Source of the DNA: Escherichia coli
GTDB taxonomy: Bacteria; Pseudomonadota; Gammaproteobacteria; Enterobacterales; Enterobacteriaceae
Length of the DNA stretch: 64,000 bases
Reading direction: 5' to 3' (one strand)
Assembly (NCBI RefSeq): GCF_009931435.1
Contig: NZ_CP043415.1
In this document: piece after piece, positions 1 through 64,000 of the stretch
Position numbering within the stretch: the stretch's first letter is position 1
Layout of the letters: each line of letters begins with the position of its first letter
Notes under the pieces: generated by a model
Told to the model about the DNA's origin: nothing
Database searches by the model: none
What the model saw: only the letters and a program-made list of their open reading frames with translations
Program-made: the position numbers and the translations under genes

Positions 1-634
1 GGGTCTGGTATTTATGCTGGTTACCTGTTTCTGTACTGGTCTGAATTTTCGCACCTGATGTGCCCTGACGCAGGGCGGCAACATTATCCGTTGTCACCGT
101 TGCCTTAGTACGCTCTGCAATCTGCACATCCGTGATCATGGTATAGTTCACATCTTCCACCATCGCATCTGCAGCCATACCCACCAGACCGGCAGCAAGG
201 CCCACACCGAGTGTGGCACCGGCAGAATTGGAATTATATCCGGTGATACCGGCACCTAACGCTGCACCAACTGCTGCGCCTTCATAACCACGGTTCAGCC
301 ATCCCTGAGACTCCCGCAGATCCATCTTATCGGCCTTCAGCACATTCGCCTGAATCCAGTAGTAGGCTTTATCCGGAGAAGTCACCACCTGATACCCTTT
401 TGCTTTCACAGCATCAGCAATTTTGCCCTGCAGCCCACTCATGTCTTTATCAGACGTGTTTTTGATCTGCAGAAATACCGTGCGTTCGCTGGCGGGTTCA
501 AGCCAGATGGTCTCACTCATCTGAGTCTTCACCTCAAGGTTACGCTTCTTGATTGCTGTGCTCATCGCACCACACCCTGAAAGGGCCAGAGTGGAACTGA
601 CCAGTGCAACCATCATTAGTTTTTTTGTTTTCAT
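1..634 (-). CDS. traT: TraT surface-exclusion lipoprotein; start codon at 632-634, 3' end lies beyond the window start
   Basis: Reverse-complement of 1-634 translates to [32 protein letters not shown]..., the F TraT N-terminus with lipobox LSGC; follows traS as in F. Confidence 0.9.
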
Positions 635-658
635 CATATATTTACTCTCTAATATCTT

Positions 659-1180
659 TTATTTTACTCTTGATAACTTCTTGTTTTTGACGTAACTATT
701 GATTGCATCAATAACACCAACAAATTGATATCTACCGATATCTAATTGAATCAAGAACGCCATAATAACCGTCACTAAAATTGCGCCAAAACCGTATATA
801 ATCCCTCCACCTAAAAAAGACCATAAAAATATAACCCCCATATACACAATGAAATACACTTTAAGTTTTGATGATATAACCCTCATTACGGATGATGTCT
901 TTAGGAATTCTTCCGGCAGAGAGAAATATAACATTCTAATCCTTGCCACAATAAACAGAATAATAAGTCCAAGCCATCCTCCGGCTAACACAGCAGTGAG
1001 TGTTTCACTTGTCTTTTGTGTTATTAGAAATGACATTAGCAAGGGACAAAAAATCATCCACCCCATGATGATAAGCCCGGGTTTTAATCCCTGCCATAGT
1101 GACGGAATTCTAATATCTCCTGAGTCAATATGTTTCTTTAAAACTTCCAACTCACTACTGATAATTTGTTGTGTAATCAT
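659..1180 (-). CDS. traS: TraS entry-exclusion inner-membrane protein
   Basis: 173-aa hydrophobic ORF between traG and traT, the canonical traS position; assignment by synteny. Confidence 0.7.
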   Translation of the reverse strand: MITQQIISSELEVLKKHIDSGDIRIPSLWQGLKPGLIIMGWMIFCPLLMSFLITQKTSETLTAVLAGGWLGLIILFIVARIRMLYFSLPEEFLKTSSVMRVISSKLKVYFIVYMGVIFLWSFLGGGIIYGFGAILVTVIMAFLIQLDIGRYQFVGVIDAINSYVKNKKLSRVK

Positions 1181-1212
1181 GGTCTCTCCATACCCTACCC
1201 AACATGTTATGA

Positions 1213-4029
1213 TTATTTTTTATGCTGGTAACTCTTTGCTTTCTCTAAAAGCTCTTTCGGACTATCAGCACCAGGTATTCTTTCCTGAGCCAGCTTTTCT
1301 TCATTATATTTATTATTCTGAGTTAATGCTTCTGTTTTATGATGATTTTGTAGTTCAGAATACTGCCCTTTTACAATATTTTCCTCGCCTCGGATGCTGT
1401 TCTGAGTATCTCCGATATTACCTCGATATTCTGTGACCATATTATCAACCTGATGTTTTACATCATTACGGATATTACTGTCCTGCGTTCTTTGCTCAAT
1501 AATGGCCTGATGTCCCTGATGATCAGCAATAATATCCTGGCTGCCACCACCCGAAGGTACGCTCTCCATTCCTTTACCTATATCTCTACGGGATTCACGC
1601 CAGGTGTTATCAACACCAGGCTGTACCTGTTCCTGCACAAAAGACCACGCCATAGCCCGACGGCGTTCTGCAATCTCCGGCGAACTGGTATTTGTCAGAA
1701 TAGCTTCAACATCCTGCGGTGCGTTTTTCATCACATACTGTGCAAACTGTTGCGACAGATCTTCACTCATCTGCCCACTCATACTCTCAGTACGGGATGC
1801 CATTTCAGCATATTCATGGCTGCGGGTCATATTCGTCGTGTACTGGTCGTAACTCTGTTTCGCTGAATTCAGGGCTGCAGACAACTGATCCACACGGGAA
1901 TCAGCATTATTGTCAGTATGGCTGCCGGATTCACTGACTTTGCGGCTGGTAAAGTAATCGCTGGCTTCTTTAAAGTCTTGTGTAGCTCTGGCATCGATAT
2001 CATGACGAGCATCATGGCTGGCCCGTGAACCACTACTGGCTTCATGTGAGTCAAGATCACTGCCATCAATGCTTGCCTTAGCTCCGGCCTGGAGACCAAC
2101 CCCTCCACCGTTACCCAATACACTTATGCCTAAATGCCCTTTAGCATAAGCATCACCGTAAAGGCCAAGCGACGCATTTGTACTTCTCGAGGCCAGTTCT
2201 CTCGTCGCCTGCTCATTACTGATATTATGCGCCTTCGCATAGCTTTCCACTGCACTGCGCATACGGCTGGCCATCATGGAGTCCTGAGCACTCATCGTGC
2301 TGTCAGCACCACCAGTGACAGAGTCACTGCTCCCCCGGTTAGAGCCAAACTGACTGAGTGTGTTCCAGGCACTGGCAATACTGCTGCTGAAACCATGCAG
2401 GGCACTTTCGGCTCTGTTCGACGCCTCCCGGGCCATTTCCTGTTGTGCCGCTGCAATCTGACGCGTTGCATTGATACCGACCGGTAACCGGGACATCGCT
2501 CCGCTTGCATCCATCACCATATTACCGTCACGGGTCTGTGTGGCGGTTGCGCCACTGCCGGTCTGGTACATCATCTGACCAAACGACGTGGTGCTGTTGG
2601 TGCTCCAGCTGAAGCCGTTCACGTTTTCCGTCTGCATGTTGCCGTAGGAGTAATTACCGTCAACCACACTGCCTGCTGCACTGGCCGTTGGACTGATAGA
2701 TGAAGAGGCGAAGTGGCTGTACACGCTGGAAAAACCTGCGCCAAGGCCTTTTACCATCATCCATGACAACGGGGGGATCATGGCTGAAAGATACCCGGCA
2801 GTGGAGGCCAGGTCAGAGTATTTCAGCTGTATCTGAGAGAGTTCAGACAACACGACCGGCGCACCATTCTGTTTCGCATAGAATGTCATGGCACTGTTCA
2901 GAATGGCATACAACAACGGCCAGGTCTGCAGCCACATCAGGGCAAACACATACCCCTTTAATACAGACAATGTCAGCTTGTTAAAGACAGCCGCCAGTAT
3001 CAGGAGCGGGAATATACCAATGGCAATCCCCGTCAGGATAGTCTGGACCATCGGCAGGTTTCGCATAGTTACATGACCAATGGAGACATGTGCCAGACGT
3101 TGTTTCTCCATCGATGACGTGGTGGCCAGACTTACCAGGCTGGCGGTGTCACCGTTACGGGCTGCATTACTGGTGATACCCTCTTTCAGGGCATTCATGG
3201 TGACGTTCTGGCGCATAATCTGGCTGGCAGACTGACTGGAGCCGTAGAAATAACTGTAACTGTCACTGACCAGTTGTCTGAATAACAGGTCCGGGTCCGG
3301 TCTGCCGCCAAATATCTGCTGCACATAATAATGCCAGGTCTTGCCTCCCGTCTTTGTATCGAGATTCAGCCTGTCTTTCAGCGTGACCGACGCATCCTTA
3401 CAAGTTATGAAATTATTATTGTTGTCATAAACGCCCCGTAGCGGGCTGGGGCGGGAAAAAATCAGCGTGTAGGGGTCAGCGGAGGCCATCAGGTCTTCCA
3501 GCGTGTATTTATGATTCAGGTAAATATCACCCAGCACGCAGTTCTGGACGTAGTCCTGGAACAGATTGATGATTTCCGGATTCCGGGACAGGAAATCGGT
3601 GCTTTTCACAATCAGATTCGCCCCGAACAGCATCCCCGTTTTGCTGTAGGTGACGCTGTCCGGTTGCGTGAAGATCATCTCGTAACTGGCCACCATTGCA
3701 TGCCCGATACGGGTCGTCAGTGAAAGTGGCATCGCCAGACCGACCGGCACATTATCCACCCGGTGAACTTTGACCAGGTCACTGTTATCAATAATCTGCA
3801 CCGATGTGCGGACATTAACCAGCAGGCTGATAAGCACAAACACGGCCACCCAGCCCAGCAAATCCATCACGTTGTGCCGCTGTACCCACATTACGGCCAC
3901 CGCGAGAACAGACAATGTGAGCGCAATTTTTTCAATGGAATCCCACGTCCAGGTTCCCATAAAGGCGGCAATGGCGTTCAGGTTATTCCGCAACCACTCA
4001 CCACCGGCAATCACATAAACTTCATTCAC
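1213..4029 (-). CDS. traG: TraG mating-pair stabilisation / entry-exclusion protein
   Basis: 938-aa ORF, same length as F TraG, membrane N-terminal half, located between traH and traS. Confidence 0.9.
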   Translation of the reverse strand: MNEVYVIAGGEWLRNNLNAIAAFMGTWTWDSIEKIALTLSVLAVAVMWVQRHNVMDLLGWVAVFVLISLLVNVRTSVQIIDNSDLVKVHRVDNVPVGLAMPLSLTTRIGHAMVASYEMIFTQPDSVTYSKTGMLFGANLIVKSTDFLSRNPEIINLFQDYVQNCVLGDIYLNHKYTLEDLMASADPYTLIFSRPSPLRGVYDNNNNFITCKDASVTLKDRLNLDTKTGGKTWHYYVQQIFGGRPDPDLLFRQLVSDSYSYFYGSSQSASQIMRQNVTMNALKEGITSNAARNGDTASLVSLATTSSMEKQRLAHVSIGHVTMRNLPMVQTILTGIAIGIFPLLILAAVFNKLTLSVLKGYVFALMWLQTWPLLYAILNSAMTFYAKQNGAPVVLSELSQIQLKYSDLASTAGYLSAMIPPLSWMMVKGLGAGFSSVYSHFASSSISPTASAAGSVVDGNYSYGNMQTENVNGFSWSTNSTTSFGQMMYQTGSGATATQTRDGNMVMDASGAMSRLPVGINATRQIAAAQQEMAREASNRAESALHGFSSSIASAWNTLSQFGSNRGSSDSVTGGADSTMSAQDSMMASRMRSAVESYAKAHNISNEQATRELASRSTNASLGLYGDAYAKGHLGISVLGNGGGVGLQAGAKASIDGSDLDSHEASSGSRASHDARHDIDARATQDFKEASDYFTSRKVSESGSHTDNNADSRVDQLSAALNSAKQSYDQYTTNMTRSHEYAEMASRTESMSGQMSEDLSQQFAQYVMKNAPQDVEAILTNTSSPEIAERRRAMAWSFVQEQVQPGVDNTWRESRRDIGKGMESVPSGGGSQDIIADHQGHQAIIEQRTQDSNIRNDVKHQVDNMVTEYRGNIGDTQNSIRGEENIVKGQYSELQNHHKTEALTQNNKYNEEKLAQERIPGADSPKELLEKAKSYQHKK

Positions 4030-5399
4030 AGCGTGCTCCCTCCGAAGTGATAGTTGTTCTGGTAACGACTGAGCATGCGGGCGGAAAGCTGCTGACGCAT
4101 GTAGCTCATCTGACGATCGACAACCAGCAGCGCATCCTGCTGTACCTGCACCTGTGACTGAAACGCCGCAATCTGCCGGGTGGCATCATTCATGTTGTCG
4201 TTAATATGCCCGATAACCGCTTCGTCATAATTTCCCGTGGCCACCATCGCCCGGGCCTGCTGTATCAGCTCCTGAATGTACTGCAGCAGGATGTCGTAAC
4301 CGATATAGTCCGTCAGCTGGTAAATCATACTGTTGGAAACACCGAGCATCTGCGGGTCAACCAGGTATTTGAAGACGGGGATGGTGGTACTGGAAATAAA
4401 GCCTTTTTCCTTGTCATCCAGAGGCGTGTCACTGACAGCCTTGTTCTGAATGCTGGCCAGAAGTTTAGTAATCTGAGACTTCAGTGCATTATCCCGGCTG
4501 ATGGTCACCGGTGTGTCTGCCACCACTTTCAGGCATTTATCAGAATCGTTGCAGTGATAAATTTTTGCTGTGCCGCCTTCCATCATGGCCCGGATAATTG
4601 AGCGGTCAGTGGTTCTGGCTGACAGCGGTGTGATTTCGCCGTTGGGACCAAACACCAGTGAGCCGGTCAGCGTCATCACAAACTCTTTCAGCTCTTTGTT
4701 GCCGTCAAACATTCTGTTTTTGGAAAGCGCATTCCACATGATGTTAATGTTTTTGGTCACCCGCTCCTTATCCTTGTCGCTGGCTTTATCCCTGACGCTG
4801 TCAGATTTACCGCCAACGGTACATCCCTGCCGGGAAGCCGCCCAGTCAGCAAAAATATTGCTCTCACCGGCAATGTCCTGACAGACTTTTTGCTGGGACA
4901 CCTGCGTCCGGGGGAAAAGCCCGCCGATAATCCCCTGCGCCGCCTGGCAGGAACTGAGGTTCATGCTGTTAATGTCGCTTGCCATTTTCTGCAGGAAGTC
5001 TTTTGCGGTTTTGATTTCCGGCACCGTTGTCTGCAGGGCAAGGTCAAAAAAGTAACCGGCAGCATTACTCATAATCTGCTTAACAAAACGCTGCAGCTGC
5101 TCACCATTAATAAAACTGAACGAACCGAGATAAGCGTCGATGCCGCCACATCCGGCATTGATATCCGGCAGCGTCATGGAAATCAGCTGAACATTTTTGA
5201 CCTGAGTACGGGCATACAGGGAGCCGCCGTAAGCATAGCCGGCAGCCTGCCCCTGCCAGACGCCCGGCTGTGTGGTATTGGAGGCGAAGCCCAGCTTGTT
5301 AAAGAACTGATTCATGTCGCTGTTCACATCCGCTGACGCTGCAGGCGTCACCGTCAGTAAGGCGGCACAAAGAATAAAAAGAGGCTTAATGCGAAGCAT
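4026..5399 (-). CDS. traH: TraH pilus assembly protein
   Basis: 457-aa ORF with signal peptide (MLRIKPLFILCAALLTVTPAASA); length and position match F TraH. Confidence 0.9.
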   Translation of the reverse strand: MLRIKPLFILCAALLTVTPAASADVNSDMNQFFNKLGFASNTTQPGVWQGQAAGYAYGGSLYARTQVKNVQLISMTLPDINAGCGGIDAYLGSFSFINGEQLQRFVKQIMSNAAGYFFDLALQTTVPEIKTAKDFLQKMASDINSMNLSSCQAAQGIIGGLFPRTQVSQQKVCQDIAGESNIFADWAASRQGCTVGGKSDSVRDKASDKDKERVTKNINIMWNALSKNRMFDGNKELKEFVMTLTGSLVFGPNGEITPLSARTTDRSIIRAMMEGGTAKIYHCNDSDKCLKVVADTPVTISRDNALKSQITKLLASIQNKAVSDTPLDDKEKGFISSTTIPVFKYLVDPQMLGVSNSMIYQLTDYIGYDILLQYIQELIQQARAMVATGNYDEAVIGHINDNMNDATRQIAAFQSQVQVQQDALLVVDRQMSYMRQQLSARMLSRYQNNYHFGGSTL

Positions 5400-5811
5400 T
5401 ATTGCTGCCCTCCCTTAATGTGTTCTCCCGGCGCATACGGCGTTTCAACAGGAATATCCCGATATTTCCGTATATTAATTCGTACATTGGGAACAGAAAA
5501 AATGTAACAAGAAACCCGACTGCAAGCGCATATAACGCATACGGAATGACATATATCAGGATATTCCACATATAAATCGAATTATTTAATTCTTGGTCCA
5601 TTTTCCACGAATCAATACAGGCATCAAAAATAATATTCATAGCTGTCCATAAAACAATTCCGGCAGTCAGAAATACCAGAGGCAATCCAGCATACCTGTC
5701 AGTAATTCTGGAAATGTATTTATAATCTCGTTCTGTACTTCTGATTTTGAGTTCAGGATTATTTTTATTTTCTCTCATTATAAGTTCCCTCTGATATTTC
5801 CGATAATTCAT
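5386..5811 (-). CDS. trbF: TrbF membrane protein
   Basis: Small hydrophobic ORF immediately upstream of traH; synteny with F trbF. Start codon uncertain. Confidence 0.65.
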   Translation of the reverse strand: MNYRKYQRELIMRENKNNPELKIRSTERDYKYISRITDRYAGLPLVFLTAGIVLWTAMNIIFDACIDSWKMDQELNNSIYMWNILIYVIPYALYALAVGFLVTFFLFPMYELIYGNIGIFLLKRRMRRENTLREGSNNASH

Positions 5812-6139
5812 TCAGACCAGTCCTGCGGCTGTAATATATTTCAGACACCGAAATCCATCCCACAATTGCCCCCACAAAAAACACAACAGAAACAGAAAAG
5901 GTAAGGCACAGCGAAACGACAATTTCTACAGGGCTGGCGGGATAAAAAAGCCCCTGATGGATAAAGGGGATATTCAGGCTGACGATTATTCCCGTCGCGA
6001 TGCCGGATATTCCGGCAATGAGTAACACCACCTGCTTATTTCGCACCTTTTTTCCCTCCGTACATCTGCAGAACGGTATCCATCCGCGCCATAAAACCGG
6101 CGGCATCCGTTGCCCCCTGTAAAAGCGGTAATGCCTCAA
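5765..6139 (-). CDS. trbJ: TrbJ small membrane protein (start probably internal)
   Basis: Hydrophobic ORF between trbB and trbF; synteny with F trbJ. Confidence 0.6.
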   Translation of the reverse strand: MRHYRFYRGQRMPPVLWRGWIPFCRCTEGKKVRNKQVVLLIAGISGIATGIIVSLNIPFIHQGLFYPASPVEIVVSLCLTFSVSVVFFVGAIVGWISVSEIYYSRRTGLNELSEISEGTYNERK

Positions 6140-6581
6140 GCGTGTTGACGTTGACCAGGAAGGTGGTCGGTGTGGCCACCGGAATATTCGGGAAGAAGGT
6201 CTGCATCACGTCCGGTGGCACCGGTAATGCTTCCGGAAAGGCGGTATCCCCCTGACCATCCAGGGTGTAGGGAAAAACGGAAAAGCCGTACTGCTGTGCC
6301 AGCTGCTTCAGTACCGGGTCAAACTGGTGACAGTAAGGGCAATGCCCCTGCATAAACAGCACCACCTTCCAGTCGGCCAGGTTAACCTGCCTGCCATTAC
6401 TGAGGCGGAACCAGCGGGGAGCCGGCTTTGCTGTCCTGGCTGACGTGCCTGCTGCCGGTTGTGCAGGCTGCGTAGCCATACCCTGCGGATTCCAGAGTCG
6501 CTCTATTTCATCCCGGGTGGAGGCCTGCACAGCAGCGGCGCTCAGCAACAGGGTGAACAGCAGTGATTTAGTGAGAGACAT
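6036..6581 (-). CDS. trbB: TrbB periplasmic thioredoxin-like disulfide isomerase
   Basis: 181 aa with signal peptide and a CPYC active-site motif; canonical position after traQ. Confidence 0.85.
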   Translation of the reverse strand: MSLTKSLLFTLLLSAAAVQASTRDEIERLWNPQGMATQPAQPAAGTSARTAKPAPRWFRLSNGRQVNLADWKVVLFMQGHCPYCHQFDPVLKQLAQQYGFSVFPYTLDGQGDTAFPEALPVPPDVMQTFFPNIPVATPTTFLVNVNTLEALPLLQGATDAAGFMARMDTVLQMYGGKKGAK

Positions 6582-6852
6582 GTCCGCCCTCCTGCTGCCC
6601 TTCCATCATGGCCTGTTGCCTGGCTTCCAGTGCCTCACGCTCTTCCCGGCTGACACGGGCAATCCATGCATCCAGCACCTGGTATGCGCCGAACAGTACG
6701 AGAATGGCCGCAATCAGCTCCGCCAGAAAAAAAGCCATCCAGGGTTTGCTGTAAACAAGACGGGCGACGATATGAAACCAGACACCCAGGGAAAATACCC
6801 ACATTCCCGTAATATCAAGCCGGGGTAAAGAGAATCTGCGTTTACTTATCAT
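6568..6852 (-). CDS. traQ: TraQ pilin chaperone
   Basis: 94 aa, same length as F TraQ; membrane protein at the conserved position. Confidence 0.85.
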   Translation of the reverse strand: MISKRRFSLPRLDITGMWVFSLGVWFHIVARLVYSKPWMAFFLAELIAAILVLFGAYQVLDAWIARVSREEREALEARQQAMMEGQQEGGHVSH

Positions 6853-6932
6853 GTTAAACTCCGGTTATTATTTACATGAGAGTATTCATGTCTGTAATAT
6901 TCGCGTTTGTGTGATATTAATCAGAGGTACAA

Positions 6933-7247
6933 ATGGAAAAGCGATCTTTTAAAGAAAAACTGGAAATAATCAGAAACATAATAAGAGAGTCGTTACTGGG
7001 AAATGCGGCAATTATTGCGCTGATATATGCAGCATCACATTCATTACCGGTCAATGCCTTCCCTGACTATCTTGTAATAAGTTTATTAAGTATCGCAGCA
7101 GTCATCGTTGTATTATGGTTATTTTCAATTATCTATATTTATTTTTGTGAGCTATTCAGAAGCCACTGGATTGCGGTATGGTTTATCATATGGTCTTCAG
7201 TAATCAACCTCATTATTTTGTATGGTTTTTATGACCATTTTATATGA
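6933..7247 (+). CDS. artA: ArtA, anti-sense-oriented small membrane protein of the tra region
   Basis: 104-aa hydrophobic ORF on the opposite strand between traQ and trbA, exactly as artA in F. Confidence 0.65.
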   Translation: MEKRSFKEKLEIIRNIIRESLLGNAAIIALIYAASHSLPVNAFPDYLVISLLSIAAVIVVLWLFSIIYIYFCELFRSHWIAVWFIIWSSVINLIILYGFYDHFI

Positions 7248-7248
7248 C

Positions 7249-7596
7249 TTAGCCTGTCATAAGCCCCCTTATAAAAAACCACATCACTCCGGACCATACC
7301 GATGACAACACAATACAGATAAATATTCTTCTGAACCTGTCGAAGCTCGTAACGTCCGGTAATGCGGCCGCAACTATTGAAACAACCAGTGCTGCGCCCT
7401 GACTCATAATTGCACCACACAGAAACCAGAGACTGGCGGTAAGCACATATAAACACGCGATATTAATAACAAGGAAAACCAGTGAGCTCAGGAGAAACAT
7501 TTTCCTGTCATTACGCTCAGAAAAGAAATAACCGGCAATAATGACAAACATTAACAGAACAACACCTGTAAACATTTTCAAATAATCTTCACTCAT
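7249..7596 (-). CDS. trbA: TrbA membrane protein
   Basis: 115 aa, hydrophobic, located between traF and artA as in F. Confidence 0.7.
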   Translation of the reverse strand: MSEDYLKMFTGVVLLMFVIIAGYFFSERNDRKMFLLSSLVFLVINIACLYVLTASLWFLCGAIMSQGAALVVSIVAAALPDVTSFDRFRRIFICIVLSSVWSGVMWFFIRGLMTG

Positions 7597-7611
7597 AAAT
7601 CAAATCCGCGA

Positions 7612-8355
7612 TTAAAAATTGGGTTTAAAATCTTCAGAAACGTTCAGGAACTGTTTTGCCAGGTCGTCCTGCGAAATAAAGCCGTATGATAACGGGCGAA
7701 CACTGCCCTGTTTCGGGTCAACCAGCATCATGGCCGGGAAATATTTCACGCCGAGGCGCTGCGCCTGCCCCTGGTCAGTCCGGGAATCCGGCAACAGCGG
7801 ATTAATCACGCCATCCACGGAAACGGGAATAACACTCAGACCATACGTATCCCGGAAGCCATTAATGACCTGCGCCAGTTGCCCGTCGATGGGGTCCTGC
7901 CCCCGGTAAAAAAACATGATGCCGTAGTGTTCAGCCAGTTTCGCAATGGCCTGTCGCTGCTGCGCCTGGTCTGCTGCCAGCTGGTTCCGTACCGTGCCGT
8001 TGTAATGGCTGTACTGCAGGTTATAGTCCAGTTCAGGATGTGCCAGCATGGCCTTTCTGGCGCTCATGGTGAAAAGCCCGGCCTGCTGAGTCCAGTAATT
8101 TTGCAGCCGGAAATATTTCACAAAATTATCCACGCCGGGATACAGAATGGCTTCGTACAGCGCCCGCTTTGTTGCCGTCTGCAGTGCGGCCAGTTTCTGC
8201 ATAATATCCGGTTCCTGACGGGGGGCTGCAGGTACAGGTTTATTTTCTTTTTCCTTCGGATTTATTTTCTCGTTATACCACTGCCAGCCTGCATCTTTTC
8301 CTGACGCCGGAAAGATAAAGCAGCAGAGTAACAGTGGCAGTAATGCTTTATTCAT
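7612..8355 (-). CDS. traF: TraF periplasmic thioredoxin-fold pilus assembly protein
   Basis: ORF extends to 8385; start set at MNKALLPLLLCCFIFPASG, giving 247 aa as in F TraF. Confidence 0.85.
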   Translation of the reverse strand: MNKALLPLLLCCFIFPASGKDAGWQWYNEKINPKEKENKPVPAAPRQEPDIMQKLAALQTATKRALYEAILYPGVDNFVKYFRLQNYWTQQAGLFTMSARKAMLAHPELDYNLQYSHYNGTVRNQLAADQAQQRQAIAKLAEHYGIMFFYRGQDPIDGQLAQVINGFRDTYGLSVIPVSVDGVINPLLPDSRTDQGQAQRLGVKYFPAMMLVDPKQGSVRPLSYGFISQDDLAKQFLNVSEDFKPNF

Positions 8356-8608
8356 CTTCATTCCTTTCATCACTTTTTCTTTCATCAGGTTTCTGCAGGT
8401 CAGTCAGGGCAGAAAAACAAAAATACAGAATAAACAGGAGCACACCGGAGTAAAGGATAACGAAAGCAGCGGCAAGCATCCCGTCTGCCGTGGTTTCTTT
8501 TACCGTATCCCACGACCAGATAATTACCGGAGAAATGACAATCGCTGTAATCAAAAGCCGGATAAGAAAATCAATAAAACGGTTCGACGTGAATATGACT
8601 TTCATCAT
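8348..8608 (-). CDS. trbE: TrbE small membrane protein
   Basis: 86 aa, same length as F TrbE; lies between traN and traF. Confidence 0.8.
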   Translation of the reverse strand: MMKVIFTSNRFIDFLIRLLITAIVISPVIIWSWDTVKETTADGMLAAAFVILYSGVLLFILYFCFSALTDLQKPDERKSDERNEDE

Positions 8609-8631
8609 TTCCCCCGGTTATTTCCCATACC

Positions 8632-10440
8632 TTACTGTCCTGCCTGTTTCAGCTGGTCAGCAATCTGCTCTTTCACTTTCTGCGTCAGAACGCCACTGTC
8701 CGGGATTTTCTGGTTATTCATCAGGTCTTCGTAGAAGTTAGTGAAATCCAGTCTGTTGAACTGAATTTTCTGCAGCTCATCAACCGTAATCCCCCGACAG
8801 TCAGGATGCTTCGCACTACCAAAACTGATACGCAACTGACCGTTGCGCCCCTGCTGCTGGACTATCTGCGCCAGCTTCGAATCAAACTGACAGTAGCTGC
8901 GTTTTTTCTCCAGACAGACACCCAGCACTTTCTTCGAACAGAACTCCCCGACGCTGACGGTCAGTTTGTTTGATTTTGCTTTAGCCAGGGCCTTTTCATC
9001 ACTGCTGCATTTGGCCAGCCCGATATCCTGTCCCCAGCCGCTGTCCTTACAGCAGTTGCTGTATCCGGCTGCAGCCTTCTTACAAAATTTCGCCTGACCG
9101 GTGAAAGCACGGACATCCACCCCGTTCAGCGCCGCAACATCCTTACCTGCTGCGGCCAGTGCCGCCAGCTGAGAAACGGCTTCGGCAAAATCATTACTCT
9201 GCCCGCTCTGAGCCTTATCGCATTCGCCATCGAGACAGAAGACGTCTCCCCCACAGACCATCACTTTCCCGGATGTTTTTGACTCACAGGAGTACGTGGC
9301 ATATTCATGCAGACAGGCACCTTCTTCGGAGTAAAAGGCACACTGGTGTGACACCAGGGTACAGGCAGGATTGTCGGTGTAGGTCTGACAGGTTCCCTTG
9401 TCTGCTGACTGCGTGACATACGTGTCCCGGTATGCCCAGCAGCTCTGGTACATGCTGTATGACTGACCGTCTTTCACCAGCGTCCTGTTCCCGCCAGCCT
9501 CCGTACATTCTGTTTTTGTCAGTTTCCCCAGCTCCTTGCTGAACGGGCAGCTTTCAGACCAGACAACATACGGGGTGTACGAGGCTTTTTTTACCCTGAC
9601 AACCAGACGCAGCTTCATTGCCGTATGACGTTTGAATTTTGTATTCCCGACCCGGACGGGGTGAGATGACGTAAAAGCCACACCGGCAGTCAGTGTTTTC
9701 TGTACTGGTGTAAATGAGGCATCTGCTGAGTATTTGGCATTCCAGCTCAGTGGGGTTCCCAGTACTGTAATTGTCATAGGTACACTCTTCTGCAGGTAAG
9801 TACGACTCCAGCTGTAATGCGCATCGACAATTTCACCGGTAACGGGAGAGGTAATGGAGACAACATACTGACCATTCACTTCACGTGCAGGTAGCTGACT
9901 CATTTCATACTCCAGCGTCCGGGTTTCCCATGTGGTACTCCCCTGCAGCTCCATACGGGCAGTTCGTGTGCAGTACTGCTCCACCTGTAAATCCCGCTCA
10001 CAGGTGTAATTCGTGTATTCACTCCTGCTAATCTCCTGCGCACTGCACTGCTGCCCGGTGTTTCCCACAATGCTGTCAGCCCGGTTCACCACATCCCTGC
10101 CGGTCTGGATAAACGGTGCATCCGGTGAAAGAATGTCTTTCGGCTTGTTCATGAATGACTCTGTAATGGTTTTTCCGGTTTCACCGGTCGCCCATTCCGT
10201 GGTGCCGTCATTTTTCAGGCCGCCATCCCCGCCGGCAGTCACGCCACCGTAATATTTTGTCTCGTCCGGATTCGCGTTATAGCCGGGGATACTCTCCTGT
10301 GGCTTAAAGCCCTGAATACTGCTGCTTCCCTGCCCTTTGATCTGGTGAGCAAAATCAGAACCGGCCCGGTAATCACTGTTGCTGTCAGCCTGTGCCATGC
10401 CGGCAACCAGAGCCAGTATCAGAGGTAAAATACGTTTCAT
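8632..10440 (-). CDS. traN: TraN outer-membrane mating-pair stabilisation protein
   Basis: 602 aa, cysteine-rich C-terminal half, signal peptide; position matches F traN. Confidence 0.9.
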   Translation of the reverse strand: MKRILPLILALVAGMAQADSNSDYRAGSDFAHQIKGQGSSSIQGFKPQESIPGYNANPDETKYYGGVTAGGDGGLKNDGTTEWATGETGKTITESFMNKPKDILSPDAPFIQTGRDVVNRADSIVGNTGQQCSAQEISRSEYTNYTCERDLQVEQYCTRTARMELQGSTTWETRTLEYEMSQLPAREVNGQYVVSITSPVTGEIVDAHYSWSRTYLQKSVPMTITVLGTPLSWNAKYSADASFTPVQKTLTAGVAFTSSHPVRVGNTKFKRHTAMKLRLVVRVKKASYTPYVVWSESCPFSKELGKLTKTECTEAGGNRTLVKDGQSYSMYQSCWAYRDTYVTQSADKGTCQTYTDNPACTLVSHQCAFYSEEGACLHEYATYSCESKTSGKVMVCGGDVFCLDGECDKAQSGQSNDFAEAVSQLAALAAAGKDVAALNGVDVRAFTGQAKFCKKAAAGYSNCCKDSGWGQDIGLAKCSSDEKALAKAKSNKLTVSVGEFCSKKVLGVCLEKKRSYCQFDSKLAQIVQQQGRNGQLRISFGSAKHPDCRGITVDELQKIQFNRLDFTNFYEDLMNNQKIPDSGVLTQKVKEQIADQLKQAGQ

Positions 10441-11078
10441 TTCCCGGAATCTCCTTTCCCTGCCAGTAAATCATGAGCCACCTGCCGGCAGTCACCCGTG
10501 GCGGCCACTTTCTCCAGCGCCTGGCCGACCCGCAGGTTTCCCCGGATGATGTCGTATCCCTGACTGCAGAACACCACCAGTGCCGGTACAGTGCGAATGC
10601 CGTACTGTGAAAACAGCGTCGGGTCGATCTGAACACCATCAGTCGCGCCGTCTTTCACCAGGGACAACACAGCTTCAGCGGTGGTCTTCAGGTCATTGTT
10701 CACCATGCCCCGCAGTGTGGCCGGAATACCGTAGTGCCGGGTTTCGCCCAGCATTCGTTTCAGCCCCTCTTCGGGAATGGAAAACGACACAAAATACAGA
10801 GCACCCTGCCGGGGTTTCCCGTCCTGCGAAGCCTGCTGTTTACGAACCAGCTCATCCAGGAAATGGTTATCTGAACGCTGAAGGGGGTTTTCCAGCACCT
10901 GTTTCTCCGCCCAGGCTTTCAGCTGATGGTCAGGTTTTTCACGCAGTTGTCTGCTTAAATTTTCCTGCTGCTTCAGGAACTGGCGGTTTTCAGGAGTGTT
11001 CACGTTTTCTGACGCCATAACCGCCCCGTTCAGCATCATCAGCAGTGCTGCCAGAGATTTCATACTCAGCTTCATCAT
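10437..11078 (-). CDS. trbC: TrbC periplasmic pilus assembly protein
   Basis: 213 aa with signal peptide; sits between traU and traN. Confidence 0.85.
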   Translation of the reverse strand: MMKLSMKSLAALLMMLNGAVMASENVNTPENRQFLKQQENLSRQLREKPDHQLKAWAEKQVLENPLQRSDNHFLDELVRKQQASQDGKPRQGALYFVSFSIPEEGLKRMLGETRHYGIPATLRGMVNNDLKTTAEAVLSLVKDGATDGVQIDPTLFSQYGIRTVPALVVFCSQGYDIIRGNLRVGQALEKVAATGDCRQVAHDLLAGKGDSGK

Positions 11079-11083
11079 TCACC

Positions 11084-12076
11084 TCACAGGAAGACACAGT
11101 TACGTTTACGCCACATCAGGTAGCCGAAGTTTTTCTTTGTGTTGGGCGGATTTTTCCCGGTTTCCCAGCGGGTCACGCTGCGCCCGAACGGGTGGCACTG
11201 CCCGCTGTCCGGGTACATATTCACCATCTGGTAACGCCAGCGTTCTTTGGGCAGGATTGGGGACGGATATTCATTACAGACGGCGTTATTTTTCCCGATG
11301 GTTTCCATAATCATGCCCTGACGGTGCAGCTTGAACGCCATGCGTTCACTGACCAGCAGGGAGGACTGCAACGGACTGGACTCATTACTCACCCAGCCAT
11401 TGAACGGGTACATACTGCCCTGCGAACCGGCACACCAGAACAGAACATCGAGAGGCATATTAAAGGCGCTGGCAATCGCATCTGCTGCACAGGCCCCCTG
11501 TGCTATCGGATTGGCAAAGATGACAGCTTCCGGATTGAGAATGGTGGTCAGGCTGCTGTCCGTCCAGGTGGGGTCGATTTCAGAAAGATAAGCGATATCC
11601 AGGTCACCACCTTCCAGACAGCCCAGCGATGTGATGATGTTAAGCCAGTACGTCAGCGGGTATTTGTACCAGTGAACGTGATAGAACGCCCCGTTCACCT
11701 GCTTCTCATCCTTTTTCGCCGTTCCCTGTGCCGTTTTACCAAAAGCCGGCAGGCTGAAGCCCAGGTTCACCATGCATCCCGGTGATCGGGTGACGTCCGT
11801 CAGCGCCATCGGCTCCCAGTAACCAATGGCCAGCCCGATACGCCTGAACAGCGGCGGCGGTGCCGGACAAATCTGAATGGGCATCGACGGGTTCGCCGTG
11901 TCGGGGACCTTACCCTGACTGACTTTGATACTGCCCAGCGAGAGCGGGAAAATACAGCTCCAGCAGATATCCGTGATCGGGTTTACAAAACGCCCCTCAC
12001 AGGCAGAATCCGCAGACGCTGCAGGGACATGACCGGCGAGAAGGAATAACATCAGCAGCCACAGGCTTCGCTTCAT
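11084..12076 (-). CDS. traU: TraU pilus assembly / DNA transfer protein
   Basis: 330 aa, as F TraU; signal peptide MKRSLWLLMLFLLAGHVPAASA. Confidence 0.9.
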   Translation of the reverse strand: MKRSLWLLMLFLLAGHVPAASADSACEGRFVNPITDICWSCIFPLSLGSIKVSQGKVPDTANPSMPIQICPAPPPLFRRIGLAIGYWEPMALTDVTRSPGCMVNLGFSLPAFGKTAQGTAKKDEKQVNGAFYHVHWYKYPLTYWLNIITSLGCLEGGDLDIAYLSEIDPTWTDSSLTTILNPEAVIFANPIAQGACAADAIASAFNMPLDVLFWCAGSQGSMYPFNGWVSNESSPLQSSLLVSERMAFKLHRQGMIMETIGKNNAVCNEYPSPILPKERWRYQMVNMYPDSGQCHPFGRSVTRWETGKNPPNTKKNFGYLMWRKRNCVFL

Positions 12077-12705
12077 TTTCTGCCCTCCTCTGCCGGAATA
12101 AATTCCACCTTCAGGAAGCGATCGCCGGGAACGGCGCTCACCCGTGCCGGGACCTGATCAATGCCGAGGCGCTGGCAGAGCACACCGTTCTGGTCAAAGT
12201 AAACACGGCTGTCCAGAGACTTCTGCATCTCCGGGATACTGCCCTGCACGAGGATAATTTTGCTCTCCAGTATGGGCGGCGTCTGGCGTTTCATCCAGGC
12301 CACCTGCGCCGGATCATCGCCATTGATGAAATACAGCGTCTGGTTAAAAGGAACATACTGCAGCGGATTCATCACTTCACCCTGACGGGCAAACACCCGC
12401 CCTTCGTTATCCCGGATATCCGCAGCCAGTCTGACGGACGGGTCAAACAACCGGCTGCCGTATTTCTCCGTGCGTCCGATACCGGGCACGGCAGGGGGCC
12501 GCAGACTGTTGCGGATCACCCGCTCCTTAAAGGCATCCATTTTCCGGCCCATCTCACCGGACTGCTCCAGTGCCGTCAGGCGCTGCATGATCACCGTCAG
12601 CATGTCCGGCTCCTTTACCGGCCACAGATCGCCCCAGGTACCAAGATCGGCGGCGGCCACACTCTGCCCCCATATCAGCAGGGCAATCAGCCCCCGGCAT
12701 CTCAT
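12073..12705 (-). CDS. traW: TraW pilus assembly protein
   Basis: Start set at MRCRGLIALLIWGQSVAA (210 aa, as in F); overlaps the trbI stop. ORF track extends it to 12819. Confidence 0.85.
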   Translation of the reverse strand: MRCRGLIALLIWGQSVAAADLGTWGDLWPVKEPDMLTVIMQRLTALEQSGEMGRKMDAFKERVIRNSLRPPAVPGIGRTEKYGSRLFDPSVRLAADIRDNEGRVFARQGEVMNPLQYVPFNQTLYFINGDDPAQVAWMKRQTPPILESKIILVQGSIPEMQKSLDSRVYFDQNGVLCQRLGIDQVPARVSAVPGDRFLKVEFIPAEEGRK

Positions 12706-13088
12706 GGTTCCGCCCTCATTCGCCGGGCAATATCCTGCTGGATTTCCCGGGTGATATCCGGTGCCCCCTGTACCACAGCAGGCGACACCAGAATGACCGC
12801 GTGGTGTTTCTGCTGCCACGCCTGCAGGCTGGCTTCCAGTGCCGTGTTAAAACGCGCTGAAAGGGCTTTTGACTGCGCTTCTGACAGTTGTTTCTGACTG
12901 GCGCTGTCAAAAAACGCATCCACGGTCTGTTTCATGTTGAAGGCGACAGTCACCGGTGCGTTCAGTCTGACAATGCCGTAACTGACGGCTGCGTTCAGTA
13001 ACACCATTGCCAGGCATCCCGGCACCGTCCACCACCAGTGGCTGCGTCGTTCTGCCGTGACGTCGGCGGGTTTCTGCGTTGAACTCAT
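12702..13088 (-). CDS. trbI: TrbI inner-membrane protein
   Basis: 128 aa between traC and traW, as in F. Confidence 0.85.
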   Translation of the reverse strand: MSSTQKPADVTAERRSHWWWTVPGCLAMVLLNAAVSYGIVRLNAPVTVAFNMKQTVDAFFDSASQKQLSEAQSKALSARFNTALEASLQAWQQKHHAVILVSPAVVQGAPDITREIQQDIARRMRAEP

Positions 13089-15712
13089 GCCACACTCCTG
13101 TATTTCTCATGTTCTTCCAGCCAGGCTTCCAGCGAAGCCATTTCCGGCCCTGACTTCTTCCACGCCAGCTGCCACACTGCCTCATGAATACTCAGCCCCT
13201 CTTTACGCTTCTGCTGCACAAACTCAAAATCCGGGCCGTCAGAGCTGTACATGGCGCGGCTTAACGGGTCCACAAACAGACGGTGCCAGGAGGAATGGTT
13301 TTCCACCTGCAGCAGGAAGGAACTGAACCACTGGTCTTTGGCCGCACCAAACTTACCAATCATGTCGCGCTGCAGTGGCAGGAACTGGTCCGGATACAGT
13401 TGGTTGTATTTCGCGAACTCCTTCGCACTCTGTTTGAGGATAATTTTGTAGGAGGAGTTACCCCATGCCGCGCGGGCAGCACTGGAGGCCTTATCAGAGT
13501 CAAAGTCGACGATGTTCTGTGTGATGGTGATATAGGCACCGGTATGACGGCGGGCCGTACGGTAGCCCTTCTCAATAAATTCACCGACCTTGTGATTTTT
13601 GAAGTCCAGCAGACGCCAGCCTTCATCAATAACGTTCAGTTTCTTGAGGTTACGCGGCGTGCGGTACATCCTGTTCTCGATGTAGATAATCAGGGAGAAC
13701 ATCACCGCAACCAGCAGTGACGGACGGTCTTCCAGTCCGCCCAGCTCCAGCACCACCATTTTTGCGTCATCCCGCAGGGACGGCTCATCAGAGTTAAAAT
13801 ACTGGCCGTAAGTGCCGTTGGCAGTGTACTGGTCAAGCAGCACAATCATTTCGTCCAGACGGCTGCGGATAGTCGGTGACTCGGCATACTGCTCGCTGTC
13901 ACTGGCGTTTTTCAGGAAATCCACCACGTCATCAATACGTGCTCTGTTCTCTTTGGCCAGCCAGGAGGCTCTGACCGCCTGCAACAGCAGACCTTCATGC
14001 ACTTCATCCAGGTTACCGTTGGGGCTGGCCATCACTGACAACTGGTCACGGACACGCTCCGCTGACTGGTCAATATCGGTGATGTTCGCAAACGGGTTAA
14101 AACGCAGGGTTTCACCGTCCAGATACACCCCGCCCATGTTCTCACACAGGGACTTGTATCCATCCCCCATGTCGAACACCACGGCAAAGCCTCCGGAGTC
14201 CAGCACGCTGCGGATAAGTGGCTGTATCAGCCCGGTTTTACCGGCCCCGGAGGTGCCACAGACCGCCATGTTGTAGTTGGTGTTATTCATCCCCCGGAAG
14301 AAAATATCGATAAACGCCAGCTGGTTACGGTAGGTGGGTGCCAGCAGACCTGCCGGTGTCAGGGGGTTATCCGCCACTAACGGCATCAGGTTGGCAACAT
14401 TAAAGCTCTCTGCGCGCTGAACCACTCCGGCCTCTTTCAGCTGTTTAAACAGCCCTTTCCCGGCCATAAAGGGCAGGCAGGTCAGGAAATTGCGCATGTG
14501 GTTAAAGCGCGGTGAAATCAGCTCAAAACCGTTTTTACGAAAGCTGTTCAGGATGTCCTGCTCCACTTCCAGTGCCGTTTCATTATTGTCCTTGCAGAAG
14601 GCTGTGATGTTGAGGAAGTAGGACACGACAGAGGACTGACCGGAGCCCAGCCGCTGACGCAGTTCCCCCCACTCCTTCGCCTCTTTCTCCACGGACGGAA
14701 ACCATTTGGCATAGGAGGTCTTCGACTTTTTCTCCAGGTCCATGTACTTCAGGTTGGCTTCGCTGTGGGTTTTCACCTGGTCTTCCACCACCAGAGTCAG
14801 CGTCAGGATGAACGGACAGGAGATGGACAGTTCCGGGTTCAGCAGGTTGCTGTAGTTGTCGGCCATGTTCCACAGGAAGGCGATTTCCGGGTTACGGGCC
14901 AGATGGAAATTCAGGATGCGGGCCGTGCTGTTCCTGCCGTTCTCACGCAGGCCCAGCGTCAGGTAATCAGCCCGGACTTTCAGATCAAAACTGTCCTCCA
15001 CACACTGATAATTCAGATCAGAATACGGGTCCAGCTGACGTCTTTTCGGGTACAGGGAATCCGGGTTATGGTTAATCATCTCCCCGACAATATCGATAAA
15101 GGCCTGTGCATCCACCGTCTGTGTGGTGATACTGGCCCCCTGTAACGACGCCCGGATGATTTTCACCAGGTTTTCCATTTCCAGAATGTCGGCCCGGCTT
15201 TTTTTCTTCGAGGGAGAACAGTACGAGATAAACACCCGGTAATGGCGCAGGGTCAGGGGCAGATTCATTCCCTCCGGCAGCGGAAACTGTGTCGCTGCCG
15301 CTTTCATATAATAGGCCCGGGTAATGGCGTTAAACCGTTCAGCCTGTTCACCTGACCAGGAGAACTCACGCAGCCCGTATTCAATCCTGTCACCAACCAG
15401 CTGACTGGACATCAGATGGATACACAACGGAATACCGCGCGGCAGTTTGGTGCGCAGCATGTGATCGAGGGCCTCCACAATGGACTCATTCGCCCCATTG
15501 ATGGGGATGGCTTCCAGCATAAAGCCCATCGTGGTGTCATTCATGAACAGACCGGATTCCTGGTTGTAATCACGGTACGGCAGCAGACGGCTGAACTGCG
15601 GGAAGCTCATTTCGCCCAGAACTTCATTGGCCTTTGCGGATTCGTCAGGCAGTTTCAGTGCTGTGACGAGGGAGTTAACCGCCTGAGTGACGGCCTCAAG
15701 TGGGTTATTCAC
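13085..15712 (-). CDS. traC: TraC type IV secretion ATPase (VirB4 family)
   Basis: 875-aa translation is near-identical to F TraC along its whole length (MNNPLEAVTQAVNSLVTALKLPDES...); Walker A GTSGAGKT. Confidence 0.97.
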   Translation of the reverse strand: MNNPLEAVTQAVNSLVTALKLPDESAKANEVLGEMSFPQFSRLLPYRDYNQESGLFMNDTTMGFMLEAIPINGANESIVEALDHMLRTKLPRGIPLCIHLMSSQLVGDRIEYGLREFSWSGEQAERFNAITRAYYMKAAATQFPLPEGMNLPLTLRHYRVFISYCSPSKKKSRADILEMENLVKIIRASLQGASITTQTVDAQAFIDIVGEMINHNPDSLYPKRRQLDPYSDLNYQCVEDSFDLKVRADYLTLGLRENGRNSTARILNFHLARNPEIAFLWNMADNYSNLLNPELSISCPFILTLTLVVEDQVKTHSEANLKYMDLEKKSKTSYAKWFPSVEKEAKEWGELRQRLGSGQSSVVSYFLNITAFCKDNNETALEVEQDILNSFRKNGFELISPRFNHMRNFLTCLPFMAGKGLFKQLKEAGVVQRAESFNVANLMPLVADNPLTPAGLLAPTYRNQLAFIDIFFRGMNNTNYNMAVCGTSGAGKTGLIQPLIRSVLDSGGFAVVFDMGDGYKSLCENMGGVYLDGETLRFNPFANITDIDQSAERVRDQLSVMASPNGNLDEVHEGLLLQAVRASWLAKENRARIDDVVDFLKNASDSEQYAESPTIRSRLDEMIVLLDQYTANGTYGQYFNSDEPSLRDDAKMVVLELGGLEDRPSLLVAVMFSLIIYIENRMYRTPRNLKKLNVIDEGWRLLDFKNHKVGEFIEKGYRTARRHTGAYITITQNIVDFDSDKASSAARAAWGNSSYKIILKQSAKEFAKYNQLYPDQFLPLQRDMIGKFGAAKDQWFSSFLLQVENHSSWHRLFVDPLSRAMYSSDGPDFEFVQQKRKEGLSIHEAVWQLAWKKSGPEMASLEAWLEEHEKYRSVA

Positions 15713-15871
15713 ATGAATTCCTTAGTTGAAAAATAAAGCGAGAAATGCGGTAGCCATGAAGGGAATACCTGTAATTAACGCGCCATTTCCCGGCGCATAT
15801 ACAAAGATTTCTGTTTTCTGAATATCCACTCATGTTCATCCGGAATTAAATCACTATGTTCTGCGACTGAC

Positions 15872-16093
15872 TTATGCATAATGTTTTCTCTGTCTTTCCT
15901 GATACGCCTGACATTCAACGCACAACGTCACACCGGGAAATATTTTCCGCCGGGCTTCCGGAATAGGATTTCCGCATGCTTCACAGAGATAAACAGGAAT
16001 ACCATGAGCATTTATTTTCTGGCGTATCCGGTTTATTCCTGTCATGGTCAGTTGTTCTGTCACTGAATATGCTTCATCGGCTTCATCACTCAC
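15872..16093 (-). CDS. traR: TraR, DksA/TraR-family C4 zinc-finger protein
   Basis: 73 aa with CxxC...CxxC; located between traV and traC. Confidence 0.85.
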   Translation of the reverse strand: MSDEADEAYSVTEQLTMTGINRIRQKINAHGIPVYLCEACGNPIPEARRKIFPGVTLCVECQAYQERQRKHYA

Positions 16094-16227
16094 GGAATAT
16101 TCCTCCCGACATGTTCTGACACGCTACCGCCCATCCCTTTTCACGCACAGGGCACTCGTTTTACAGGCAGATTTTGAATACAGAAAGCCCGCCGGCATTG
16201 CCGGCTGATATACAACTTCAGGGCCAG

Positions 16228-16743
16228 TTAATTAATACGTGGTTTTCCCCACGCAGACGGTTTAATAACAAAAAACACGCTGGATGGCTGATGATAAACA
16301 TCCTGGTTATCAATATAAGGCGCTATCCATAATGCTGCCGTCTGCTCACCCGTTCTTAGCGGACGAGGAGGTGTTACCGGCGTAACTGAACTGACCGGAA
16401 CAACCGTTTTCACTTCCCGGGCAGCGGTAAACAGCGGGCGAGGTGCCAGCAGTTTCTGCTCCGGATGTGCTGTCACCGCAGGTCTGCTGCCGGACGGAGT
16501 GGTCGCGGTGACGGTCTGCACCGGCATTGTCCGGAAGTTCCCTTCAGCCAGGCGCGGCAGTGATGCCGCAACCGGCTTTGCTTCTGAGGACTGCTCCAGT
16601 TTTTTGGCCTTCTCATTGGCCTGCTCCATCGTCATACAGGTATCGGATGTGGTGGCGTTACACTCAAATTCCGTACTGGTTCCGGCACAGCCGGAAAGTA
16701 ATAAGGTCCCCAGCAGAGGAATAAAGAAAGAAATCTGTTTCAT
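16228..16743 (-). CDS. traV: TraV outer-membrane lipoprotein
   Basis: 171 aa, lipobox LLSGC, position as in F. Confidence 0.9.
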   Translation of the reverse strand: MKQISFFIPLLGTLLLSGCAGTSTEFECNATTSDTCMTMEQANEKAKKLEQSSEAKPVAASLPRLAEGNFRTMPVQTVTATTPSGSRPAVTAHPEQKLLAPRPLFTAAREVKTVVPVSSVTPVTPPRPLRTGEQTAALWIAPYIDNQDVYHQPSSVFFVIKPSAWGKPRIN

Positions 16744-16991
16744 TGTCCCTCACCTTTCTCATCGCAGTTCACAAAATCCTTCTTCAAATCCCTGACCGTA
16801 CAGGTTTTTACAATGTCAGGATTTTCAAAAACCGTACTCCGTGATGATTTATAAACATATGCCACAATGCGTTTCCCACCCGCATCAGGTTCTGGTGCAC
16901 TGACTTCACATAACGGAGGTGTTATTCCGGACTCATACAGCACCGGATAATTTATTTTTTTGACGCTGCCATCAGAAACCAGCTTATTCAT
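16740..16991 (-). CDS. trbG: TrbG small protein
   Basis: 83-aa ORF between trbD and traV; synteny. Confidence 0.65.
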   Translation of the reverse strand: MNKLVSDGSVKKINYPVLYESGITPPLCEVSAPEPDAGGKRIVAYVYKSSRSTVFENPDIVKTCTVRDLKKDFVNCDEKGEGQ

Positions 16992-17337
16992 CGAAGGGCT
17001 CCTTATATTTCTGAATAATTCTGTCGATTAGTTCTTTCACCGGAACAGATTTTCCGCCACCGGATTGTCCGGCAACCACAATATGCCCCGGAGAAGAAAA
17101 TAAACTCATCGACATACCCTTCTTCATCACACCGACAGCAGCCATATTAAAATTGTCCGGCAATGACTCAGAACCGAATTTCTCCGGTGCAGGAAGTACG
17201 ATTCTTGTGGCGCAGTTACTGAGAACAGCATGCATAAAATCATCTGACACGGTTTTACCCGGCACAGAGAGGGCTGTAATAACATTAATATTACGCATGT
17301 TCATTTTTATCTCCGTTGTTTCTGTTTGTTCTGTCAT
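16984..17337 (-). CDS. trbD: TrbD-like protein (start probably internal)
   Basis: ORF at the trbD position between traP and trbG; contains a P-loop-like GQSGGGKS. Assignment by synteny only. Confidence 0.55.
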   Translation of the reverse strand: MTEQTETTEIKMNMRNINVITALSVPGKTVSDDFMHAVLSNCATRIVLPAPEKFGSESLPDNFNMAAVGVMKKGMSMSLFSSPGHIVVAGQSGGGKSVPVKELIDRIIQKYKEPFDE

Positions 17338-17881
17338 CAGGAAGATAAACAGGGCATTTCCTGATTTTTCCCGGCAGGGAAGCGTCTTCCGTATAAACTT
17401 CCTTCAGATGTTCATCTGCGGTTACCACCCGGATACATTTCATTTTTCCGGGTCGCACCGGATATTTCCCGGTGATCGCTGCCAGCGAGACATACATCAG
17501 TGCCAGTGTTGCCCATAATGCGGTGACCAGTTGCATCAGTGACCGGTCAGTCTCCCTGACATAATCTGCAGCATCAGCCGCGCGGTAATGGCAGATATCC
17601 TGTATTTCTGATCTGCCTGAAGAATCAGAGGAAGAAAACCAGCATTCACTGACCGGGAACTGTCCGGCAGGTGCTGTTTGTCTTACGAAGTTAATCTCCT
17701 TAACCAGTAATTTCCCCGGCGTGGTGTTGTCCTTCCATAAAACAAACAGAGCCATCAGGGCCATTGTGGCCAGTGGCAGAATGACGGTGTACTTCAGACA
17801 CCAGAACAGTCCTCGCAGAACCCGGGCGACAACATACCGGGCGGCATGGCACGCCTGACGGGACGACATATTATTTGCCAT
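17291..17881 (-). CDS. traP: TraP inner-membrane protein
   Basis: 196 aa, membrane protein immediately downstream of traB. Confidence 0.8.
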   Translation of the reverse strand: MANNMSSRQACHAARYVVARVLRGLFWCLKYTVILPLATMALMALFVLWKDNTTPGKLLVKEINFVRQTAPAGQFPVSECWFSSSDSSGRSEIQDICHYRAADAADYVRETDRSLMQLVTALWATLALMYVSLAAITGKYPVRPGKMKCIRVVTADEHLKEVYTEDASLPGKIRKCPVYLPDDRTNRNNGDKNEHA

Positions 17882-19298
17882 CGTTGCCCCCTCCCTGGCT
17901 GCCGGACATAAACTGCTGCGGATTCAGGTTGCCCAGCTGCTTCAGCATCTGGTCAGTATTAAAGCCGTTAAGATGACTTTCAGCCGATGGCGGAACAGGA
18001 ACCGGACTTTCCGGATTGTCTTCTTCCGCTCTGCTCTGCGTGCGTTCCAGCGCCATCTCTTCCACGGTTTTCAGCTGGAAGCCGTCCTGGAACACCACGG
18101 TCACTTCGTTGCCCGCACCAATCGGTATCACCGGGTGATACTGTTCGGCACGTTTGATGTAGTAGTCACTGAGCGTCTGTGCGGCTTTCGATGCGCCGCC
18201 ACCGATACCCATTTTCAGGACATCACCAGCCCCGTAAGCGGCTGTGGCACCCAGCCCGACAGCCGGCTGGGAGGCGCGCTCCATTCCCTGACCGATACCG
18301 TCAACAAATCCCGCGCCCCATGCCCAGCCGAGGATTTTGCCGTTACGCATCACCACTTCGCCCTTGATACCGTTTTTACCCCGGAAGCTGACATGCCCCT
18401 TAATCGGCATATCAATAGTTTTGCCGTCCTTCAGGCAACTGATATTGCGGGTGCGTACAATGGCACGCTCACTGGACACATCCCCCCAGGCTTCCAGACC
18501 CACAAAACATCCCGTTGCGTCATACGTCTTGCTGTTCGGCATTTCCACCAGGCCGGTGATACGCAGCTGCATCGGCACCGTGGATTCATTACCGGTGACA
18601 GAGGCATTGGCATCCGCCCCTTCAATCAGCATGGCTTTCGCAAAACTTCCTGACGGAATGTACGGCAGTGATGGTCCCTGTTTTCCCTCATTACGGGTAA
18701 ACACCTTACGCTGTATCCGGTTAGGCACCGGCACAGACTGGTACGTCACCTGTGGTGGTGGCGTGACACCATTCCCGGGATAAAACGCCGTCGGCGGTGG
18801 AACAGCAACGCTGCCCTGCGGCGGGAAGGATACGGGGGTGTTTCCTGGCTGTGGTTCGCCTTCCGGGCCGGGCGGTGAGGCAGGCATCTGCGGTACAGGC
18901 TCACCGGTCGCCGTGACGGGATTAGCACCCAGGGCTTTTACCTGCTCTGCCAGGGCGGCATTGTCCTGTCCCAACTTTTCAATACGACGCTGGTCATCAC
19001 CGCGCTGTTTGTTCAGAACATCCAGCTCACGACGGATTTCCTCATACTGCTTCTGCATCTGCGCTGCCGTCACCTGCATCTCGGTGGTGGCATGCTGACG
19101 CACCTTGTCATCAAAGGTCGTATCCACCACACCGGTCATATCCGGCACAGGCTCCTGTTCAGCCACGGTTTCACCGTTACCGGACATGTCCACATCAGAC
19201 AGATACAGTGCCCCACCAATCGCGGAGGCTGTACCGACAACCACAATCCCCAGCCACAGGTACTGCTTGCGTTTCACAATGGTATTGATACTGGCCAT
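17871..19298 (-). CDS. traB: TraB (VirB10-like) secretion channel protein
   Basis: 475 aa, proline-rich linker, N-terminal TM segment; F TraB length and position. Confidence 0.9.
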   Translation of the reverse strand: MASINTIVKRKQYLWLGIVVVGTASAIGGALYLSDVDMSGNGETVAEQEPVPDMTGVVDTTFDDKVRQHATTEMQVTAAQMQKQYEEIRRELDVLNKQRGDDQRRIEKLGQDNAALAEQVKALGANPVTATGEPVPQMPASPPGPEGEPQPGNTPVSFPPQGSVAVPPPTAFYPGNGVTPPPQVTYQSVPVPNRIQRKVFTRNEGKQGPSLPYIPSGSFAKAMLIEGADANASVTGNESTVPMQLRITGLVEMPNSKTYDATGCFVGLEAWGDVSSERAIVRTRNISCLKDGKTIDMPIKGHVSFRGKNGIKGEVVMRNGKILGWAWGAGFVDGIGQGMERASQPAVGLGATAAYGAGDVLKMGIGGGASKAAQTLSDYYIKRAEQYHPVIPIGAGNEVTVVFQDGFQLKTVEEMALERTQSRAEEDNPESPVPVPPSAESHLNGFNTDQMLKQLGNLNPQQFMSGSQGGGNDGK

Positions 19299-20026
19299 CA
19301 GTTGCCCTCCCCGTCACGGATGACATACACATCCATGCGCGCACCTGCCAGTAACTGGCTGGCAGGCTGGCTGAACATCACGGCACGGGTTCCCGGCTGC
19401 CAGAAGTCACTTTCCCGGATATTCAGGGCAGACAGCGTTTTATTTTCCACGGCAAAGCGGACCATCTTCAGGTGATTCCCCGTCCATACGGCATCTGCCA
19501 CTGAAGACAGCCCCGCCGGGGCCTGCAGGGTTTCCTTTGTCACTGGGACCTGATACCAGCCTGCGGGTAATTTTCCGCCACGGACGGCCTGGCTGATGGT
19601 CACAAGCAGGGATTCGTAAGGCGTGGACGTTTCCCACGCACCGGCTTCTTCTCCGGTTCCGCGCAGGTCACTGACCAGCTGAATGGTACGCCCCGCGCCT
19701 TCACGGGGAACGGCCTGAATGGAAAGATTCAGACCACGTTCTGTTTCCAGAATGAACGTAAAGGGCTTTTTGTTGACGGTGGCAACCACCACACCGCCGG
19801 AGGCGGTCTGCTCATTATTGGTCAGGGCACCATCCAGACTGTTCACGGCGATAATCCGGTCACCGGGAACGGTAAACAGATTCGGGCTGGTATTGCTGAT
19901 GGCAATACTGGCCTGACCACCGTTCACCATTGGCACCACGGTGGGGGCCAGCGTACCGTTTGCGGCCATCACGCTGCAGGAAAAAAACAGGCTGCCGAAT
20001 ATTATTGCCGTATTATTTTTTCTCAT
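19298..20026 (-). CDS. traK: TraK (VirB9-like) secretin-like protein
   Basis: 242 aa with signal peptide; between traE and traB. Confidence 0.9.
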
Positions 20027-20579
20027 CGTCTGTTTCCCCGAAATTATCCAGCCAGGTCACCCCGTTTTCCCGCTTCAGAATAAGGATGTAATGTTTGATA
20101 TCAGTGAAAGGTTTTGAATCACCAATCCAGGTTTTAAGCACACCTCGAATTTCCACACGGCCATACTGAGGCCAGACACGAACACTGGTCTGGAAAAAGG
20201 CTGAGTTCACGTTATCGTTTTTAATACGCTTCGCTTCTTCAGCCAGAATAACTTTCATCTGGTTCTGTGCGCCCGGGCGGATATATTGCAGAAGCGCCTG
20301 ATGTGAGGCATCGGCGGTTTCTGATGAAACATTCAGACGGAGGGCAATAAATGACAGCGCCATCTGCTGTAAATAAGAGGCGTCGGCACTGTTCTGTGAC
20401 ACGGCAAAGGGGGCATTAAATGCCATTGGCGTCACGGCAGTGCGTTGCTCATTCTGAAGACGGTAGTTATTCACCCCCTGAATGACGTTAACAGAGAGGC
20501 TGAGAACAATAAGCACTGACATAAATATAAAGGCGATGGCCATTACACGACTGGTACTTAAACGGGCACCGTGTTCCAT
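20013..20579 (-). CDS. traE: TraE (VirB5/8-like) pilus assembly protein
   Basis: 188 aa, N-terminal TM anchor; position as in F. Confidence 0.9.
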
Positions 20580-20600
20580 ATAACAATCCTGGTATCAGTT

Positions 20601-20912
20601 CTATTTAATCCACTGCCGGAAACACGAATCGGGAACATTATGAAAAATACCGCGCAGCAGGGCTGTTGGCATATACCAGTAAATCAGGTCACGTAACCAG
20701 GAACTGCCCCGCCCTTTTTTCAGTTTTTTAATCCCGAAATAAACCAGAACCGCTGCACCAATACCGAACAGATATTTCGATGTTGTGATACCCCAGCCAA
20801 TACAGATTGCTGCGGGGATCAGTTCATCCAGTGGCAGGCCAAACCAGCGGCTCTGGTTGGTCAGTGTTTCCGGGAAACGATATTTCTTAAGTTTATTCTC
20901 GTCTCCCGACAT
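20601..20912 (-). CDS. traL: TraL (VirB3-like) pilus assembly protein
   Basis: Small membrane protein immediately downstream of traA. Confidence 0.85.
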
Positions 20913-20926
20913 CGTTTTATTTCCTG

Positions 20927-21292
20927 TCAGAGGCCAACGACGGCCATACCCACAGCAATAAATACAGAGATGATGGCAAAACCGGCCAGGAACTTGACGT
21001 TTTTGGTCATCATGTACATGACCGCACCGACCAGAACTTCAGCCAGAACAACCCATTTAACAACACTGGAGTCCTTACCGAAGGTCGCCTTAACCGTGGT
21101 GTTACCACTTGCCATCAGGTCCTGACCACTGCTGCCGGCGGCCATCGCCAGCTGCGGGAAGAACATCATCAGAACAGCAGCCGGGATCACAGCGCGAGCC
21201 AGGCGAAGCATATTCAGACGAGTGAATTTAGAAAAAAACGACTTCTTTTTGACGGGCGCAGAAACACCCTGAACACTTAAAACGGCGTCCAT
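20927..21292 (-). CDS. traA: TraA propilin (F-type pilin precursor)
   Basis: 121 aa; mature region [70 protein letters not shown] matches F pilin; N-terminus [11 protein letters not shown] is an allelic variant. Confidence 0.95.
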
Positions 21293-21334
21293 ATGATTCC
21301 TCTGTTTAATATTGATAGTGAAAAATAAAACTCT

Positions 21335-21550
21335 TTATATATCGTCTATGCTTTCAGCTTCCTCCTTTACTAAAGATGCATTATAAAAGTCTGGAAAACG
21401 ATTGAGATGATCTTTTAGTCTAATGAACACCTCATTAGTTTTTGTTCTTCCGCTACGATCTCTAGCTGCTAAAAGTTTCTGATTGGTTGTCTCATCCAGT
21501 ATTAATAAGACTTTGTTACCCGGTGCGGCTCTGGTTCTCCCTCTGCTCAC
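21335..21550 (-). CDS. traY: TraY ribbon-helix-helix oriT-binding protein (short, R100-type); GTG start
   Basis: 71-aa ORF directly upstream of traA, starting at GTG preceded by GGAGGAAAC. Confidence 0.8.
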   Translation of the reverse strand: MSRGRTRAAPGNKVLLILDETTNQKLLAARDRSGRTKTNEVFIRLKDHLNRFPDFYNASLVKEEAESIDDI

Positions 21551-21685
21551 GTTTCCTCCGCATAATTACTTGAGATAATAAAATATAATCATATAAATCA
21601 TCTTTAATGAAAACAAAAATAGAGTAAATTATATTAACAAAAACGGGAACCAATGGTTCCCGCAAAGTAACAATAAGTTAACAGC

Positions 21686-22333
21686 CTATCTTCCCAATAT
21701 TTCTTTTACTTTAGCATATAAAGGAAGTATCTTTTCCGTTCTAATCATTTCATCCAACCAGAGATCTCTAGAACTAAATCCATGTCGTTTAAATAATTTC
21801 ATGGTTTTCTTCTTTGATTTAGACACAGTGATGTTCATCTTTGCTGATGAATAATGATGGCTAAACCCTATCAGATATGGCTCAATGCCTACATATTCAT
21901 CAGATAGTACAATTAATTCATTGGTGTATTTAGACACAACAAACGATGACAGATTATCATTTGCTACCCAAATAAATCTCCAGATAAAGAAATAGCCGCA
22001 TGGTGTGATAACACTTTCTATGATCACACTCCATAACATATTATTAAGTAATATGTCATTATTACAATTTACACCATAAACTGAAGAGCATGATTCAATC
22101 TCTGCTCTGGATAACTGTAATTTACATTCCAACGTTAAACTATCAAACCATTCATCACATGAATTAAATGACGATCTGATAAGTTTTTCAAAGCGGTTAT
22201 TTTCCTGAATAAAAGAACCATCCTCGAAGCGGACACATACTGGATATTTTAAAAACGAAATAGCCTCTCCAAGACTATGAGGGAAATGCAATTGACTGAT
22301 GAGTGCTCTTTCTCTACGATCCATCGCACACAT
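21686..22333 (-). CDS. traJ: TraJ transfer activator
   Basis: ORF between traM and traY; start placed at [11 protein letters not shown], preceded by GAGGAGG. ORF track extends to 22411 via an upstream TTG. Confidence 0.8.
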
Positions 22334-22412
22334 AGGAACCTCCTCTAAGGATTCTATGGACAGTCGATGCAGGGAGTGGCTGCTCCCTGCATCGGCGATT
22401 TTCAGTTTCAAT
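22330..22412 (+). ncRNA. finP: FinP antisense RNA, complementary to the traJ leader/RBS
   Basis: Opposite the traJ start: perfect hairpin CGATGCAGGGAG-TGGCTG-CTCCCTGCATCG (22365-22394) followed by a T-rich tract, a stem-loop plus terminator architecture. Ends approximate. Confidence 0.55.
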
Positions 22413-22523
22413 TTTTAACGTGGCATTAACCACATAATCAATATACTAATTATTCTGATTATTGTCATCAGTTTGAACCATAAAAAACCATGATATTTGA
22501 ACAAAGTCAAAATTTATTTCACT

Positions 22524-22907
22524 TTATTCATCATCATTTTTTGGAAAGAACCTTTCCATCTCAACCGACACCTTCTCTCTGATATCTTCAACCATATTGG
22601 CATATTCAAACTTCGGTTTTCCGGAAACATGAGGGCTAAGAGACTCAATACCTAAAATCTTTGCCACCGTTGACTGCGTTTTTACAACACACTCAAGAAG
22701 AAGTTTATTAAACTCTGCCTGATTAAACGCTGATTCTTTTCGTTCCATCTGCGCTTCATAAACTCGCAATCCTAACTCAAGCAACATAGAGGCAATACTT
22801 GAATAACTAACATCTTTCTCTTTTGCTCCCTCTGCTCGCCTTTGCACAGCAATAGCATTTATTTTTTCAGACACATGGTCATTAACATAAACCTGAATTT
22901 TGGCCAT
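22524..22907 (-). CDS. traM: TraM relaxosome accessory protein
   Basis: 127 aa, MAKIQVYVNDHVSEKINAIAVQRRAEGAKEKDVSYSSIASMLLELGLRVYEAQ..., recognisable as F-family TraM. Confidence 0.92.
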   Translation of the reverse strand: MAKIQVYVNDHVSEKINAIAVQRRAEGAKEKDVSYSSIASMLLELGLRVYEAQMERKESAFNQAEFNKLLLECVVKTQSTVAKILGIESLSPHVSGKPKFEYANMVEDIREKVSVEMERFFPKNDDE

Positions 22908-22929
22908 AACACACCTTATTCACCTTCCT

Positions 22930-23260
22930 AAACAAACAATATATTTTCGTGCTCTCTATTCTGCACCTTATGACGAATCACCATTAGATTCATCATACTA
23001 AAATCACGATTCACTATACGAATCAGCAATCATCAAATGACGAATCTAATATAGATTCACGCGCCAAGTAAATAGATGTTTTCAAAAAAAATAGTCATTA
23101 CTGAATCATTGACAATTCGTGATAGATTCACTATCGAATCTATCACGAATCTCTGCAATATAATTCAAAATTATATAATATAAATATAGTTCATTAATTA
23201 CATGATTTAAAACACAAATCAGCAAAAACTTGTTTTTGCGTGGGGTGTGGTGCTTTTGGT
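22930..23260. other. oriT: oriT: origin of transfer with TraM/TraY/IHF binding region and F-type nic site (~23248/23249)
   Basis: Contains TTTGCGTGGGGTGT|GGTGCTTTTGGTGGTGAGAACCACCAACC, the F oriT nick-region sequence; AT-rich repeats toward traM. Confidence 0.85.
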
Positions 23261-23339
23261 GGTGAGAACCACCAACCTGTTGAGCCTTTTTGTGGAGTGG
23301 GTTAAATTATTTACGGATAAAGTCACCAGAGGTGGAAAA

Positions 23340-23849
23340 ATGAAAAAGTGGATGTTAGCCATCTGCCTGATGTTTATAAATGAGATCTGCCAGGCCACTG
23401 ATTGCTTTGATCTTGCAGGCCGGGATTACAAAATAGATCCTGATTTACTGAGAGCAATATCATGGAAAGAATCCCGTTACCGGGTTAATGCCATCGGTAT
23501 TAATCCGGTAACGGGATATGGCAGCGGACTGATGCAGGTAGATTCCCAGCATTTTAACGAACTGGCCCGCTACGGAATTAAGCCAGAACATCTGACAACA
23601 GATCCCTGCATGAACATTTATACCGGTGCTTATTATCTGGCAATAGCATTTAAAAAATGGGGCGTCTCCTGGGAGGCCGTTGGTGCATACAATGCCGGAT
23701 TCAGGAAGACCGAACGCCAGAACCAGAGACGTCTTGCCTACGCATCAGATGTTTACCGGATTTATACCGGGATAAAAAGCAGTAAAGGTATCCGGATTCC
23801 GGCCACGAAGAAATCACTTCCGGAAATTAACAGCGTGCAGAACAATTAA
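23340..23849 (+). CDS. Gene X / orf169-type lytic transglycosylase
   Basis: Start set at [19 protein letters not shown] (signal peptide); 169 aa; first gene on the leading side of oriT as in F/R1. Confidence 0.88.
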
Positions 23850-24094
23850 TCTTACAGACATTGTCAGATACCTGTTATGCCGCAAAAGCGGCATGGAAGG
23901 CCACACACAAAAATATCATATGAGTGACAATACTGACTGGCCGAAGCCCCGCGAAGCGGGAACCCATCTTATATATACCCGGTAACTGCGCAGCCTCCTG
24001 CCAGACCATTTTTCGCGGGCACAATATTTACAGACAACCGGAAAGCCAGTTGATGAAATTGAGGTATATCAGACGACACAGCGATGCCGAAGAA

Positions 24095-24147
24095 TGATAA
24101 TATAAGTAAAGCCCCGAAAAATTTTCGGGGCTTTACTTATATTATCA
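24095..24147. terminator. 53-bp perfect palindrome, likely bidirectional rho-independent terminator
   Basis: TGATAATATAAGTAAAGCCCCGAAAA/ATTTTCGGGGCTTTACTTATATTATCA, a GC stem flanked by A/T runs on both strands, between convergent genes. Confidence 0.6.
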
Positions 24148-24357
24148 TGACTTCCACTTTCTGAACTGTTCGGCAATCACCCATAACGCCTTGTTGATTC
24201 TTATATCACCATCAATACCTGTAATGACTCTTGTCCTGGTATTTTTCCCGGAGGCACTTCGCCCAGATAATCCACCTTTTATCATATTCTCCTGAACCCG
24301 CTGCCAGGTTGTCCAGAGATCGTTCTGTTTATCCTCCCGACGACGGGGAGTAATTAT

Positions 24358-25047
24358 TTATTCAGGCGTCACTGGCGTTTTATTTTCATCTTCATACCTG
24401 ACCATCAGTGCAGCTCTGCCAAATAAATGTTGCTCGTCACTGTTAAGATGAATTTCTTTCATTGCCTCCATATTATCAGTGACCTTATCAAAGACACCGA
24501 GTACTTCATACGCACCCTCGATAACCTGCCCGACAATATCACCTTTATGTGGAACGCGGATTTCGCCAAAATTATTTCCGCACACCAGGCCATTTGTGCA
24601 GACAAAACGAAAAATTCCGGGGTTCATCTGATAACTGGATGAACCATCATGTGAATTAAGCAGGATAATTTCAGGAACTTCCTGCCCGTTAATATGCCCT
24701 TCCCTGCGAAGACGTAACATATGTTTACTGTATTCGCGACGTCCCAAATCACGAACCCGACTCTGACAGGCAAAGAATGGCTGGAAACCTTCATCACGTA
24801 ACTTATTGATGATATTGATTGTTGGAATATACGTATAACGTTCACTCCGGGACTCATGTTTATCACCGGAAAATACCGAAGGCACGAACTGCATTAATTC
24901 ATCATCCGTTAAAGGACGTTCACGGCGGATGGAATTATACCGACCAAAACGGGAAGCTAATCGCATAACAGCTACTCCTTTATGAAAGAATAAATTTAAT
25001 AAAAAATTTTTCCGCTTAATATCATCCCTCCCGATCTCCATTAACAA
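24358..25047 (-). CDS. Conserved leading-region protein of unknown function (possibly DUF932-like); start uncertain
   Basis: 229-aa ORF, first sizeable gene downstream of repeat copy A. Family name is from memory, unverified. Confidence 0.5.
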   Translation of the reverse strand: MLMEIGRDDIKRKNFLLNLFFHKGVAVMRLASRFGRYNSIRRERPLTDDELMQFVPSVFSGDKHESRSERYTYIPTINIINKLRDEGFQPFFACQSRVRDLGRREYSKHMLRLRREGHINGQEVPEIILLNSHDGSSSYQMNPGIFRFVCTNGLVCGNNFGEIRVPHKGDIVGQVIEGAYEVLGVFDKVTDNMEAMKEIHLNSDEQHLFGRAALMVRYEDENKTPVTPE

Positions 25048-25085
25048 GATTGCAACAATCAGGGGGGGGTATTCATCACATCCGG

Positions 25086-25373
25086 TCAGCAGATAGCCCG
25101 GATATCGAGGCCGGCACGCTTAATCTGACGCAGGAACTGTTTGAAGTGATCGGCTTCCGCAATGTTGATATGGCGGAACTGCGTATCCACACCCCGGCTG
25201 AGCGCGTAGCTATAGCTGAAGGCCATCTTTTCCGGGTGGCTTTTGCGATATTTTTTCAGCTCAGTCAGGCTGCTGAATTCCAGGACGTCCCACTCTTCCC
25301 CGGTGTTTTTTTTCTTCCCGGCAACAAGAAGCGTGTACGACGCGGTGTTAACGTGGATATTTCGGGTACTCAT
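25086..25373 (-). CDS. Hypothetical small leading-region protein
   Basis: 95-aa ORF immediately downstream of repeat copy A, co-oriented with the leading-region genes. Confidence 0.45.
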   Translation of the reverse strand: MSTRNIHVNTASYTLLVAGKKKNTGEEWDVLEFSSLTELKKYRKSHPEKMAFSYSYALSRGVDTQFRHINIAEADHFKQFLRQIKRAGLDIRAIC

Positions 25374-25384
25374 CCTGCTTTCTC

Positions 25385-26005
25385 CTCTCTCTGGTTTTCA
25401 GCCCCCATCATCTGTTGAGTTTCGGGAGCCGCGGTTTTGACGTTTTGCGGGGACCTGCCTTTTGTTCCCTCCGGTATTCACCATCACCTGTTTGAGAACC
25501 TTCGCCGCAAGGGGCATCACTGCCACGGCCGGAAACGACTGTCCGGGGGCAGACCGCAAAAGTTTTTGCCTGCTTTTGGGCAAAAACTTTTGCGGGATGT
25601 GCATTTCACCCCTGGACTGGCGGAGACGGTTGTGGCTGTCTTTGCCCCCGGCGACAGGGGCTTAAACAGGTGAATGGCACCGGACACAACAACGGGCAGG
25701 GACCCGCCGCAACGACGTGAAGCGCGGTTTGCGAAACGGAGTTGCCCCTTACATCCCGGCGGTCTTTTGCCGGGATGTAAGGAGCGCAGGCCACGGCGCG
25801 ACCGGAACGGTCGCTGCAAGCCCGGGGTTTTCACGCATCGGACCGTAGCGACAGCCCGAAACCGCGCCAGCGGGTTTGGCGGAGACTGACAGGTGCGCCA
25901 GCAGCTGCCTGTCGGAGTCGGGCCTGACGACCGGATGCCGCCAGGCAGCCGGGAGCCGAAGGTGCGCCCGGCAGACAGGACAACACTGCAGTAGTCAGAA
26001 TCAGA
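25385..26005 (-). repeat. Leading-region repeat copy A (Frpo/ssi-like structured element)
   Basis: Near-identical to 32760-33408 and related to 36112-36600; internal hairpins GCAAAAGTTTTTGCC..GGCAAAAACTTTTGC, CATCCCGGC..GCCGGGATG, GCGACCG..CGGTCGC. Confidence 0.7.
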
Positions 26006-26280
26006 GCAGGAAGAAAAAGAGAATAATCACAGGGAAGGTGATGTGATTTCTGACAGGCCATAACCAGAGAAGGCGGGGGAAAAGAACGGGCGCCGCAGGC
26101 GCACGTTCATCCCCGTTCCTGAAGGGAAACGACCTTCCTGAAGTCAGGTTGTTCATGCCCGTACAACATCAGCAAGGAGAAAGGGGCTACCGGCGAACCA
26201 GCAGCCCCTTTATAAAGGCGCTTCAGTAGTCAGACCAGCATCAGTCCTGAAAAGGCGGGCCTGCGCCCGCCTCCAGGTTG

Positions 26281-26439
26281 CTACTTACCGGATTCGTAAG
26301 CCATGAAAGCCGCCACCTCCCTGTGTCCGTCTCTGTAACGAATCTCGCACAGCGATTTTCGTGTCAGATAAGTGAATATCAACAGTGTGAGACACACGAT
26401 CAACACACACCAGACAAGGGAACTTCGTGGTAGTTTCAT
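26281..26439 (-). CDS. hok: Hok-family toxin (flmA/hok), 52 aa
   Basis: Reverse-complement translates to [52 protein letters not shown]; below the 60-aa cutoff of the ORF track. Confidence 0.9.
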
Positions 26440-26497
26440 GGCCTTCTTCTCCTTGCGCAAAGCGCGGTAAGAGGCTATCCTGATGTGGACTAGACAT
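26285..26497 (-). CDS. mok: Mok (modulation of killing) overlapping reading frame
   Basis: 70-aa ORF overlapping hok in another frame, as in hok/mok/sok loci. Confidence 0.65.
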
Positions 26498-26535
26498 AGG
26501 GATGCCTCGTGGTGGTTAATGAAAATTAACTTACT
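26465..26535 (+). ncRNA. sok: Sok-like antisense RNA (approximate placement)
   Basis: Placed by the known architecture of hok/sok loci, antisense to the mok start region; not verified by structure. Confidence 0.35.
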
Positions 26536-26718
26536 ACGGGGCTATCTTCTTTCTGCCACACAACACGGCAACAAACCACCTTCACGTCATGAGGCAGAAA
26601 GCCTCAAGCGCCGGGCACATCATAGCCCATATACCTGCACGCTGACCACACTCACTTTCCCTGAAAATAATCCACTCATTCAGACCGTTCACGGGAAATC
26701 CGTGTGATTGTTGCCGCA

Positions 26719-27438
26719 TCACGCTGCCTCCCGGAGTTTGTTCGGCACCATCCACCGCTCCATCTCACGAACAGCATGACCGACCACCCTTGCCGCCATA
26801 CCAGCCTCTGCGATGACCTGCCAGAATGGCATATCCTGCCACTGCCAGCGTTCCATTCCGGCCAGTGACGGAAAACGCTCGCCCCACTGCCAGAACAGGG
26901 TTTCCAGGTCATGCTCTGCCACCCGGTCACTCCAGCGTGCATGCCAGCTTCCGACTGTTTCCGGCGAATGGAATGCCAGTTCGATTTCAGCCTGAGCGAC
27001 CAGCGCCTGGTACGCACGGGCTTTCTGCTCTGCCTCCCTCGCCTGCTGGCGGCTGTACTTCTGCATGACCAGCGCGGATTTATGGCGACTGCGTTCCCTG
27101 ACACGAAACCGCACCGACGGGAACAAGCGCTCTGCTGCATCACCGGGAAGGGGAAGGAGGCAGACCTCGCCCTGTGTTTCAATCAGCACATCGATGGCAT
27201 ACAGCCACTGAAGACGGTTGCCGTGCAGTTCTTCTGCGGTCAGGGACGGCATGAAAAATCGCAGGTCAGACAGCGATATCCTGCGGCTTCCGTTCAGACA
27301 GCGGAAAAACGCCCCCGCATACGGATATTCAGCCAGCGTGTTACCCTGATGGCGGCGTTTTTCGGTCTCCGCCACCGCCCGCCATGCGGCCTGTTGCTCT
27401 GTGCTGAGAGGAACCAGTGCCTGTGAACGTGCGCTCAT
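26719..27438 (-). CDS. psiA: PsiA, plasmid SOS inhibition protein A
   Basis: 239 aa, [78 protein letters not shown]...; start overlaps the psiB stop. Confidence 0.93.
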
Positions 27439-27869
27439 GCCTGACCTCCTTCCGCCATCAGGATATGGATGATGTCACTGACGCTGTACCCCTGCGCGTC
27501 CAGTGACGCCGCCAGTGCCAGTGAATGGCTGACGGCTTCCGGTGCAAACCGCCGCTGTACCTGAACCACCGCAAACGGCTCACCACCGGCATTCACCAGA
27601 ACCAGCACCCAGACCTGAGAGACATCGCCCGGTGAACATAACGCCAGGTGGAAACGTTCGTGGGCAGGCGTGAAACGGACCTGGACGGGGAAAAATCCGC
27701 CAAACTCGCTGCCGTACTCGCCGTTCATCGTCCAGTTGTCCGGCGCATCCAGTTCCCGCATCACGGCGTGTGTCAGCTCACGACGTTCATCACTTCCGGC
27801 TGCCCGGATATCTTCATATTCCTGTGCGCTCATGGTCTGTAATACATTCAGGGTCAGTTCAGTTTTCAT
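27435..27869 (-). CDS. psiB: PsiB, plasmid SOS inhibition protein B (RecA inhibitor)
   Basis: 144 aa from [66 protein letters not shown]..., recognisable as F PsiB. Confidence 0.95.
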
Positions 27870-27923
27870 CACGGTATCTCCCTTGCTGCCGCCCCGTCTC
27901 CGGCGGGGCGGTGTGGTTGTTTA

Positions 27924-31844
<3,921 letters not shown>

Positions 31845-31906
31845 TAGTACCTCCCAAAACGGTAATAATGATTGTCTGCCGGACGTGTCCCCGTCCGGCA
31901 CCTCTC

Positions 31907-32742
<836 letters not shown>

Positions 32743-32759
32743 GATGTGCCTCCTTCTGT

Positions 32760-33408
32760 TGATGTTTTCAGCCCCCATCATCTTTTGAGTTTCGGGAGCC
32801 GCGGTTTTGACGTTTTGCGGGGACCTGCCTTTTGTTCCCTCCGGTATTCACCATCACCTTTTTGAGAACCTTCGCCGCAAGGGGCATCACTGCCACGGAC
32901 GGAAACGACTGTCCGGGGGCAGACCGCAAAAGTTTTTGCCTGCTTTTGGGCAAAAACTTTTGCGGGATGTGCATTTCACCCCTGGACTGGCGGAGACGGT
33001 TGTGGCTGTCTTTGCCCCCGGCGACAGGGGCTTAAACAGGTGAATGGCACCGGACAGAACAACGGGCAGGGACCCGCCGCAACGACGTGAAGCGCGGTTT
33101 GCGAAACGGCGTTGCCCCTTACATCCCGGCGGCCTTTTGCCGGGATGCCAGGAGCGCAGGCCACGGCGCGACAGAGGCGGCGCGACCGGAACGGTCGCTG
33201 CAAGCCCGGGGTTTTCACGCATCGGACCGTAGCGACAGCCCGAAACCGCGCCAGCGGGTTCGGCGGAGACTGGCAGGTGCGCCAGCAGCTGCCTGTCGGA
33301 GTCGGGCCTGACGACCGGATGCCGCCAGGCAGCCGGGAGCCGAAGGTGCGCCCGGCAGACAGGACAACACTGCAGTAGTCAGAATCAGAGCAGCAGGAAA
33401 AAGAAGAA
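32760..33408 (-). repeat. Leading-region repeat copy B (Frpo/ssi-like), immediately upstream of ssb
   Basis: Near-identical to copy A over ~600 bp, with the same hairpins. Confidence 0.7.
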
Positions 33409-33462
33409 CAGTAGCAGTAGCAGTAGCAGTAGCAGTAGCAGTAGCAGTAGCAGTAGCAGTAG
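33409..33462. repeat. Hexanucleotide microsatellite (CAGTAG)x9
   Basis: Nine perfect tandem CAGTAG units, present only at the distal edge of repeat copy B; copy A has no expansion at the same place. Confidence 0.95.
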
Positions 33463-33626
33463 CAGGAACAACAACATCATCAGTAACAGACAAATGACAG
33501 GCATGAAGAAACAGAAGCCCCCATCAGAACGTCCGCGTAATGAAAGGGGCGGCGCGTGAGCGCGGCCCCTTTCAGCGCCACCGGCGCGGGCAGACAGGCA
33601 TTTATCCTCCCGCCGGCCCTGTGTCA

Positions 33627-34190
33627 TCAGGCACGCAGACGAATAATCATCGTCGGGACATCGGTATAAGCAAACGTGCCGCGCGGCAGCTCCTCGCGGA
33701 CGTCAGAAAACGGTAACAGCTTCTCCTGCTGGCGTGGTCCGTTGAGACAGACGGCGACCAGCACGCCACCCGGACGCAACAGGGAAAAGGCCCGCAGGAT
33801 ATGCCGGATATCCTGCCCGTGGCTGAACGGCGGATTCATGATAACCCGGCTGTAATACTGCACTGGCTGCCATTCCATGAAGTCGCCACACTGAACCCTG
33901 ACACCGTTAAAATTTTCCCGCAGATACCGGACCAGCCCGCTGTTGATTTCCACCGCATCACACATGGCCCCCGGCGCGGTATCCCGAATCGCCCGCAGTA
34001 TGGCCCCGGTGCCGGCAGAGGGTTCCAGAATGTGATCACGGTTGCTGATCTCCGCCAGCATCACCAGGCGATCACAGACCGGGGCAGGAGTCACAAAAAG
34101 CTGAGATTCAGCCCGGATTTCAGCAACCGGCGCGGCGTTATCCAGCCTTGCGCGCATCAGCCGGATACGTTCTCTTAACTGACTGTGCAT
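33627..34190 (-). CDS. Putative SAM-dependent DNA adenine methyltransferase (small orphan MTase)
   Basis: 187 aa with motif I-like LEPSAGTGA and motif IV-like NPPF; no adjacent restriction gene. Confidence 0.65.
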   Translation of the reverse strand: MHSQLRERIRLMRARLDNAAPVAEIRAESQLFVTPAPVCDRLVMLAEISNRDHILEPSAGTGAILRAIRDTAPGAMCDAVEINSGLVRYLRENFNGVRVQCGDFMEWQPVQYYSRVIMNPPFSHGQDIRHILRAFSLLRPGGVLVAVCLNGPRQQEKLLPFSDVREELPRGTFAYTDVPTMIIRLRA

Positions 34191-34237
34191 ATCATTATCT
34201 CCGTCATCCCCCGGGGATTTTCCCGGGGGGATATACC

Positions 34238-35599
34238 TTATTTCTGTGGGATTTCCGTGATTTTCATGTCGGTGATATACACATTCACCAGGCGGAAATT
34301 ATTGTCCATTGTGCGGCGGTACCGGTATGCCCCGTGGTCTTCTGCTTCTGCCACACTGCGCACGGCCTTACAGTCCCGGGGCAGGGCGGCCCACTGTGCC
34401 TTTGTCATTTCCCGGAAACCTTCCCCCGGATAGTTGACTACCGGCGGACGCTTCGCGGCCTGACTGGCGACGGCAGCCTCTTCTGCCGATGGTGCTTTGT
34501 AGTCCGTGATGCGATCGGGCGTCACTTTCATCGTGCCGCTGTACCCGAGAAAACTGTAATTTGGCGTTGTGACTGAACTCACCGCCCCGTTGCTTTTGTT
34601 CACACGGATGATGGTCAGCCACTCGCCCCGGCTGAAAACCTGTCCGCCCGGCTCAAAATCCTGTGTCCGGGTAACCACGCCGCCGCTTTCGTCCAGCATG
34701 GCACGCTCATAGATCAGGCGGTTCTGATAGTGGTTAACCCAGCGTTGTTGATGCTGAATCTGCCGTTCATGACAGCGGATCGCAATTTCGCGGGCCTGCT
34801 CCGTGGTGATGATGTCATCATCCAGGGCCGACCATAACGATCGACTTCCTTCATACTGGCTTTTTTCTGCCGGGCGCGGATACGTATCCAGCGGGAAACA
34901 GGCGCTGATATGGTCATGACTGCTGATGAGTTTTGCCATATTCAGATCCAGCGATTCAGCCCGCCACATCGTCAGATATTTCTGCGACTGCGCGATGGTC
35001 TTTTCAGCCTTGCGCAAATCAGCTTCGATTTTTTTGATACGACGCCAGCGAACGTCCGGACGTTCTTTATACTTCGCGTGAAGCAGTGCCGACCGCGCCC
35101 GCTCTTCCCAGTATTCCGCACGTTCAAAGAGCATCACGGCTCGTTTCATGCCGTTTTCAATACGCTGCGCATCACGACGGGCGCGGCGTTCGCTGTGATG
35201 CCCCACAAGAATGGGCTGACCGGGCGGGATCATCGCGGCCAGTCTTTCCACTTCATCAAGTGCCTGTGCGGATTCACTGGCCCGCTTTCCGCTGTATCCG
35301 GTAAACCGCTCCGCCCGTGCTTCCTGACGTTCAGCGAGCGTGCTGTCTTCATCCTCAATCTCTCCGGCAAGTGAGAGGAGCACGTCTTCCCGGCCCGGTG
35401 TCCAGGCTGGCGCGACAAACAGCGCCTGTTTTGGTGCCCAGCGGAAACCGGCATCATGCACTTTTTTATACGTCTCCGGGTCAAGACGTGACACGGCATA
35501 CAGGCGCAGTTTGTTGTCATCCGGTGAGTAGGTCGCGCGGTACATCTGCACAGGGCTGGCGGCTTCCGGGGCGGTCATGGTGATTGCTGCTGATGTCAT
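34238..35599 (-). CDS. Conserved leading-region protein of unknown function, 453 aa
   Basis: Long charged ORF co-transcribed in orientation with the downstream MTase; no recognisable catalytic motif. Confidence 0.6.
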   Translation of the reverse strand: MTSAAITMTAPEAASPVQMYRATYSPDDNKLRLYAVSRLDPETYKKVHDAGFRWAPKQALFVAPAWTPGREDVLLSLAGEIEDEDSTLAERQEARAERFTGYSGKRASESAQALDEVERLAAMIPPGQPILVGHHSERRARRDAQRIENGMKRAVMLFERAEYWEERARSALLHAKYKERPDVRWRRIKKIEADLRKAEKTIAQSQKYLTMWRAESLDLNMAKLISSHDHISACFPLDTYPRPAEKSQYEGSRSLWSALDDDIITTEQAREIAIRCHERQIQHQQRWVNHYQNRLIYERAMLDESGGVVTRTQDFEPGGQVFSRGEWLTIIRVNKSNGAVSSVTTPNYSFLGYSGTMKVTPDRITDYKAPSAEEAAVASQAAKRPPVVNYPGEGFREMTKAQWAALPRDCKAVRSVAEAEDHGAYRYRRTMDNNFRLVNVYITDMKITEIPQK

Positions 35600-35650
35600 A
35601 AAATGTTCTCCTTCCGTCTGTTGCCGCCCCTCGCGGGGCGGCTCACCTCA

Positions 35651-35881
35651 TCAGTTAAAAGCGCGTTTCAGTTCGAGTGTGCGGAGCACCTGCCCGAAGG
35701 CCGTGTTTTTCATGGCGGGGATGTGTACACCACGCCCCCGGTGAAAACTCCGGGCAATGTGTCGCCCGAAGGCTTTCAGCACGGGGTCAATTTCCGGCGC
35801 GGGGATGTCTTCGCGTCTGAAACGGGGATGACGGCGGGGCTTTACAGCCGCTGCGGAAGGTGAAACAATACTTACTGTCAT
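35651..35881 (-). CDS. Hypothetical small protein
   Basis: 76-aa ORF, first ORF downstream of repeat copy C; weak support. Confidence 0.3.
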   Translation of the reverse strand: MTVSIVSPSAAAVKPRRHPRFRREDIPAPEIDPVLKAFGRHIARSFHRGRGVHIPAMKNTAFGQVLRTLELKRAFN

Positions 35882-36111
35882 AATTTAGCCTCTTATGACG
35901 TTAATTAATGAAACCGTAAAGACTGTTCGTGCAGTCTCTGCGGTGTGGATTAAGCAGGTCCCTGACCTGCTTTTTTCATATCTGCGTCTGACGTTCTCCG
36001 GTGTTTTCCTCCTTCTGTTCCTGCGTTCTCATTACCTGCCAGCCGGATGACTGACAGAACACATAAATGCGTATTGCCGGAGCCTGAAATAAATCCTGAT
36101 TTTTAAAGAAC

Positions 36112-36600
36112 ATCACCCGTTGAGTTTCGGGAGCCGCGGTTTTGACGTTTCGCGGGAACCTGCTGCTGTATTCCCTGTGGTATGAACTTCACCCGTTTGA
36201 GAACCTTCGCCGCAAGGGGCATCACTGCCACGGCCTGACGCACCTGTCCTGGGCAGAACGCAAAATTTTTTACCGGGTTTTGGGTAAAAAATTTTGTGGG
36301 CTGTTCATTTACCCTGGACAGTCAGTGCGGCAGGTTGTGGCTGTATGAGCCCCCGGCGACAGGGACTCATACGGGTGTGTGGCATCCGGCAGGCAATGAG
36401 CAGGGACCCGCCGCAATGACGGAGAGCGCGTGCGCGAAACGGCGTTGCGCCTCACATCCCGGCGGCCTTTTGCCGGGATGCCAGGAGCACAGGCCACGGC
36501 GCGACAAGGGTGGCGCGACCGTTCCGGTCGCTGCAAGCCCGGGGTTTTGCGGCGTCAGGGATGGAAGCCCGCCAGGGCGGAGACAGCTCCGCTGGCTCCG
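36112..36600 (-). repeat. Leading-region repeat copy C (diverged Frpo/ssi-like)
   Basis: Shares TTGAGTTTCGGGAGCCGCGGTTTTGACG, TTGAGAACCTTCGCCGCAAGGGGCATCACTGCCACGG and CCCGGCGGCCTTTTGCCGGGATGCCAGGAGC blocks with copies A and B. Confidence 0.65.
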
Positions 36601-36801
36601 TTCACGACAGCCCGCCCCGCAAGCGGGACGCCCGGGAAAGCCATAAACAGGAGAGCAACGAAAAGAAGAAGAGGAAGAAGAACAATAACAAGCACGGTAA
36701 CCACAGAAAAATAACATCAGAAAAAAACATTCCGGACACATCACAAACGGGAAGGGTAACGGGCGACGCGTCAGCGTGGCCCGCTTCCCTTCCGGCAGGC
36801 G

Positions 36802-37203
36802 TCAGCCTGCCAGGGGGGGTCGCGCGGGCTGACAGACGGCCTCCACCGCCTGCCCCTGTAACACAACGTCCATTGCTTCGCGTTCTTCCCTGACGAATGC
36901 GTCACCGTCGCCCCCGTTCTCACTCCCGACGGCATACAGGCGCTTCATTTCACTGCCAGCCAGCGCCATCACTTTTTCCAGCATCACCGCCGGAACTGTC
37001 ACCTGACGGCTGGCGCGCTTTTCTTCCATCAGTTCACGAACAACGTCATGAACAATGCTGACATCCGCACCATATTCAAAGGCATCGTCCAGCCGCTGCA
37101 TGACGGTTTCCAGCTCATCGTCTGACAGGTTCCAGTCCTGAGCCATATGGCGCACATCCCCACGGGTCAGCACCACGGCCAAAACGCATTCACTGTCCGG
37201 CAC
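36802..37203 (-). CDS. Conserved hypothetical protein, paralog of the 38947-39414 ORF
   Basis: 133 aa; shares the RQVTVPA motif and acidic character with the 155-aa ORF. Confidence 0.5.
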   Translation of the reverse strand: MPDSECVLAVVLTRGDVRHMAQDWNLSDDELETVMQRLDDAFEYGADVSIVHDVVRELMEEKRASRQVTVPAVMLEKVMALAGSEMKRLYAVGSENGGDGDAFVREEREAMDVVLQGQAVEAVCQPARPPLAG

Positions 37204-37292
37204 GTCTGTATCCAGTACATCGCGGATAATTTCTTTAACAGTACATGTTCTCGTCTTCTTTACAGGGGCGGCATTGCCGCCCCGTCCGTTAA

Positions 37293-37718
37293 TCAGTCCA
37301 GTGCCGCGTAAATCGCGTTACATTCGGGGTGAAATTCGATGTGGCTCCACAACTGCGCATCGCGCATCCGGTAAAGCTGGGTCAGTCCTGCATCCCCACT
37401 GTCGTGGTACAGCCACAACTGGCGGTTAATCACAAGGGAAGTCAGAATGATGCCTGCGGCATCGGCGCTGACCGTGCGGTCAAACCAGTTTTCACCGTTG
37501 ACCAGATGAAAACGGTCGCCATCCGGCATCATGTAACCGCCACCGTCCGGCAGGCGGATGAAGTGCCAGAATCCGCCTTCATATTCCGGCATCATTTTTT
37601 TCGCCAGCGCGTATACAGACGCTTCGGCATACAGAAAATCCAGGCCAAACAGGTAAGGCAGAAAAGACAGACGGTCGCACTCTTCAACGTTCAGAGTGAC
37701 AGGTTTCGCATACTGCAT
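37293..37718 (-). CDS. klcA: KlcA/ArdB-family antirestriction protein
   Basis: 141 aa, typical family length, with an [13 protein letters not shown]-type motif; leading-region location. Confidence 0.75.
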
Positions 37719-38131
37719 GATGTTTTCCTCCGTTGTTCACATATTCCGCGACACCGGGCGGTGCCGTGCCTCCATAAAAGCCGGGCGATAAGGCGGGGAT
37801 GCACAGGGCGCAAGGGAAGCCGCAGCCTGACGCACACGGCTGACGGGAGTTGGAGGGTGAGACAGCGAAATCTGAGCGGGTGAACGACCGGAAAATCACG
37901 GCAGACGGGAAGGAGGGACCGGGTGACCGCAGCGGCGAAGCGTACCCTTGCATCCCTGCCAGCCCGGCTAAGATGGAGGCACGGCACAGCCCGCACACGA
38001 CACGGCGGCCACATAACTGAAAATCCACAAGGCCATGCCCCGCATGGCTGGGTAAAGCGGAGCCGCCGGCGACTTCCTTTGTGCTCTGTCCGGGGACCGG
38101 CAGGAAAAAGGCGGGGATTTCCCCGCCATCA

Positions 38132-38902
38132 TCAGCCCCTGATTTTTGCCAGGGCATCCGCCATGCTGCGGATTTCATCCCGTGCCTCCAGAACAACCTC
38201 CCGCAGAATATCCCGGTCAAACCAGCGACGGGACGGTTCATCCGGTATACGCAGCACATCACAGACCAGACCACTGGCCAGGATATGCTCCACACACTCA
38301 CAGACCAGGTACATTTCCACAGAGGAAAAACGTGCGCCACGGTTCAGAATGGCATCGAGCACCACGGGCAGATTTTCGTCATCTTCATCAAGCCAGCAGG
38401 GGTAATCGCTTTCCTTCACAACCAGACGAAAGCGGCGCGTCTGGCGGGTCAGCAACGTCTGACCGGTGGTGGTCAGCGCCGCCCGGATACGCCGCGCATC
38501 GTCTGCCACCTGGTAACAGATGCTTCGTACTGCATTGCGCACCGCATCAAGAACTGCCCTGATTTCGTCTTCGGTCAGCCATTCACCGGCATACGGAAAA
38601 GACACCTGTGTTCCGTCTGCCGGAAGTACCGGCAGCGACTGCCACTGACTGCCGGACAGAACAAGTTCCGCCCCGGTTCCGGTCAGTTTCTGAATGGCGG
38701 AGGCCAGGTGCGGCGGCAGTACGCCATCGTGGCGGTTAACGAGTAACGTCGCCAGCCGGGGCGCATCCAGCCGCACGTAAATGCTGATCCAGCCCGGATA
38801 CTTCAGGTTACGCTGGTCAACATCCGTCTCTTCCGGCCAGCCCTGCGCCAGCAGCAGGTCGCGGGCATGACGACAAATCAGTGCATTCAGCGTTTTATTC
38901 AT
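38132..38902 (-). CDS. Conserved leading-region protein of unknown function, 256 aa
   Basis: ORF co-oriented with klcA; no recognisable motif. Confidence 0.5.
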
Positions 38903-38946
38903 GATTCATGGTCTCCCTGAATCGCCGCCCGGAGGCGGCGATAACA

Positions 38947-39414
38947 TCAGTCGTTTTCGTGCGTGTTGTTTTTCAGCAGGATGCGGGCCTGATTAACCAC
39001 CGCCTGACGGCGGGTAACGCATTCCGGGACGGCGAGGCCGTAATCACGGGCGGCCCATTCACGCTTCCACAATGCCTGTTCAGCGGTCTGAATCAGGGAC
39101 GCCAGCAGTTCAGCAGGGACGGTCACCTGGCGGTTTTCGCTCACGTTGCTGATAATCTCCATCGCCGCGGCGGAAGAAATACCGGACTCAATTCGCTGGT
39201 CTTCCGGGATGTCCTCCAGGCGCGCCAGGACGGTCCTGATTTCATGATCGGACAGGGAAATATCCATTCCGTCAGCGAGGGCCTGAATCTCTTCCGGGGA
39301 CCAGACAACCAGCATCAACGGCGTGTCTCCCGGATACTTTGCTGCCAGCTCCCGGCATAGCGTTTCGCATGTTCCGTACATTCTCGTCTCCTTCTCAATC
39401 TTTAAAGCACGCAT
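38947..39414 (-). CDS. Conserved hypothetical protein, paralog of the 36802-37203 ORF
   Basis: 155 aa; shares RQVTVPAELL with the 133-aa ORF. Confidence 0.5.
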   Translation of the reverse strand: MRALKIEKETRMYGTCETLCRELAAKYPGDTPLMLVVWSPEEIQALADGMDISLSDHEIRTVLARLEDIPEDQRIESGISSAAAMEIISNVSENRQVTVPAELLASLIQTAEQALWKREWAARDYGLAVPECVTRRQAVVNQARILLKNNTHEND

Positions 39415-39616
39415 CCAGTTCCAGAATTTCGGTATATGCCTCCATCAGGAGGCGGTTTGCGCGAAACAACGTCTGACGCACCAGACGTTCCGGAAGGGTG
39501 TCAGCATTAAAGCTGTACCGCCGCTCCATCTCATTCATGGTTGTACGCAGGTCGCACATGGCATTGGCCACCTCCGCCACTTCGGCGCGAAGTTTTTCGT
39601 GTCCGGCATAGTGCAT
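39395..39616 (-). CDS. Hypothetical small protein
   Basis: 73-aa ORF whose start overlaps the stop of the upstream MTase gene; likely translationally coupled. Confidence 0.4.
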   Translation of the reverse strand: MHYAGHEKLRAEVAEVANAMCDLRTTMNEMERRYSFNADTLPERLVRQTLFRANRLLMEAYTEILELDACFKD

Positions 39617-40300
39617 TTACGCAGCCTCCGGCATAAACCAGTCATCATTCGCGGCCCCCTGCTGCATGGCCCGTTGCACGGCGGAAAGGCGTTGCTGCCC
39701 GGCACGGTGATACTGCTCAAGCAGCTCGATACCGATATACCGGCGTCCGGACTGGAGGGCGGCGACGCAGGTTGAGCCGCTGCCTGCAAACGGGTCCAGC
39801 ACAATTGCGTTCGGGTGTGTGAAGCTCTCAATCAGCGGTTGCAGGCTGGTAACGGGCTTTTCCGTCGGGTGATGGCGATTGCCCGAATATTTCCAGCCCA
39901 GCACGTCCGGCAGCGGGTTTTGTGGCAGACGTGGACGGCCTTTTGCCAGGATGTAGGCGCATTCGTGGCGATAGCCCACATATGCGGCCTTCGATGTGTA
40001 GTTTTTGGTGAAGACCAGGTGACCAACCACGCTGAATCCCGCATTTTTCCAGGCGGCCACAAAGCGATCGACGCGGTTCCAGCCATAGAAGCTGACCATC
40101 AGCGCATCTTTTTTGAGTACGCGGTACATTTCATTACAGGCCGGTTGCAGCCATTCATCGGTTTTATCGCCAGCGATGGTGCGCCCGGAACGGTCACGGA
40201 AACCGACGAGGTACGGCGGGTCGGTGAGGATGAAATCAATGGCGTTATCAGGGATACGGGCTATAACATCGATGCAGTTACCGAGGACAAAACGGGACAT
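39617..40300 (-). CDS. Orphan DNA methyltransferase (beta-class N6-adenine/N4-cytosine MTase)
   Basis: 227 aa; DPPY motif near the N-terminus and DPFAGSGST (SAM-binding) near the C-terminus; no cognate endonuclease nearby. Confidence 0.85.
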   Translation of the reverse strand: MSRFVLGNCIDVIARIPDNAIDFILTDPPYLVGFRDRSGRTIAGDKTDEWLQPACNEMYRVLKKDALMVSFYGWNRVDRFVAAWKNAGFSVVGHLVFTKNYTSKAAYVGYRHECAYILAKGRPRLPQNPLPDVLGWKYSGNRHHPTEKPVTSLQPLIESFTHPNAIVLDPFAGSGSTCVAALQSGRRYIGIELLEQYHRAGQQRLSAVQRAMQQGAANDDWFMPEAA

Positions 40301-40683
40301 ACAAAACGCCTTCTCTTACAGAGGGCACCGGGAGGGCACCCCTGTGGTGCCCGTTCCCCGCTGCCTGTGGGCTGTTCACCGCGTCCGGTAACGGGTCAGG
40401 CCGACCGTGGAATACCGCAGCCGTCGTCTGTTTGACGGCAAGGTTATGCCGCGAAAGCGGCTTGAAGGGCGTTCATCAGAAAAGGGCGACAGGCTGGCGT
40501 ACACTGTCACCGACGCCAGCCGGGAGCGGTAAAAGCGCCCGTCCCGTGCCCGCCGGACGCGGGACACTGACCACAGGCAGCGTTTATGCCGCGCCGCGTC
40601 AGCCGGCGCAGTAAAAAGAGGAGCATGGCGACATCCTTTACCGGAAAAGAAACGGGCAGTTGCCCGCCCGTCTCCGTCATACT

Positions 40684-41586
40684 TCATCCACCGTAATGCG
40701 CCACCTTGTCGACTATCCACGCAGGTCCGGTGACTTCCGGCAGCTCATCGTCATCTGTCGGGGAAGACCATTCCAGTTCCCCCCACAGCACATCAACAAG
40801 CTCTCCACGCTCATATCGCTGCCAGCCACAGAAATTGCAGCCCTGTTCGGCGTACCAGTGCTCCAGCGTGCAGCCGAAACGGCGGCTTAATTCTGCAACA
40901 ACGTCGCTTTCCGGCTGACACCACGGCGTGTCGAAATCCACCTGAATGAAGTTTTCCCCCTGACTGCTGATATTCAGGTCATACCCACAAGGCCACTTCA
41001 CGCCATACCGTTCTGTATACCAGTGATATGCAGAAGGAACACCGTTCAGAACACCACCGTTAAAGCCATTCACTTCAACATCCAGGCGGGTCGGCAGAAC
41101 CGTCAGCAGGTCAAACGGCATGGTTTTTTCCGGCACTACGTTGTCACACAGACGGTTCCACCACACCGATACATCCTCGTTACCCCAGATGTCACACCAG
41201 TCACCTCTTTTTGCGGTGAAATGCACAGTGATGGTTTCCCTGACATCATCCGGTAACCCTTCCCAGCGACGCTGTCCAGTACCGCTCTGCAGCCAGAGTT
41301 CATGCAGCATCAGGCAGTTTTGCTCATCCAGCAGTACACCGTTCTGCAGGTGTGTCAGCCAGCGGGTGAACGCGATATTTTCCGTCGATACAGCACCACG
41401 TCCGGCAGCCGTCACTCCGGGGCACTGCTCAGAGCGGATATTTTCAGTGATCTGCAGAAGTCCGGCACTTCCGGCCAGAAACAGCTGAATACCTTCATTT
41501 GTGGCGCGGCGATAAAACGGTGTGACTGCACCGCTGGCCCGTCGTTTAATCTCAGCAATCTGTGCCGGTTCACCAGAAAAATGCAT
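40684..41586 (-). CDS. Conserved leading-region protein of unknown function, 300 aa, Cys/Trp-rich
   Basis: ORF whose ATG (41584-41586) lies a few nt from the group II intron 3' end; no assigned function. Confidence 0.55.
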   Translation of the reverse strand: MHFSGEPAQIAEIKRRASGAVTPFYRRATNEGIQLFLAGSAGLLQITENIRSEQCPGVTAAGRGAVSTENIAFTRWLTHLQNGVLLDEQNCLMLHELWLQSGTGQRRWEGLPDDVRETITVHFTAKRGDWCDIWGNEDVSVWWNRLCDNVVPEKTMPFDLLTVLPTRLDVEVNGFNGGVLNGVPSAYHWYTERYGVKWPCGYDLNISSQGENFIQVDFDTPWCQPESDVVAELSRRFGCTLEHWYAEQGCNFCGWQRYERGELVDVLWGELEWSSPTDDDELPEVTGPAWIVDKVAHYGG

Positions 41587-41594
41587 ACGATCGG

Positions 41595-43995
41595 GTAGCA
41601 GTGATGCATTACTGCATCACCGCCCCCTAAGAACCGTACGTGCCAGTTTCCCGGCATACGGCTCAAGCCTTTCTAAGCCCACTCTCATGAGCCGGTTTCA
41701 CTACATGTATACCTTTCGCATGAACAAGTGTGTGACACATCGGATGCAGCATAATCAAATTGGAGAGGCAGTTGCTCCCTCCATCGACTCGCCGTATGAT
41801 GTGATGAACCTGCCACTGGGAATCAGATGTAATCCTCTCATCACATATGGGGCATCGGCCCCGCTGCTCAAACCAGATTTGAATGAGCTTTTTCCGTCCT
41901 TGCAGTTTGTGCCGCATTTTGTCTGCACAACGCTCCTCAAAGTACATCTCCCATTGAGGATCGAACGGATTAGCTGCAATTTTAATCGGTTTAAACCGGT
42001 TGATAGGCGTATCGATTGCTTTCCTCAGATTTGCATACTGAGGCTTACCGTTGGCAAGGAGTTCTCCGGTAGCCGTGGAGAAAGACCAGTTTCGGGCACC
42101 TTGTTGATGGAAATATCTTTTCCGAATCCACTTCTTTCCCTTATTGGGATGACGCCGAACAGCCCAACGCCATAAAGCCAGCCAGATCTCATTGTCAACT
42201 TTGTTAAATGCGACCTTGGCCACAATGTGTTGATGGTAAGCCGCCCACCCTTTGATCATTGGGTTCAGCATGCGGATCAACGTAAGCTGATCCATAGCTT
42301 TGTTGCCTTTGATTACAGCGCGTATTTTCTTTAAAAAGGAACTGACATTGGCTTTAGAGGGTTTGATCAGCATCTTACCGCCATATTTGCGAATGTTCTG
42401 TCCAAGAAAATCAAATCCTTCCTCGATATGTGTGATTTTCGTCTTTTCCGGAGAAAGCATTAATCCTCTTTCAGCCATAAACCGCCTGACGACGGGTAAT
42501 ACCTGAGACTCAAGAAGTTCTTTTGACTCTCCAGTGATAATAAAATCATCAGCATATCTCACATAGTTAACTTTCGGGTTAACCAATCGTCCCTTGACTG
42601 TTCTCTTTTTAAACTCCGAAGCAAGAAGCGCCTCCAGTCCATCCAGAGCAATGTTAGCCAGTACAGGAGAAATTATTCCCCCCTGAGGAGTTCCTGAATT
42701 TACAGGGAATAACTGCCCCTTTTCCCTGTAACCCGCTTTAAGCCACTTTGTCAGGATTTGTCTGTCTGTTGAGGTGTTATCGATTAGCCATTGATGAGAT
42801 ATATTGTCAAAGCATCCCCGTATATCCCCCTCAAGCACCCATTCAGCGGATGTTTTCTGCGCAAGAACACAGAAGCACTGTGCTATCGCATCTGCAGTAG
42901 ACCTTCCAGTCCGAAAGCCGAAGGATCTCTGGTCAGCAGTGACTTCAGCAACGGGCTCAAGAGCCAGCAAATACAACGCCTGCATCGCCCGATCCTTCAT
43001 AGTGGGTATCCCAAGGGGACGAGACTTCCCATTTGACTTAGGTATATAAACCCGCTTAAGTGGCTGTGGTTTGTAACCACGCCGTTTCAGCAGGTTAATA
43101 GCAAGAAATTTAACCTCCGGGGAAGACCATGTCTGACCATCAACCCCAGGAGTACGTTTCCCGCTATTCTCTGTAACTCGTCTGACAGCAACTGCTCTGC
43201 CACTAAACGAGTGAGTCAGTATCCATTGCAAGGATTTGACCTTGCCATGTTTACCTTCTCGTGTTGCCTTTACGATACGCGCTTGCAGTCTCCGCACTTC
43301 CCGATAGCACTGACGCCAGTTGATACTGTGCCAGGAGTCACCGTTAAGTAAGGACGCACCTTTACAGGTTGTAGCCTGCTCAGTCATCTGCTTTTCCTTT
43401 CTGGAAGATTACTCAAACTCTCTCGTAATGAAAGACCCAGTGGAAGTCTGCCCGCTTTCGCGTAGGGTAATGTTGCCGGGCTCAACCCTTATCCGGTCCA
43501 TTACAGACTGGCATTCGCTTTTTCCACCTTCTTTTACCCGCACCGCCAACAGTATCCCTTGCGGTTAACCTGCCTCACGAGGCAGCGATACGGGCTTACC
43601 ATGTTCCACCTGAATAACAACAGTAGGTTAGACTCTGCTCACAACACCGGTGGTTTATTGTCCGTGTACCCCTAGCAAACAGAGGAGTAACCAACCACAT
43701 ACCTTTTGGTTCAAGCCTGTCAGCATCTTTGGCTTGTTCTGGTTAACGACGCTTCAGCAGTTCACATATGTTAGTCATGCTACCGAGCCTAGACCTCCTC
43801 CGCCTGATGCTGGCAGATTACATGTAACCTCACGGTTTCATGCGATCCGAAGATCCGGTTTCATTGTCCTGACAGCTTCACACCCCACCGTTACCAGTGA
43901 CGCATGTGTCAGTAGGCTACTGATGACGGAACATCAGGTTCCCTGACGGAATCGAACTCCGCTGGAACAATTATTCAGGCGACTTCATGTCGCAC
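41595..43995 (-). mobile_element. Group II intron (~2.4 kb) with intron-encoded RT-maturase-HNH protein
   Basis: Minus-strand 5' end GTGCGACATG at 43995; domain V GAGCCGTATGCCGGGAAACTGGCACGTACGGTTC at 41664-41631 overlapping the ORF stop; domain VI-like hairpin follows. 3' boundary approximate. Confidence 0.8.
41663..43387 (-). CDS. Group II intron-encoded protein (reverse transcriptase / maturase / HNH endonuclease)
   Basis: 574 aa; RT motif YVRYADDFII, maturase X region, C-terminal HNH block (CPICDERI…HHIIRRVDGGSNCLSNLIMLHPMCHTLVH). Confidence 0.92.
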   Translation of the reverse strand: MTEQATTCKGASLLNGDSWHSINWRQCYREVRRLQARIVKATREGKHGKVKSLQWILTHSFSGRAVAVRRVTENSGKRTPGVDGQTWSSPEVKFLAINLLKRRGYKPQPLKRVYIPKSNGKSRPLGIPTMKDRAMQALYLLALEPVAEVTADQRSFGFRTGRSTADAIAQCFCVLAQKTSAEWVLEGDIRGCFDNISHQWLIDNTSTDRQILTKWLKAGYREKGQLFPVNSGTPQGGIISPVLANIALDGLEALLASEFKKRTVKGRLVNPKVNYVRYADDFIITGESKELLESQVLPVVRRFMAERGLMLSPEKTKITHIEEGFDFLGQNIRKYGGKMLIKPSKANVSSFLKKIRAVIKGNKAMDQLTLIRMLNPMIKGWAAYHQHIVAKVAFNKVDNEIWLALWRWAVRRHPNKGKKWIRKRYFHQQGARNWSFSTATGELLANGKPQYANLRKAIDTPINRFKPIKIAANPFDPQWEMYFEERCADKMRHKLQGRKKLIQIWFEQRGRCPICDERITSDSQWQVHHIIRRVDGGSNCLSNLIMLHPMCHTLVHAKGIHVVKPAHESGLRKA

Positions 43996-44409
43996 ATTTG
44001 AGCACCAGTTTGGCATGGGAATTCTCCTCTCACATGCGGCCTCCACCAGGCCGTGCCGCACCTGTAACCGGGCGACCGCATACGAATGCAGGTGCGGCCC
44101 CGAAGCCGCAGCGCGTGGAGGAGGAACGACGAAACGTGACCGGGTGAGGAGGCCGGCGACAGCGACACACTTGCATCGGATGCAGCCCGGTTAACGTGCC
44201 GGCACGGCCTGGGTAACCAGGTATTTTGTCCACAGAACCGTGCACAAAATGCTGTGGATAAGCTGGACACAGCCGTCCACAGCAGGCATACAGCCACACC
44301 CTCAGAGAATTGAGCGTTTTTTAGTCACAATAATGACATTTGACTGTGTGTGGATTCAGTTATTAGAATACTGTATATGCATACAGCAAAAGAAAAGGGA
44401 GATGAGAAC

Positions 44410-44658
44410 ATGATCCGCATTGAAATTCTTTTCGACCGCCAGAGCACAAAAAACCTCAAATCAGGCACACTTCAGGCGCTACAGAATGAAATCGAACGAC
44501 GTCTGAAACCACACTACCCGGAAATCTGGCTGCGTATAGACCAGGGCAGCGCCCCGTCTGTATCTGTCACAGGAGCCCGCAACGACAAGGATAAAGAACG
44601 TATCCTGTCTCTGCTGGAAGAAATCTGGCAGGACGACAGCTGGCTGCCTGCAGCATGA
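44410..44658 (+). CDS. impC: ImpC, small regulator of the impCAB mutagenesis operon
   Basis: 82 aa from MIRIEILFDRQSTKNLKSGTLQALQNEIERRLKPHYPEIWLRIDQGSAPSV…; SD AAGGGAGA upstream. Confidence 0.85.
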   Translation: MIRIEILFDRQSTKNLKSGTLQALQNEIERRLKPHYPEIWLRIDQGSAPSVSVTGARNDKDKERILSLLEEIWQDDSWLPAA

Positions 44659-45074
44659 GTACCGTTTATCACCGTCCGGCTGACCCTTCAGGCAATGACA
44701 GTTACGTGCGACCGTTGTTTGCCGATCGTTGCCAGGCCGGTTTTCCTTCGCCTGCCACTGATTATGCTGAGCAGGAACTGGATCTGAACAGCTATTGCAT
44801 CAGCAGACCTGCAGCCACCTTCTTTCTGCGCGCCAGCGGTGAATCGATGAACCAGGCTGGCGTGCAGAATGGTGATCTGCTGGTAGTGGACAGGGCCGAA
44901 AAACCACAACACGGGGACATCGTTATCGCTGAGATCGACGGGGAGTTCACCGTCAAACGACTGCTGTTGCGCCCACGCCCGGCACTGGAGCCGGTTTCAG
45001 ACAGCCCGGAGTTCCGCACACTGTATCCGGAAAACATCTGTATTTTTGGTGTTGTCACTCACGTTGTTCATTGA
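44655..45074 (+). CDS. impA: ImpA (UmuD-like), C-terminus altered by a deletion
   Basis: 139 aa with LexA-like cleavage-site region (RASGESM) and catalytic domain; ends …GVVTHVVH, shorter than expected for UmuD-family proteins. Confidence 0.85.
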   Translation: MSTVYHRPADPSGNDSYVRPLFADRCQAGFPSPATDYAEQELDLNSYCISRPAATFFLRASGESMNQAGVQNGDLLVVDRAEKPQHGDIVIAEIDGEFTVKRLLLRPRPALEPVSDSPEFRTLYPENICIFGVVTHVVH

Positions 45075-46031
45075 TTTGCGGGGGGTGAACCGTTGCATCT
45101 CTCCGGAGGTTTTTGGTCATCAGCTCAGGGAACAAGTAAAGAGCTGGACAGGACTCGCCATGGGGGTGGGCATTGCACCTACAAAAACGCTGGCCAAAAG
45201 TGCACAGTGGGCAACAAAGCAATGGCCACAGTTTTCCGGTGTGGTCGCGCTGACGGCAGAAAACCGTAATCGGACCTTCAAGTTACTGGGGCAGCAGCCT
45301 GTTGGTGAAGTCTGGGGAGTAGGACGCAGACTGACGGAAAAGCTGAATGCGCAGGGTATTAACACAGCGCAGCAGCTGGCGCAGGCTAACACGGCATTCA
45401 TCCGGAAAAACTTCAGCGTCATTCTTGAGCATACAGTACGCGAACTCAACGGCGAGTCCTGCATATCTCCGGAAGAAGCCCCACCGGCAAAACAGCAGAT
45501 TGTCTGTAGCCGCAGTTTTGGTGAACGAATCACAGACAAAGATGCCATGCACCAGGCTGTTGTTCAGTATGCAGAGCGGGCCGCAGAGAAACTACGTGGG
45601 GAGCGTCAGTATTGCCGGCAGGTGGCGACATTTATACGAACGTCACCCTTTGCAGTGAAAGCCCCTGTTACAGCAATTCCGCTGTGGAAAAGCTTCCATT
45701 GCCTACACAGGACAGCCGGGACATTATTGCCGCAGCATGCAGAGCGTTAAACCATGTCTGGCGTGAAGGGTACCGCTATATGAAGGCAGGAGTCATGCTG
45801 GCTGATTTCACACCATCGGGTATAGCGCAGCCGGGATTATTTGATGAAATCCAGCCCCATAAAAACAGCGAAAAGTTAATGAAAACACTCGATGAACTGA
45901 ACCAGTCGGGAAAAGGGAAAGTGTGGTTTGCGGGGCGAGGAACCGCCCCTGAATGGCAAATGAAACGGGAAATGTTGAGTCAGTGTTATACAACTAAATG
46001 GCGAGATATTCCCCTGGCCAGGCTGGGTTAG
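45070..46031 (+). pseudogene. impB: impB (UmuC-like Y-family polymerase), N-terminally deleted and frameshifted
   Basis: Translation aligns to UmuC only from about residue 100 (…GVGIAPTKTLAK…); reading frame shifts near 45650-45665, with the C-terminal part continuing in another frame (45612-46031). Confidence 0.8.
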
Positions 46032-46032
46032 T

Positions 46033-46449
46033 TCAGTCATCTCCGAACATATTTTCAGCGTTTCTTCTGGTCTGGTCTTCACCGTCATTTCTCGACAGAC
46101 TCTGCTCTGTAAGAGGAGTACTGCAATCCACAGACGTATGGAGACCAGATTGTTTTTCCAGTAATTCAAGCAATTTCTTTTCAACCGAAAAAGCACCTGG
46201 TATTACGCTGGAAATCACCTTATTAATATCATCCAGAGTCGTATTTTCTGTCAGTAACTCCGATATCAGCAAAGGAAGACGTTTATCTATAGCTGCAAAC
46301 GCCGCACCAGTAACTAACATCGCGCGCATGAAACGTCCCCGCTCCTTCAGTTTTTCATTTGCAATGAGCTCATCTGCTATCTTATCTCCTGTCCGTTCAT
46401 CCGGGAAAAGTTCAAATGAGCAGCGTCTGGATTTATTTTCATCACTCAT
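46033..46449 (-). CDS. parR: ParR/StbB-like partition adaptor protein
   Basis: Small protein downstream of parM with similarity to R1 ParR (…ELLTENTTLDDINKVI…). Confidence 0.75.
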   Translation of the reverse strand: MSDENKSRRCSFELFPDERTGDKIADELIANEKLKERGRFMRAMLVTGAAFAAIDKRLPLLISELLTENTTLDDINKVISSVIPGAFSVEKKLLELLEKQSGLHTSVDCSTPLTEQSLSRNDGEDQTRRNAENMFGDD

Positions 46450-47422
46450 TAGTCACACCACCTTTCATTTTTATCATTCCCATGACTAAATCAAACTGCG
46501 GGGATGAGCTCAGATAAAAGCGCTCATCAGGAACCTTAGTCAGGTTCTTCACAGCCTCGGCCACAATTTCAGCCCCACCACCAACACACATTACATGTGT
46601 ATAGTCGGTGAAACGGCTGATGACATCATTAACTCGTTTAATAAGCAACTTCTGCCGTTCATTGATAACATTAATGATAGACTCACGCTGTTCAGCATTA
46701 TAAATGCGACGGGAAAGGTAGTCAGGTTCATTACGGTGCACAATGATATTGTCAGCCTGGAATGAGCTCACTCTTGTATTAGCATGTACAGCCATCTGTT
46801 CCTTAACCCCGGATGTAATCAGGGACACGCCGATATTCGGATCACACCAGGTTTTTGTAATCCCTGTCATTTTGCTACGAACATGCGACACATCAAGAGT
46901 TGTACCACCGAGATCTACGATCAAAAGGGATTCATCATCCTCAAGCCCCGCAAGAACACTGAAACCAGCGGGAATACTTTCAGGAAGAACGGAAACACTG
47001 CGAATAACAAATGCATCACTCCCCTGCACCCGTACTTCACGCATCACATTTTTTTTCTTTCTTTCAATGTTTTGCTTATTTTTCTGATTGTTGGCGTCAA
47101 GGTATTCAGAGATCGGCAATGTGACGATGACATCAATAGGCTGCGCTTTCAGGCCGGTCTGCTGTAGCGCATGCTGAATGGCCACAACATTCACATCACT
47201 GTACTGATAGCGTGTTTCAGTCGTTACGACAGCATCAGCACTTAATGGATCAAATGAAAACTTCTCGCCGTCGATCTCGTAATTAGCCGGGGCAGCATCA
47301 TCCAGTAAACTAAAAGACCATTCCGGTTTAAAGCTGTTAGGGCTGATTAACGTTTTCACGTCACCATCCTCCAACCAGGCAAGTTTAATGTTGGTAGAAC
47401 CATCATCAATAAAGATTTTCAT
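46442..47422 (-). CDS. parM: ParM/StbA actin-like partition ATPase
   Basis: Start set at MKIFIDDGSTNIKLAWLEDG; 326 aa with the R1 ParM-like actin fold (DLGGTTLDVS). Confidence 0.9.
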   Translation of the reverse strand: MKIFIDDGSTNIKLAWLEDGDVKTLISPNSFKPEWSFSLLDDAAPANYEIDGEKFSFDPLSADAVVTTETRYQYSDVNVVAIQHALQQTGLKAQPIDVIVTLPISEYLDANNQKNKQNIERKKKNVMREVRVQGSDAFVIRSVSVLPESIPAGFSVLAGLEDDESLLIVDLGGTTLDVSHVRSKMTGITKTWCDPNIGVSLITSGVKEQMAVHANTRVSSFQADNIIVHRNEPDYLSRRIYNAEQRESIINVINERQKLLIKRVNDVISRFTDYTHVMCVGGGAEIVAEAVKNLTKVPDERFYLSSSPQFDLVMGMIKMKGGVTNE

Positions 47423-47429
47423 AACCAGT

Positions 47430-47640
47430 CTCCGTTGCTCATAAACAAATAGAAAAAACAAATATGCTTCATACATGCAATGTATATTCAATTATAATGG
47501 AAAGATGGTCTTTCTGAAAGGGTACAAGCAACATAAAAACACAATAAACTGCATGTATATCGCACGTACAACCTTAAGACCAGAGAAAATCATAGATACA
47601 AAAAACATTATGAGTGTTATATGTGATACATAAATGCAAT
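47430..47640. promoter_or_regulatory. Putative parC-like centromere/promoter region upstream of parM
   Basis: AT-rich region with repeated CATGCAATGTATAT / GCATGTATATCGCACGTACA / ATGCAATATAAAA-type motifs, 5' of parM. Confidence 0.35.
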
Positions 47641-47835
47641 ATAAAAATATCTTTGACATCATGGTTCAGGTTAAGGGAAGGGAATGAAATGGTGAAACTG
47701 AGAGGAAAGGAAAGCGGTGACGAATCATGTCACCATATACAGAAAGATGTCTAATGGGGACTCTTTAGGTACACTAAGAATCCCCATAACGCATTTAAAA
47801 GACACACATTAGATACCCTTAAGGTATCCGATAGC

Positions 47836-48144
47836 TTATTGACCTATTGCGCCATCACGTTCAAGCTTCTCTCTTATAGCCTCAATAATATATGAGCTAA
47901 AATCCAGAGATGTTTTACTGGTCGCTTTAAGTTCCGCATGAGCTTCAAAATACGACAGCGGTATGGCCTTAAGATTCTTAGCCTTCGTCCTGGCGGCCAC
48001 GGGACGACCTGAAACTTCCTCTGTACCTTCATTTGGCTGAGACGGGACTGTTGCTGTTACGGCAGAAGAAGAAGTTTGTAATCTGGCAGAATCCACCAGG
48101 TTTTTCAGTTTTTCAGCCTGTGCACTAAATTTCGCTTTGCTCAT
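47836..48144 (-). CDS. ParG-like ribbon-helix-helix partition protein (putative)
   Basis: 102-aa ORF directly downstream of the ParA-like gene; C-terminal region looks RHH-like. Confidence 0.5.
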   Translation of the reverse strand: MSKAKFSAQAEKLKNLVDSARLQTSSSAVTATVPSQPNEGTEEVSGRPVAARTKAKNLKAIPLSYFEAHAELKATSKTSLDFSSYIIEAIREKLERDGAIGQ

Positions 48145-48230
48145 GAGATAACCCAGGATGTTTGTTAGATACTCAAAAGATATCCTTTAAAAACCCAAAG
48201 AATACTATATGGATACCCAATAGATACACT

Positions 48231-48875
48231 TTACTGTTTGTTATTTTCAATCAGATGATTGATTTCTTCGATCAGGGCAATAACTTCCTTACCTCCTGCC
48301 GAATAGCGCCCATGAACAGACTCAGTGATTCCCATCCCAGTCTCAATGACATCCTCAAATTCTGCACGAGCAGAAATGCGGCTCTTCATCAGCTTCAGAT
48401 GTTTGAACGATGGCAGGATTGCATCAAGCTTAGGGAATTTCTTCTTGTTAGGATTAACTTTACAGAGATACAGGTGAGCAGTTATATCAGTCCCCATGAT
48501 AGAGCTGATTTCGTCCAGTACTCCATCAAAATGCATCAAACCAATACGCTCAGTCAGGGAGTCTTTTGAAGGGACAATAACGCAGTCTGCAAAGGCAATC
48601 GCAGTACGGGTAAGATCTGAGTCAAATCCCCCACAGTCAATAAGTAACGTCTTATCGCTGTTCTTGTAGGGAGTCATAATTTCGATTAACTCATCCACTG
48701 TTTTGGGTACTTTCACGGAAATTTCTTTTCCTTCAGGTCTCAGCCCCAGAATGATAGAAAGCCCGGTATGAGTATCCAGATCAACTGTATCAGACTTCAT
48801 TTCACCAACAATGTTTACGGATGAAGTTGTCTTACCCACACCACCTTTGGGATGCGTATTAGCAATAACAGGCAT
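48231..48875 (-). CDS. parA: ParA/ParF-type partition ATPase (deviant Walker A)
   Basis: Start set at MPVIANTHPKGGVGKTT (214 aa); small ParA typical of type Ib systems. Confidence 0.8.
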   Translation of the reverse strand: MPVIANTHPKGGVGKTTSSVNIVGEMKSDTVDLDTHTGLSIILGLRPEGKEISVKVPKTVDELIEIMTPYKNSDKTLLIDCGGFDSDLTRTAIAFADCVIVPSKDSLTERIGLMHFDGVLDEISSIMGTDITAHLYLCKVNPNKKKFPKLDAILPSFKHLKLMKSRISARAEFEDVIETGMGITESVHGRYSAGGKEVIALIEEINHLIENNKQ

Positions 48876-49056
48876 AGTGTATCTCCAGAATCCACATGTA
48901 ATACCCATAAAGCCCCCCCAAAGACACCTTTCGGATATCCAAGAGGTACTCAATAGATGTTTTTTTTACTCTATACCGGCCCGGCATGTCAACAGAATAT
49001 GAAATACCGATAATATATCCATGAGATATCCGAAAGGGATTTAAAAAAGTCAGAGC

Positions 49057-49419
49057 TTAAGGAATTCTTTTGAGCATAGACACCGCATCGGACTCAAGCA
49101 TCGAAAACTGCACCCGGTGCCGTGCAGCCACATCCAGTGCAAATACCTTCGTGTAGACCTCCGTTGAACTGATGGACTTATGCCCCATCAGGCTCTGCAG
49201 GACCTTCAGCGGTATACCGACATACAGCATGTGCATCGCATAGGAATGGCGGAACGTATGTGGCGTGACCGGGACAGATAACGTCACACCGTCAGCGGTA
49301 ACCGCTTCCCCAATCCAGGCCCTGACCGTTCTGTCCGTCACTTCCCAGATCCGCGCTTTCTCTCTCCTGCCTGTCCGTTTATTACGCCGTTCCATGGGGA
49401 TTTTCAGTGTGGCCACCAT
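49057..49419 (-). pseudogene. Tyrosine recombinase/integrase remnant (C-terminal catalytic region only)
   Basis: 120-aa ORF containing HTFRHSYAMHMLYVGIPLKVLQSLMGHKSISSTEVYTKV (H-x-x-R … Y catalytic motif); no N-terminal domain in frame. Confidence 0.7.
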
Positions 49420-49820
49420 CGTCTGCAGCTGGCTGACGTACCAAGAGTCGGAGAGCGGAACCAGCCGGTGAGTCTACTGCCCGGCTGGCGTTCTTCCTGC
49501 CGTCCTGGCTGCTTTTTCTGTCCGCTGCTTCAGAGTGACCAGCAGGTATTTTGGCAGTTCATCATGAACCATCGACATATCCCTCAGTGAAGAGGAGGCT
49601 TATGGATGGTGTCGCTGCGGTAATTTCAGAACGTGCCATCATCCGTCCTGTATAGCGCATCTTCCTGCAGAAGGGTTTCAGCCGCCGCGGTAATAAATGC
49701 TCGTACCGTGCAGATAGCATTCTGCACACTCCCCGAACTGATATACACGGGTTCAAGAGATTCGGTAACTCCATCACGGTGTACCAGTGCGTTTCGGACC
49801 TTGATTACCCTCTCAAGTTC

Positions 49821-50405
49821 CTACAAAGGCCACTCATGCGGTGTTGCCAGCATCGTTGAAAAATACCGATCTATCACTTTGTGGCTCTGAAACGTTTTCT
49901 TCGCCACAAGAGACTGAGCTCGCCAGGTATAAACCTTCTCAGGAGTGGCTGTATCCGGTTCCTGCTCGACCCATTTGGAAGCACGTAATTTTCTTCTGTC
50001 TTCCTTATTAGCAATCAGCGAATCAGCTACCTGCAGAAATCGCTGCAAATGTGGAGGATGATTAAGAAGTGCCCTTGCGCTGTACATCAGAAAACTGTCC
50101 AACACACTCACACAATGAACGTAAGCCATTCGCTCCACAATTCCCGGTTGGTTGAACTGCATCAGGTTCTCTAACTCAAACAATTCATCTTTTGCATCCT
50201 GCAGACGGTCAGGAATACTGGCAAGCGAAGCCTCAAAATATTGCTGCTCAGCCGCCTCTTCCATCCAGTCCTGAAACCAGCTGTATTCCTGTGCTGCCGC
50301 ATCCCATTCAGGAGTTCCTTCCTCAGCATCCGTGTAATTTTCCGCAATCCATTCATCAGTGCGTTCTTCCTGAATTTCAAACAGCAGTTCTTTCATTTTT
50401 CCCAT
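49821..50405 (-). CDS. Hypothetical acidic protein, 194 aa
   Basis: ORF only; no recognisable motif; possibly truncated. Confidence 0.35.
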   Translation of the reverse strand: MGKMKELLFEIQEERTDEWIAENYTDAEEGTPEWDAAAQEYSWFQDWMEEAAEQQYFEASLASIPDRLQDAKDELFELENLMQFNQPGIVERMAYVHCVSVLDSFLMYSARALLNHPPHLQRFLQVADSLIANKEDRRKLRASKWVEQEPDTATPEKVYTWRAQSLVAKKTFQSHKVIDRYFSTMLATPHEWPL

Positions 50406-50593
50406 TTATACCTCACTGAATCTCCTGAAATCCCGCCTGGCATTTGTCTGTGCTCATTCCAGGATTAGATTTATTCAGTATCCATGCTTGGCGTAATGTG
50501 ATGCGATGTTTTTATCCAGAGGTATACCGCACGAAAGCATGAACCGCCCCGGAAATCCTGGAGACTAAACTCCCTGAGAAAGAGGTAAACAGG

Positions 50594-50920
50594 ATGACTA
50601 AAAATACTCGTTTTTCCCCCGAAGTCCGTCAACGCGCAGTTCGTATGGTTCTGGAAAGTCAGGGCGAATATGACTCACAGTGGGCGGCAATTTGTTCCAT
50701 TGCCCCAAAGATTGGCTGTACGCCGGAGACTCTGCGTGTCTGGGTTCGCCAGCATGAGCGGGATACCGGGGGCGGTGATGGTGGGCTCACCAGCGCTGAA
50801 CGTCAGCGTCTGAAAGAGCTGGAACGTGAAAATCGTGAACTGCGCTGCAGTAACGATATCCTTCGCCAGGCTTCCGCTTATTTTGCGAAGGCGGAGTTCG
50901 ACCGCCTCTGGAAAAAATGA
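50594..50920 (+). CDS. IS3-family transposase OrfA
   Basis: 108 aa, HTH and leucine zipper, [41 protein letters not shown]…. Confidence 0.9.
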
Positions 50921-51807
50921 TGCCACTGCTGGATAAGCTGCGTGAGCAGTACGGGGTCAGACCGGTATGCAGCGAACTGCATATTGCCCCGTCAACGTAT
51001 TACCATTGTCAGCAACAGCGACATCATCCGGATAAACGCAGTGCCCGTGCGCAGCACGATGACTGGCTGAAGAAAGAGATACAGCGCGTATACGATGAAA
51101 ATCACCAGGTATACGGTGTGCGTAAAGTCTGGCGTCAGTTGTTACGGGAAGGTATCAGAGTGGCCAGATGCACTGTGGCACGTCTCATGGCAGTTATGGG
51201 ACTTGCCGGTGTTCTCCGGGGTAAAAAGGTCCGCACTACCGTCAGCCGGAAAGCCGTTGCCGCATGCGACCGCGTAAACCGTCAGTTCGTGGCAGAACGT
51301 CCAGACCAGTTGTGGGTGGCTGATTTTACCTGGGTAAGCACATGGCAGGGCTTCGTTTATGTGGCGTTCATCATTGATGTGTTCGCCGGATACATCGTGG
51401 GATGGCAGGTCTCATCATCCATGGAAACAACATTCGTGCTGGATGCACTGGAGCAGGCGTTGTGGGCCCGTCGGCCGTCCGGCACAATCCATCACAGTGA
51501 TAAAGGTTCTCAGTATGTATCGCTGGCCTACACGCAGCGGCTTAAGGAAGCCGGATTACTGGCATCAACAGGGAGTACTGGCGACTCGTATGACAACGCG
51601 ATGGCGGAGAGCATCAATGGTCTTTACAAAGCGGAGGTAATACACCGTAAGAGCTGGAAAAACCGGACAGAAGTGGAACTGGCCACACTAACGTGGGTGG
51701 ACTGGTATAACAATCGACGATTGCTGGGAAGGCTGGGCCATACTCCTCCGGCAGAAGCAGAAAAAGCTTATTATGCTTCCATCGGAAACAATGATCTGGC
51801 AGCCTGA
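50917..51807 (+). CDS. IS3-family transposase OrfB (DDE integrase domain)
   Basis: 296 aa, overlaps the orfA 3' end. Confidence 0.9.
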
Positions 51808-51978
51808 GTTCACAGATAAAACACTCTCCAGGAAACCCGGGGCGGTTCATTCAGTGGTGAACAGTCCATTCCGGAGACGGAATATCTTGTTAAGGCTGTA
51901 TATTATACTGGCTGTAAACAACATGGCCACCAAGGACCATGTTGTTTACAGCATACCCTTGTTACAAAAGAATCCCCG

Positions 51979-54177
51979 TCAGAACAGCACTGAGTAGTTC
52001 AGACCAAAGGTTCGGCCCCGGCCTTTGTAGTCGTACAGTGAAGCAGGGCCGTAACCCGGGCTGTAGTACAGAGGTGCACGCTGTCCCCAGACAGTGGTAT
52101 AGTCACGGTCGAAGAGGTTCTCAACGCTGAAGCTGAGTGTTCCCACCGGAAGCAGCCAACTACTGATAAAATCGACGGTAGTGTAACCATTAATATCGTT
52201 ACCCTCTGCATCGCTTACGTCGAAAGAAGTGGTGCTCTGCACACGCAGACTCCACGGTTCCGGCGCCCAGCTAATGTAAGCTGTCGCTTTCGATGGACTT
52301 GATTCCTTCACGTCATATTTTTGCCATTGACCGTTCACTTTCGACTCGGTTTTCAGCACATTGAAGTTCACACCGGTACTCCAGTCAGTATCCGGGATCA
52401 GGTAGTCCACCGCACCTTCCACGCCGTAAATACGGCGCCTGTCGTCCTTCACACTGATGGTCAGATCTTTATTCCTTTCCACGCTCTTATTGGAAAGCGA
52501 GTAATATGCTGCGATTTGAGTCCGCAGGTTGTCACCGGTAAAGCGCCAGCCCAGTTCATAAGAATCGACTTTCACGCCTTCCAGCTTACTGTCGCTGACG
52601 TTCACGCTCTTTGTCAGGGGAAGATGGCCGTTCACTGCTGCACCATAGATGCCGCGACCATAATATTTCCCCGGATCCGGCAATGCCACCCCCTGGGAAA
52701 AATTGAACCATGCCTGCTGACGTTCGGTGATGTGCATCAGCAGACCAGCATTGAACAGAAAGTTATCGTAATCTACCGAACCACCAGGAATGGCGTCGGC
52801 AGATATCGCCTTCCCGGCAGCAATCTTCTGTTGCTGCATGTAGTCGATAAAATCATCTACCCTGTTCTCAGTATACTGATAGCGTACGCCACCGCTGACG
52901 GTAAAAATATCATTAATGTCATAGCTGGATTGCAGGAAGGCCGCCAGATTGGTGATGTCATATGACGGATAGCGCCCGGTGGTGTAAATCTTATGGTTGT
53001 TCAGCCCTCCGGAAGCACTTGCCTGAGCCAGATCGAAGAACATCTGGTTGGAGGTAAAGCGCTCATGCTCAGCATCCAGCCCCCAGGTGATTTGCCAGCC
53101 GTCCATCAGTTGGCTGTTCAGAGTCAGTTTCATGCCGTACTGGTCGGTATCCTGCTGTGACGAGGAGAAAGCCGTCGCCTGTTTATTCGCATTTACCGTC
53201 GGGAACGGGTAGAACCGCAACGACTCATCGCGGTAGTAAACCTGACCGACCAGTTCCTGTCTCAGGAAATCACTGTCAGAGTACTGCAGGCTGATCAAAT
53301 GCCGCTCAGTGCCGGGAATGCGGTCAGAATTCAGCCCCTTACTGACGTATGGTGTGCTGCTCCCGCTGATGGCGGAAAAGCCTTTCCCGAGATTAAGCCC
53401 GTAATTGTCGTCCCCCTGACTTTTATAGTACTGCGTTATCAGTTGAAGCTGCCGGGATTCATCGATGTTCAGCGTACCGGTTCCCATGATGTCCAGCCGA
53501 TTGGAGTGCTGCAGGCCGGTCTGGGTGTTATCAAGCAGGGTAGCATCGCCGTTACCGTCAAACCAGCCGCCAAATTTCTGATATGCCACGGAAAGACGTC
53601 CGGAGATATGGTCATTTCCGCCGGAGACAGCACCGGCAATGCGCTCATCGTGATCTTTACTGCTGTTAAAGCCACTTTTTGTGCCAGCCTCAAACTCCAT
53701 CATGGTTTCCGGCTGGCCTTTTTTGGTCACGATGTTTATCAACCCTCCGGTACTCCCGCCACCGTACAGGGCCGTCGCGCCGGAGATCACTTCAATATGG
53801 TCGATATTAAAAGGATCGACAGAGTCCAGTTGTCGGCTGTCGGAACGTGAAGAGTTGAGGCGCACACCGTCAATCAGGACAACCAGCGGGCGGCCACGCA
53901 TGTTCATACCGTAGTTGGTTCGGCTCTGGCTGCTGACATCAAGGCCGGGGATTAACTGAGCCAGTGCGTCTTTCAGCTCTTTACCGCCCTGAATCTGCTG
54001 CTCCAGTTCGGCATTTTCGATAACCCAGGTGGTTTGCGCCATCTCCGCTACAGTTCGATTGCTGCGGCTGGCAGACACTATGATCTCATTATCATCGTTT
54101 TGCTGGGCGACAGCTGGTGACAACACGACAAGAAGCAGCGGACCAAGAGCCCGGGGCATATACTTTTTGCGCATCAT
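51979..54177 (-). CDS. iutA: IutA, TonB-dependent ferric aerobactin receptor
   Basis: Start set at MMRKKYMPRALGP…, giving 732 aa; C-terminal TonB-box-family terminus …GLNYSVLF. Confidence 0.93.
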   Translation of the reverse strand: MMRKKYMPRALGPLLLVVLSPAVAQQNDDNEIIVSASRSNRTVAEMAQTTWVIENAELEQQIQGGKELKDALAQLIPGLDVSSQSRTNYGMNMRGRPLVVLIDGVRLNSSRSDSRQLDSVDPFNIDHIEVISGATALYGGGSTGGLINIVTKKGQPETMMEFEAGTKSGFNSSKDHDERIAGAVSGGNDHISGRLSVAYQKFGGWFDGNGDATLLDNTQTGLQHSNRLDIMGTGTLNIDESRQLQLITQYYKSQGDDNYGLNLGKGFSAISGSSTPYVSKGLNSDRIPGTERHLISLQYSDSDFLRQELVGQVYYRDESLRFYPFPTVNANKQATAFSSSQQDTDQYGMKLTLNSQLMDGWQITWGLDAEHERFTSNQMFFDLAQASASGGLNNHKIYTTGRYPSYDITNLAAFLQSSYDINDIFTVSGGVRYQYTENRVDDFIDYMQQQKIAAGKAISADAIPGGSVDYDNFLFNAGLLMHITERQQAWFNFSQGVALPDPGKYYGRGIYGAAVNGHLPLTKSVNVSDSKLEGVKVDSYELGWRFTGDNLRTQIAAYYSLSNKSVERNKDLTISVKDDRRRIYGVEGAVDYLIPDTDWSTGVNFNVLKTESKVNGQWQKYDVKESSPSKATAYISWAPEPWSLRVQSTTSFDVSDAEGNDINGYTTVDFISSWLLPVGTLSFSVENLFDRDYTTVWGQRAPLYYSPGYGPASLYDYKGRGRTFGLNYSVLF

Positions 54178-54179
54178 CG

Positions 54180-55517
54180 TTATTCCTGAATATTTGTTGT
54201 ATAGTGAGTTAAAGAAGCAGCCTCCGGCTGCGGTTTTTTCCGGCTGCCGCTGCGCCACTGAATCAGTGCGGGCGGCATACTGAGATCGAATAAATCACGC
54301 CCCAGTACGCGATTAAGAATACGTGCAGATCTCCAGGCCATCAGGCTGAGCTGGGGTTCGGCGATGCCATGAGTTTGCATGCTGGCGTTGACCGCAAAGA
54401 TGTTATTTTCTTTCGGGCCACTCCATTCCAGAGTGAAGTCATCACGCACTTTAAAGGTGTTCTTATCGTGCATGGTGATCAAGGGCATCAGTGAGGGAAG
54501 TATTTGTGGCAATGCAGAACGGTAACCTGTGGCGAAAATCACCACATCACTTTCCAGGCTCTCTCTGCCCCGATCCAGATGATGTTCCATCAATAACTTC
54601 CAGCCCGGACCACTACTTTCCAGAGTTGTTACCGAGCGGCTGGGTAGCAGACGGATATTTCTTGGTTTTCTCAGAACTTCAAAACGGTGGTACAACTCAC
54701 GATAAATGGTCAGTAAAGAATCGGCAGTGATGCCATCCGATGTCATTTTCTGCTCATCCAGTAACTGATGGCGAATATCTTCCTTCAGTCCGGAGAAGCC
54801 TGAAATATATTCAGGTGTAAAATACTCATCAGCAAAAGCAGCCTCATCCAGTGCGTTAAAATTATTACGCCGTGAGACCCAGTTTATTTCCGCCGCTTCT
54901 CCCCATTCCCCGCGTAATGCATTAAGGAACAGGTCTGCACCACTCTGTCCTCCACCAACCACAGTTATCCGTTTTCCACTCAGGTCCGGCCGACGAAGAT
55001 TCATTTCACTGGCATGGAAACAGGATTGTGTCACATGCTTCACACAGGGTGGTAAATAAGGTTGTTTTCCTGTACCAAGGCAGATATTGCGGGCAAAATA
55101 TTCTCCCCGACTGGTCTGAACCAGAAACAATCGACTTTTTTTGTCGAAATCAATATTTTCAACGGTATGACTGAAATACAGGTTATTCATATCTTCAGCA
55201 GCCCAGCGGAGATAGTCAGAAAACTCTTCACGGGATACTGTACGTAGTCTGCTTGTAAGGAAGCGATAGAACTTTTTGTGCTTCACCAGATAGTTAACAA
55301 AGCTGTAGGGATTTGTAGGTGCAACTGCACTGACCAGATCTTTCAGAAAGACAGTCTGCATATGACAATCCGGTACCAGCATACCCGGATGCCAGGAAAA
55401 ATGAGGATGTTCGTCAAAGAAGAGACAGTTCAGTTCTTCGATCTGATGTGACAATGCAGCAATACTGAGATTAAATGGCCCTGTCCCGACACCAATAAAA
55501 TCGACACTTTTTTTCAT
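54180..55517 (-). CDS. iucD: IucD, L-lysine N6-monooxygenase
   Basis: FAD/NADPH-binding motifs GVGTGPFNLS and GGGQSG; position in the iuc operon. Confidence 0.9.
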   Translation of the reverse strand: MKKSVDFIGVGTGPFNLSIAALSHQIEELNCLFFDEHPHFSWHPGMLVPDCHMQTVFLKDLVSAVAPTNPYSFVNYLVKHKKFYRFLTSRLRTVSREEFSDYLRWAAEDMNNLYFSHTVENIDFDKKSRLFLVQTSRGEYFARNICLGTGKQPYLPPCVKHVTQSCFHASEMNLRRPDLSGKRITVVGGGQSGADLFLNALRGEWGEAAEINWVSRRNNFNALDEAAFADEYFTPEYISGFSGLKEDIRHQLLDEQKMTSDGITADSLLTIYRELYHRFEVLRKPRNIRLLPSRSVTTLESSGPGWKLLMEHHLDRGRESLESDVVIFATGYRSALPQILPSLMPLITMHDKNTFKVRDDFTLEWSGPKENNIFAVNASMQTHGIAEPQLSLMAWRSARILNRVLGRDLFDLSMPPALIQWRSGSRKKPQPEAASLTHYTTNIQE

Positions 55518-57256
55518 GATTCATATTCCTGAGTTACCAGCCACAGCGGATTTTGCAGATTCTCAAGGTAATTCGGCAGCATGCGACTGCCGCCATCCTG
55601 GTCCGGCCAGGTCAGTTTTACCGGGTTCAGCACCACGCGAATGATTTGTGGCCTGAAGAGTGAGAAAAGCGCAAAACGCTCTGACATTTGTGGATGTTTG
55701 TTCATGTAATCACTCAACACTGCTGCCAGCAGTTGATAAAATCGCCTTTCAGGTACGCCAAGACGAACCATCAGTGGCGAAATAAAACGCAGTACTGTCA
55801 CGAAGTGACCCGTCTGCAAATCATGGATTAAGTAGTCCGCACTCAGACGGGATGTGACATCACGCACCTCCTGAGGCAAAGAGTCCATTTCGGGAAACGC
55901 TTCTTTCACCAACCGCATATCGCCCTGGAAGTCTTTCAGCAGAACACGCTGTGGTACCCCCTCTTTCATGGCGAGCGTTATATTTTGTCCGTGTGCAATA
56001 AGCGCGACACCGTAGCGGCAAAGCAGGTGATACAGCGGAACCACAACCACCCGGAACAATTGCGTAAGCCAGGTTTCAGCGTCCAGTCCGGAGCGGTCGA
56101 TATATGCGCCTGCCAGCGGCTGATTGTTTTCGTCGCACTCCATCAGTGTTGCCATCAGAACCGGACTTTCATCCGGTTTCAGCCAGCGGCACGGATTCTC
56201 CCGCCAGATAACACCAAGCATTTCCTGGTAGCGATAGGGAGCCCGGGCAAGCGCGGCATAGCCTTCATGGGACACATAGCCTGCAGCCGGTTCACCAAGG
56301 ATCACTGCGCCGCTTTGCACCAGGGTGGCGTCGGTCGCAAAAACCTGTTGCAGCCAGCGTGAAGCCAGTGGTCCGGCAGCGATATATCTGCCAGGGATCC
56401 CCCGGTAGCATGAGGTGTTGTAGATGGTCAGCGGCAGCTTGATATCCAGCCCTCCCCGGCGGCTGGCGTTGGTCAGGGTACGCAGCGACTGCTGGGCGAG
56501 CCACTGGTCGCCAAACTCGCCGAGAGACACCATCCTGCCTTCGGCAAAATCAGCGATGAAGTCGGTGGCGATTTTTTGCTGCCACTGCCACGGATGTACC
56601 GGCAGCGGCAGCCAGTTGTGATCCAGCCCGTTTTCCTGCCAGACCTGACTGAAGCGTGTAAACTCCTGCGGATCCATTGCGGCAGTCAACAACTGCTGAA
56701 TATCCAGATCGTTGTCGCAGCGCCAGATCATATGTTCACGTTTTACCGCCAGCCAGTGCAGTCTGAAGGTGTTGGCATACTCTGGCGCATATCGTTCCAG
56801 CGCCTCTTTGCCCCAGCCACGGCGACCTTTATTAAAAACGAATTTAGGATGACCGCTCAGCAGGCATTGCAGACGATCGGCATCAAGATTAATCAGGTCA
56901 CTGGCACTCAGTCCGCGACGGGCCTTCAGCAGTTGCAGGTCGCCCAGTAGCGTGGCATACAAATCCTGCATATGCTCTGCAACAGTGGCATCACTCATTG
57001 ACAGCACCGGCTTTAGCTGCATCAGCAGCGTCTGCGCCAGTACTGGTTCGTCCGTGCAGCGCAACGTTTGGGCATCAATCCACAGCCAGCCCCAGATACC
57101 ACGTTCAGCGATGAAGCGCCATTGTGCTCCCGGCAGGTTAATGCAGTAGTGGTCATCGCCCTGAGATTCCGCGTGGAAAACCTGCTCATACTCCATCTCA
57201 GACAACATTTTTGCCACCAGCCGACGGTTAACAAAATCCCAGTCCTTGTGATTCAT
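55514..57256 (-). CDS. iucC: IucC, aerobactin synthetase (NIS synthetase)
   Basis: 580 aa, IucA/IucC family; operon position. Confidence 0.9.
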   Translation of the reverse strand: MNHKDWDFVNRRLVAKMLSEMEYEQVFHAESQGDDHYCINLPGAQWRFIAERGIWGWLWIDAQTLRCTDEPVLAQTLLMQLKPVLSMSDATVAEHMQDLYATLLGDLQLLKARRGLSASDLINLDADRLQCLLSGHPKFVFNKGRRGWGKEALERYAPEYANTFRLHWLAVKREHMIWRCDNDLDIQQLLTAAMDPQEFTRFSQVWQENGLDHNWLPLPVHPWQWQQKIATDFIADFAEGRMVSLGEFGDQWLAQQSLRTLTNASRRGGLDIKLPLTIYNTSCYRGIPGRYIAAGPLASRWLQQVFATDATLVQSGAVILGEPAAGYVSHEGYAALARAPYRYQEMLGVIWRENPCRWLKPDESPVLMATLMECDENNQPLAGAYIDRSGLDAETWLTQLFRVVVVPLYHLLCRYGVALIAHGQNITLAMKEGVPQRVLLKDFQGDMRLVKEAFPEMDSLPQEVRDVTSRLSADYLIHDLQTGHFVTVLRFISPLMVRLGVPERRFYQLLAAVLSDYMNKHPQMSERFALFSLFRPQIIRVVLNPVKLTWPDQDGGSRMLPNYLENLQNPLWLVTQEYES

Positions 57257-58203
57257 TACAGACCGACCTCCGTGAAGAAGTGATGACGATCCGCCATCAC
57301 CATGCGCGAGCGCTTATGTGGGAAGTCGAACTCTTTAATTGTCCGGTATCCCGCAGGCTCAAGATGGCGGAACAGGCGCTGGTTATCGGTGCGTGGCTCC
57401 AGTACTGTGCGCTGCGTACGGGGCTCATCCAGCAGCAGGTAATGTGTCAGCCCGCGCAGCCAGCTTTGCACATAGTGGGCCCCGCGCCATTGCTGTTCAC
57501 CAACCAGCAGATGCAGGCCACGGTCAAAGGGCTGCCACGAATAGTGACGACCAATGCGGTCTTCCGCCGCCCAGTAGATTTCAAAATAGCTGAATGGCCG
57601 ATCGTCGAAGCACCCAATCAGCGGAAATGCATGTTTACCGGTGAGCTGGCGCTCCAGATAGGCGGTCTGTACCTCCAGTGAGCCACTTTGCTCCCAGAAA
57701 TACTCAACGCGCGGATCATTCATCCAGCGGGTGAAACGTTCTGCATCAGAAACGGGATCGGCAATGCGGAAACTCAGCATCCTGCGAATACGTGGATCGT
57801 AACGGCGGTAAACCTCACCCTGCGGACGGGGTGGGCGCTGCGGGAAATAAATCTCACGCTCTGCATCAAAAACCATTTCACCGGAGGCCCGGTTTGCCGG
57901 TGAACTCAACCATAACGGTAACTGCCAGAAGGCGGTACGATGGATAATGTCGCTTTTTACCTGCCCAAAAAGCGTCAGCGCCTGTGGCTCCTCACACCAT
58001 TCGGCCCAGGGGAGAGCCACTGCTGACAGTTGTGGTGCGGCGATAAATATCTGATCCAGCGCATCGCACAGCCACCCTGTCGGCAGCTCCCCGGGACAGT
58101 GCAACACCGCGCTATTGTCCAGTCCCCAGCCAAGATTCAGGGGCTTGTCGAGTTTTTCACAGCGCAGTCCATATCTGCTGTGAATAATGTTTGCCTCAGA
58201 CAT
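57256..58203 (-). CDS. iucB: IucB, N6-hydroxylysine acetyltransferase
   Basis: 315 aa; operon position. Confidence 0.9.
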   Translation of the reverse strand: MSEANIIHSRYGLRCEKLDKPLNLGWGLDNSAVLHCPGELPTGWLCDALDQIFIAAPQLSAVALPWAEWCEEPQALTLFGQVKSDIIHRTAFWQLPLWLSSPANRASGEMVFDAEREIYFPQRPPRPQGEVYRRYDPRIRRMLSFRIADPVSDAERFTRWMNDPRVEYFWEQSGSLEVQTAYLERQLTGKHAFPLIGCFDDRPFSYFEIYWAAEDRIGRHYSWQPFDRGLHLLVGEQQWRGAHYVQSWLRGLTHYLLLDEPRTQRTVLEPRTDNQRLFRHLEPAGYRTIKEFDFPHKRSRMVMADRHHFFTEVGL

Positions 58204-59928
58204 TCAGACCTCCTGAGCCTGCAGCGGGTTAGCGAAATCGAAATAGATCACCGAAGGGTCAACAATGGTGTTCTCGTTATGATCGTTCAGATAACAGAAA
58301 AAGTTACCTTTTACGTTCCAGTACGGACTTTCCAGCACGTAGTTGAGACAGGTTTTATGAGTCACCTGATCACGCACTTCAGCCAGCGATGCTCGTACAC
58401 GAGCCATCAGATTCGATTCGCTGTCCAGCCCGGCAGCCCCCAGCGCAGCGGTCACAGCAAAAGTGGAGTTAACCAGCAGGTAATAAGGGAAATAGCGCAG
58501 CAACTGCTCATGGGTGAAAATATTTTCCGCCTGCGCCTCGCCAATAGAATCGAGCCAGTCTGTCGCGTGAGGCATAAAAGCGCTGCCCTGACAGTCACGG
58601 TAAATAAATCCGACCGGCAGATCCCCAAGCATCTGGACAAGAATATTTTGCTGATGCGCCAGCAGCACCAGGCCGTAATCCGCTTCAGCCGTAAACAGCG
58701 GCTTTAGCACTTGCTGACAGTATGCATCGACCCATGCATGGGCGGCCTGTTGCACAGTGATACCGAGGCGATCGCTCAGGCGTTTTACCGCCGAAACCAG
58801 CAGCGAATCACCGCCATCAGGTGCGGCCTGAGTCAGGGAGACCAGTACGTTGGTCTGGCTTTTCGGCTGATCCACCAGCAGATTTTCACGCAGGGCAAAC
58901 AGACTTTCCTGCATGATGTTGCCGTTAAGATCGAGCAGCCCGGCCCAGCCATCCTCCTGCATTACCCGGAAAGTCGGGAAGCGGACCTGTAGCATCTGCC
59001 AGCCGTCGGTTTGAGCCAGGCGTGCCAGGCGCATCCCACGCTTCACTTCTTTCACGGACAGAGTACGGATGGAGTTGGTCAGCCGTACGCTCAGGGAGAA
59101 CTTGATCATATCGCGGCTGGTGGCACAGTAGAGGGAACGGGAAGAGGTGGTCGGCAGCCACGACGTGCCGGCCTCACCTAAGTCTTTAATCAGCCCTTTA
59201 GCAACAAGTGCCTGGCACCACCCCTGCTGCAAAAGATATTCCCCCTGCCACGGGTGCAACGGGAACAGCCATTGGTTGTCACTTAATTCGTTGAGTAACT
59301 GAGGCGCATTCTCTGCGGCAAATCGCGTCAGCCGCTGTTGAAGGTTGAGATGCAAACTTTCACCGGCGATTTGCGTTTTATCCACCGAAAACCACCGCAG
59401 TGGGAAGTGGGGTGCCATATCAGGCAGGTAGCGTTCAGCCTCCCGCCGGTTAAACGGTTCATGAGACTTAGGCGCAGGGTGGAAAGCGTGTCCTGTCAGC
59501 AGCGCCTGCTCAGCTTCGCCAAAATTCAACGCTTTTTCACGCAGGGCGGTCCAGTCATGACGGGCATCAATTGCCTGTTGCGTATGGGCGTGGCTTTCCA
59601 GCACGCGCTGGTGGAAAGTTTCGCAGAGGGGAACGGGCAGAAACAGTTGATGCCGTAGCTTATCAATAATAAGCCGGGAGAGAGTGGTAAAGTCGACAGG
59701 ATAACTGCCTGATGCCGTGACCAGACGTGCAGGAAATGCAAAGCGGTGATGCTGGGTTGGGGAGAAATAAGCCACTCTGAAATGGAGCGATTTCTGCTCA
59801 TCCAGCGGGATGATCAATTCGTCTGGCGGGTATTCTGTCAGTTTCCAGTCTGTGGTTTCACGAATCAGTGCATTCAGGAAGCACTGCGCAGCCACATCTG
59901 TGGCTGGTTTTTCAGAGGGCAGGGTCAT
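58204..59928 (-). CDS. iucA: IucA, NIS synthetase
   Basis: Start set at MTLPSEKPATDVAAQ (574 aa); the ORF-track N-terminal extension is the Fur box read as codons. Confidence 0.88.
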   Translation of the reverse strand: MTLPSEKPATDVAAQCFLNALIRETTDWKLTEYPPDELIIPLDEQKSLHFRVAYFSPTQHHRFAFPARLVTASGSYPVDFTTLSRLIIDKLRHQLFLPVPLCETFHQRVLESHAHTQQAIDARHDWTALREKALNFGEAEQALLTGHAFHPAPKSHEPFNRREAERYLPDMAPHFPLRWFSVDKTQIAGESLHLNLQQRLTRFAAENAPQLLNELSDNQWLFPLHPWQGEYLLQQGWCQALVAKGLIKDLGEAGTSWLPTTSSRSLYCATSRDMIKFSLSVRLTNSIRTLSVKEVKRGMRLARLAQTDGWQMLQVRFPTFRVMQEDGWAGLLDLNGNIMQESLFALRENLLVDQPKSQTNVLVSLTQAAPDGGDSLLVSAVKRLSDRLGITVQQAAHAWVDAYCQQVLKPLFTAEADYGLVLLAHQQNILVQMLGDLPVGFIYRDCQGSAFMPHATDWLDSIGEAQAENIFTHEQLLRYFPYYLLVNSTFAVTAALGAAGLDSESNLMARVRASLAEVRDQVTHKTCLNYVLESPYWNVKGNFFCYLNDHNENTIVDPSVIYFDFANPLQAQEV

Positions 59929-59970
59929 AGTCAAACAGCTCCCACACAGTAAAATAATAACAATTATGTC

Positions 59971-59989
59971 AATAATGATTCTCATTATC
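59971..59989 (-). promoter_or_regulatory. Fur box (iron box) in the aerobactin promoter
   Basis: AATAATGATTCTCATTATC, a close match to the Fur consensus GATAATGATAATCATTATC, just upstream of iucA. Confidence 0.8.
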
Positions 59990-60063
59990 AATAAGAAATG
60001 TTATTGTCAGATGAATTAATTTTACAAATAAACACAATTAATACATGGAGTTGAAACATTAAA

Positions 60064-61257
60064 ATGTCACCTGGGATCGAAGATACGCCCCAAAAACCAC
60101 TGTCCTGCTGGCCACTTGCGTTCAGTGCCGGGCTTCTCGGTATCGGGCAGAACGGTCTGCTGGTTGTGCTCCCTGTTCTGGTCATACAGACAAATCTGAG
60201 TCTGTCTGTATGGGCTGCCCTGCTGATGCTTGGCTCAATGCTGTTTCTGCCATCGTCCCCGTGGTGGGGAAAGCAAATTTCCCGTACTGGCAGTAAACCT
60301 GTGGTGTTGTGGGCTCTGGGAGGATATGGCATAAGCTTTACCCTGCTAGGGCTGGGAAGCGTGCTGATGGCTACCAGCGCCATAACAACAGCGGTGGGAC
60401 TGGGAATATTAATCATCGCCCGGATCGCCTACGGGCTGACCGTGTCGGCAATGGTGCCAGCCTGTCAGGTCTGGGCATTGCAGAGAGCAGGAGAAGGGAA
60501 TCGCATGGCCGCTCTGGCAACCATCAGCTCCGGCCTGAGTTGCGGCAGGCTATTCGGGCCGCTGTGCGCGGCAGCAATGCTGGCCATTCATCCTCTGGCG
60601 CCACTGGGGCTGCTGATGGCAGCCCCAGTGCTGGCGCTGCTGATGCTGCTGCGGTTGCCCGGCACACCACCACAGCCCACACCGGAGCGCAAGAGCGTCA
60701 GTCTGAAGCGGGATTGTCTGCCTTATCTGCTTTGCGCAATATTACTGGCTGCGGCGGTGAGCATGATGCAGCTTGGACTTTCGCCTGCCCTTACTCGCCA
60801 GTTCGCCACGGATACCACCGCCATTAGCCAACAGGTGGCCTGGCTGTTGGGTCTGTCCGCAGTAGCTGCGCTTATCGCGCAGTTCGGGGTACTCCGTCCG
60901 CAGCGCCTGACTCCGGTGGCCCTGCTCCTGAGTGCCGGAGTGTTGATGAGTGGTGGTCTGGCTATCATGCTCTCCGAACAGCTATGGTTGTTTTACCCGG
61001 GCTGTGCAGTGCTGTCATTTGGAGCTGCTCTGGCAACACCCGCTTATCAACTTCTACTGAATGATAAGCTGGCTGATGGCGCAGGCGCGGGCTGGCTCGC
61101 TACCAGTCACACACTTGGCTATGGACTGTGCGCTTTGCTGGTGCCGCTGGTATCGAAAACAGGTGTCGCAATCGCGCTGATTATGGCGGCATTATTTGCA
61201 ACTATATTATTTACCATTGTGTCTGTATTTATCTGGCATTACCGTGCTATCAAATAA
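60064..61257 (+). CDS. shiF: ShiF-like MFS transporter divergent from the iuc operon
   Basis: 397 aa, about 12 predicted TM segments; divergently transcribed from the aerobactin promoter region. Confidence 0.75.
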   Translation: MSPGIEDTPQKPLSCWPLAFSAGLLGIGQNGLLVVLPVLVIQTNLSLSVWAALLMLGSMLFLPSSPWWGKQISRTGSKPVVLWALGGYGISFTLLGLGSVLMATSAITTAVGLGILIIARIAYGLTVSAMVPACQVWALQRAGEGNRMAALATISSGLSCGRLFGPLCAAAMLAIHPLAPLGLLMAAPVLALLMLLRLPGTPPQPTPERKSVSLKRDCLPYLLCAILLAAAVSMMQLGLSPALTRQFATDTTAISQQVAWLLGLSAVAALIAQFGVLRPQRLTPVALLLSAGVLMSGGLAIMLSEQLWLFYPGCAVLSFGAALATPAYQLLLNDKLADGAGAGWLATSHTLGYGLCALLVPLVSKTGVAIALIMAALFATILFTIVSVFIWHYRAIK

Positions 61258-61642
61258 AGATATGATCATCACCTTACCGGAGTAAATCAGAGGATATGAG
61301 AGAGAACCTGCGTCTGATGAAAGCATGTCAGGCAGTAACACTGGCAAAAATGCACCGCATGGTACAGGGTATGTTCGGTATAAAACCGGCCGGTGTCACT
61401 TAAGTTGCATTGAAGTCATGCTGGTTGTGAGTGCAACATCACATGGCTCTGTCCGGATGCCTGCAGACAATGAGAACAGTGCGATTACTCATTGGGAATG
61501 AGATGAACGCATCCCCAACATTAGATCTGGGGCACCGTGATAAATAAAGGGGAAAATCAGAGAGGTGTCGAGCCTCGCAGATTTCCGGCATCATAGTGCC
61601 CAATACGGGATGCATAAAACTCTCTCAGAGTGGCGTTGATAC

Positions 61643-62682
61643 CTGAAAGAGCTGGAGCGAGAAAATCGTGAACTGCGCCGCAGTAACGATATCCTTCGCC
61701 AGGCTTCCGCTTATTTTGCGAAGGCGGAGTTCGACCGCCTCTGGAAAAAATGATGCCACTGCTGGATAAGCTGCGTGAGCAGTACGGGGTCAGACCGGTA
61801 TGCAGCGAACTGCATATTGCCCCGTCAACGTATTACCATTGTCAGCAACAGCGACATCATCCGGATAAACGCAGTGCCCGTGCGCAGCACGATGACTGGC
61901 TGAAGAAAGAGATACAGCGCGTATACGATGAAAATCACCAGGTATACGGTGTGCGTAAAGTCTGGCGTCAGTTGTTACGGGAAGGTATCAGAGTGGCCAG
62001 ATGCACTGTGGCACGTCTCATGGCAGTTATGGGACTTGCCGGTGTTCTCCGGGGTAAAAAGGTCCGCACTACCGTCAGCCGGAAAGCCGTTGCCGCATGC
62101 GACCGCGTAAACCGTCAGTTCGTGGCAGAACGTCCAGACCAGTTGTGGGTGGCTGATTTTACCTGGGTAAGCACATGGCAGGGCTTCGTTTATGTGGCGT
62201 TCATCATTGATGTGTTCGCCGGATACATCGTGGGATGGCAGGTCTCATCATCCATGGAAACAACATTCGTGCTGGATGCACTGGAGCAGGCGTTGTGGGC
62301 CCGTCGGCCGTCCGGCACAATCCATCACAGTGATAAAGGTTCTCAGTATGTATCGCTGGCCTACACGCAGCGGCTTAAGGAAGCCGGATTACTGGCATCA
62401 ACAGGAAGTACAGGCGACTCGTATGACAACGCGATGGCGGAGAGCATCAATGGTCTTTACAAAGCGGAGGTAATACACCGTAAGAGCTGGAAAAACCGTG
62501 CAGAAGTGGAACTGGCCACACTAACGTGGGTGGACTGGTATAACAATCGACGATTGCTGGAAAGGCTGGGCCATACTCCTCCGGCAGAAGCAGAAAAAGC
62601 TTATTATGCTTCCATCGGAAATAATGATCTGGCAGCCTGAGTTCACAGATAAAATACTCTCCAGGAAACCCGGGGCGGTTCA
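61643..62682 (+). mobile_element. IS629/IS1203-like element, 5'-truncated copy (about IS positions 271-1310)
   Basis: Near-identical to the complete copy from the orfA 3' part through the right inverted repeat; left inverted repeat and orfA 5' end absent. Confidence 0.85.
61750..62640 (+). CDS. IS3-family transposase OrfB (second copy)
   Basis: 296 aa, differs from copy 1 at about 3 residues. Confidence 0.85.
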
Positions 62683-64000
62683 GCATGACCGGATTTTTAT
62701 CAGTGGGTAGACAGTTGGGAGTGAAGCCTGAACACACCCATTGTTGTCTGTGCACATCAAGCGTGGCCAGAATACGACCCGACGCGCTGTAAATTGCAAA
62801 CTGATGTGTATATACCGAACCGGTATATCCTGGCGGTACAGGGTTTATTTTTAACCATAGGAATTTATGACCACAACGTGTCAGATAATTCCAGACATGA
62901 ACTATTGATGCGCGCATTTAGTTCCTTAGTAAAAAGTCACCAATGGTAATTATGATGTGCAGCATAATCAGCTGCACATACCTCTACATCTGTCACTCTA
63001 ATGACTTTCTCCTACCGCAATCATCACTCCACTGATAATAATCAGACATATAGACACATTATTAAATTAACGAATGGCCGTTCCGGTGAGATCCGATTTT
63101 CTGTCTTATAACAACTTTCCGGAAGTGTAACACGGTTGCGTCTTGGCTCTTGCACCCTTTTCTGTCGTTGTGAACGGGCCCACAGGGAATGAAGGAGACA
63201 CAATATATAGTGTCATTAGCATCTAAATTAAGCACTATATGTTGTGCTGACAGAAGGTGGCGTTGTTGTGGGGGAAAAGGAAGATCCGTAACTATCAGGA
63301 CTCTGACGATTAGTCTTAAGACTGTCGGTAAATTAAGTGATATCAGTTGTCAGGATATTCATGGAGTCAGTCTGTATGCACCTTTGCCATTGAAACAAAC
63401 ATATGAAGTGTACTTCGGATATGACCGTATGTTCAGGAAGTACGGCAGATTGAGTCGAAAATTACCTGTAAAGACAGACATCAGAAAAACAGTGCTCGCC
63501 GCAGACCGGTGACCGGGCGAAGCCCGCGAACCGGCGAGGAAGCGCAATGGATCTGTAGTTACAGTGAGCAGGTACGCCCTGAAGCCTTCATAATCGGTAG
63601 TGTATGCTGTTTTTCTGGAATGATTTATCCACATATCCGGAGGCCCGATCCAGTAAACAGATCCATGAATGATCAACAAAGGATCCATTAAAGATCCCCA
63701 TATCTCTGCAAACCTTGTCACTCATGGGCCGGGACTACGATCACATAAGCTGTGGCATGTTACTGATAAACTGTAACATGCTAATGATAAGCTGTATTCA
63801 GTAATCCATATACTGAAGTAAGTTAATGACATAAACTATGGTCAGTATGCCAGACTCAGTTGTTAAATACAGGCTGCAGGTTTTTCTTCAGTCAGTTAGC
63901 GGAGTTCTGACACACGATTTTCTGTTTATTCTTTTACTGTCCACAGGCTGGAGGCTTTCTGGAAAACGAAAATTCAGACATCAAAAAACTGTTCGGCGAG

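Follow-up and report, generated by a model that had tools for sequence, protein, structure and literature searches.

A non-F traM-traJ-traY cassette adjoins the conserved oriT nick of an F-like Escherichia coli plasmid

RESULTS

Organization of the oriT region

The stretch of DNA analyzed here, which we call the window, comprises 64 kb of Escherichia coli contig NZ_CP043415.1. Its left 23 kb hold an IncF tra operon, encoded on the - strand and intact from traM to traG. The order of genes and sites is gene X, oriT, traM, finP, traJ, traY, and then traA through traG, with family matches above cut-off. ORFs and family matches place oriT between the divergent gene X and traM, upstream of traJ, traY and traA, and relatives are annotated alike. 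Gene X (orf169; 23340..23849, + strand) is the first gene of the leading region and encodes a 169-aa lytic transglycosylase (Pfam SLT, PF01464), annotated in relatives as an SLT domain protein. The interval between traM and this SLT gene, 22908-23339, contains gcaaaaacttgtttttgcgtggggtgt and ggtgcttttggtggtgagaaccaccaacc, which meet at the nick. Features of an IncF/MOBF12 oriT are present, namely inverted repeats that flank the nick and an IHF-like site within A+T-rich DNA. The initial annotation concerned 22930-23260, which corresponds to the TraM-binding half of oriT and reaches the nick; the right-hand inverted repeat (23256-23275) extends slightly past it.

The nick core (23222..23275, + strand) was defined by reading the sequence, checking its uniqueness, detecting inverted repeats and matching it to F. 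Positions 23238-23253 carry the conserved TraI binding and cleavage sequence, with GCGTGGGGTGT before the nick and GGTGC after it, and the longer stretch 23234-23259 reads tttgcgtggggtgt followed across the nick by ggtgcttttgg. A scan for the motif GCGTGGGGTGTGGTGC found a single copy in the 64 kb, on the + strand only. We assign the nick to 23248/23249 on the + strand, which appears, by analogy, to be the strand that is nicked and transferred. Around this point lie an 8+8 hairpin (GCAAAAAC/GTTTTTGC, 23222-23239), the TraI single-strand binding and cleavage site (TTTGCGTGGGGTGT and GGTGCTTT, joined at the nick), recognized by its likeness to F oriT oligonucleotides, and the nick-flanking inverted repeat TTGGTGGT/ACCACCAA at 23256-23275. 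Biochemical work on TraI used F oriT oligonucleotides whose sequence matches the nick of the window (PMC3074121).

A 72-bp nick core is 100% identical to that of the F plasmid (NC_002483.1), which indicates homology rather than chance. The nick of R100, GTAGTGTGT, is two bases off the F form, a difference that lowers the affinity and cleavage of F TraI (PMC3074121). Both forms were read directly in F and R100, and the window, with GTGGGGTGT, does not have the R100 type. When F, R100, pSLT and an R1-like plasmid are aligned, the GGGG nick core is seen in all but R100, which has AGTG. Among 4545 matching plasmids, 2289 carry the 72-bp core at 100% identity. Judged from these sequences, the GGGG nick is not specific to F and is the majority type among F-like plasmids. 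The initial annotation's F-type oriT with a conserved nick is thus borne out by the 72-bp identity to F, but not in the sense of an F-specific core, since the R1-like plasmid and pSLT share it.

A 1.9-kb non-F cassette in an F-like backbone

On both sides of a 1.9-kb cassette (~21284..23204, - strand) that holds traY, the PY promoter, traJ, finP, traM and the sbm and sby sites, the window is 97.5-99.6% identical to F. The cassette was delimited by the ends of blastn HSPs, a 500-bp identity profile and junction alignments. In blastn, identity to F is 99.2% over 19.2 kb (traD to trbD) and 99.6% from traP to traA; similarity to F collapses from ~21303 to 23204 and resumes at 97.5% from 23205 rightwards, in agreement with the 500-bp profile. 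The alignments place the left breakpoint at about traA codon 3 (~21284) and the right one ~45 bp left of the nick (~23204). The propilin encoded by traA itself (20927..21292, - strand) differs from that of F by N2D and A10V only. Since both changes fall within the leader of 51 aa, the mature pilin is the same as in F; the variant pilin N-terminus reported in the initial annotation is therefore real and confined to the leader.

The same backbone is only 89-97% identical to R100 (NC_002134.1; R100/NR1) in blastn. Ten proteins have F's RefSeq accession (TraL, TraK, TrbG, TraR, TraC, TrbI, TrbE, TraQ, TraS and TraT), and none of these ten accessions is common to R100. Between traR and traC, the ORFs specific to R100 are missing, and trbG, which is not an R100 gene, is present. 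Given these identities and the F-identical proteins, the backbone is F-like and the replaced cassette is the foreign part. Compared with F, R100, the R1-like plasmid and pSLT, nucleotide similarity within the cassette is ~80% for traM and finP and 72% (to R100) for traY; the TraM-binding DNA has no nucleotide similarity to any of these four references. Likeness to R100 is limited to traY, the proximal PY region and a ~45-bp A+T-rich stretch beside the nick.

Elsewhere in the backbone, identity to F dips to 93.6-96.8% at window positions 5132-5632 (the trbB/trbJ/trbF region), amid values of 99-100%. This dip suggests a second, small recombination patch.

TraM and its predicted binding sites

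The traM gene (22524..22907, - strand) encodes a full-length Tra_M protein of 127 aa (Pfam PF05261, 180 bits; NCBIfam NF010267, 222 bits). Its C-terminal tetramerization and TraD-binding domain is 93% identical to that of F. The N-terminal RHH domain, at 64-71% identity to F, R100, pSLT and R1, is a distinct allele. PDB alignments to the TraM proteins of F, R1 and pED208 show the ribbon K3-I-Q5-V-Y7, shared with R1 and pED208. In those systems TraM residues K3, Q5 and Y7 read GANTC, R1 and pED208 TraM bind GANTC elements, and a single TraM tetramer touches GANTC motifs with 12-bp spacing (Wong et al. 2011, PMC3159463).

The DNA next to traM fits such a read-out. Ten GA(A/T)TC motifs lie in 22975-23151. 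At 10 per 230 bp, this is the densest clustering of GANTC in the 64-kb window (median 1), and shuffled sequences (10,000) had 0.62 motifs on average and at most 5. By motif scan, the predicted traM-proximal sites (sbmA/sbmB-like, 22975..23058) consist of three GA(A/T)TC pairs with 12-bp spacing (22975/22987, 23008/23020 and 23042/23054) and overlap the presumed traM promoter region. The predicted nick-proximal, sbmC-like site (23103..23151), found by motif scan and inverted repeat, has five GANTC-type motifs phased exactly 11 bp apart, at 23103, 23114 (degenerate), 23125, 23136 and 23147, inside a perfect 15-nt inverted repeat (ATTCGTGATAGATTC/GAATCTATCACGAAT).

GANTC counts by oriT are 10 in the window, 9 in the R1-like plasmid, 2 in R100 and 0 in F. 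The F-type sbm motif A(G/C)CG(G/C)T occurs three times in F and not at all in the window oriT. The window TraM, with Q5, departs from the F (type I) pattern of K3/N5 with A(G/C)CG(G/C)T motifs, and it shows the R1 (type III) pattern of K3/Q5/Y7 with GANTC sbm sites. By analogy with R1 and pED208, we predict that this TraM allele reads GANTC.

TraY, the A+T-rich spacer and the PY region

In agreement with the initial annotation, traY (21335..21550, - strand) has a GTG start and encodes the short, single-domain form of 71 aa with one RHH unit (ORF; Pfam PF05509, NCBIfam NF010300). RefSeq relatives carry the same 71-aa, GTG-start annotation (WP_001352842.1). The protein is R100-related: it scores 140.3 bits against the equivalog model NF010300 (cut-off 114), to which R100 TraY matches with 164 bits, and its identity is 69% to R100 TraY and 45-54% to the TraY proteins of F, the R1-like plasmid and pSLT. 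It falls far below the cut-offs of the F-type tandem model NF010303 (48.5 bits against 232) and the R1-type model NF010302 (72 against 147).

Between the TraM sites and the nick lies an A+T-rich spacer (23152..23221), the predicted binding region for IHF (IHF-A) and TraY (sbyA), as suggested by a four-plasmid alignment and an IHF scan. The spacer is most like R100 (84% identity over 23160-23204), and blastn and alignment gave no match to F within it left of ~23205. The consensus scan found an IHF-like site at 23195-23207 on the - strand (AATCATGTAATTA, one mismatch to WATCAANNNNTTR).

The region upstream of traY (21551..21685, - strand), the putative tra operon promoter PY, was delimited by alignment and hairpin detection. 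It contains a direct repeat that is ArcA-like, TGTTAACTTATTGTTAC (21667-21683). An allele-specific inverted repeat with a 9-bp stem, GCGGGAACCATTGGTTCCCGT (21643-21663), lies immediately upstream of the -35 region of PY. This inverted repeat sits where R1 has its jbs, the site bound by TraJ, the positions of R1 abs and jbs being taken from PMC7303359, and R1 and R100 carry other inverted repeats in its place. It is a candidate binding site for the TraJ of the class described below. Like the sites for TraM, TraY and IHF, it is assigned here by motif and analogy of position, and all four should be read as putative.

TraJ and FinP

The 215-aa activator of PY is encoded by traJ (21686..22333, - strand). 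It matches NCBIfam NF010273 over 215 of 215 positions (507.4 bits, cut-off 445), whereas F TraJ falls in NF010275 and R100 TraJ in NF010272. Against those two models the window protein scores 35 bits (cut-off 252) and 28.6 bits (cut-off 442), respectively. Amino acid identity to TraJ of F, R100, the R1-like plasmid and pSLT is 22-29%, and at the nucleotide level 21686-22290 resembles none of them. On these sequence comparisons, the window TraJ is an allele class of its own. NF010273 corresponds to PRK13719.1-2, and the cassette is as in pJIE186-2 and ColV-type plasmids. The TraJ proteins of the R1-like plasmid and pSLT had no NCBIfam match at E<=1e-20, which leaves a mapping of NF010274 to the R1/pSLT type unconfirmed.

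The finP antisense RNA (22327..22402, + strand; Rfam RF00107, 99 bits, cut-off 45) lies opposite the traJ 5' UTR (22328-22435, - strand; RF00243, 115.5 bits, cut-off 50), and a terminator-like hairpin is found in the finP region at 22363-22396.

Relatives, relaxase alleles and spread

Four sequenced E. coli plasmids match positions 1-25000 of the window at 100% identity, and a fifth does so almost fully. The 2.6-kb segment that spans traY to gene X is present at 100% identity in five plasmids (NZ_CP065971.1, CP057923.1, CP057960.1, NZ_CP157153.1 and pSTEC2018_607-c, NZ_CP075700.1), at >=99% in 197, and at >=80% coverage in 317. Two carriers at 99.5% are pJIE186-2 (NC_020271.1) and the APEC plasmid pEND_Eco 19025-1 (NZ_CP126932.1). 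The carriers share TraM WP_001063020.1, TraY WP_001352842.1 and TraA WP_000340282.1 and have F-like backbones with trbG. They lack the IS100 found at 28709-30662 of the window, and their cargo regions differ. The initial annotation had set its proposal of a mosaic backbone against the case of all allele-specific elements matching a single known plasmid. The mosaic is real, in the form of the ~21284-23204 cassette within an F backbone, and yet the full set of elements is found, at 100% identity, in each of the five plasmids just named.

Exact copies of TraM, TraY and TraJ are each present on at least 1000 contigs; their exact-sequence clusters have no reviewed UniProt entry (representatives B1VC83-85). 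Carriers of the cassette at >=99% come from E. coli, Klebsiella and further hosts. Most of these 197 plasmids are typed as conjugative, and so are 3980 of all 4626 plasmids with a match. The oriT and its exact allele combination are already known, widespread and covered by curated allele-specific NCBI models. A literature search gave no usable link between the cassette and the classical ColB4-K98 (type II) or P307 alleles; the title of a 1986 paper by Finlay et al. reportedly makes ColB4-K98 a type II and R100 a type IV allele.

The traI and traD genes lie outside the window, and we infer their alleles from two plasmids whose identity to window 1-25000 is 100%. Both encode the same TraI (WP_000986998.1), 97% identical to F TraI over residues 1-330. 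Residues 185-205 are identical to F, with Q193/R201, and R100 TraI has R193/Q201. Harley and Schildbach (2003) reportedly found that Q193 and R201 set the F-versus-R100 specificity of TraI. The last 60 residues of the relatives' TraD are identical to F. Relaxase, nick, TraD tail and TraM C-terminal domain would thus be mutually consistent, the traI and traD part resting on the relatives. The initial annotation had proposed comparing the TraM and TraY sites and the traI and traD alleles with the F, R1 and R100 specificity groups. Of these, the TraM ribbon and its predicted sites are R1/pED208-like, TraY with its predicted site is R100-related, and the TraI residues and TraD tail, as read in the two relatives, are F-type.

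In the relatives, traI (equivalent to window positions -8600 to -2560) is 95-99% identical to F, with stretches that are as R100-like or more so; this hints that traI is internally mosaic, with specificity residues that are F-type. The relatives also carry traD, traI, traX and finO intact. Intact finO is found at 6697-7254 of NZ_CP065971.1 and at 1722-2279 of another relative, and F has no annotated finO there. With an intact finO, these F-like relatives are probably repressed for transfer, unlike laboratory F.

DISCUSSION

The locus very probably acts as a functional oriT, in a natural plasmid very closely related to F (IncFIA/FIB/FIC, MOBF12, MPF-F) that carries known and widespread non-F alleles for specificity and regulation beside the nick. 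Each trans-acting factor has a matching cis site, which makes the mosaic internally consistent. A mechanism can be proposed by analogy with the F, R1, R100 and pED208 paradigms. FinP, together with the FinO that is intact in relatives, would control translation of the NF010273-class TraJ. TraJ would activate PY through its own inverted repeat at 21643-21663, where ArcA may also act on the promoter. The R100-related TraY and IHF would bend the A+T-rich DNA at 23152-23221, and TraM tetramers would assemble on the GANTC arrays at 22975-23151 through K3, Q5 and Y7, with the F-like C-terminal domain holding the C-terminal tail of TraD. TraI with Q193/R201 would then bind TTTGCGTGGGGTGT and GGTGCTTT on the + strand and cut at 23248/23249. 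The + strand would be transferred 5' first, led by gene X, hok/sok, psiB and ssb, with the tra operon entering last.

Comparison with named systems places the plasmid closest to F. Shared with F are the 72-bp nick core, gene X and the leading region (97.5%), the DNA from traA to traD (99.2-99.6%), the mature pilin, the ten Tra/Trb proteins and the IncFIA/FIB/FIC replicon typing. Against this, the 1.9 kb at 21284-23204 is replaced. The TraM N-terminal domain is 68% identical to that of F, with Q5 where F has N5; TraJ is 26% identical; and F TraY is a 131-aa tandem form, as opposed to 71 aa with one RHH unit in the window. R100 has in common with the window the short TraY of equivalog NF010300 (69%) and similar sequences in the A+T-rich IHF/TraY region beside the nick and in the PY -10 region. 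It differs in its nick (GTAGTGTGT), in TraI (R193/Q201), in TraM (R3/I5, against K3/Q5 in the window), in TraJ (class NF010272, 22% identity) and in a backbone of 89-97% identity with extra ORFs.

R1 (KY749247) was represented in these comparisons by a proxy, pV085-c (NZ_AP014877.1), whose TraM N-terminal domain is 100% identical to PDB 1DP3. This R1-like plasmid shares K3/Q5/Y7, a GANTC-rich TraM region, an 11-bp phased triple near the nick and the GGGG core, but its TraM N-terminal domain (71%), TraJ (27.7%) and TraY (49%) are divergent and its sbm DNA has no detectable similarity to that of the window. In the protein database, the TraM class that comes next in closeness is the R1 type. The complex of pED208 TraM with sbmA (PDB 3ON0; PMC3159463) has K3, Q5, Y7 and 12-bp motif pairs in common with the window. 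The pED208 N-terminal domain is 54% identical, and the alpha1-alpha2 loop of the window protein is two residues longer, like those of F, R1 and R100. The DNA is also laid out differently, as dispersed 12-bp pairs plus an 11-bp array, compared to the compact four-motif sbmA of pED208 that was crystallized.

Other readings of the locus need to be weighed. The initial annotation envisaged an R100-like tra backbone that had gained an F-type nick, which would imply an unusual pairing of relaxase and oriT. The short, R100-like traY, which passes NF010300, and the resemblance to R100 of ~45 bp beside the nick and of the proximal PY region would both follow from such a history. The backbone itself does not fit it: identity is 99.2-99.6% to F and 89-97% to R100, gene content is that of F, TraS, TraT, TraC, TraK, TraL and TrbG match F exactly, and the R100 ORFs between traR and traC are absent. 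Furthermore, the relatives' TraI is F-type, so that relaxase and nick are matched, and a GGGG nick is the majority type in F-like plasmids. We regard an R100-like backbone as exceedingly improbable. An R1 (type III) allele set placed within an F backbone is very unlikely. It would account for the shared K3/Q5/Y7, for the GANTC arrays including the 11-bp triple and for R1-type TraM being the next-closest class, but not for identities of 71% in the TraM N-terminal domain, 27.7% in TraJ and 49% in TraY, for the failure of TraY against NF010302 (72 bits against 147), or for an sbm region and traJ that have no nucleotide similarity to the R1-like plasmid.

A further alternative is that oriT is a relic, its mixed alleles being incompatible and the plasmid not self-transmissible. 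The relaxosome parts are indeed related to three prototype groups, and a literature search found no experiment for this allele set. Nonetheless, the tra operon is intact from traM to traG, traD, traI, traX and finO are intact in relatives, and each factor has its matching cis site. Moreover, the presence of the cassette at >=99% in 197 plasmids, with 3980 of 4626 matches typed conjugative, argues for continuing horizontal spread, and there is accordingly little chance that the site is a relic.

A more speculative proposal is that the cassette may represent an experimentally uncharacterized relaxosome specificity group. In such a group, TraM would read GANTC as in R1 and pED208, TraY and its site would be related to R100, and TraI and the nick would be of the F/R1 type. 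We consider this rather unlikely, though less so than the alternatives above. If it were true, TraM could let members of the group cross-talk with plasmids of the R1 type and TraY with those of the R100 type, while TraI, TraD and exclusion could do the same for F-type plasmids, and the lineage would be an unusually promiscuous mobilizer or target among IncF plasmids.

As a textbook IncF oriT, the locus has small discovery value, and its worth is chiefly descriptive. Close natural relatives of F, ColV/aerobactin virulence plasmids among them, keep the F machinery, exclusion, relaxase and nick but have another 1.9-kb cassette, and its sharp breakpoints illustrate the modular exchange of a traM-traJ-traY unit together with its cis sites. 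The predicted GANTC read-out is relevant to forecasting which IncF plasmids mobilize each other's oriT.

Finally, several features lie in the window to the right of oriT. A candidate RsmY RNA at 24108-24216 scored 26 bits in Rfam against a cut-off of 57 and was dismissed as a terminator-like hairpin. The leading region includes a hok/sok-type toxin-antitoxin system at 26281-26613 (sok RNA, 88.9 bits in Rfam, cut-off 59). It also includes a ParB/RepB/Spo0J-like gene interrupted by IS100 (IS21 family, 28709-30662), with istA at 28795-29817, istB at 29814-30596 and a 5-bp target duplication, ACACA. No IS occurs at this site in the closest plasmids or in the E. coli complete-genome collection, and no record of the plasmid collection has the IS100 there; the insertion makes the window plasmid a new variant of its lineage. 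A group II intron reverse transcriptase/maturase (ltrA, 574 aa) at 41663-43387 adjoins a DUF1281 gene and is also present in the closest relatives. The aerobactin operon iucABCD-iutA, on the - strand and followed by an MFS transporter, occupies 51979-61257 and is flanked by an IS3-family element; this region is ColV-type virulence cargo on the F-like backbone.

Follow-up and report, generated by a model that had tools for sequence, protein, structure and literature searches.

A locus probably equivalent to the Frpo1-ygeA-ygeB early operon of F, with a nonsense allele of ygeB, in an Escherichia coli IncF plasmid

The closest described counterpart of the locus reported here is the Frpo1-ygeA-ygeB operon of the F plasmid (NC_002483, 64032-65259), in which Frpo1 lies upstream of ygeA and ygeB, and ygfA is closest to oriT and has the opposite orientation (Couturier et al. 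2023, PMC9849209). In F, a YgeA-sfGFP fusion is made before double-strand conversion, reaches its maximum at ~5 min, and ceases after 25 to 35 min; donors show no detectable fusion protein, deletion of Frpo1 abolishes its production, and a YgfA-sfGFP fusion appears only after double-strand conversion (PMC9849209). In matings between MG1655 strains, transfer after 3 h was 92.6% for wild-type F, 25.2% for ΔFrpo1, 3.9% for ΔygeA, 32.7% for ΔFrpo1 ΔygeAB, and 14.5% for ΔFrpo1 ΔygeA, and a single ΔygeB mutant could not be built (PMC9849209). RNA-seq of donor-depleted matings found Frpo1-regulated genes enriched in F transconjugants (PMC12672017), and, according to a 2026 preprint, the leading region of F has four operons under single-strand promoters, and transfer and conversion proceed at ~790 nt/s (~0.8 kb/s; bioRxiv 10.64898/2026.01.09.698686). 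Our search of the literature on F found no transfer tests in restriction- or SOS-proficient recipients.

Three further systems resemble the locus in part. The class 1 promoters ssi1 to ssi3 of the IncI1 plasmids ColIb-P9 and pESBL also form transferred-strand hairpins, drive a burst of leading-gene expression, and shut off on double-strand conversion (PMC12672017), but their cargo consists of ssb, psiB, and ardA operons. Leading regions of IncFII plasmids (e.g., p2474-NDM1) share the layout hok, repeat, small gene, DUF932 gene, SLT gene, and oriT, but their small gene encodes a 98-aa protein without detectable similarity to YgeA. The DUF932/TIGR03299 family of “phage/plasmid-like” proteins, which matches ygeB strongly through PF06067 and phrog_12094 and has phage members by fold, differs from the copy described here in retaining a conserved C-terminal third. 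YfjQ and YafZ of E. coli K-12 are also members. Literature searches retrieved no functional study of DUF932, yfjQ, yafZ, orf273, or yubP.

We analyzed a 64,000-nt stretch of E. coli contig NZ_CP043415.1 (assembly GCF_009931435.1), hereafter the window. It is IncF plasmid DNA, and the region around ygeA and ygeB is the oriT-proximal end of that plasmid. We assign a probability of roughly 85% to the reading that an F-type plasmid is present here and that the locus corresponds to its early operon, Frpo1-ygeA-ygeB. In F, hok is followed by a noncoding gap, a 95-aa gene (64032), a 273-aa DUF932 gene (64438), an opposite-strand SLT gene (65556), oriT, and traM; the order hok/sok, repeat, ygeA, ygeB, SLT gene, oriT, traM is common to F and to this plasmid. 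The F order, the published arrangement (PMC9849209), and the coordinate-based naming scheme (yge for 64 kb, ygf for 65 kb) together identify the 95-aa gene as ygeA, the DUF932 gene as ygeB, and the SLT gene as ygfA. The likeness to F extends to the orientation relative to oriT, an identical YgeA protein, a promoter region with 98% identity, and a DUF932 gene that adjoins a convergent SLT gene. The locus differs from F in carrying the nonsense allele ygeB-Q203*, in a distal repeat portion that resembles another repeat copy of the window (copy B), and in a repeat (copy A) from which 14 nt of the F sequence are missing. At least 5000 plasmid records match a 2-kb query stretch, and most of them are conjugative plasmids of Escherichia, Klebsiella, and Salmonella. 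The older F names of ygeA, ygeB, and ygfA are orf95, orf273, and orf169, respectively. The features of the locus, in window coordinates, are as follows:

20927-22907, minus strand: traA, traY, traJ, and traM
22327-22435: FinP and the traJ 5' untranslated region
23240-23256, plus strand: oriT nick region, GTGGGGTGT and GGTGCTTT on the two sides of the nick, an exact match to the F nick sequence
23247-23849, plus strand: SLT lytic transglycosylase gene (F orf169, ygfA), identified by a PF01464 match and the F annotation
24094-24148, both strands: perfect palindrome (27+1+27 nt), a bidirectional intrinsic terminator that holds the ygeB TGA stop
24145-24966, minus strand: ygeB (F orf273), a DUF932 gene of 273 codons, a pseudogene here through Q203*
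24358-24360, minus strand: premature TAA (CAA in F), which is Q203*; predicted product, 202 aa
24967-25085, minus strand: ygeA-ygeB spacer of 119 nt, with AAGGAG 7 nt before the ygeB ATG
25086-25373, minus strand: ygeA (F orf95), encoding a basic protein of 95 aa (pI 9.7; 9.67), the first cistron after the single-strand promoter
25374-25790, plus strand: Frpo1-type (class 1) single-stranded DNA promoter, a long imperfect hairpin of the transferred strand
25492-25497 and 25515-25520, plus strand: candidate -35 (TTGAGA) and -10 (CATCAC) elements with a 17-nt spacer, in the 5' arm of the hairpin

Strand polarity follows from the nick. The sequence made up of GTGGGGTGT and GGTGCTTT, the nick sequence of F oriT, was searched for in the window and places the nick between 23248 and 23249 on the plus strand. 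The plus strand is therefore the transferred strand, entering the recipient 5' end first from 23249 toward higher coordinates, and genes on the minus strand are templated directly by the incoming strand. Upward from the nick lie the SLT gene (plus strand), ygeB and ygeA (minus strand), the large repeat, hok/sok, psiA, and psiB, and nothing but the SLT gene, which has the opposite orientation, stands between the nick and ygeB and ygeA. The SLT gene converges on ygeB and is not readable from the transferred strand. The GTG with which its longest frame opens overlaps the nick site (23247-23260), and its start varies among RefSeq records (591 to 648 nt).

The repeat next to ygeA, which the preliminary description had named copy A, is real; it comprises 25394-25693 and 25794-26020 and has further copies at 32764 and 36099. 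Its end at 25394 and the ygeA ATG at 25373 make ygeA the first cistron downstream of an Frpo1-type repeat. Over 25374-25745, copy A agrees with Frpo1, the F sequence that lies upstream of ygeA, at 363 of 370 aligned bases (98%); its identity with copy B is 96%, and that with copy C is 73%. Folded as single-stranded DNA, the plus strand from 25374 to 25860 forms one long imperfect hairpin of ~400 nt at 25374-25790, with a free energy of -143 kcal/mol versus -91 ± 5.4 kcal/mol for shuffled sequences (z = -9.6). The candidate TTGAGA-17-CATCAC element scores 8 of 12, has a bulge at its -10 hexamer, and lies within a block that does not vary among copies A, B, and C and F; no candidate emerged when the 3' arm was scanned for sigma-70 promoters. 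The assignment of these -35 and -10 elements is a reading of the hairpin fold, and with that -10, a putative transcription start would fall on the 3' arm at ~25620 to 25630, so that transcription would run around the loop and out toward ygeA.

The distal part of copy A (25746-26020) has a different affinity, with 97% identity to copy B of the window (33178-33404) and only ~70% to F Frpo1, and copy A lacks 14 nt that copies B and C and F all have. This mosaic looks like the product of recombination or gene conversion between repeat copies. Copy C (36099-36548) is a more diverged Frpo-like repeat that precedes genes for a 76-aa ORF, a 453-aa DUF3560 protein, and a 187-aa methyltransferase (33627-35881), and an Rfam match to the antisense RNA AS-pc01 lies near it at 35876-35975 on the plus strand.

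Both ORFs of the preliminary description occur in the ORF list at the coordinates given. The 95-aa ORF is a real gene, with a GGAG ribosome-binding site upstream and a small family of conserved relatives. Its translation is 100% identical to the F protein WP_000107542.1 (F 64032-64319), an accession common to F, to an E. coli plasmid that matches the query exactly, and to an E. albertii plasmid; the DNA differs silently, and the protein is the same in F, in this plasmid, and in E. albertii plasmids. The family is very small, with 143 close matches and with 85 representatives in a profile search of 1.84 billion proteins, and all of the named sources are Enterobacterales, many of them plasmids. 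YgeA had no match in Pfam, PHROG, NCBIfam, PADLOC, or the PDB, and none of ten family representatives scanned against Pfam gave a significant hit. YgeA is intact here and is probably the functionally important product of the operon.

The second gene had been described beforehand as a 229-aa ORF, which proved to be misdelimited at both ends; the real gene is the 273-codon ygeB. Alignment with homologues indicated that the TTG start at 25047 is an artifact of mechanical ORF calling; homologues begin with MRLASRF, corresponding to the ATG at 24964-24966, with AAGGAG 7 nt ahead of it. At the other end, the frame stays open beyond the TAA at 24358-24360 to a TGA at 24145-24147, and the RefSeq annotation of an identical sequence reads “DUF932 domain-containing protein, pseudo, internal stop.” A frameshift had been expected at first and was ruled out, since the alignment contains no indel and the lesion is a nonsense codon only. 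Five codons differ from F ygeB, Q203* (C>T) among them. The earlier guess of a DUF932-like product was sound (PF06067, 153.2 bits against a gathering cutoff of 23), and the match within the window ORF covers only profile positions 1 to 166 of 227, so that the whole domain does not lie in one intact frame. The F YgeB protein matches phrog_12094 with an E value of 4.6e-138, and the pI of YgeB is 8.94. DUF932 is a large family, with >6000 homologues of YgeB, and includes phage relatives found by PHROG match and by fold search.

In the homologue alignment, the C-terminal 71 residues deleted by Q203* are rich in invariant columns (R208, R209, D216, W218, Q225, E226, G231, G235, G240, T245, R246, and others). 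The allele is rare: among 5426 complete E. coli genomes, 6 have it, always on plasmids, in isolates from cattle, yak, and humans. The operon is carried by 2304 to 2910 of those 5426 genomes (about half), and ygeB is intact in most of ~2300. The same stop is present in pKBSW50i-A, a conjugative-type E. albertii plasmid from a pig isolate, whose ygeB has two additional changes, S111C and G235W, at DUF932 positions that are invariant elsewhere; the ygeA protein accession of this plasmid is unchanged, and its palindrome is identical. To judge by the sequences, this pattern fits a relaxation of selection confined to ygeB. The occurrence of Q203* in two species suggests that plasmids with a truncated ygeB still spread, and YgeB appears to be inactivated by Q203* and dispensable for spread in nature. 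This sits awkwardly beside the unsuccessful deletion of ygeB in F. The 202-aa fragment might be active, and possible explanations of the tension are such an active fragment, disturbance of the terminator or the SLT gene by the F deletion, or the plasmid background.

Two other leading-region genes of this plasmid attracted attention. An IS21-family element (istA with an rve domain, and istB) at 28795-30596 lies inside the ParB-like leading gene known as yfjB in F and recently as herB; the flanks at 27924-28742 and 30606-31901 hold the two pieces into which the gene is split, an N-terminal part of 431 aa and a C-terminal remnant of 272 aa. The insertion means that a second early leading-region gene, besides ygeB, is disrupted in this plasmid. 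The psiA ORF (26719-27438) spans positions 3 to 236 of the 237 in the PsiA Pfam model, and RefSeq flags psiA as frameshifted in the plasmid that matches the 2-kb query exactly; this flag may reflect an annotation-model issue and no real lesion.

Both genes had been said to end at a 53-bp perfect palindrome. The palindrome is real, perfect (its arms are 100% complementary), and terminator-like, but it measures 55 nt; and since it contains the stop codon of full-length ygeB, it is the full-length gene that ends there, whereas the ORF as delimited beforehand stops 210 nt earlier. As RNA, in the transcript of the minus strand, the palindrome has a folding energy of -46.7 kcal/mol (z = -12.1), with a stem core of GCCCCGAAAA/UUUUCGGGGC followed by a U-rich UUUACUU tail, and it was called by an intrinsic terminator scan. 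Being symmetric, it could also terminate the convergent SLT transcript. The same kind of scan predicted no terminator on the minus strand of the ygeA-ygeB spacer, so cotranscription of ygeA and ygeB is likely.

From these elements, a course of events can be proposed. Transfer would start at the 23248/23249 nick, and the plus strand would enter the recipient 5' end first; the promoter and both genes, all within 2.5 kb of the nick, would have entered after ~3 s at ~790 nt/s. Once single stranded in the recipient, 25374-25790 would fold into the long hairpin and mimic a duplex sigma-70 promoter, from which host RNA polymerase would read toward oriT through ygeA and ygeB with the incoming strand as its template. 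Transcription would end at the 55-nt palindrome that the operon shares with the convergent SLT gene. Synthesis of the complementary strand would then remove the hairpin and turn the operon off, giving a short burst of expression.

Early expression from a single-strand promoter, as proposed in the preliminary description, is supported by strand polarity, by copy A adjoining ygeA, by the 98% identity to Frpo1, and by the hairpin, and we infer that early, transient, Frpo1-dependent expression probably holds for this plasmid too. This reading is right but has already been published for identical or near-identical F sequences: the suggested assays, time-resolved expression after mating and deletion phenotypes, have mostly been performed in F with the predicted outcome (PMC9849209, PMC12672017). 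Since those tests were largely done in F, the window adds no new principle. The statement that the two genes have no assigned function holds biochemically but not otherwise, as both are named genes with published phenotypes in F.

Searches of YgeB against Pfam, PHROGs, NCBIfam, and PADLOC returned only families of “unknown function.” A PDB sequence search had aligned residues ~190 to 262 of YgeB with RmlC-type sugar epimerases (E values, 0.002 to 0.2); we rejected this candidate because the matched region is part of a beta-barrel, the YgeB model is helical there, and the E values are marginal. AlphaFold2 models of YgeA and YgeB were of moderate confidence (pLDDT, 74.7 and 73.6, respectively), and a search of a viral fold library recovered only other DUF932/TIGR03299 proteins. 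YgeA is a small, basic alpha/beta protein that probably aids establishment, also when donor and recipient are isogenic. We would guess, with low confidence, that its target in the first minutes after entry is a host protein or nucleic acid and, equally as a guess, that it is not a DNA mimic.

The setting of the two genes invites the idea that YgeA and YgeB are dedicated antidefense factors (antirestriction, anti-CRISPR, or similar), like ArdA, KlcA, and PsiB of other leading regions. They lie in the leading region, are read from the transferred strand, and stand behind an Frpo-type promoter, a setting in which antidefense genes are enriched (PMC11541004), and the phage relatives of DUF932 suggest a family common to elements that enter new hosts. 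However, neither protein resembles known antirestriction or antidefense families, including ArdA and ArdB-KlcA, in Pfam, PHROG, NCBIfam, PADLOC, or the PDB, and both are basic (pI 9.67 and 8.94), unlike acidic DNA mimics. In addition, the ΔygeA defect of F was seen between MG1655 strains, where there is no foreign restriction barrier (PMC9849209); that it arises between isogenic strains argues for a role of YgeA wider than the defeat of foreign restriction. On balance, we consider the antidefense explanation unlikely.

Comparison with other plasmids showed that ygeA and the DUF932 gene are not an obligate unit, to judge from gene content. In Salmonella plasmids, a ygeA homologue occupies the same place and is followed by HigB/HigA, with no DUF932 gene. 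In Cronobacter plasmids, a methyltransferase gene and several small genes separate ygeA from the DUF932 gene, and a 97-aa ORF directly before the latter matches YgeA over only the first ~12 residues. The 98-aa protein encoded before DUF932 in IncFII plasmids is similar neither to YgeA nor to the Cronobacter ORF. Three mutually unrelated genes of ~95 to 98 aa thus stand just upstream of DUF932 (window 25086-25373 and positions 4432-4728 and 7086-7379 of retrieved loci L012 and L005, respectively). The separability of the two genes suggests that the small first cistron is exchangeable. A broader proposal, that the slot between promoter and DUF932 is an exchangeable cassette whose small proteins are host-matched establishment or antidefense effectors, with DUF932 as a losable accessory partner, strikes us as quite unlikely. 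Loss of DUF932 under such a proposal, as in the Q203* lineage, conflicts with the failed ygeB deletion in F.

The F deletion data raise another possibility, that YgeA and YgeB are a toxin/antidote-like balancing pair and the operon is an entry-linked addiction or checkpoint module in which one product is harmful alone. Transfer of ΔygeA (3.9%) was worse than that of ΔFrpo1 ΔygeA (14.5%) or ΔFrpo1 ΔygeAB (32.7%), as if YgeB without YgeA were harmful, and ΔygeB alone was not obtainable (PMC9849209). The separability of ygeA and DUF932 weakens this reading, and it holds both ways, with a Salmonella ygeA homologue lacking DUF932 and an IncFII DUF932 gene accompanied by an unrelated 98-aa protein. 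Moreover, no toxin-antitoxin or defense model in Pfam, PHROG, NCBIfam, or PADLOC was matched, and ygeA with ygeB-Q203* persists in at least six E. coli genomes and in E. albertii. A balancing pair is therefore very unlikely in our estimation.

That coding content is of little account, with the hairpin maintained chiefly to serve complementary-strand synthesis as a primer or roadblock and with ygeA and ygeB as decaying passengers, would fit the pseudogene state of ygeB here, the first description of Frpo as a priming site, and the roadblock to replication formed by a different F single-strand promoter (bioRxiv 10.64898/2026.01.09.698686, PMC12672017), but it is highly improbable given a YgeA protein held identical in F, this plasmid, and E. 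albertii plasmids over silently differing DNA, a ΔygeA defect that exceeds the ΔFrpo1 defect in F (PMC9849209), and an intact ygeB in most of the ~2300 operon-carrying E. coli genomes.

The F-type early operon thus remains our preferred reading of the locus. Plasmids of the F type are major carriers of genes for resistance and virulence, and no other leading-region unit of F is known to affect transfer as strongly as this operon, although neither protein has an assigned biochemical activity. What is new here is minor, namely, the ygeB-Q203* plasmids of E. coli and E. albertii and the lineage-variable small gene upstream of DUF932. The window supplies a natural allele in which an intact ygeA accompanies a truncated ygeB, found in two species, in isolates from cattle, yak, pigs, and humans. 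The remaining interest lies in the biochemistry of YgeA and DUF932 and in this natural ygeB-null lineage, which offers a ready genetic background for asking what DUF932 does; the persistence of an intact ygeA beside a truncated ygeB suggests that YgeA is the key product.

Follow-up and report, generated by a model that had tools for sequence, protein, structure and literature searches.

Three leading-region repeats of an F-like Escherichia coli plasmid as likely class 1 single-stranded DNA promoters of the Frpo/ssiD family

Three repeats in the leading region of an F-like plasmid of Escherichia coli are, with high confidence, class 1 single-stranded DNA (ssDNA) promoters of the Frpo/ssiD/ssp1 family that work by the mechanism proposed below. 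The window analysed, a stretch of 64,000 nucleotides (GCF_009931435.1 NZ_CP043415.1), is an F-like (IncF) plasmid. The homology of the repeats, their strand and position, the hairpin which they form, the covariation of its base pairs and its strand asymmetry are all observed in this analysis. In vitro work on Frpo reportedly dates to 1997, and work on ssDNA promoters in vivo belongs to the years 2023-2026, with surveys that count about 13,000 homologues. ssDNA promoters account for the way in which conjugative plasmids, only minutes after they enter, express anti-restriction genes and those for SOS inhibitors, SSB and methyltransferases, and are central to plasmid establishment and the spread of resistance, a significance which is already recognised.

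Identity and orientation of the three repeats

The repeats, of which the first two were delimited as whole units by repeat finder and BLAST, are the following.

25394-26020, + strand: copy 1, whole unit, Frpo1-type core with the type A distal module upstream of it
32764-33408, + strand: copy 2, whole unit, Frpo1-type core with type A distal module, upstream of ssb
36111-36548, + strand: copy 3, Frpo2-type core, with a type B distal module that runs on to about 36620

The repeat finder returns three families of direct repeats, namely 25394-25693 with 32764-33063 (99%) and 36099-36398 (67% ungapped), 25794-26020 with 33178-33404 (98%), and 25731-25845 with 33101-33215 and 36434-36548. Together these reproduce the three structured repeats of the original prediction and show its coordinates to be good to about 10-20 nt. 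Gapped BLAST aligns copy 1 with copy 2 at 96% over 626 nt with a single indel of 14 nt, and copy 3 with copies 1 and 2 at 79-82% over 444 nt (36111-36548), in keeping with the earlier description of the first two as near-identical and of the third as diverged. The published promoter hairpin of 328 nt is only the gene-proximal 320-350 nt of this repeat of 0.5-0.65 kb.

The transferred strand can be read from the origin of transfer, the core of which is matched exactly.

23243-23256, + strand: oriT nick-site core, GGGTGT followed directly by GGTGCTTT

The nick we take to fall between these two blocks, as in F oriT. There, the nicked strand is the one that is transferred, in the 5' to 3' direction. 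Since the motif lies on the + strand, the + strand is the transferred (T) strand which enters 5' to 3' towards higher coordinates. It enters first, and the leading-region genes of the - strand use it as their template. The leading genes are all on the - strand, and the repeat copies lie 2.1-13 kb past the nick motif on the same strand as the motif; in the F locus the nick motif is on the opposite strand and the leading genes are on the + strand. The traJ 5'UTR/FinP is found at about 22.3 kb and sok at 26437-26613 (Rfam), and the region from 24 to 38 kb matches thousands of F-like plasmids. In a 99%-identical relative the order from low to high coordinates is traA-traY-traJ-traM, a gene with an SLT domain, and then a run on the - strand that comprises an unnamed gene, hok, psiA, psiB, a ParB-like gene, DUF905, ssb, a class I methyltransferase, DUF3560, an unnamed gene, DUF1380, an antirestriction gene and others. 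A different single-strand initiation (ssi) element of F, ssiE, is also present at 23844-24032 (97%).

The reference ssi sequences are those of Samuel et al. (2024, Supplementary file 4), which include F ssiD (D90178), an element that has been equated with Frpo (PMC7736820). Over its full length of 351 nt, ssiD matches the + strand at 96.6% in copy 1 (25402-25751) and at 96.9% in copy 2 (32772-33121), and it matches copy 3 in the + orientation at 77.5% (36122-36452). Copies 1 and 2 are 94-98% identical to the F region upstream of ygeA (Frpo1), and copy 3 is 91% identical over 510 nt to the F region upstream of ssbF (Frpo2). Masai and Arai are said to have named the Frpo element in 1997. All three copies are thus homologous to a characterised member of the family (ssiD or F Frpo2); they lie in the leading region with the transferred strand as the active strand, form a long imperfect stem-loop of about 328 nt as ssDNA, and stand directly upstream of co-oriented genes that are templated by the T strand. 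That the repeats correspond to Frpo or ssi elements had been proposed in the original prediction, and the ssiD matches, the + strand, the position past the nick and the co-orientation of the genes all back this proposal.

The Frpo1 element of F (equivalent to ssiD and ssp1a, upstream of ygeA/ygeB) has the same hairpin and strand as copies 1 and 2, and copy 1 also has the same genes downstream, orf95 and a DUF932 gene. It differs in that the Frpo1-type core occurs twice in the window, the second time before ssb, in that the window copies carry a compensatory base-pair change in the apical stem, and in the sequence upstream of the core, which in the window is the type A module; the DUF932 gene of the window is moreover truncated in comparison with F ygeB. 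Frpo2 of F (ssp1b) has its apex, upper 3' arm and type B distal module in common with copy 3 (95-100%), but it precedes ssbF whereas copy 3 precedes a module of orf76, DUF3560 and methyltransferase genes. The IncI1 plasmid ColIb-P9 likewise has three dispersed leading-region copies, ssi1, ssi2 and ssi3, each of which heads an operon and forms the same overall long hairpin. However, only the apical 80-118 nt can be aligned (75-80%), the basal two-thirds of the stem being unalignable in sequence, and the genes downstream are different (ardA and others). A CAT(C/T)T bulge, a CCC(C)TGGAC block and a stability advantage of the T strand are common to ColIb-P9 ssi1-3 and the window copies. The ssi sites of the primosome or primase type (PriA n'-pas, G4) are short clusters of hairpins of about 70-130 nt that require PriA or DnaG and are independent of RNA polymerase; a comparison with these is made unnecessary by the sequence identity of the repeats to the RNA polymerase-dependent ssiD.

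The class 2 (ssp2, 'Frpo3') and class 3 (ssp3) elements of F and pESBL follow the same principle of a long T-strand hairpin before a leading-region operon but are without sequence homology to the three repeats. A class 2 region is located at 37719-38131 (97% to F) and a class 3 region at 40306-41166 (95% to F); the window carries three class 1 ssDNA promoters, one of class 2, and probably one of class 3. A second role, that of a roadblock to strand conversion, has been reported for the class 2 element.

At least 5000 PLSDB records contain the core hairpin, in at least 14,901 places; a record has about three of them on average, and among the records listed the number goes up to eight. Samuel et al. 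count 13,089 homologues of Frpo, spread over 6,006 elements, and according to another study 74% of PsiB plasmids have Frpo. pKP1034 and the closest relative show the same layout of three modules. With thousands of plasmids carrying the core, the element is one already known and its three-copy layout is ordinary for this plasmid lineage.

Hairpin structure and selection on one strand

Each copy, taken as ssDNA, folds into an imperfect hairpin of about 320 nt, the parts of which are located as follows.

25419-25737, + strand: long imperfect hairpin of copy 1, the Frpo/class 1 promoter proper, with its apical loop at 25571-25578
32789-33107, + strand: long hairpin of copy 2, with a minimum free energy (MFE) of -103.0 kcal/mol against -94.5 kcal/mol for the complement
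36124-36440, + strand: long hairpin of copy 3 in the consensus structure, with an MFE core at 36159-36404
25554-25595, + strand: perfect 17-bp A+T-rich apical stem-loop, in which 25554-25570 pairs with 25579-25595
25598-25609, + strand: conserved unpaired bulge of the 3' arm, GTGCATTTCA, with the core CATTT at 25602-25606

The pair of sequences that had been quoted as an example of hairpin potential, GCAAAAGTTTTTGCC and GGCAAAAACTTTTGC, is real and forms the apex, a perfect stem of 17 bp, of a hairpin that is much longer. The strong hairpin potential attributed to the repeats likewise survives folding as ssDNA and lies far beyond chance (z = -8.8 to -13.7), with values of -177.9 kcal/mol (z = -13.7) for the whole repeat of copy 1 (25385-26005), -105.4 kcal/mol (z = -10.75) for its core and -147 kcal/mol (z = -8.8) for copy 3. 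A sliding fold was run over the whole + strand with DNA parameters, in 300-nt windows with a step of 30 nt and a threshold of -75 kcal/mol, homology-independent hairpin mining at this value being the method of Wen et al. (PMC12672017). Over the 64 kb of the + strand the background has a mean of -42.6 and a standard deviation of 11.8 kcal/mol; five loci in all pass the threshold, and the three copies are the three lowest of all loci (-96.5, -92.7 and -92.0 kcal/mol). Relative to F ssiD, the compensatory change in the apical helix is one of G-C versus C-G, and double changes occur in four of its pairs. In the insect-metagenome homologues the A+T-rich apical stem is swapped for a short G+C stem. 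In the MFE structure of each of the three copies the bulge of the 3' arm stays unpaired, and its CATTT is kept in ten of the 11 aligned relatives.

The alignment of these 11 F-like relatives consists of the three window copies, Frpo1 and Frpo2 of F and two pKP1034 copies, the rest being a Salmonella plasmid and candidates from Serratia and insect metagenomes. It yields a consensus structure of 92 pairs in which 96.2% of the cells are paired, compared with 40-48% when the partners are slid by 1-3 columns. Compensatory double changes are seen in 16 pairs as opposed to 3-5 in the slid controls, and none of 500 column shuffles reaches the observed values. Several G-T wobbles are conserved, as is the unpaired CATTT bulge of the 3' arm. 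As G-T wobbles turn into C-A mismatches on the complement, a strand-specific element is expected to fold better in its active strand. The fold of the T strand is more stable than that of the complement by 6-17 kcal/mol in 11 of 11 class 1 elements, including ColIb ssi1-3.

Promoter geometry, proposed mechanism and priming

A linear consensus scan of both strands of copies 1 and 3 finds no conventional sigma-70 promoter (0 sites), a result which fits an element that is no duplex promoter and which also means that its boxes are non-canonical. When both arms of 14 family members are scanned with PWMs, the candidates for boxes are weak, and the best of them are not shared between the F-like elements and ColIb. 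The stems themselves contain weak conserved candidates and no canonical -35/-10 pair, and the stem-borne promoter geometry rests on homology and analogy since no box pair reaches the conventional consensus. Couturier 2023, Samuel 2024, Wen 2025, Fraikin 2026 and several reviews give the -35, -10 and +1 positions in figures only. The candidates in the window are the following.

25613-25618, + strand: candidate -35, TGGACT, in the 3' (presumed non-template) arm of copy 1
25637-25642, + strand: candidate -10 region, TGTCTT, in a mismatch-rich internal loop of copy 1, of low confidence
32983-32988 and 33007-33012, + strand: candidate -35 and candidate -10 region of copy 2
36315-36320 and 36342-36347, + strand: candidate -35, TGGACA, and candidate -10 region, TGTATG, of copy 3

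TGGAC[T/A/G] is the best conserved -35-like hexamer across the family (F-like elements and ColIb ssi1-3) and is present in every relative; TGGACT comes directly after the CATTT bulge and 'ACCC', a position equivalent to that which the -35, TTGCAT, occupies in the window's class 2 element. TGTCTT lies opposite the ATCACT of the 5' arm, 18 nt past the candidate -35, and is a poor match to the consensus. The best guess by analogy, with chances that approach even without exceeding them, is a TGGAC(T/A) -35 combined with a -10 in the loop and a start near 25649-25652 on the non-template arm. Weak alternative candidates, with their places in copy 1, are TTG(C/T)GG by the A+T-rich apex (TTGCGG at 25590-25595), TTGTGG-17-GACAGG (25630-25635 and 25653-25658), and at the foot of the 5' arm TTGACG (25437-25442). 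Copies 1 and 2 and Frpo1 of F agree in every candidate hexamer, so that whichever box is correct in F is retained here.

RNA that is made on the + strand heads toward lower coordinates, which leaves two possible orientations. In the favoured one the 3' arm is the non-template strand and transcription proceeds from the apex to the base; in the less favoured one the 5' arm is non-template and transcription proceeds from the base to the apex and then through the loop and down the other arm. A clear promoter is seen in the 3' arm of the window's class 2 element (TTGCAT-15-TAAGAT, 37948-37974). Its -10 starts in a mismatch, and this calibrates the orientation of class 1 as apex to base. The same orientation is favoured because the functional Frpo2-acrIIA4 construct of Samuel et al. 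contains the apical two-thirds of the hairpin only, and because the apical region is the only part that is conserved between F and ColIb. The top linear PWM match, TTGACG-17-TTTTGT at the base of the 5' arm, offers a good -35 only, is absent from ColIb and would be unpaired in the Frpo2-acrIIA4 construct, and is therefore ranked below the geometries of the 3' arm. A -10 within the CATTT bulge was also rejected, as the insect homologues, which are without the A+T-rich apex, have no -35 upstream of the bulge.

It is proposed that during conjugation the + strand of the window would enter the recipient 5' to 3' from the oriT nick at about 23.25 kb, and that some 320 nt of each arriving repeat would snap back into a long imperfect hairpin. 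This hairpin would serve as a duplex promoter for the host sigma-70 RNA polymerase, with the 3' arm as the non-template and the 5' arm as the template strand, and transcription would run from the apex side through the base into the downstream genes, for which the entering strand would be the template. The outcome may be an early burst of expression of orf95/ygeB, ssb-psiB-psiA and orf76/DUF3560/methyltransferase before a complementary strand exists. The same transcripts could prime synthesis of the complementary strand, and once the DNA has become double-stranded the hairpin would be gone and the promoter off.

The dependence on RNA polymerase, the early expression and the priming would extend to the window copies by analogy with the published, 97%-identical F elements. 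Frpo is described as a 328-nt stem-loop with -35 and -10 boxes that are recognised by RNA polymerase, and its transcripts also prime DNA synthesis. Transcription from a single strand by sigma-70 RNA polymerase (with SSB) is published for F Frpo and for ColIb ssi3, as is the inactivity of these elements in duplex form, and SSB is needed in vitro. Deletion of Frpo1 or Frpo2 of F abolishes early expression of the genes downstream in transconjugants, and class 1 promoters show the highest early transcription, with starts that have been mapped by 5' RACE.

The elements might act mainly as single-strand initiation sites that supply primers made by RNA polymerase, gene expression being secondary, a reading on which the balance is even. 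It draws on the original isolation of ssiD, which was as a single-strand initiation signal, on the priming of DNA synthesis by Frpo transcripts in vitro, on the rifampicin-sensitive early strand conversion that a 2026 preprint reports in vivo downstream of ssp1a and ssp1b, and on the three dispersed copies, which would provide three priming points over the first 13 kb to enter. Priming is, however, not exclusive with a promoter role because the same transcript does both, and each copy fronts a co-oriented operon with a Shine-Dalgarno-like sequence, the ATG being 46-48 nt away in copies 1 and 2. Protein expression is moreover lost when the F elements are deleted.

Downstream genes, distal modules and recombination

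The genes which the three ssDNA promoters would serve are listed below.

25086-25373, - strand: orf95, homologue of F ygeA (288 nt in F), first gene after copy 1
24145-24966, - strand: DUF932 gene, homologue of F ygeB, which comes second in group 1 and has a premature stop as its codon 203
26719-32741, - strand: group 2 after copy 2, made up of ssb, DUF905, a ParB-like gene, psiB and psiA
32202-32741, - strand: ssb (SSB, 375 bits)
27435-27872, - strand: psiB (PsiB, 277 bits)
26719-27438, - strand: psiA
28709-30658: IS21-family element that splits the ParB-like gene (IS21 transposase, 322 bits)
33627-35881, - strand: group 3 after copy 3, made up of orf76, DUF3560 and methyltransferase genes, a module absent from F
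35651-35881, - strand: orf76
34238-35599, - strand: DUF3560 protein of 453 aa
33627-34190, - strand: class I SAM methyltransferase

The gene groups named in the original prediction are all present on the - strand, with two corrections. The DUF932 gene carries a premature stop (its protein is 98% identical to the F protein over 273 aa), and the run from ssb to psiA is split by the IS21-family element, an insertion which may have taken psiB and psiA of this plasmid out of the reach of copy 2. The claim that each copy lies immediately 5' of its co-oriented group holds for copies 1 and 2, where a Shine-Dalgarno-like sequence precedes the operon and the ATG of orf95 and of ssb is 46 and 48 nt from the base of the hairpin respectively. 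It does not hold for copy 3, from which orf76 is about 240 nt away, and an annotated antisense RNA, AS-pc01 (Rfam), is located in between at 35876-35975. F has no counterpart of the orf76/DUF3560/methyltransferase module between 'antirestriction/DUF1380' and ssb, and no published test of a class 1 promoter before this module was found.

Beyond the promoter hairpin, the repeats contain two further parts.

25747-25782, + strand: perfect 14-bp hairpin, upstream of the Frpo hairpin in terms of transcription, a conserved part of the repeat
25831-26020, + strand: distal type A module, in copies 1 and 2 only and outside F ssiD

The 14-bp hairpin is kept in copies 2 and 3 and in F, and a similar CCTTACAC hairpin is found in ColIb ssi1-3. 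Of the distal module there are two versions that are unrelated to each other: copies 1 and 2 have type A, and copy 3 and both F copies have type B. The type A region has a column identity of 35-45% with Frpo1 and Frpo2 of F, its equivalent in copy 2 folds with z = -4.5, and it occurs in at least 5000 plasmid records. It is conceivable, though on balance doubtful, that the distal modules and the 14-bp hairpin form a second functional part, for example an ssDNA insulator or a pause site for strand synthesis, and that the repeats serve in addition as recombination scaffolds by which plasmids exchange entire cassettes of early-expressed operons. In that case F would have lost its orf76/DUF3560/methyltransferase cassette through Frpo x Frpo recombination, with a chimeric and less well paired Frpo2 as the remnant.

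Recombination between copies is suggested by the mosaic make-up of Frpo2 of F. The flank next to ssb and the lower 5' arm resemble copy 2 (98-100%) and the apex and upper 3' arm resemble copy 3 (95-100%), and these are followed by another copy-2-like patch and a copy-3-like distal end. The fold of the chimera is the less stable one (-87 versus -99 to -106 kcal/mol). Together with the missing module, the mosaic is what recombination or gene conversion between two Frpo elements would leave. In the pKP1034 copies an apex of copy-3 type sits within a base of copy-1 type; as the apex is contiguous, a conversion tract across it would swap both arms at once and keep the pairing. In the IncI plasmid pO26-CRL125, three imperfect Frpo repeats, R1-R3, flank leading-region modules, and in a relative one module is missing and a single hybrid Frpo repeat is in its place (PMC3817090). 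The pattern is the same as for Frpo2 of F versus copies 2 and 3, although the plasmid family (IncI) and the module are different. Frpo2 of F is also a parallel to a concern voiced by Couturier et al. The chimera is a small evolutionary footnote, in that the repeats mediate gain and loss of early-gene modules.

Such mosaic copies (F Frpo2, pKP1034), along with the documented loss and gain of modules between Frpo repeats in an IncI plasmid (PMC3817090), could also be taken to mean that the repeats are passive products of duplication and recombination, a 'portable homology' whose foldability is a by-product of G+C-rich inverted repeats. This is very unlikely and already largely refuted. Compensatory changes preserve the pairing, every family member has a strand-specific stability advantage with bulges and G-T wobbles conserved, and loss-of-function data exist in F, so that recombination appears as a consequence of repetition and not as an alternative function. 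Equally unlikely is the idea that the hairpins do their work in duplex DNA, whether as cruciforms, as sites for protein binding or as transcription terminators that insulate neighbouring operons. It would suit their location between operons and the additional hairpins of the distal modules, but copy 1 has a single weak terminator-like site and copy 3 has none, which is not above shuffled sequence, and from the mismatches, the bulges and the asymmetry between strands it would seem that selection acts on one single strand instead of a symmetric duplex. The intrinsic terminator or insulator, defined by a G+C-rich stem and a T-tract, was rejected as a candidate for the repeats.

Least probable of all is that the repeat encodes a structured RNA or a small protein, the 68-aa ORF named 'single-stranded DNA-binding protein' in several GenBank records: relatives do attach this name to the ORFs at 25398-25604 and 32768-32974 (- strand), but the product is a low-complexity basic peptide with no NCBIfam match, the ORF sits within the hairpin's 5' arm and apex, copy 3 is without an ORF of at least 50 aa at the corresponding position, and none of the copies has an Rfam family that attains its gathering score. 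The ORFs of 68 aa annotated as 'SSB' inside the repeats in relatives are probably spurious. The value for annotation lies in labelling the three intergenic repeats as Frpo/class 1 ssDNA promoters.

Class 2 and probable class 3 ssDNA promoter regions

37719-38131 (+), class 2 ssDNA promoter (ssp2, 'Frpo3') homologue
40291-40690 (+), probable class 3 (ssp3) ssDNA promoter, a T-strand hairpin locus

The region at 37719-38131 (+) is homologous to the published class 2 ssDNA promoter, sharing 96.9% identity with the F region and 82% with Frpo'4 (Samuel et al. 2024), and it lies upstream of an antirestriction (ArdB/KlcA-like) gene (37293-37718). The T-strand of this region folds with -104.6 kcal/mol compared with -94.9 kcal/mol for its complement, and it harbours a clear, stem-borne TTGCAT-15-TAAGAT promoter at 37948-37974.

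The locus at 40291-40690 (+) is probably the published class 3 promoter. It reaches -91.7 kcal/mol per 300 nt, which ranks it fourth among the T-strand hairpin loci of the window, it is located directly upstream of a DNA methylase gene (39617-40300), and the surrounding stretch (40306-41166) is 95% identical to F. Its stability shows no asymmetry between the T-strand and complement folds, and a search of the locus for clear promoter boxes found none.

A reading frame within the Frpo hairpin

25398-25604 and 32768-32974 (-), 68-aa ORF, located in the Frpo hairpin, across its 5' arm and apex

Several GenBank records name this ORF 'single-stranded DNA-binding protein', and the annotation recurs in two related sequences, L001 (4400-4606 and 9811-10017) and L004 (11994-12122). 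Its product is a basic low-complexity peptide which matches no NCBIfam model, and copy 3 of the Frpo repeat has no counterpart of the ORF. The name is probably a spurious annotation that has spread between records.

Insertions and other elements of the leading region

28709-30658, IS21-family element, istA 28795-29817 (+) and istB 29814-30596 (+)
24145-24966 (-), DUF932 gene, F ygeB homologue (98% identity over 273 aa)
35876-35975 (+), Rfam AS-pc01 ('antisense to pHK01_035'), 98.9 bits
41590-43938 (-), group II intron, Rfam domains 41590-41666 and 43792-43938, 574-aa ORF 41663-43387

The IS21-family element, with an 8-bp overlap/target duplication, splits a ParB-like gene (-) into fragments at 27924-28742 and 30606-31901. 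Since ssb lies on one side of the element and psiB and psiA on the other, early transcription from copy 2 of these two SOS-inhibitor genes may be blocked. At its distal end (33385-33450, +), copy 2 continues into a short array of tandem GCAGTA/GTAGCA hexamers, which copy 1 lacks. AS-pc01 sits between the orf76 start and copy 3, runs antisense to the orf76 transcript at its 5' end, and could modulate the copy-3-driven module after the plasmid becomes double-stranded. The group II intron has inserted into the distal part of the leading region and adjoins the fifth locus past the -75 kcal/mol hairpin threshold (44011-44310, +; -76.6 kcal/mol).

Codon 203 of the DUF932 gene is a premature stop, and a 99%-identical relative lists no gene at this position; ygeA and ygeB of F, downstream of Frpo1, are reported to be important for transfer efficiency. 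Between the DUF932 gene and the oriT-adjoining SLT-domain gene lies a 97% match (23844-24032, +) to ssiE of F (D90180), which is a further signal for single-strand initiation.

Follow-up and report, generated by a model that had tools for sequence, protein, structure and literature searches.

The hok/sok module is the prototype of type I toxin-antitoxin systems. Its relatives srnB (F), pndA (R483/R16) and hokA-E (E. coli) belong to the same family and share its regulatory logic (PMC4147584). Described loci close to the one analysed here are parB of plasmid R1 (GenBank X05813; NZ_KY749247, 57341-57911), the corresponding locus of R100 (NC_002134, 47086-47658) and flmA/flmB/flmC of F (NC_002483, 62700-63267). 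Post-segregational killing, plasmid stabilisation and RNase III cleavage of the Sok-hok duplex have been established for the R1 sequence, to which the present locus is identical (PMC9841398, PMC4147584), and PMC10899753 reports single-cell evidence for such killing.

An earlier note on the 64-kb stretch of DNA studied here (the window) had proposed a hok/mok/sok-type toxin-antitoxin locus at 26281-26540. All elements of a type I system were found there, present and intact. The proposed interval does fall inside the locus, but the full locus spans 26181-26648, about 470 bp rather than 260 bp, and the hok promoter, tac, part of ucb, the 3' UTR with fbi and the terminator all lie outside the original limits. 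We consider it about 97% probable that the region is an intact parB-type hok/mok/sok type I toxin-antitoxin locus with the same sequence as that of R1, carried in the leading region of a conjugative plasmid of IncF type. As such it is already known: it is the textbook plasmid-addiction module at its usual site next to psiA.

Comparison with R1, R100 and F

Direct comparison of positions 26150-26720 with plasmid R1 (NZ_KY749247) gave 570 identical bases out of 571, which places the assignment of the locus far beyond chance. The segment that starts with the hok promoter and ends with the downstream terminator is 100% identical to R1 parB, and Hok, Mok, Sok, tac, fbi, ucb and dcb are all the same. 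The sole mismatch, at 26674 (T in the window, C in R1), falls before the hok promoter begins, in the stretch separating the hok -35 box from the psiA stop. We know of no functional element at this position.

The alignment to R1 hok/sok and F flmA/flmB/flmC that had been suggested as a check found Hok intact, with 99.8% identity to R1 and 93.0% to F flm over 26150-26720; identity to R100 was 97.2%. The R100 locus encodes identical Hok and Mok proteins, has an identical Sok region and the same neighbours, and differs by 14 substitutions and a 2-nt insertion, mostly in two places, ahead of the promoter and within the part of the 3' UTR that separates the Tr hairpin from fbi. F flm has the same architecture and position as the window locus, with identical tac, fbi, hok Shine-Dalgarno sequence and Sok promoter boxes and a mostly identical hok gene. 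It differs by 29 mismatches and 5 gaps, which are concentrated in Sok and the mok-start region: its Sok hairpin is 5 nt shorter, and its Sok leader and mok N-terminus are different from those of the window. F FlmA also carries Tyr39, where the window Hok has His39, as in R1. Given the differences in the leader and the mok N-terminus, Sok and FlmB should be allele-specific.

A megablast search of plasmid records with 26150-26720 as query returned at least 5000 records with the locus, about 80% of them conjugative. The matching records were mostly conjugative IncF plasmids from Escherichia, Klebsiella, Salmonella and Shigella. Some records held partial copies, with four matches covering 44-73% of the locus.

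Hok and Mok reading frames

Two overlapping minus-strand frames make up the coding part of the locus:

26281-26439, minus strand: hok toxin gene, 52 aa plus stop, ATG at mRNA nt 174
26285-26497, minus strand: mok frame, 70 aa plus stop, ATG at mRNA nt 116, overlapping hok

The 52-aa Hok had been placed on the minus strand at 26281-26439, and the list of open reading frames of at least 20 aa returned exactly these coordinates, with an ATG at 26439, codons from 26439 to 26284 and a stop at 26283-26281. The open reading frame enclosing this ATG runs over 26281-26460. Rather than the disrupted Hok frame that had been named as evidence against the locus, we found an intact frame identical to R1 Hok. 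It matched the Pfam profile PF01848 (HOK_GEF) with E = 1.2e-21 and 76.5 bits against a cut-off of 22, and it encodes a small (about 50 aa), hydrophobic toxin of the Hok/Gef family. The exact protein sequence is catalogued in UniRef as 'Protein Hok, HOK_ECOLX' and occurs on at least 1000 contigs.

The overlapping 70-aa mok frame was likewise recovered as an ATG-initiated frame at 26285-26497 and matched the Pfam family DUF5431 (Mok/FlmC) with E = 2.6e-41. Its codons run from 26497 to 26288 and its stop occupies 26287-26285, so that mok starts 58 nt upstream of hok and ends 4 nt before the hok stop, in a register that overlaps hok. The exact sequence is catalogued as 'Protein FlmC homolog, FLMC2_ECOLX / modulator of post-segregation killing', again on at least 1000 contigs. 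By analogy with R1, to which the locus is identical, translation of hok would be coupled to that of mok. The mok ATG and overlapping frame were retained in 11 of 11 homologues while the amino-acid sequence of Mok drifted; Hok was retained in all, at lengths of 48-53 aa. Neither tblastn nor blastn found a second Hok-like frame (e.g. srnB) in the 64-kb window.

Anatomy of the hok mRNA

The promoter of hok and mok matches the consensus at 9 of 12 positions; the scan gave three sites, compared with 0.4 expected in shuffled sequences. The -10 box ends 6 nt before +1. Following the Gerdes-laboratory literature, we take the full-length hok mRNA to be 398 nt and its processed form 361 nt. For the numbering of the mRNA, 12 positions named by Le Rhun et al. 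2022 (PMC9841398) were matched to the sequence, and all 12 (G4, C5, T6, G64, A70, G71, C72, C74, G105, A106, G345 and C358) fitted, fixing +1 at 26612. The parts of the transcript are as follows:

26619-26648, minus strand: hok/mok promoter, -35 TGGTCA at 26648-26643, 18-nt spacer, -10 TATGAT at 26624-26619
26215-26612, minus strand: predicted full-length hok mRNA, +1 to +398, with +1 a G at 26612
26606-26612, minus strand: tac, GGCGCUU, mRNA nt 1-7, pairing with nt 390-396 in the minimum free energy (MFE) structure
26536-26543, minus strand: ucb or anti-Shine-Dalgarno box, mRNA nt about 70-77, pairing with the mok Shine-Dalgarno sequence in the closed form
26505-26508, minus strand: mok Shine-Dalgarno sequence GAGG, mRNA nt 105-108
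26471-26480, minus strand: dcb, mRNA nt 133-142, GGAUAGCCUC, complementary to the mok Shine-Dalgarno region
26449-26454, minus strand: putative hok Shine-Dalgarno sequence AAGGAG, mRNA nt 159-164, read from the sequence
26254-26271, minus strand: GC-rich stem-loop, mRNA nt 342-359
26229-26247, minus strand: 3' UTR segment, nt about 366-384, pairing with the mok start/Sok target at nt 118-134
26217-26223, minus strand: fbi, AAGCGCC, mRNA nt 390-396, pairing with tac in the MFE structure
26181-26210, minus strand: hairpin and U-tract 3' of fbi, mRNA nt 403-432, located by folding

Several of these elements correspond to residues discussed for R1. A70, G71, C72 and C74 are described for ucb, with C74 opposite A106, and G105 and A106 are named in the mok Shine-Dalgarno sequence (PMC9841398), which is invariant in our homologue alignment. 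The dcb element overlaps the Sok -10 box on the opposite strand, and a Sok-promoter mutation falls in dcb (PMC9841398). AAGGAG at 26449-26454 probably serves as the hok Shine-Dalgarno sequence, its core being invariant in the alignment. The GC-rich stem-loop, which was obtained by folding and agrees with the G345 and C358 pairs in PMC9841398, would give the processed, translatable hok mRNA its protective 3' end, near nt 361 (26252). Pairing between the 3' UTR segment and the mok start agrees with the claim made in the title of Thisted et al. 1994. The hairpin at 26181-26210 probably ends the primary hok transcript as an intrinsic terminator.

The Sok antisense RNA

The antisense partner lies on the opposite strand:

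26453-26481, plus strand: Sok promoter, -35 TTGCGC at 26453-26458, 17-nt spacer, -10 TATCCT at 26476-26481
26487-26550 (about; each end uncertain by ~5 nt), plus strand: predicted Sok RNA with leader, hairpin and tail

The Sok promoter matches the sigma-70 consensus at just 7 of 12 positions and was missed by a scan with a threshold of 9 of 12; it was found by reading the plus strand together with conservation. The predicted RNA, which we take to be 64 nt long, consists of an unpaired 5' leader of ~13 nt (26487-26499), a 48-nt hairpin (26500-26547) and a U-rich tail from 26548, and folds with -26.5 kcal/mol (z = -6.4). On the opposite strand, the leader covers the mok AUG and the hairpin covers the mok Shine-Dalgarno sequence. 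Sok would count among the cis-encoded antisense RNAs with a promoter and terminator of their own, covering both the mok Shine-Dalgarno sequence and the start codon. PMC3562002 gives the Sok target as 67 nt, nt 65-131. The Sok 5' end that this implies, at 26482, abuts the -10 box and is implausible; we took it as a numbering offset.

The earlier note had expected Sok on the plus strand near 26465-26535. The strand was right, and the RNA lies ~20 nt further to the right: the proposed span begins in the promoter spacer and stops within the 3' arm of the Sok hairpin. Absence of a conserved sok promoter and terminator had been listed as a ground for rejecting the locus. The promoter, hairpin and U-tail proved identical to those of R1, the pattern TTGCnn, 17 nt, (T/C)AT(C/A)CT was present in 11 of 11 homologues, and the fold of leader, hairpin and tail was present in all of them.

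RNA folding and conservation

Nucleotides 1-398 of the hok mRNA fold with an MFE of -175.9 kcal/mol (z = -8.25 against shuffled sequences). The structure prediction that had been proposed for the fbi and tac elements yielded both the end-pairing of tac with fbi and a hidden mok ribosome-binding site. In both the MFE and the centroid structure, nt 1-7 pair with 390-396 and nt 9-10 with 387-388. The mok Shine-Dalgarno region (nt 103-109) pairs with nt 71-77, the MFE partners of its successive nucleotides being 77, 76, 75, none, 73, 72 and 71. G118 pairs with nt 384, and the mok start/Sok target (nt 118-134) pairs with the 3' UTR. On their own, the first 30 nt adopt a local hairpin that includes tac, as described for the metastable co-transcriptional structure.

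Forcing the open tac/ucb stem cost +12.8 kcal/mol in the 398-nt RNA and +1.7 kcal/mol in the 361-nt RNA. The unconstrained MFE structure of the 361-nt RNA differs from the published open form, which lies 1.7 kcal/mol higher. These energies are consistent with a model in which processing triggers refolding, although the open form is not the MFE structure.

For conservation, we aligned the window with R100, F and 8 further plasmid homologues, down to about 80% identity, and scored pair counts on the MFE structure of the window in 10 distinct homologues. Paired cells reached 91.1%, compared with 36-47% when the partners were slid. Pairs with double changes numbered 14, against 8.1 +/- 1.7 in shuffles (0 of 500 reached 14), and never exceeded 5 after sliding. 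Compensatory changes were clear in the 12-28/48-64 stem, a hok-internal stem and the 3' GC stem, the last with four pairs carrying compensatory double changes. The putative terminator hairpin (nt 403-432) was 100% paired, with 1 double and 5 single-sided changes. The tac and fbi elements were invariant, with 100% of cells paired across the 10 homologues; since neither arm varies, their pairing is backed by conservation and energy and not by covariation. Even plasmid homologues of 80-84% identity retained all elements.

Annotation of the locus

The Rfam family RF01794 matched 26613-26437 on the minus strand over the full model (1-157), with 88.9 bits against a gathering threshold of 59 and E = 1.6e-18. 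Although the family is named 'sok antitoxin', its consensus has tac at the start and the hok AUG at the end. A match to RF01794 therefore marks the leader of the hok mRNA, on the strand opposite Sok, and the family name is misleading as to strand; taken at face value, the match would misplace Sok. Matches in the region to the Rfam families Betaproteobacteria-1, L25 leader and FGF1 IRES (E 0.16-0.92) were dismissed as chance. RefSeq/PGAP calls a Hok of 41 aa from a GTG start (Val12), which is a start-site choice in annotation and not a defect of the sequence. Mok usually goes without annotation in public records.

Genomic context

The locus sits directly downstream of psiA (26719-27438, minus strand; Pfam PsiA, 1.3e-37), which is preceded by psiB (27435-27872, minus strand). 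The order psiB-psiA-hok is the same in R1, R100, F and one 100%-identical record. The earlier note had located the module between psiA and the first copy of a repeat, and this is borne out by the coordinates of psiA and of the repeat (25394-26020). Its neighbourhood holds psiA, psiB, ssb and hairpin-forming repeats, and the traM/oriT end of the leading region is ~3.5 kb away. The origin of transfer should lie near the traM/traJ end, at about 22.5-23 kb.

The leading region has three copies of this ~630-bp repeat, at 25394-26020, 32764-33404 and 36099-36548. The first two copies share 98-99% identity with each other and 67-92% with the third. Since the leading genes lie on the minus strand relative to the traM/traJ end at 22.5-23 kb, the plus strand of the first copy should be the transferred strand. 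As single-stranded DNA this copy forms an imperfect hairpin of ~330 nt (about 25419-25750), and the fold of the whole 651-nt region has a dG of -180.9 (z = -11.4). An inverted-repeat scan of this neighbouring repeat found none, though folding gave the long imperfect hairpin. The repeat resembles Frpo-type single-strand promoters/ssi sites, which belong to F-like leading regions.

Other features of the window were recorded alongside. Within 27924-31901, an IS21-family element is inserted in a ParB/Spo0J-like leading-region gene; the element carries istA (28795-29817, Pfam rve) and istB (29814-30596, Pfam IstB_IS21, 1e-111), and the halves of the split gene are the minus-strand frames 27924-28742 and 30606-31901. 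The same gene is unbroken (1959 bp) in F and R1. A DUF932 gene (24358-25047, minus strand) gives a 229-aa frame from TTG here, whereas F, R1 and R100 have it intact, with 273 aa; no CDS is called for the region in the 100%-identical reference record, and the gene may be a frameshifted pseudogene in the window. A group II intron occupies 41590-43938 on the minus strand, an implied length of about 2.35 kb, with Rfam matches to D1-D4-7 at 43792-43938 (133 bits) and to domain V/VI at 41590-41666 (66 bits); it presumably carries a reverse-transcriptase frame. Two ALIL pseudoknots (the IS3-family frameshift signal) lie on the plus strand at 50875-50991 and 61708-61824, in direct orientation, 10,833 bp apart and identical in their Rfam alignments. 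The pair suggests two copies of one insertion sequence flanking a segment of ~10 kb, which is possibly a composite transposon. Three further plasmid antisense RNAs that are already known, FinP with the traJ 5' UTR (22327-22435), AS-traG (3225-3310) and AS-pc01 (antisense to pHK01_035; 35876-35975), scored above their Rfam gathering thresholds.

Proposed mechanism

The model draws on the R1 literature (PMC9841398, PMC4147584, PMC8167048). Its anchors in the window are things observed here, namely the sequence identity, open reading frames, promoters, folds, energy switch and conservation with covariation; from the same R1 work we infer the transcript ends, transcription, processing, RNase III cleavage and killing. 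A moderately strong promoter would give a stable hok mRNA of ~400 nt. During its synthesis, a local hairpin would sequester tac at the 5' end. Once the RNA is complete, tac would pair with fbi and ucb would hide the mok ribosome-binding site, so that neither ribosomes nor Sok could bind. Slow 3' trimming to the GC-rich hairpin would then remove fbi, after which the 5' end would re-pair with ucb and the mok start region would become exposed.

In plasmid-bearing cells, short, unstable Sok would be made constantly from the opposite strand. Its 5' leader would bind the exposed mok region and block translation of mok, and hence of the coupled hok, and the Sok-hok duplex would be cut by RNase III. 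Upon plasmid loss Sok would decay first, and the stored hok mRNA would be translated into the 52-aa membrane toxin, which would kill the cell through damage to the inner membrane.

Alternative readings

Two of the alternatives concern what kind of locus this is. It could be an F-type flmA/flmB/flmC locus rather than R1 hok/sok, given that F flm occupies the same position directly after psiA and that the Mok of the window is catalogued as an 'FlmC homolog'. With identity of 93.0% to F against 99.8% to R1, and with His39 as in R1 where FlmA has Tyr, we regard this as very improbable; R1-type and F-type loci differ in allele and not in kind, forming one family. The locus could also be a decayed, non-functional relic like many chromosomal copies of hok/sok. 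Partial copies do occur in some plasmid records, and the Hok of RefSeq is shortened to 41 aa. The copy in the window has two intact reading frames and two intact promoters, with tac, fbi and every stem likewise undamaged, and from promoter to terminator not one base departs from the R1 locus that was studied experimentally, so that decay, too, is hardly credible. A further reading would make the antitoxin a small plus-strand protein. There is a plus-strand frame of 74 aa at 26483-26707 with an internal ATG at 26519, and CP057923.1 annotates a 62-aa 'protein sok' CDS from that ATG (plus strand, 26519-26707). In the F-type (flm) and pEG356 copies an in-frame stop interrupts this frame, and in 5 homologues of greater divergence a frameshift turns it into an unrelated peptide. 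Those very homologues retain Hok, the mok start and the Sok RNA fold, and Sok is defined as an RNA in the literature (PMC9841398, PMC4147584). The non-conservation of the frame among homologues refutes the protein reading, to which we give next to no credence.

A different alternative accepts the hok/sok mechanism and questions its use: the main selective role might be establishment, plasmid competition or phage exclusion instead of vegetative post-segregational killing. A site in the leading region, ~3.5 kb from the traM/oriT end, enters the recipient first. One preprint (bioRxiv 10.1101/2025.08.07.668861) finds hok/Sok in leading regions, suggests a role in early establishment and cites T4 exclusion and plasmid competition; T4 exclusion is also covered in PMC4147584. 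Post-segregational killing is nevertheless the experimentally established function of this exact sequence (PMC9841398, PMC4147584). Establishment and killing roles are moreover compatible, and the window sequence does not tell them apart. We consider a main role other than vegetative killing unlikely, if worth keeping in mind. Slightly more doubtful is the narrower proposal that the module works chiefly when the plasmid enters a cell, for instance killing recipients in which the plasmid is destroyed or not established. If true, such entry-stage killing would select against recipient defences. The idea of a role at entry has already been floated by others for leading-region toxin-antitoxin genes, and it has no support specific to the window.

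Implications

An intact, R1-type hok/mok/sok locus remains by far the best account of the region. It illustrates how open reading frame cut-offs and automatic pipelines mishandle hok/sok loci, and the practical gain of the analysis is a set of exact coordinates for all regulatory parts; beyond correct annotation its importance is small. For the plasmid itself, the locus identifies the stretch as an IncF leading region like those of R1 and R100. It also leads one to expect strong plasmid addiction, which would be relevant if the plasmid has resistance or virulence cargo.

Follow-up and report, generated by a model that had tools for sequence, protein, structure and literature searches.

The array of CAGTAG units studied here lies in the leading region of a conjugative Escherichia coli plasmid, a short distance upstream of the plasmid ssb gene and at the border of a repeated module that aligns with the single-stranded DNA promoters of the F plasmid. 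The question raised by this locus is whether the array does anything for the plasmid, be it as coding sequence, as an adjustable part of the neighbouring promoter or as a barrier to transcription, or whether it simply gains and loses units with no appreciable consequence. A prior question is whether the array is new at all.

Sequence and Position of the Array

Nine CAGTAG units followed by CAG are read directly from the sequence at positions 33409–33465 of the window, which is the whole stretch of 64,000 nucleotides analysed here. An earlier reading of this DNA, made from the sequence only, had described a perfect (CAGTAG)x9 tract at 33409–33462, present in just one copy (copy B) of a repeat. 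Both Tandem Repeats Finder and a window-wide scan for the unit agree with that description. The program reports, for 33409–33465, the consensus CAGTAG with a period of 6, 9.5 copies, 100% matches, no indels and a score of 114, the highest of any array in the 64-kb window, and the scan of both strands found no second run of two or more CAGTAG units elsewhere in the window. Chance cannot be the origin of a perfect hexamer array of 57 nt in 64 kb. Many complete plasmid records have this array at the corresponding position, which excludes an assembly artefact. To our knowledge, the + strand CAGTAG unit contains no DnaG primase (CTG) sites and no Dam, Dcm or M.EcoGIX motifs through which the T-strand array might have had a role.

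Matches to Rfam families place the array on the transfer map of the plasmid. The traJ 5′ UTR and FinP are found at 22327–22435 and sok at 26437–26613, and from these positions oriT is located near 23 kb, with the leading region extending toward higher coordinates. All the leading genes present here lie on the − strand; given this direction of transfer, the + strand is thus the transferred strand and their template. Leading genes can be transcribed from the first-transferred strand, and the layout of the window agrees with this (PMC11541004). Along the − strand, the order is DUF3560 gene, SAM methyltransferase gene, GC-rich terminator-like inverted repeat, array, repeated module of ~600 nt, ssb, DUF905 gene and ParB-like gene. 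The main features around the array are the following:

35599..34238, − strand: DUF3560 gene
33627..34190, − strand: class I SAM-dependent methyltransferase gene, transcriptionally upstream of the array (ORF; PGAP in relatives; weak NCBIfam matches to the Erm/KsgA methyltransferase family)
33546..33569, − strand: imperfect GC-rich inverted repeat followed by TTTCATT, terminator-like, lying shortly after the methyltransferase gene and before the array in the direction of transcription (read from the sequence)
33409..33465, no strand assigned: perfect (CAGTAG)9.5 microsatellite, almost certainly orthologous to the MLVA locus VNTR-37 / O157-37 (Tandem Repeats Finder; sequence; pO157 array with the same right flank and exact PulseNet primer matches on either side)
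32203..32781, − strand: plasmid ssb gene (NCBIfam PRK13732, E = 3.5e-113, residues 14–192; PGAP in relatives)

The inverted repeat at 33546–33569 was not called by a consensus terminator scan, and no RNA family was found in Rfam at or beside the array at the gathering threshold. The true start of ssb is likely to be at MAVRGINKV, about position 32742. The array thus lies ~0.63–0.67 kb from the start of ssb, close to the ~0.65 kb given in the sequence-only reading, which was also right to place it at the edge of copy B, since the homology between copies B and C stops exactly at the array. At the other end of this gene order, an IS21-family element (28795–30596 and 30606–31901; IstA, E = 5e-96; IstB, E = 2e-140) adjoins the ParB-like leading gene. 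The ParB-like ORF has 431 aa here vs ~650 aa in relatives, which points to its truncation by the element.

Identity with a Plasmid-Borne Typing Locus

The array is already known and is an established typing marker, which the sequence-only reading did not recognize. It is close to certain that it is the plasmid-borne hexanucleotide VNTR in use for the typing of E. coli O157 under the names VNTR-37 and O157-37. This locus belongs to the set that PulseNet types by MLVA in E. coli O157 (Keys et al., 2005; Hyytia-Trees et al., 2006; as cited in PMC3321953 and PMC3768571), and the sequences of its primers are printed in PMC3321953. According to Table 1 of that paper, locus 37 has a 6-bp repeat, is located on pO157 (footnote), and shows 3–17 repeats, 11 alleles and a diversity index of 0.82; the statistics come from 202 German isolates, and the locus is scored as ‘inside ORF L7083’ (PMC3321953). 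In pO157 (locus L010), both PulseNet VNTR-37 primers match exactly, at 1150–1186 (+) and 1307–1333 (−), and their sites lie immediately on either side of a 7-unit CAGTAG array with the same right flank as the window. It is this exact bracketing, together with the common flank, that identifies the array with VNTR-37 / O157-37.

In the window itself the primer pair is incomplete. The forward site is present as follows:

33527..33553, − strand: PulseNet VNTR-37 forward-primer site, with 2 mismatches in this plasmid

The reverse-primer site was not found in the window because this plasmid carries the other left-flank allele, and the standard VNTR-37 PCR would probably yield a null allele from it. 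For the window locus, orthology is accordingly deduced from array, right flank and gene order. In this sense, the window and pO157 have in common the CAGTAG unit, perfect units in variable number, the right flank including the forward-primer site, and the same neighbours, with the SAM methyltransferase gene on one side and ssb on the other. They differ in the left flank, which in the window is another allele of the Frpo module, and in the replicon, which here is an IncF-type plasmid with a tra region (traJ 5′ UTR, FinP and antisense-to-traG matches) and not pO157. A 6-bp unit, copy-number polymorphism and location on a pO157-type or F-like plasmid, all features of VNTR-37, are found in the window array. 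A literature query with the repeat sequence itself returned only unrelated eukaryotic matches.

Unit Number in Related Plasmids

The array region is matched by at least 5,000 plasmid records. Among the complete E. coli genomes, 1,549 of 5,426 contain places that cover 80% or more of a 271-nt query with the array at its centre, and 9401 of the 9499 matching places are on plasmids. The other 98 of the 9,499 are on chromosomes, which suggests that F-like leading regions have been integrated in some strains.

Units were read directly in 15 sequences, the window and 14 relatives. Every array is perfect, and the numbers found are 1, 2, 5–10, 12, 14 and 18. Loci L001–L007 have 8, 10, 14, 1, 2, 6 and 5 units, respectively; L002 is a Salmonella plasmid typed IncC that carries a MOBF/MPF_F transfer system, and the others are E. 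coli plasmids of IncF type. Two Klebsiella plasmids have 7 and 9 units, pO157 of strain Xuzhou21 has 7, an Enterobacter plasmid 5, an IncK2/Z plasmid 2, and two further E. coli plasmids 18 and 12. Judging from match lengths in evenly spaced samples of the hits, the spread from 1 to 18 units is broad, with no dominant allele. The right flank is conserved among the sequences read, and the left flank occurs as two alleles of the module. Two minor differences adjoin the array: at 33478–33486 the relatives carry CAACATCATCAG or CAACATCAG, that is, (ATC)2 vs (ATC)1, and pO157 has CATGAAC directly after the array, where CAGGAAC otherwise stands. A 5.3-kb query for near-identical plasmids differing only in unit number gave a best identity of 99.4%, its match lengths being distorted by joined pieces from the multi-copy Frpo modules.

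Changes in unit number have also been seen as they occur. During serial passage, the orthologous pO157 locus showed both gains and losses of units, two mutations in all, at a reported rate of 8.5e-5 per generation (PMC3777172). The array had been proposed from its sequence to be prone to slippage, and both lines of evidence bear this out: relatives range from 1 to 18 units, and the pO157 locus gains and loses units on passage (PMC3777172). Comparison across related plasmids thus reveals different numbers and not one number common to all of them.

Coding Potential

Several ORFs have been annotated across the array. It might encode a small hydrophobic protein with a variable poly-Leu segment, translationally coupled to the methyltransferase through TGATG, or form part of another annotated ORF of the (Thr-Ala)n or poly-Ser type. 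The latter crosses the array on the + strand in the pO157 annotation, and the other two are found in the window:

33385..33627, − strand: poly-Leu ORF (CTA CTG), its ATG overlapping the methyltransferase stop as TGATG; PGAP hypothetical protein; probably not a gene
33215..33493, − strand: (Thr-Ala)n ORF, overlapping; probably spurious

The stop/start overlap TGATG is indeed present in the window, and both PGAP and the EDL933 annotation put the VNTR within hypothetical ORFs. In none of the alleles read is the poly-Leu frame interrupted between the vicinity of the methyltransferase stop and a point just beyond the array; however, the three − strand frames of the CAGTAG unit all lack stop codons anyway. 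The three ORFs annotated across the array are, moreover, mutually exclusive. Between alleles, the start codon of the poly-Leu ORF is either changed or missing (L004 has Lys at the Met position), the upstream part of the ORF changes frame between alleles (MTQGRREDK... vs MPVCPRREKT...), and the ORF reads through the GC-rich terminator-like hairpin. A hydrophobic run that varies by 34 residues is hard to square with a functional protein, and the use of CTA, a rare Leu codon in E. coli, also counts against coding. None of the array-spanning ORFs has an NCBIfam match. A coding function is, on balance, highly improbable, and the ORFs called over the array in three frames/strands are probably spurious, as judged from their sequences.

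Two further candidates were considered at this site. A gene for a small hydrophobic protein of the kind exemplified by type I toxins is improbable, given that start, frame and length are not conserved and that NCBIfam gave no family match. No antisense RNA was found by Rfam at the array site.

The Frpo-Like Modules and Their Tails

The module that separates the array from ssb occurs three times in the window, with copies starting near 25406 (C), 32776 (B) and 36111 (A). Copies A and B had been recognized from the sequence; the third, at ~25406, had been missed. The copies align with Frpo1 (upstream of ygeA) and Frpo2 (upstream of ssb) of the F plasmid, both of which are needed for the early expression of downstream leading genes in transconjugants (PMC9849209). 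The elements of copy B and the two other copies are as follows:

32789..33104, + strand (T strand): long imperfect hairpin of the Frpo / ssi class-1 type, core of copy B, upstream of ssb (DNA fold; alignment with F Frpo1 and Frpo2)
33105..33370 (end approximate), + strand: second GC-rich structured domain, between hairpin and tail (mean pairing probability 0.66; D1 family, 92% identity between copies)
33340..33520, + strand (transferred): T-poor, purine-/A-rich low-complexity tail holding the array and the (ATC)1-2 polymorphism (composition; predicted unpaired)
36111..36760, + strand: copy A, Frpo-like module with an (AAG/GAG)-rich T-poor tail at about 36630–36760 (Tandem Repeats Finder rows at 36663–36682 and 36704–36730)
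25406..26010, + strand: copy C, Frpo1-equivalent module, whose left flank is common with copy B up to the array start

The structure of copy B is predicted to be strong, the fold of + strand DNA from 32782 to 33530 having a minimum free energy of −186.6 kcal/mol (z = −8.9 vs shuffles). The tail at 33340–33520 is of a different nature: its composition is A 0.40, C 0.22, G 0.28 and T 0.10, vs a T content of 0.24 for the window. All three modules end in this way on the T strand, with a T content of 10% in the tail of copy B, 7% in that of copy A and 14% in that of copy C (window, 24%). The edge of copy A had been described as unrelated to that of copy B. It is true that no CAGTAG units are found there, but the edge is a homologous, diverged purine-rich and T-poor tract of the (GAA/GAG)n type. 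This A-type tail measures 46 nt in the window and in L001 vs 73 nt in F, which has extra GAAGAG-like units, so the tails are length-variable in general. A low-complexity tail seems to be general to these modules, with (CAGTAG)n as the form most capable of expansion.

The F plasmid offers a natural comparison. No run of two or more CAGTAG units was found in F between 48000 and 68000, where the modules end in other purine-rich tails. In this stretch (NC_002483.1, 48000–68000; L014), the locus at 9650–10650 is without the DUF3560 and SAM methyltransferase genes and without a CAGTAG array upstream of ssb. The F Frpo2 is a mosaic, copy-B-like at its ssb-proximal end and copy-A-like in its upper hairpin and tail. 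This mosaic is consistent with recombination between module copies, which would have deleted the intervening genes. In addition, an ORF of 68 aa lies wholly within the Frpo hairpin on the − strand of the window (32768–32974) and is annotated by PGAP as a hypothetical protein in many relatives (e.g., WP_000275853.1); it may be a leader peptide or else a false ORF call.

Relation to the Single-Stranded DNA Promoter

The position of the array next to the ssb-driving module led the sequence-only reading to propose that changes in unit number could affect the structure or spacing of the promoter element. The array would then be an adjustable spacer or structural part, through which the number of units acts on the folding, the spacing or the activity of the Frpo-type promoter and thereby on the early expression of ssb after transfer. 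The array does lie at the distal edge of the repeated module that holds the promoter hairpin; it is on the transferred strand, on the side where single-stranded DNA emerges next to the base of the hairpin, and it mutates fast. It stands, however, ~300 nt past the hairpin (32789–33104), with the second structured domain in between. Single-stranded DNA promoters of the Frpo / ssi class-1 type, known from F and ColIb-P9 (Masai and Arai, 1997; PMC9849209; PMC12672017), have a long imperfect hairpin by which the −35 and −10 boxes are reconstituted on the T strand. The module next to the array can be aligned with Frpo1 and Frpo2 of F and folds into such a hairpin ahead of ssb, but the array lies outside this hairpin and is not predicted to pair with the module.

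The predicted folds point in the same direction. These are thermodynamic models of naked DNA, which ignore SSB and RNA polymerase. In the DNA fold of the + strand, the array is unpaired in the centroid structure. When the T strand was folded with 0, 1, 2, 5, 9, 14, 17 or 25 units, all 213 of the 213 pairs of the module minimum free energy structure were unchanged, and the pairing probabilities remained constant over 0–25 units for the hairpin (0.73) and for domain 2 (0.66), with 0.16–0.32 for the array itself. The F plasmid Frpo2 drives ssb even though it has no array (PMC9849209), and a natural range of 1 to 18 units argues against constrained spacing. Taken together, a predicted fold that does not change from 0 to 25 units, a position outside the hairpin, a working F Frpo2 with no array and natural alleles of 1–18 units speak against a modulation of promoter structure or spacing by unit number, and such a role is unlikely in the extreme, if not quite as improbable as coding. 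A regulatory function of the array is not supported by these models, which give no sign of it, although a small effect on expression would still be compatible with them.

The classical routes of phase variation do not apply either. The array resembles the simple-sequence contingency loci of Haemophilus, Neisseria and Campylobacter in being perfect, in having a short unit and in its high slippage rate. In contrast to them, its unit is a multiple of three, it is not placed in the spacer of a −35/−10 pair, and it affects no verified gene. A unit of 6 nt, being a multiple of three, cannot produce a frameshift, so reading frames are kept. A consensus scan found no sigma-70-like promoter in 32700–33700. 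The array is therefore not a phase-variation switch.

A Probable Slippage-Prone Spacer of the Leading Region

The array is most likely a neutral, slippage-prone microsatellite, VNTR-37, in an intergenic spacer of the conjugative leading region. According to this explanation, it would occupy a non-coding spacer bounded on one side by the terminator-like hairpin that follows the SAM methyltransferase gene and on the other by the Frpo-type module that drives ssb. Units would be gained and lost by slipped-strand mispairing during DNA synthesis. Length changes would have no appreciable consequence, so the unit number would drift freely, from 1 to 18 in the plasmids read. Both the neutrality and the slippage mechanism are what we infer from these patterns. 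The array itself would be an expansion-prone stretch of the T-poor, purine-rich, unstructured tail with which every Frpo module in the window ends. As a speculation, complementary-strand synthesis may stall at the structured module that lies ahead of the tail, and this stalling would favour slippage behind the polymerase. In F, a different ssDNA-promoter stem-loop (ssp2) is reported to stall the synthesis of the complementary strand (preprint, bioRxiv 10.64898/2026.01.09.698686).

It is important to note that an array or T-poor tail is kept at this place beside two divergent left-flank alleles and in several plasmid types, so that the presence of a tract of this sort may be under some constraint. 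The tail can also be read as functional in two ways. One possibility, which we regard as a long shot, is that the T-poor unstructured tail is a functional part of class-1 ssDNA-promoter modules and that, upstream of ssb, it takes the expandable form (CAGTAG)n; the tail would act as an SSB-coated run-up where complementary-strand synthesis stalls or slips ahead of the structured domain. If this were true, the length of the tail would set the time for which the promoter remains single-stranded and active following transfer, and the VNTR would be a heritable, fast-evolving dial on early leading-gene expression.

The other reading places the function in the RNA. The pyrimidine-rich transcript of the tail, including (CUACUG)n, might serve as a transcription insulator, for instance by Rho loading, which would block read-through from the upstream operon and keep ssb and psiB silent once the DNA is double-stranded. 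The tail does come after a weak terminator-like hairpin, its − strand is rich in C+U, poor in G and predicted to be unstructured, and the leading genes are shut off after conversion to double-stranded DNA (PMC9849209). Nonetheless, the case is purely compositional, the array itself lacks UC and CC dinucleotides, and its length varies from 6 to about 110 nt. The insulator is accordingly given hardly any weight as an explanation.

Implications for Typing and for Promoter Studies

The array matters little as a discovery, since it is an established typing marker and most likely neutral. Its distribution is of more practical interest. VNTR-37 is not specific to O157: the same array occurs within the leading regions of numerous F-like plasmids from E. 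coli, Klebsiella, Salmonella and Enterobacter, and the left-flank allele of the window alone is present in about 1,550 of 5,426 complete E. coli genomes. In view of this spread over many F-like plasmids, MLVA at VNTR-37 reports plasmid and not chromosomal history. The array also lies beside an ssDNA promoter of experimental importance and provides a natural allelic series of 1–18 units with which effects of unstructured flanking DNA on Frpo activity or strand conversion can be studied.

Other Elements of the Window

Three further observations concern the surroundings of the locus. An antisense RNA match, AS-pc01 (‘Antisense to pHK01_035’; Rfam, 98.9 bits), is found on the + strand at 35876–35975, opposite the region just upstream of the DUF3560 gene. 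Beyond the leading region, a group II intron occupies 41590–43938 on the − strand, with Rfam matches to domains D1–D4 and to the catalytic domain. Finally, two ALIL pseudoknots lie on the + strand at 50875–50991 and 61708–61824, ~10.8 kb apart and with 117.8 bits each; the pair suggests that one IS element is present twice, perhaps as the flanks of a composite transposon.

Follow-up and report, generated by a model that had tools for sequence, protein, structure and literature searches.

The ydaB-ydbA-ydcA cassette of IncF leading regions as a candidate operon for a split, entry-phase DNA adenine methyltransferase

What does a small orphan methyltransferase accomplish in the leading region of a conjugative plasmid, and which part is played by the larger protein encoded beside it? 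This question was raised by a stretch of 64,000 nucleotides from Escherichia coli (contig NZ_CP043415.1, assembly GCF_009931435.1), which is called the window in the following. Orphan methyltransferases are a major class among the genes enriched in leading regions, and the DUF3560 family, to which the larger protein belongs, is on the list of leading-region-enriched families with n=1913 (PMC11541004). A literature search for functional studies or experiments on DUF3560, YdbA or YdcA retrieved none. The answer that we propose, and in which we place about even confidence, is that ydaB-ydbA-ydcA is a zygotically expressed operon for a two-subunit DNA adenine methyltransferase, which would act against restriction and would be silenced by the antisense RNA AS-pc01 once the plasmid has become double-stranded.

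The list of open reading frames contained three frames on the minus strand at positions 35651-35881 (76 aa), 34238-35599 (453 aa) and 33627-34190 (187 aa), for which the names ydaB, ydbA (DUF3560) and ydcA already exist in the annotation. All three are retained in the diverged versions of the module from Klebsiella pneumoniae and Edwardsiella tarda. The dN/dS values were 0.12-0.21 for ydaB, 0.08-0.09 for ydbA and 0.26 for ydcA. The three frames are genuine genes under purifying selection (dN/dS 0.08-0.26). They are present in more than 5000 plasmids of PLSDB and are found among the listed leading-region-enriched families. Each of them is preceded by a Shine-Dalgarno sequence of its own. Inspection of the gap between ydaB and ydbA revealed a GC-rich intercistronic hairpin on the minus strand (GCCGCCCC-GCGA-GGGGCGGC, 35623-35642), which is followed by the Shine-Dalgarno sequence GGAAGGAG.

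The three genes lie between a klcA-like antirestriction gene and ssb and read towards oriT, which is the known order of IncF leading regions. The gene order of the window (traJ-traM-oriT-...-psiB-parB-ssb-module) agrees with that of an IncF plasmid whose module is 100% identical. The first-pass annotation had described an operon-like unit of three co-oriented frames in a leading region, directly downstream of a third repeat copy. This was confirmed; the repeat is Frpo-like, and the leading region is that of a conjugative plasmid. A (CAGTAG) microsatellite of 9.5 units (33409-33465; Tandem Repeats Finder, 100% matches, score 114) is located between the stop codon of ydcA and the neighbouring repeat, copy B.

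The same annotation had counted two unrelated orphan methyltransferases in this leading region. Both are real and they are indeed unrelated. The second gene, at 39617-40300 on the minus strand and outside the cassette, encodes a beta-class enzyme of 227 aa with a DPPY motif (NCBIfam PRK13699, 495 bits), and its comparison with YdcA gave E = 0.2, with no sequence relation beyond the SAM and catalytic motifs. However, this second enzyme is already matched in plasmid F, whose sole DNA methylase of the leading region shares 93% identity with it. Plasmid F is known to encode a homologue of M.EcoGIX in its leading region (PMC12672017). M.EcoGIX, itself encoded in a leading region, acts on single strands as they enter and shields them from restriction through methylation (PMC7736820); it is a beta-class DPPY enzyme, and single-stranded DNA is methylated at SAY. 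This class feature and the homology are present in the product of the 39617-40300 gene and not in YdcA. In common with M.EcoGIX and M.BceJIII (Fomenkov et al. 2020, PMC7736820), YdcA is a leading-region orphan whose gene points in the direction that allows expression from the strand that enters. In contrast, M.EcoGIX has motif IV before motif I, whereas YdcA is of the gamma class and shares no sequence similarity with it. Moreover, M.EcoGIX appears to act together with DNA polymerase I and without a DUF3560 partner, which YdcA possesses.

The motifs of YdcA follow the gamma-class order, with EPSAGTG at residues 56-62 and NPPF at residues 119-122 (VIMNPPFSHG). A TP motif is found near the N-terminus within LFVTPAPVCDRLV and is followed by a helix in the structural model. 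In an alignment of 82 sequences G60, G62, N119, P120 and P121 were invariant, and T34 and P35 were conserved in at least 90%. The earlier assignment of the 187-aa protein as a SAM-dependent orphan methyltransferase with an NPPF motif was correct; it is an amino-methyltransferase, and there is no restriction enzyme nearby. Between 150 and 160 of the 187 residues align to the catalytic domain alone, and this small size leaves no room for a target-recognition domain. A target-recognition domain or an HsdS-type specificity subunit was found neither in YdcA nor in YdbA. Among the gamma-class N6-adenine DNA methyltransferases of solved structure, M.TaqI, the best match of YdcA by sequence, recognises its target through a C-terminal domain in the same chain, and the Type I subunit HsdM relies on HsdS for this purpose, whereas YdcA has neither and YdbA resembles neither. 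The matches in PADLOC and PHROG were exclusively DNA methyltransferases or DarB-type domains of giant phage proteins, the strongest PHROG matches being domains within phage proteins of 1200-3900 aa. Judged by these sequence features, YdcA is a member of the TaqI/EcoKI gamma-class N6-adenine family, of the DarB/polyvalent-protein type, that comprises the catalytic domain alone.

Does this domain act on DNA? The best NCBIfam matches of YdcA were Erm/KsgA, and in fold comparison DIMT1/KsgA, METTL5, TrmN and Erm scored as high as HsdM, M.BseCI and M.TaqI, so that the fold comparison does not separate DNA from RNA amino-methyltransferases. The enzyme might accordingly methylate host RNA or protein (for example adenine-N6 or guanine-N2 in rRNA or tRNA, or glutamine) and reprogramme the new host, with YdbA as an activating or targeting partner. 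TRMT112, the partner of METTL5, would be the model for YdbA, and the effect on the host would resemble the reprogramming of transcription by the neighbouring ParB-like HerB. Yet all RNA-methyltransferase matches lie far below the family cut-offs. In addition, the TP-helix-NPPF signature, the best match to M.TaqI and the exclusive DNA-methyltransferase and DarB matches in PADLOC and PHROG point to DNA. An RNA or protein substrate thus appears unlikely to us.

Among the DNA enzymes, the DarB-type methyltransferases of phage and conjugative-element polyvalent proteins (Iyer et al. 2017, PMC5512222), with DarB of phage P1 as archetype, are close known relatives. By its diagnostic features, the TaqI/EcoKI-like gamma order, the TP motif plus helix and NPP(Y/F), YdcA belongs to the same clade, and shielding of incoming DNA from restriction would be the common role proposed for both. 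The architectures differ. DarB-type proteins carry a C-terminal SWI2/SNF2 helicase and an N-terminal LPD36 domain, whereas YdbA-YdcA has no SWI2/SNF2 or SF2 helicase and LPD36 was not detected in it; the methyltransferase domain is the last one both in YdcA and in the typical fused relatives of 630-700 aa. Here the enzyme is divided between two polypeptides and a DUF3560 module is the partner. DarB is a virion protein that is injected, whereas YdbA-YdcA would be made in the recipient from an entry-phase promoter.

The 453-aa protein had been described as having no recognisable motif and as the partner of a small orphan methyltransferase. It does possess a recognisable domain, and it is not an independent partner. 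Residues 89-206 of YdbA match Pfam DUF3560 (PF12083, model positions 3-121 of 124, E = 1.1e-36, 126 bits); the Pfam search gave DUF3560 alone. Charged residues make up 29% of the protein, with a net charge of only +5. Among 147 representatives of 50%-identity clusters homologous to YdbA, 100 carry a YdcA-type domain C-terminal to a complete YdbA module. These fusions are typically 630-700 aa long and contain a proline-rich linker. One natural fusion is WP_011798648.1. Since YdbA is fused to this domain in most lineages, the small orphan methyltransferase is half of a split enzyme. By sequence comparison, ydbA and ydcA are the two halves of one enzyme, for which most other mobile elements encode one continuous fused chain. 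A fused copy on a P. aeruginosa plasmid adjoins ssb, DUF932, kleA and radC genes. The neighbourhoods of metagenomic fusions were mostly uninformative, because few neighbours had Pfam matches, and these were limited to RadC, a resolvase and an integrase.

The AlphaFold2 model of YdbA (pLDDT 93.6, pTM 0.82) predicts alpha/beta domains at both ends, the N-terminal one being small, together with a bundle of four long helices and an SH3-like barrel. No relatives of this model were found in the PDB, and comparison with known DNA-binding domains, target-recognition domains and HsdS gave no detectable similarity. PADLOC returned no match for YdbA. The full YdbA module was absent from 50,697 phage records, of which 4 contained the core DUF3560 domain by itself. 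When YdbA and YdcA were modelled as one chain with a (G4S)6 linker and 81 natural fusions as alignment, a pLDDT of 91.6 and a pTM of 0.74 were obtained. The pTM, an indirect measure of docking, is consistent with docking of YdbA and YdcA in the linked model. We propose that YdbA is a non-catalytic module which serves as the substrate-binding or targeting subunit.

Fusion alone is no proof of a shared reaction, because domains joined in the polyvalent proteins of conjugative elements are often unrelated in activity (PMC5512222). By this logic YdbA might be an independent effector of anti-defence or establishment, for example a decoy or an inhibitor, which is co-delivered with a self-sufficient, non-specific methyltransferase. 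The four-domain architecture unlike target-recognition domains, the few phage proteins in which the DUF3560 core stands alone and the YdbA homologues without a methyltransferase domain, about a third among the matches listed, would fit such a role. Many of the latter, however, are fragments or near-identical chimeric sequences. The fusion partner is one specific methyltransferase clade in a constant order and is not drawn from a variable assortment of domains, a DNA-binding module is missing from YdcA itself, and the pTM of the linked model stays high. We therefore consider an independent effector improbable and retain the two-subunit enzyme as the preferred reading.

The split itself, together with the lack of the cassette in classic F, could also be taken as a sign of decay: most relatives are fused, and splitting might have inactivated the enterobacterial form and left a non-functional remnant. 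But purifying selection acts on all three genes across lineages separated by a dS of about 1-2, the catalytic motifs of YdcA are intact and the Shine-Dalgarno sequences are kept for every gene. The split architecture is also common to E. coli, Klebsiella, Edwardsiella and more than 5000 plasmids. Decay is hardly a credible explanation for such a pattern.

In contrast to the two enzyme halves, ydaB (35651-35881, minus strand), with which the operon begins, is restricted to the cassette of the Enterobacterales. This follows from the small frames upstream of the fused genes in four other elements outside the Enterobacterales, which proved unrelated to YdaB, so that the gene was rejected as a constant partner of the fusions. 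A search returned 233 homologues of YdaB, and every named one among the 120 matches listed belongs to the Enterobacterales. The protein is very basic (pI 11.9, net charge +10) and hydrophilic, without a hydrophobic stretch. No match was found in NCBIfam, PHROG or PADLOC. Residues 25-62 match part of the Pfam domain HU-CCDC81_euk_1 (PF14908, model positions 18-55 of 89, i-E 7.3e-4, 20 bits), and a few homologues carry an HU-CCDC81-type annotation. The match hints, though weakly, at a DNA-binding half-domain of the HU type. A second frame of 76 aa beside repeat copy A (25831-26061) was considered as a paralogue of ydaB; no similarity was found, and the matching length is thus a coincidence.

The start of ydaB is overlapped on the plus strand by the antisense small RNA AS-pc01 (35876-35975), known from the IncFII plasmid pHK01. 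The copy in the window matches the Rfam model RF02875 over its full length (positions 1-99) with 98.9 bits, above the gathering score of 79. The Rfam entry describes it only as antisense to pHK01_035. The first-pass annotation had overlooked this RNA over the translation start of ydaB. AS-pc01 is complementary to the start codon, the Shine-Dalgarno sequence and approximately 95 nt of the 5' UTR of ydaB, and it has its own terminator at 35952-35972 plus a T-run. A sigma-70-type promoter (TTTACA, 17 nt, TG-extended AACAAT) is located at 35841-35869 on the plus strand within codons 5-14 of ydaB. Its end lies 7 nt ahead of the RNA's first base, and no other promoter-like site was found on either strand between 33400 and 36900. 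The versions from the window, K. pneumoniae and E. tarda show no differences in the -35 hexamer or the TG motif. In these three diverged modules promoter and terminator are conserved and the stems show compensatory changes; the AS-pc01 of the diverged K. pneumoniae module scored 97.7 bits. AS-pc01 was absent from F when looked for there. RT-PCR detected the RNA in a non-conjugating culture (PMC12370729). From this arrangement we infer that AS-pc01 targets the gene at the head of the split-methyltransferase operon and that the RNA can be transcribed only after synthesis of the second strand.

A conserved cis-antisense RNA with its own promoter and terminator over a ribosome-binding site and start codon is also reminiscent of type I toxin-antitoxin systems, and a hok/sok locus is present about 9 kb away in the same leading region. 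In that case ydaB and AS-pc01 would be a pair for post-segregational killing, with ydbA and ydcA as passengers. YdaB, however, is unlike the type I membrane toxins, as it is hydrophilic, strongly basic and without a hydrophobic helix. It matched no toxin family, and it heads an operon of three genes. A toxin-antitoxin pair is consequently very unlikely, and silencing of the methyltransferase operon is preferred as the function of AS-pc01.

How would the operon be switched on? The plus strand of the window is the transferred T-strand. A repeat family with three direct copies was found at 25394-26020 (copy A), 32764-33404 (copy B, plus strand) and 36099-36548 (copy C). Single-stranded-DNA promoters are known from F (Frpo) and as ssi from ColIb-P9, together with the zygotic induction of ssb, psiB and ardA. 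Copy C, as a predicted Frpo-type repeat spanning 36099-36750 on the plus strand, lies upstream of the operon with a gap of approximately 220 nt to the start codon of ydaB. With the Frpo region that precedes ssb in plasmid F it shares 88% identity over 729 nt. Its plus strand is predicted to fold into a single long hairpin of -132.9 kcal/mol (z = -8.35 versus shuffled sequences). A canonical double-stranded sigma-70 promoter in sense orientation was not found between 35881 and 36900. Inspection of copy C identified no exact positions for a -35 region, a -10 region or a +1 site. Frpo-driven genes of F are expressed in transconjugants before synthesis of the second strand (PMC12672017). By analogy with this published work on F, copy C probably acts as a promoter as well; it resembles Frpo in sequence, in the predicted hairpin and in position and orientation relative to the genes downstream.

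Two features set the cassette apart from the arrangement in F. There, Frpo drives ssb directly, whereas here an extra Frpo copy and the ydaB-ydbA-ydcA genes are interposed, and the operon additionally possesses a cis-antisense RNA. The cassette, overlooked as such in the first-pass annotation, is bracketed by two direct Frpo repeats, copy C upstream and copy B at the downstream boundary in the ssb promoter region. The single Frpo of F combines the ssb-proximal flank of copy B with the distal flank of copy C. Since classic F lacks the cassette, it is dispensable for conjugation as such.

Taken together, we suggest the following course of events. When the T-strand enters the recipient, copy C would fold into the long hairpin, which RNA polymerase would use as a promoter, and ydaB-ydbA-ydcA would be transcribed towards oriT ahead of the synthesis of the complementary strand. 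YdbA and YdcA would then assemble into the two-subunit methyltransferase, in which YdcA would supply only the catalytic Rossmann domain and YdbA nucleic-acid binding or targeting. Adenines of the plasmid DNA that enters would be methylated by the complex, whose sequence specificity is probably low. Restriction in the new host would be blunted in this way, with the M.EcoGIX-like methyltransferase and the KlcA/ArdB-like protein, both products of genes further upstream, acting alongside. In the double-stranded plasmid the hairpin promoter would be gone. AS-pc01, made only from the newly synthesised strand, would pair with the ribosome-binding site and the start codon of ydaB and keep the operon silent in established cells.

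A broader view is possible, to which we attach clearly less confidence. YdbA-YdcA and the fused relatives may represent an unrecognised class of entry-phase nucleic-acid methyltransferases, in which a minimal gamma-class unit would be guided by a DUF3560 module of novel structure, made up of the four-helix bundle and beta domains without PDB relatives. The module would load onto incoming single-stranded or newly replicated DNA. Expression would depend on strandedness, through a hairpin promoter of single-stranded DNA and an antisense RNA that only double-stranded DNA can yield. Promiscuous adenine methylation by such enzymes would provide broad protection against restriction.

Among the IncF resistance and virulence plasmids of E. 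coli, Klebsiella, Salmonella and Shigella, thousands of clinical importance possess the cassette, and it sits where the survival of a plasmid on entry into a new host is decided. The split enzyme changes how activity has to be tested, as YdbA and YdcA should be expressed jointly. Methylation should be sought in early transconjugants and not in established strains, in which the operon would be expected to stay silent owing to AS-pc01 and to the hairpin promoter having disappeared. If the enzyme is a protective methyltransferase of broad specificity, it would constitute a second, mechanistically distinct system of anti-restriction methylation beside M.EcoGIX. It might then offer a target for limiting plasmid spread, and the DUF3560 module would obtain a function. 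The strandedness-dependent on/off logic, if true, would be a regulatory principle for leading-region genes.

The three open reading frames of the cassette have exactly the coordinates claimed in the first-pass annotation. All lie on the minus strand, with a 76-aa ORF at 35651-35881, a 453-aa ORF at 34238-35599 and a 187-aa ORF at 33627-34190. Diverged versions of the module in K. pneumoniae and Edwardsiella tarda retain them, with amino-acid identities of 75-82%, 75% and 59-64% and dN/dS values of 0.12-0.21, 0.08-0.09 and 0.26, respectively. Judged by these comparisons, all three are genuine genes under purifying selection. The 453-aa gene is named ydbA and the 187-aa gene ydcA, the latter annotated as "putative adenine-specific DNA methylase" in pS88; YdaB is the UniRef name of a homologue of the 76-aa protein. 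DUF3560, the family of YdbA, is the leading-region-enriched family 28 (n = 1913) of Samuel et al. (Nature 2024), where it is labelled "Uncharacterized; DUF3560; Methyltransferase domain protein" from a Foldseek match and where orphan methyltransferases form a prominent leading-region class. A literature search for functional work on DUF3560, YdbA or YdcA found none. In chromosomal CRISPR arrays of K. pneumoniae, the DUF3560 gene is targeted by three spacers, and the SAM-methyltransferase gene and the hypothetical gene immediately upstream by one each (PMC6965323). Thus, host immunity targets the cassette repeatedly.

The window belongs to an IncF-type plasmid. Its stretch 33400-36100 matched more than 5000 PLSDB plasmids, at least 4427 of them at ≥80% coverage and one with 100% identity. 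The cassette is widespread and was annotated before now; it is not a new kind of system. The gene order in the plasmid with the identical module is traJ, traM, (oriT), SLT, hok, psiB, parB-like, DUF905, ssb, "class I SAM-dependent methyltransferase", "DUF3560 domain-containing protein", the 76-aa hypothetical, DUF1380, an antirestriction gene, more genes and "DNA methylase". This order places oriT near 23 kb in the window. On this sequence comparison, the leading region extends toward higher coordinates and the transferred strand is the + strand. The leading genes are encoded on the minus strand and read toward oriT. Two insertions were also seen in this region. An IS21-family element (istA 28795-29817, istB 29814-30596, + strand) sits inside the ParB-like gene (27924-31901), a homologue of F yfjB, lately renamed HerB, leaving an N-terminal 431-aa ORF (30606-31901, minus strand) and a C-terminal remnant (about 27924-28742, minus strand). 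A group II intron lies upstream of the DUF1281 gene (41590-43387, minus strand), recognized by Rfam Intron_gpII at 41590-41666 and a 574-aa reverse transcriptase/maturase ORF at 41663-43387.

Copies of the Frpo direct-repeat family are found upstream of ydaB (copy C, 36099-36548 and beyond), between ydcA and ssb (copy B, 32764-33404) and at 25394-26020 (copy A). All three share homology with both Frpo regions of plasmid F; over 729 nt, copy C has 88% identity to the one that precedes F ssb. The + strand of copy C is predicted to fold into a single long imperfect hairpin (-132.9 kcal/mol, z = -8.35), as a Frpo-type single-stranded-DNA promoter should. Promoters of this type have been shown to drive the expression of leading genes in transconjugants ahead of second-strand synthesis (PMC12672017; PMC7736820). 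Upstream of ydaB, the sense strand showed no canonical sigma-70 promoter. Classic F lacks ydaB-ydbA-ydcA, and a single Frpo separates its DUF1380 gene from ssb; the ssb-proximal flank of this Frpo is that of copy B and the distal flank that of copy C. Thus, the three genes are a cassette with a direct Frpo repeat on either side, and it could be gained or lost via homologous recombination between these repeats. Between copies A and B the identity is 98-99%, against only 67-92% with C, and the F Frpo that copy B matches at 98% is the one near hok/sok, not that upstream of ssb. This identity pattern suggests gene conversion or recombination among the copies. Near copy A lies the sok antitoxin RNA of a hok/sok locus in the window (26437-26613, minus strand; Rfam RF01794, 88.9 bits). 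A perfect (CAGTAG) microsatellite of 9.5 units, whose length could vary among plasmids, occupies 33409-33465 between the ydcA stop codon and copy B.

The antisense RNA AS-pc01 (Rfam RF02875, "antisense to pHK01_035") was detected on the + strand at 35876-35975, scoring 98.9 bits where the gathering threshold is 79. Through its first hairpin the RNA is complementary to the start codon of ydaB (35879-35881) and to the Shine-Dalgarno sequence of that gene, and its 3' end is a terminator hairpin with a T-run. The predicted promoter at 35841-35869 (TTTACA, 17 nt, TG-AACAAT) ends 7 nt before the AS-pc01 5' end and is the only sigma-70-like promoter found in the region. AS-pc01 occurs in the K. pneumoniae module too (97.7 bits) and is missing in F; its promoter does not vary across the three compared lineages, and compensatory changes are seen in its stems. 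The RNA has been detected by RT-PCR in vesicles of a cultured STEC strain (PMC12370729). Since its template is the non-transferred strand, no AS-pc01 can be made before the complementary strand exists, and we infer that it is an off-switch of the operon in established cells. YdaB itself (76 aa, pI 11.9) matched an HU-family model only marginally and in part (i-E 7.3e-4). The protein has 233 homologues, apparently confined to Enterobacterales, to which all named ones among the matches listed belong, and ydaB was not found next to fused genes elsewhere. It may be a small accessory protein that binds DNA, or a leader that controls translation. The strongly hydrophilic character of YdaB makes a type I toxin unlikely.

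Searched with YdbA, 1.84 billion cluster representatives yielded 3883 relatives. Among the matches listed, 100 of the 147 newly returned YdbA-homologous representatives carry a YdcA-type methyltransferase domain, in every case placed C-terminally, behind the entire YdbA module and a proline-rich linker (typically 630-700 aa in total). On a P. aeruginosa plasmid, a 658-codon fused gene adjoins ssb, DUF932, kleA and radC; others stand in runs of small co-directional genes with RadC, resolvase and integrase. As fusion prevails in the listed relatives, the enterobacterial IncF cassette is the split form. The split point is the linker; the ydbA-ydcA spacer measures 47 nt and ydcA has its own Shine-Dalgarno sequence. 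Both intercistronic spacers (minus strand, 35623-35642 and about 34207-34232) contain one GC-rich hairpin directly before the next Shine-Dalgarno sequence, GCCGCCCC-GCGA-GGGGCGGC and CCCCCGGG...CCCGGGGG; these could be mRNA stabilisers, attenuators or single-stranded-DNA structures.

The YdbA model (81 homologues in the alignment; pLDDT 93.6, pTM 0.82) consists of a small alpha/beta domain (residues 20-83), four long helices (88-122, 136-178, 181-212, 266-304), an SH3-like barrel (320-345) and an alpha/beta domain (357-442). The helical part includes the DUF3560 core (89-206) and the invariant loop GQPILVGHHS. In some relatives outside the window the N-terminal alpha/beta domain (query about 20-97) occurs twice, and it appears to be an independent, duplicable unit; other relatives reach 1400 aa through a long low-complexity C-terminal extension beyond the methyltransferase domain. 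An artificial YdbA-(G4S)6-YdcA chain, modelled with 81 natural fusions as alignment, reached pLDDT 91.6 and pTM 0.74. By a rough estimate, a freely tethered 187-aa domain would lower pTM toward about 0.55, so the value for the linked model, an indirect measure, is consistent with a defined docking of YdbA and YdcA. One main rival reading gives YdbA an independent effector role. Of the representatives that lack the methyltransferase domain, most are either fragments or chimeras that are nearly identical or proteins about 360-470 aa long. The YdbA-YdcA partnership is well supported and, in our judgement, very probable.

YdcA has the motif order of the gamma class, with motif I (EPSAGTG) preceding motif IV (NPPF). 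With its 187 aa it is a catalytic domain alone, without a target-recognition domain. The second main rival reading, an RNA or protein methyltransferase that reprograms the host, bears on its substrate. Pfam and NCBIfam gave only sub-threshold matches, to generic or RNA methyltransferase models, and fold comparison scored HsdM (19.3), DIMT1 (19.3), PH1948 (19.2), TrmN (19.0), M.BseCI (19.0), METTL5 (18.6) and M.TaqI (18.0; 30% identity) similarly for DNA and RNA enzymes, so the fold indicates an "amino-methyltransferase" and does not separate the substrate class. The top PDB sequence match is the M.TaqI catalytic domain (E = 3e-6), and the top PADLOC matches are the MADS mad2 methyltransferase (1.2e-20) and Type II DNA methyltransferases. 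The top PHROG matches (1e-32 to 1e-21) are internal domains of 1200-3900-aa phage proteins, some annotated as DNA methyltransferases. The DarB-type methyltransferases of polyvalent proteins form a TaqI/EcoKI-like clade in which a TP motif caps the N-terminal helix and contacts the Asn of NPP(Y/F) (Iyer et al.; PMC5512222). Like them, YdcA has a TP motif (LFVTPAPV...), conserved at ≥90%. We infer a DNA substrate and an anti-restriction role for YdbA-YdcA.

The 227-aa gene at 39617-40300 (minus strand), outside the cassette, encodes a beta-class DPPY enzyme (PRK13699, 495 bits). No relationship to YdcA was found, and the earlier claim of two unrelated orphan methyltransferases in one leading region was correct. 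The protein is 93% identical to the only leading-region DNA methylase of F. As the F leading region is said to encode an M.EcoGIX homologue (PMC12672017), the 227-aa gene most likely corresponds to it. M.EcoGIX acts on single-stranded DNA, which it methylates at SAY, and gives protection against restriction (PMC7736820).

In the full model, which is the reading with the best support, a two-subunit DarB-clade DNA adenine methyltransferase with YdcA as catalytic and YdbA as targeting subunit would be made zygotically and would aid restriction evasion by the incoming plasmid, and AS-pc01 would silence the operon once the plasmid is double-stranded. We give this model about an even chance of being right. 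The combination of a DUF3560 module with the proposed strandedness-dependent regulation makes the cassette a worthwhile experimental target.
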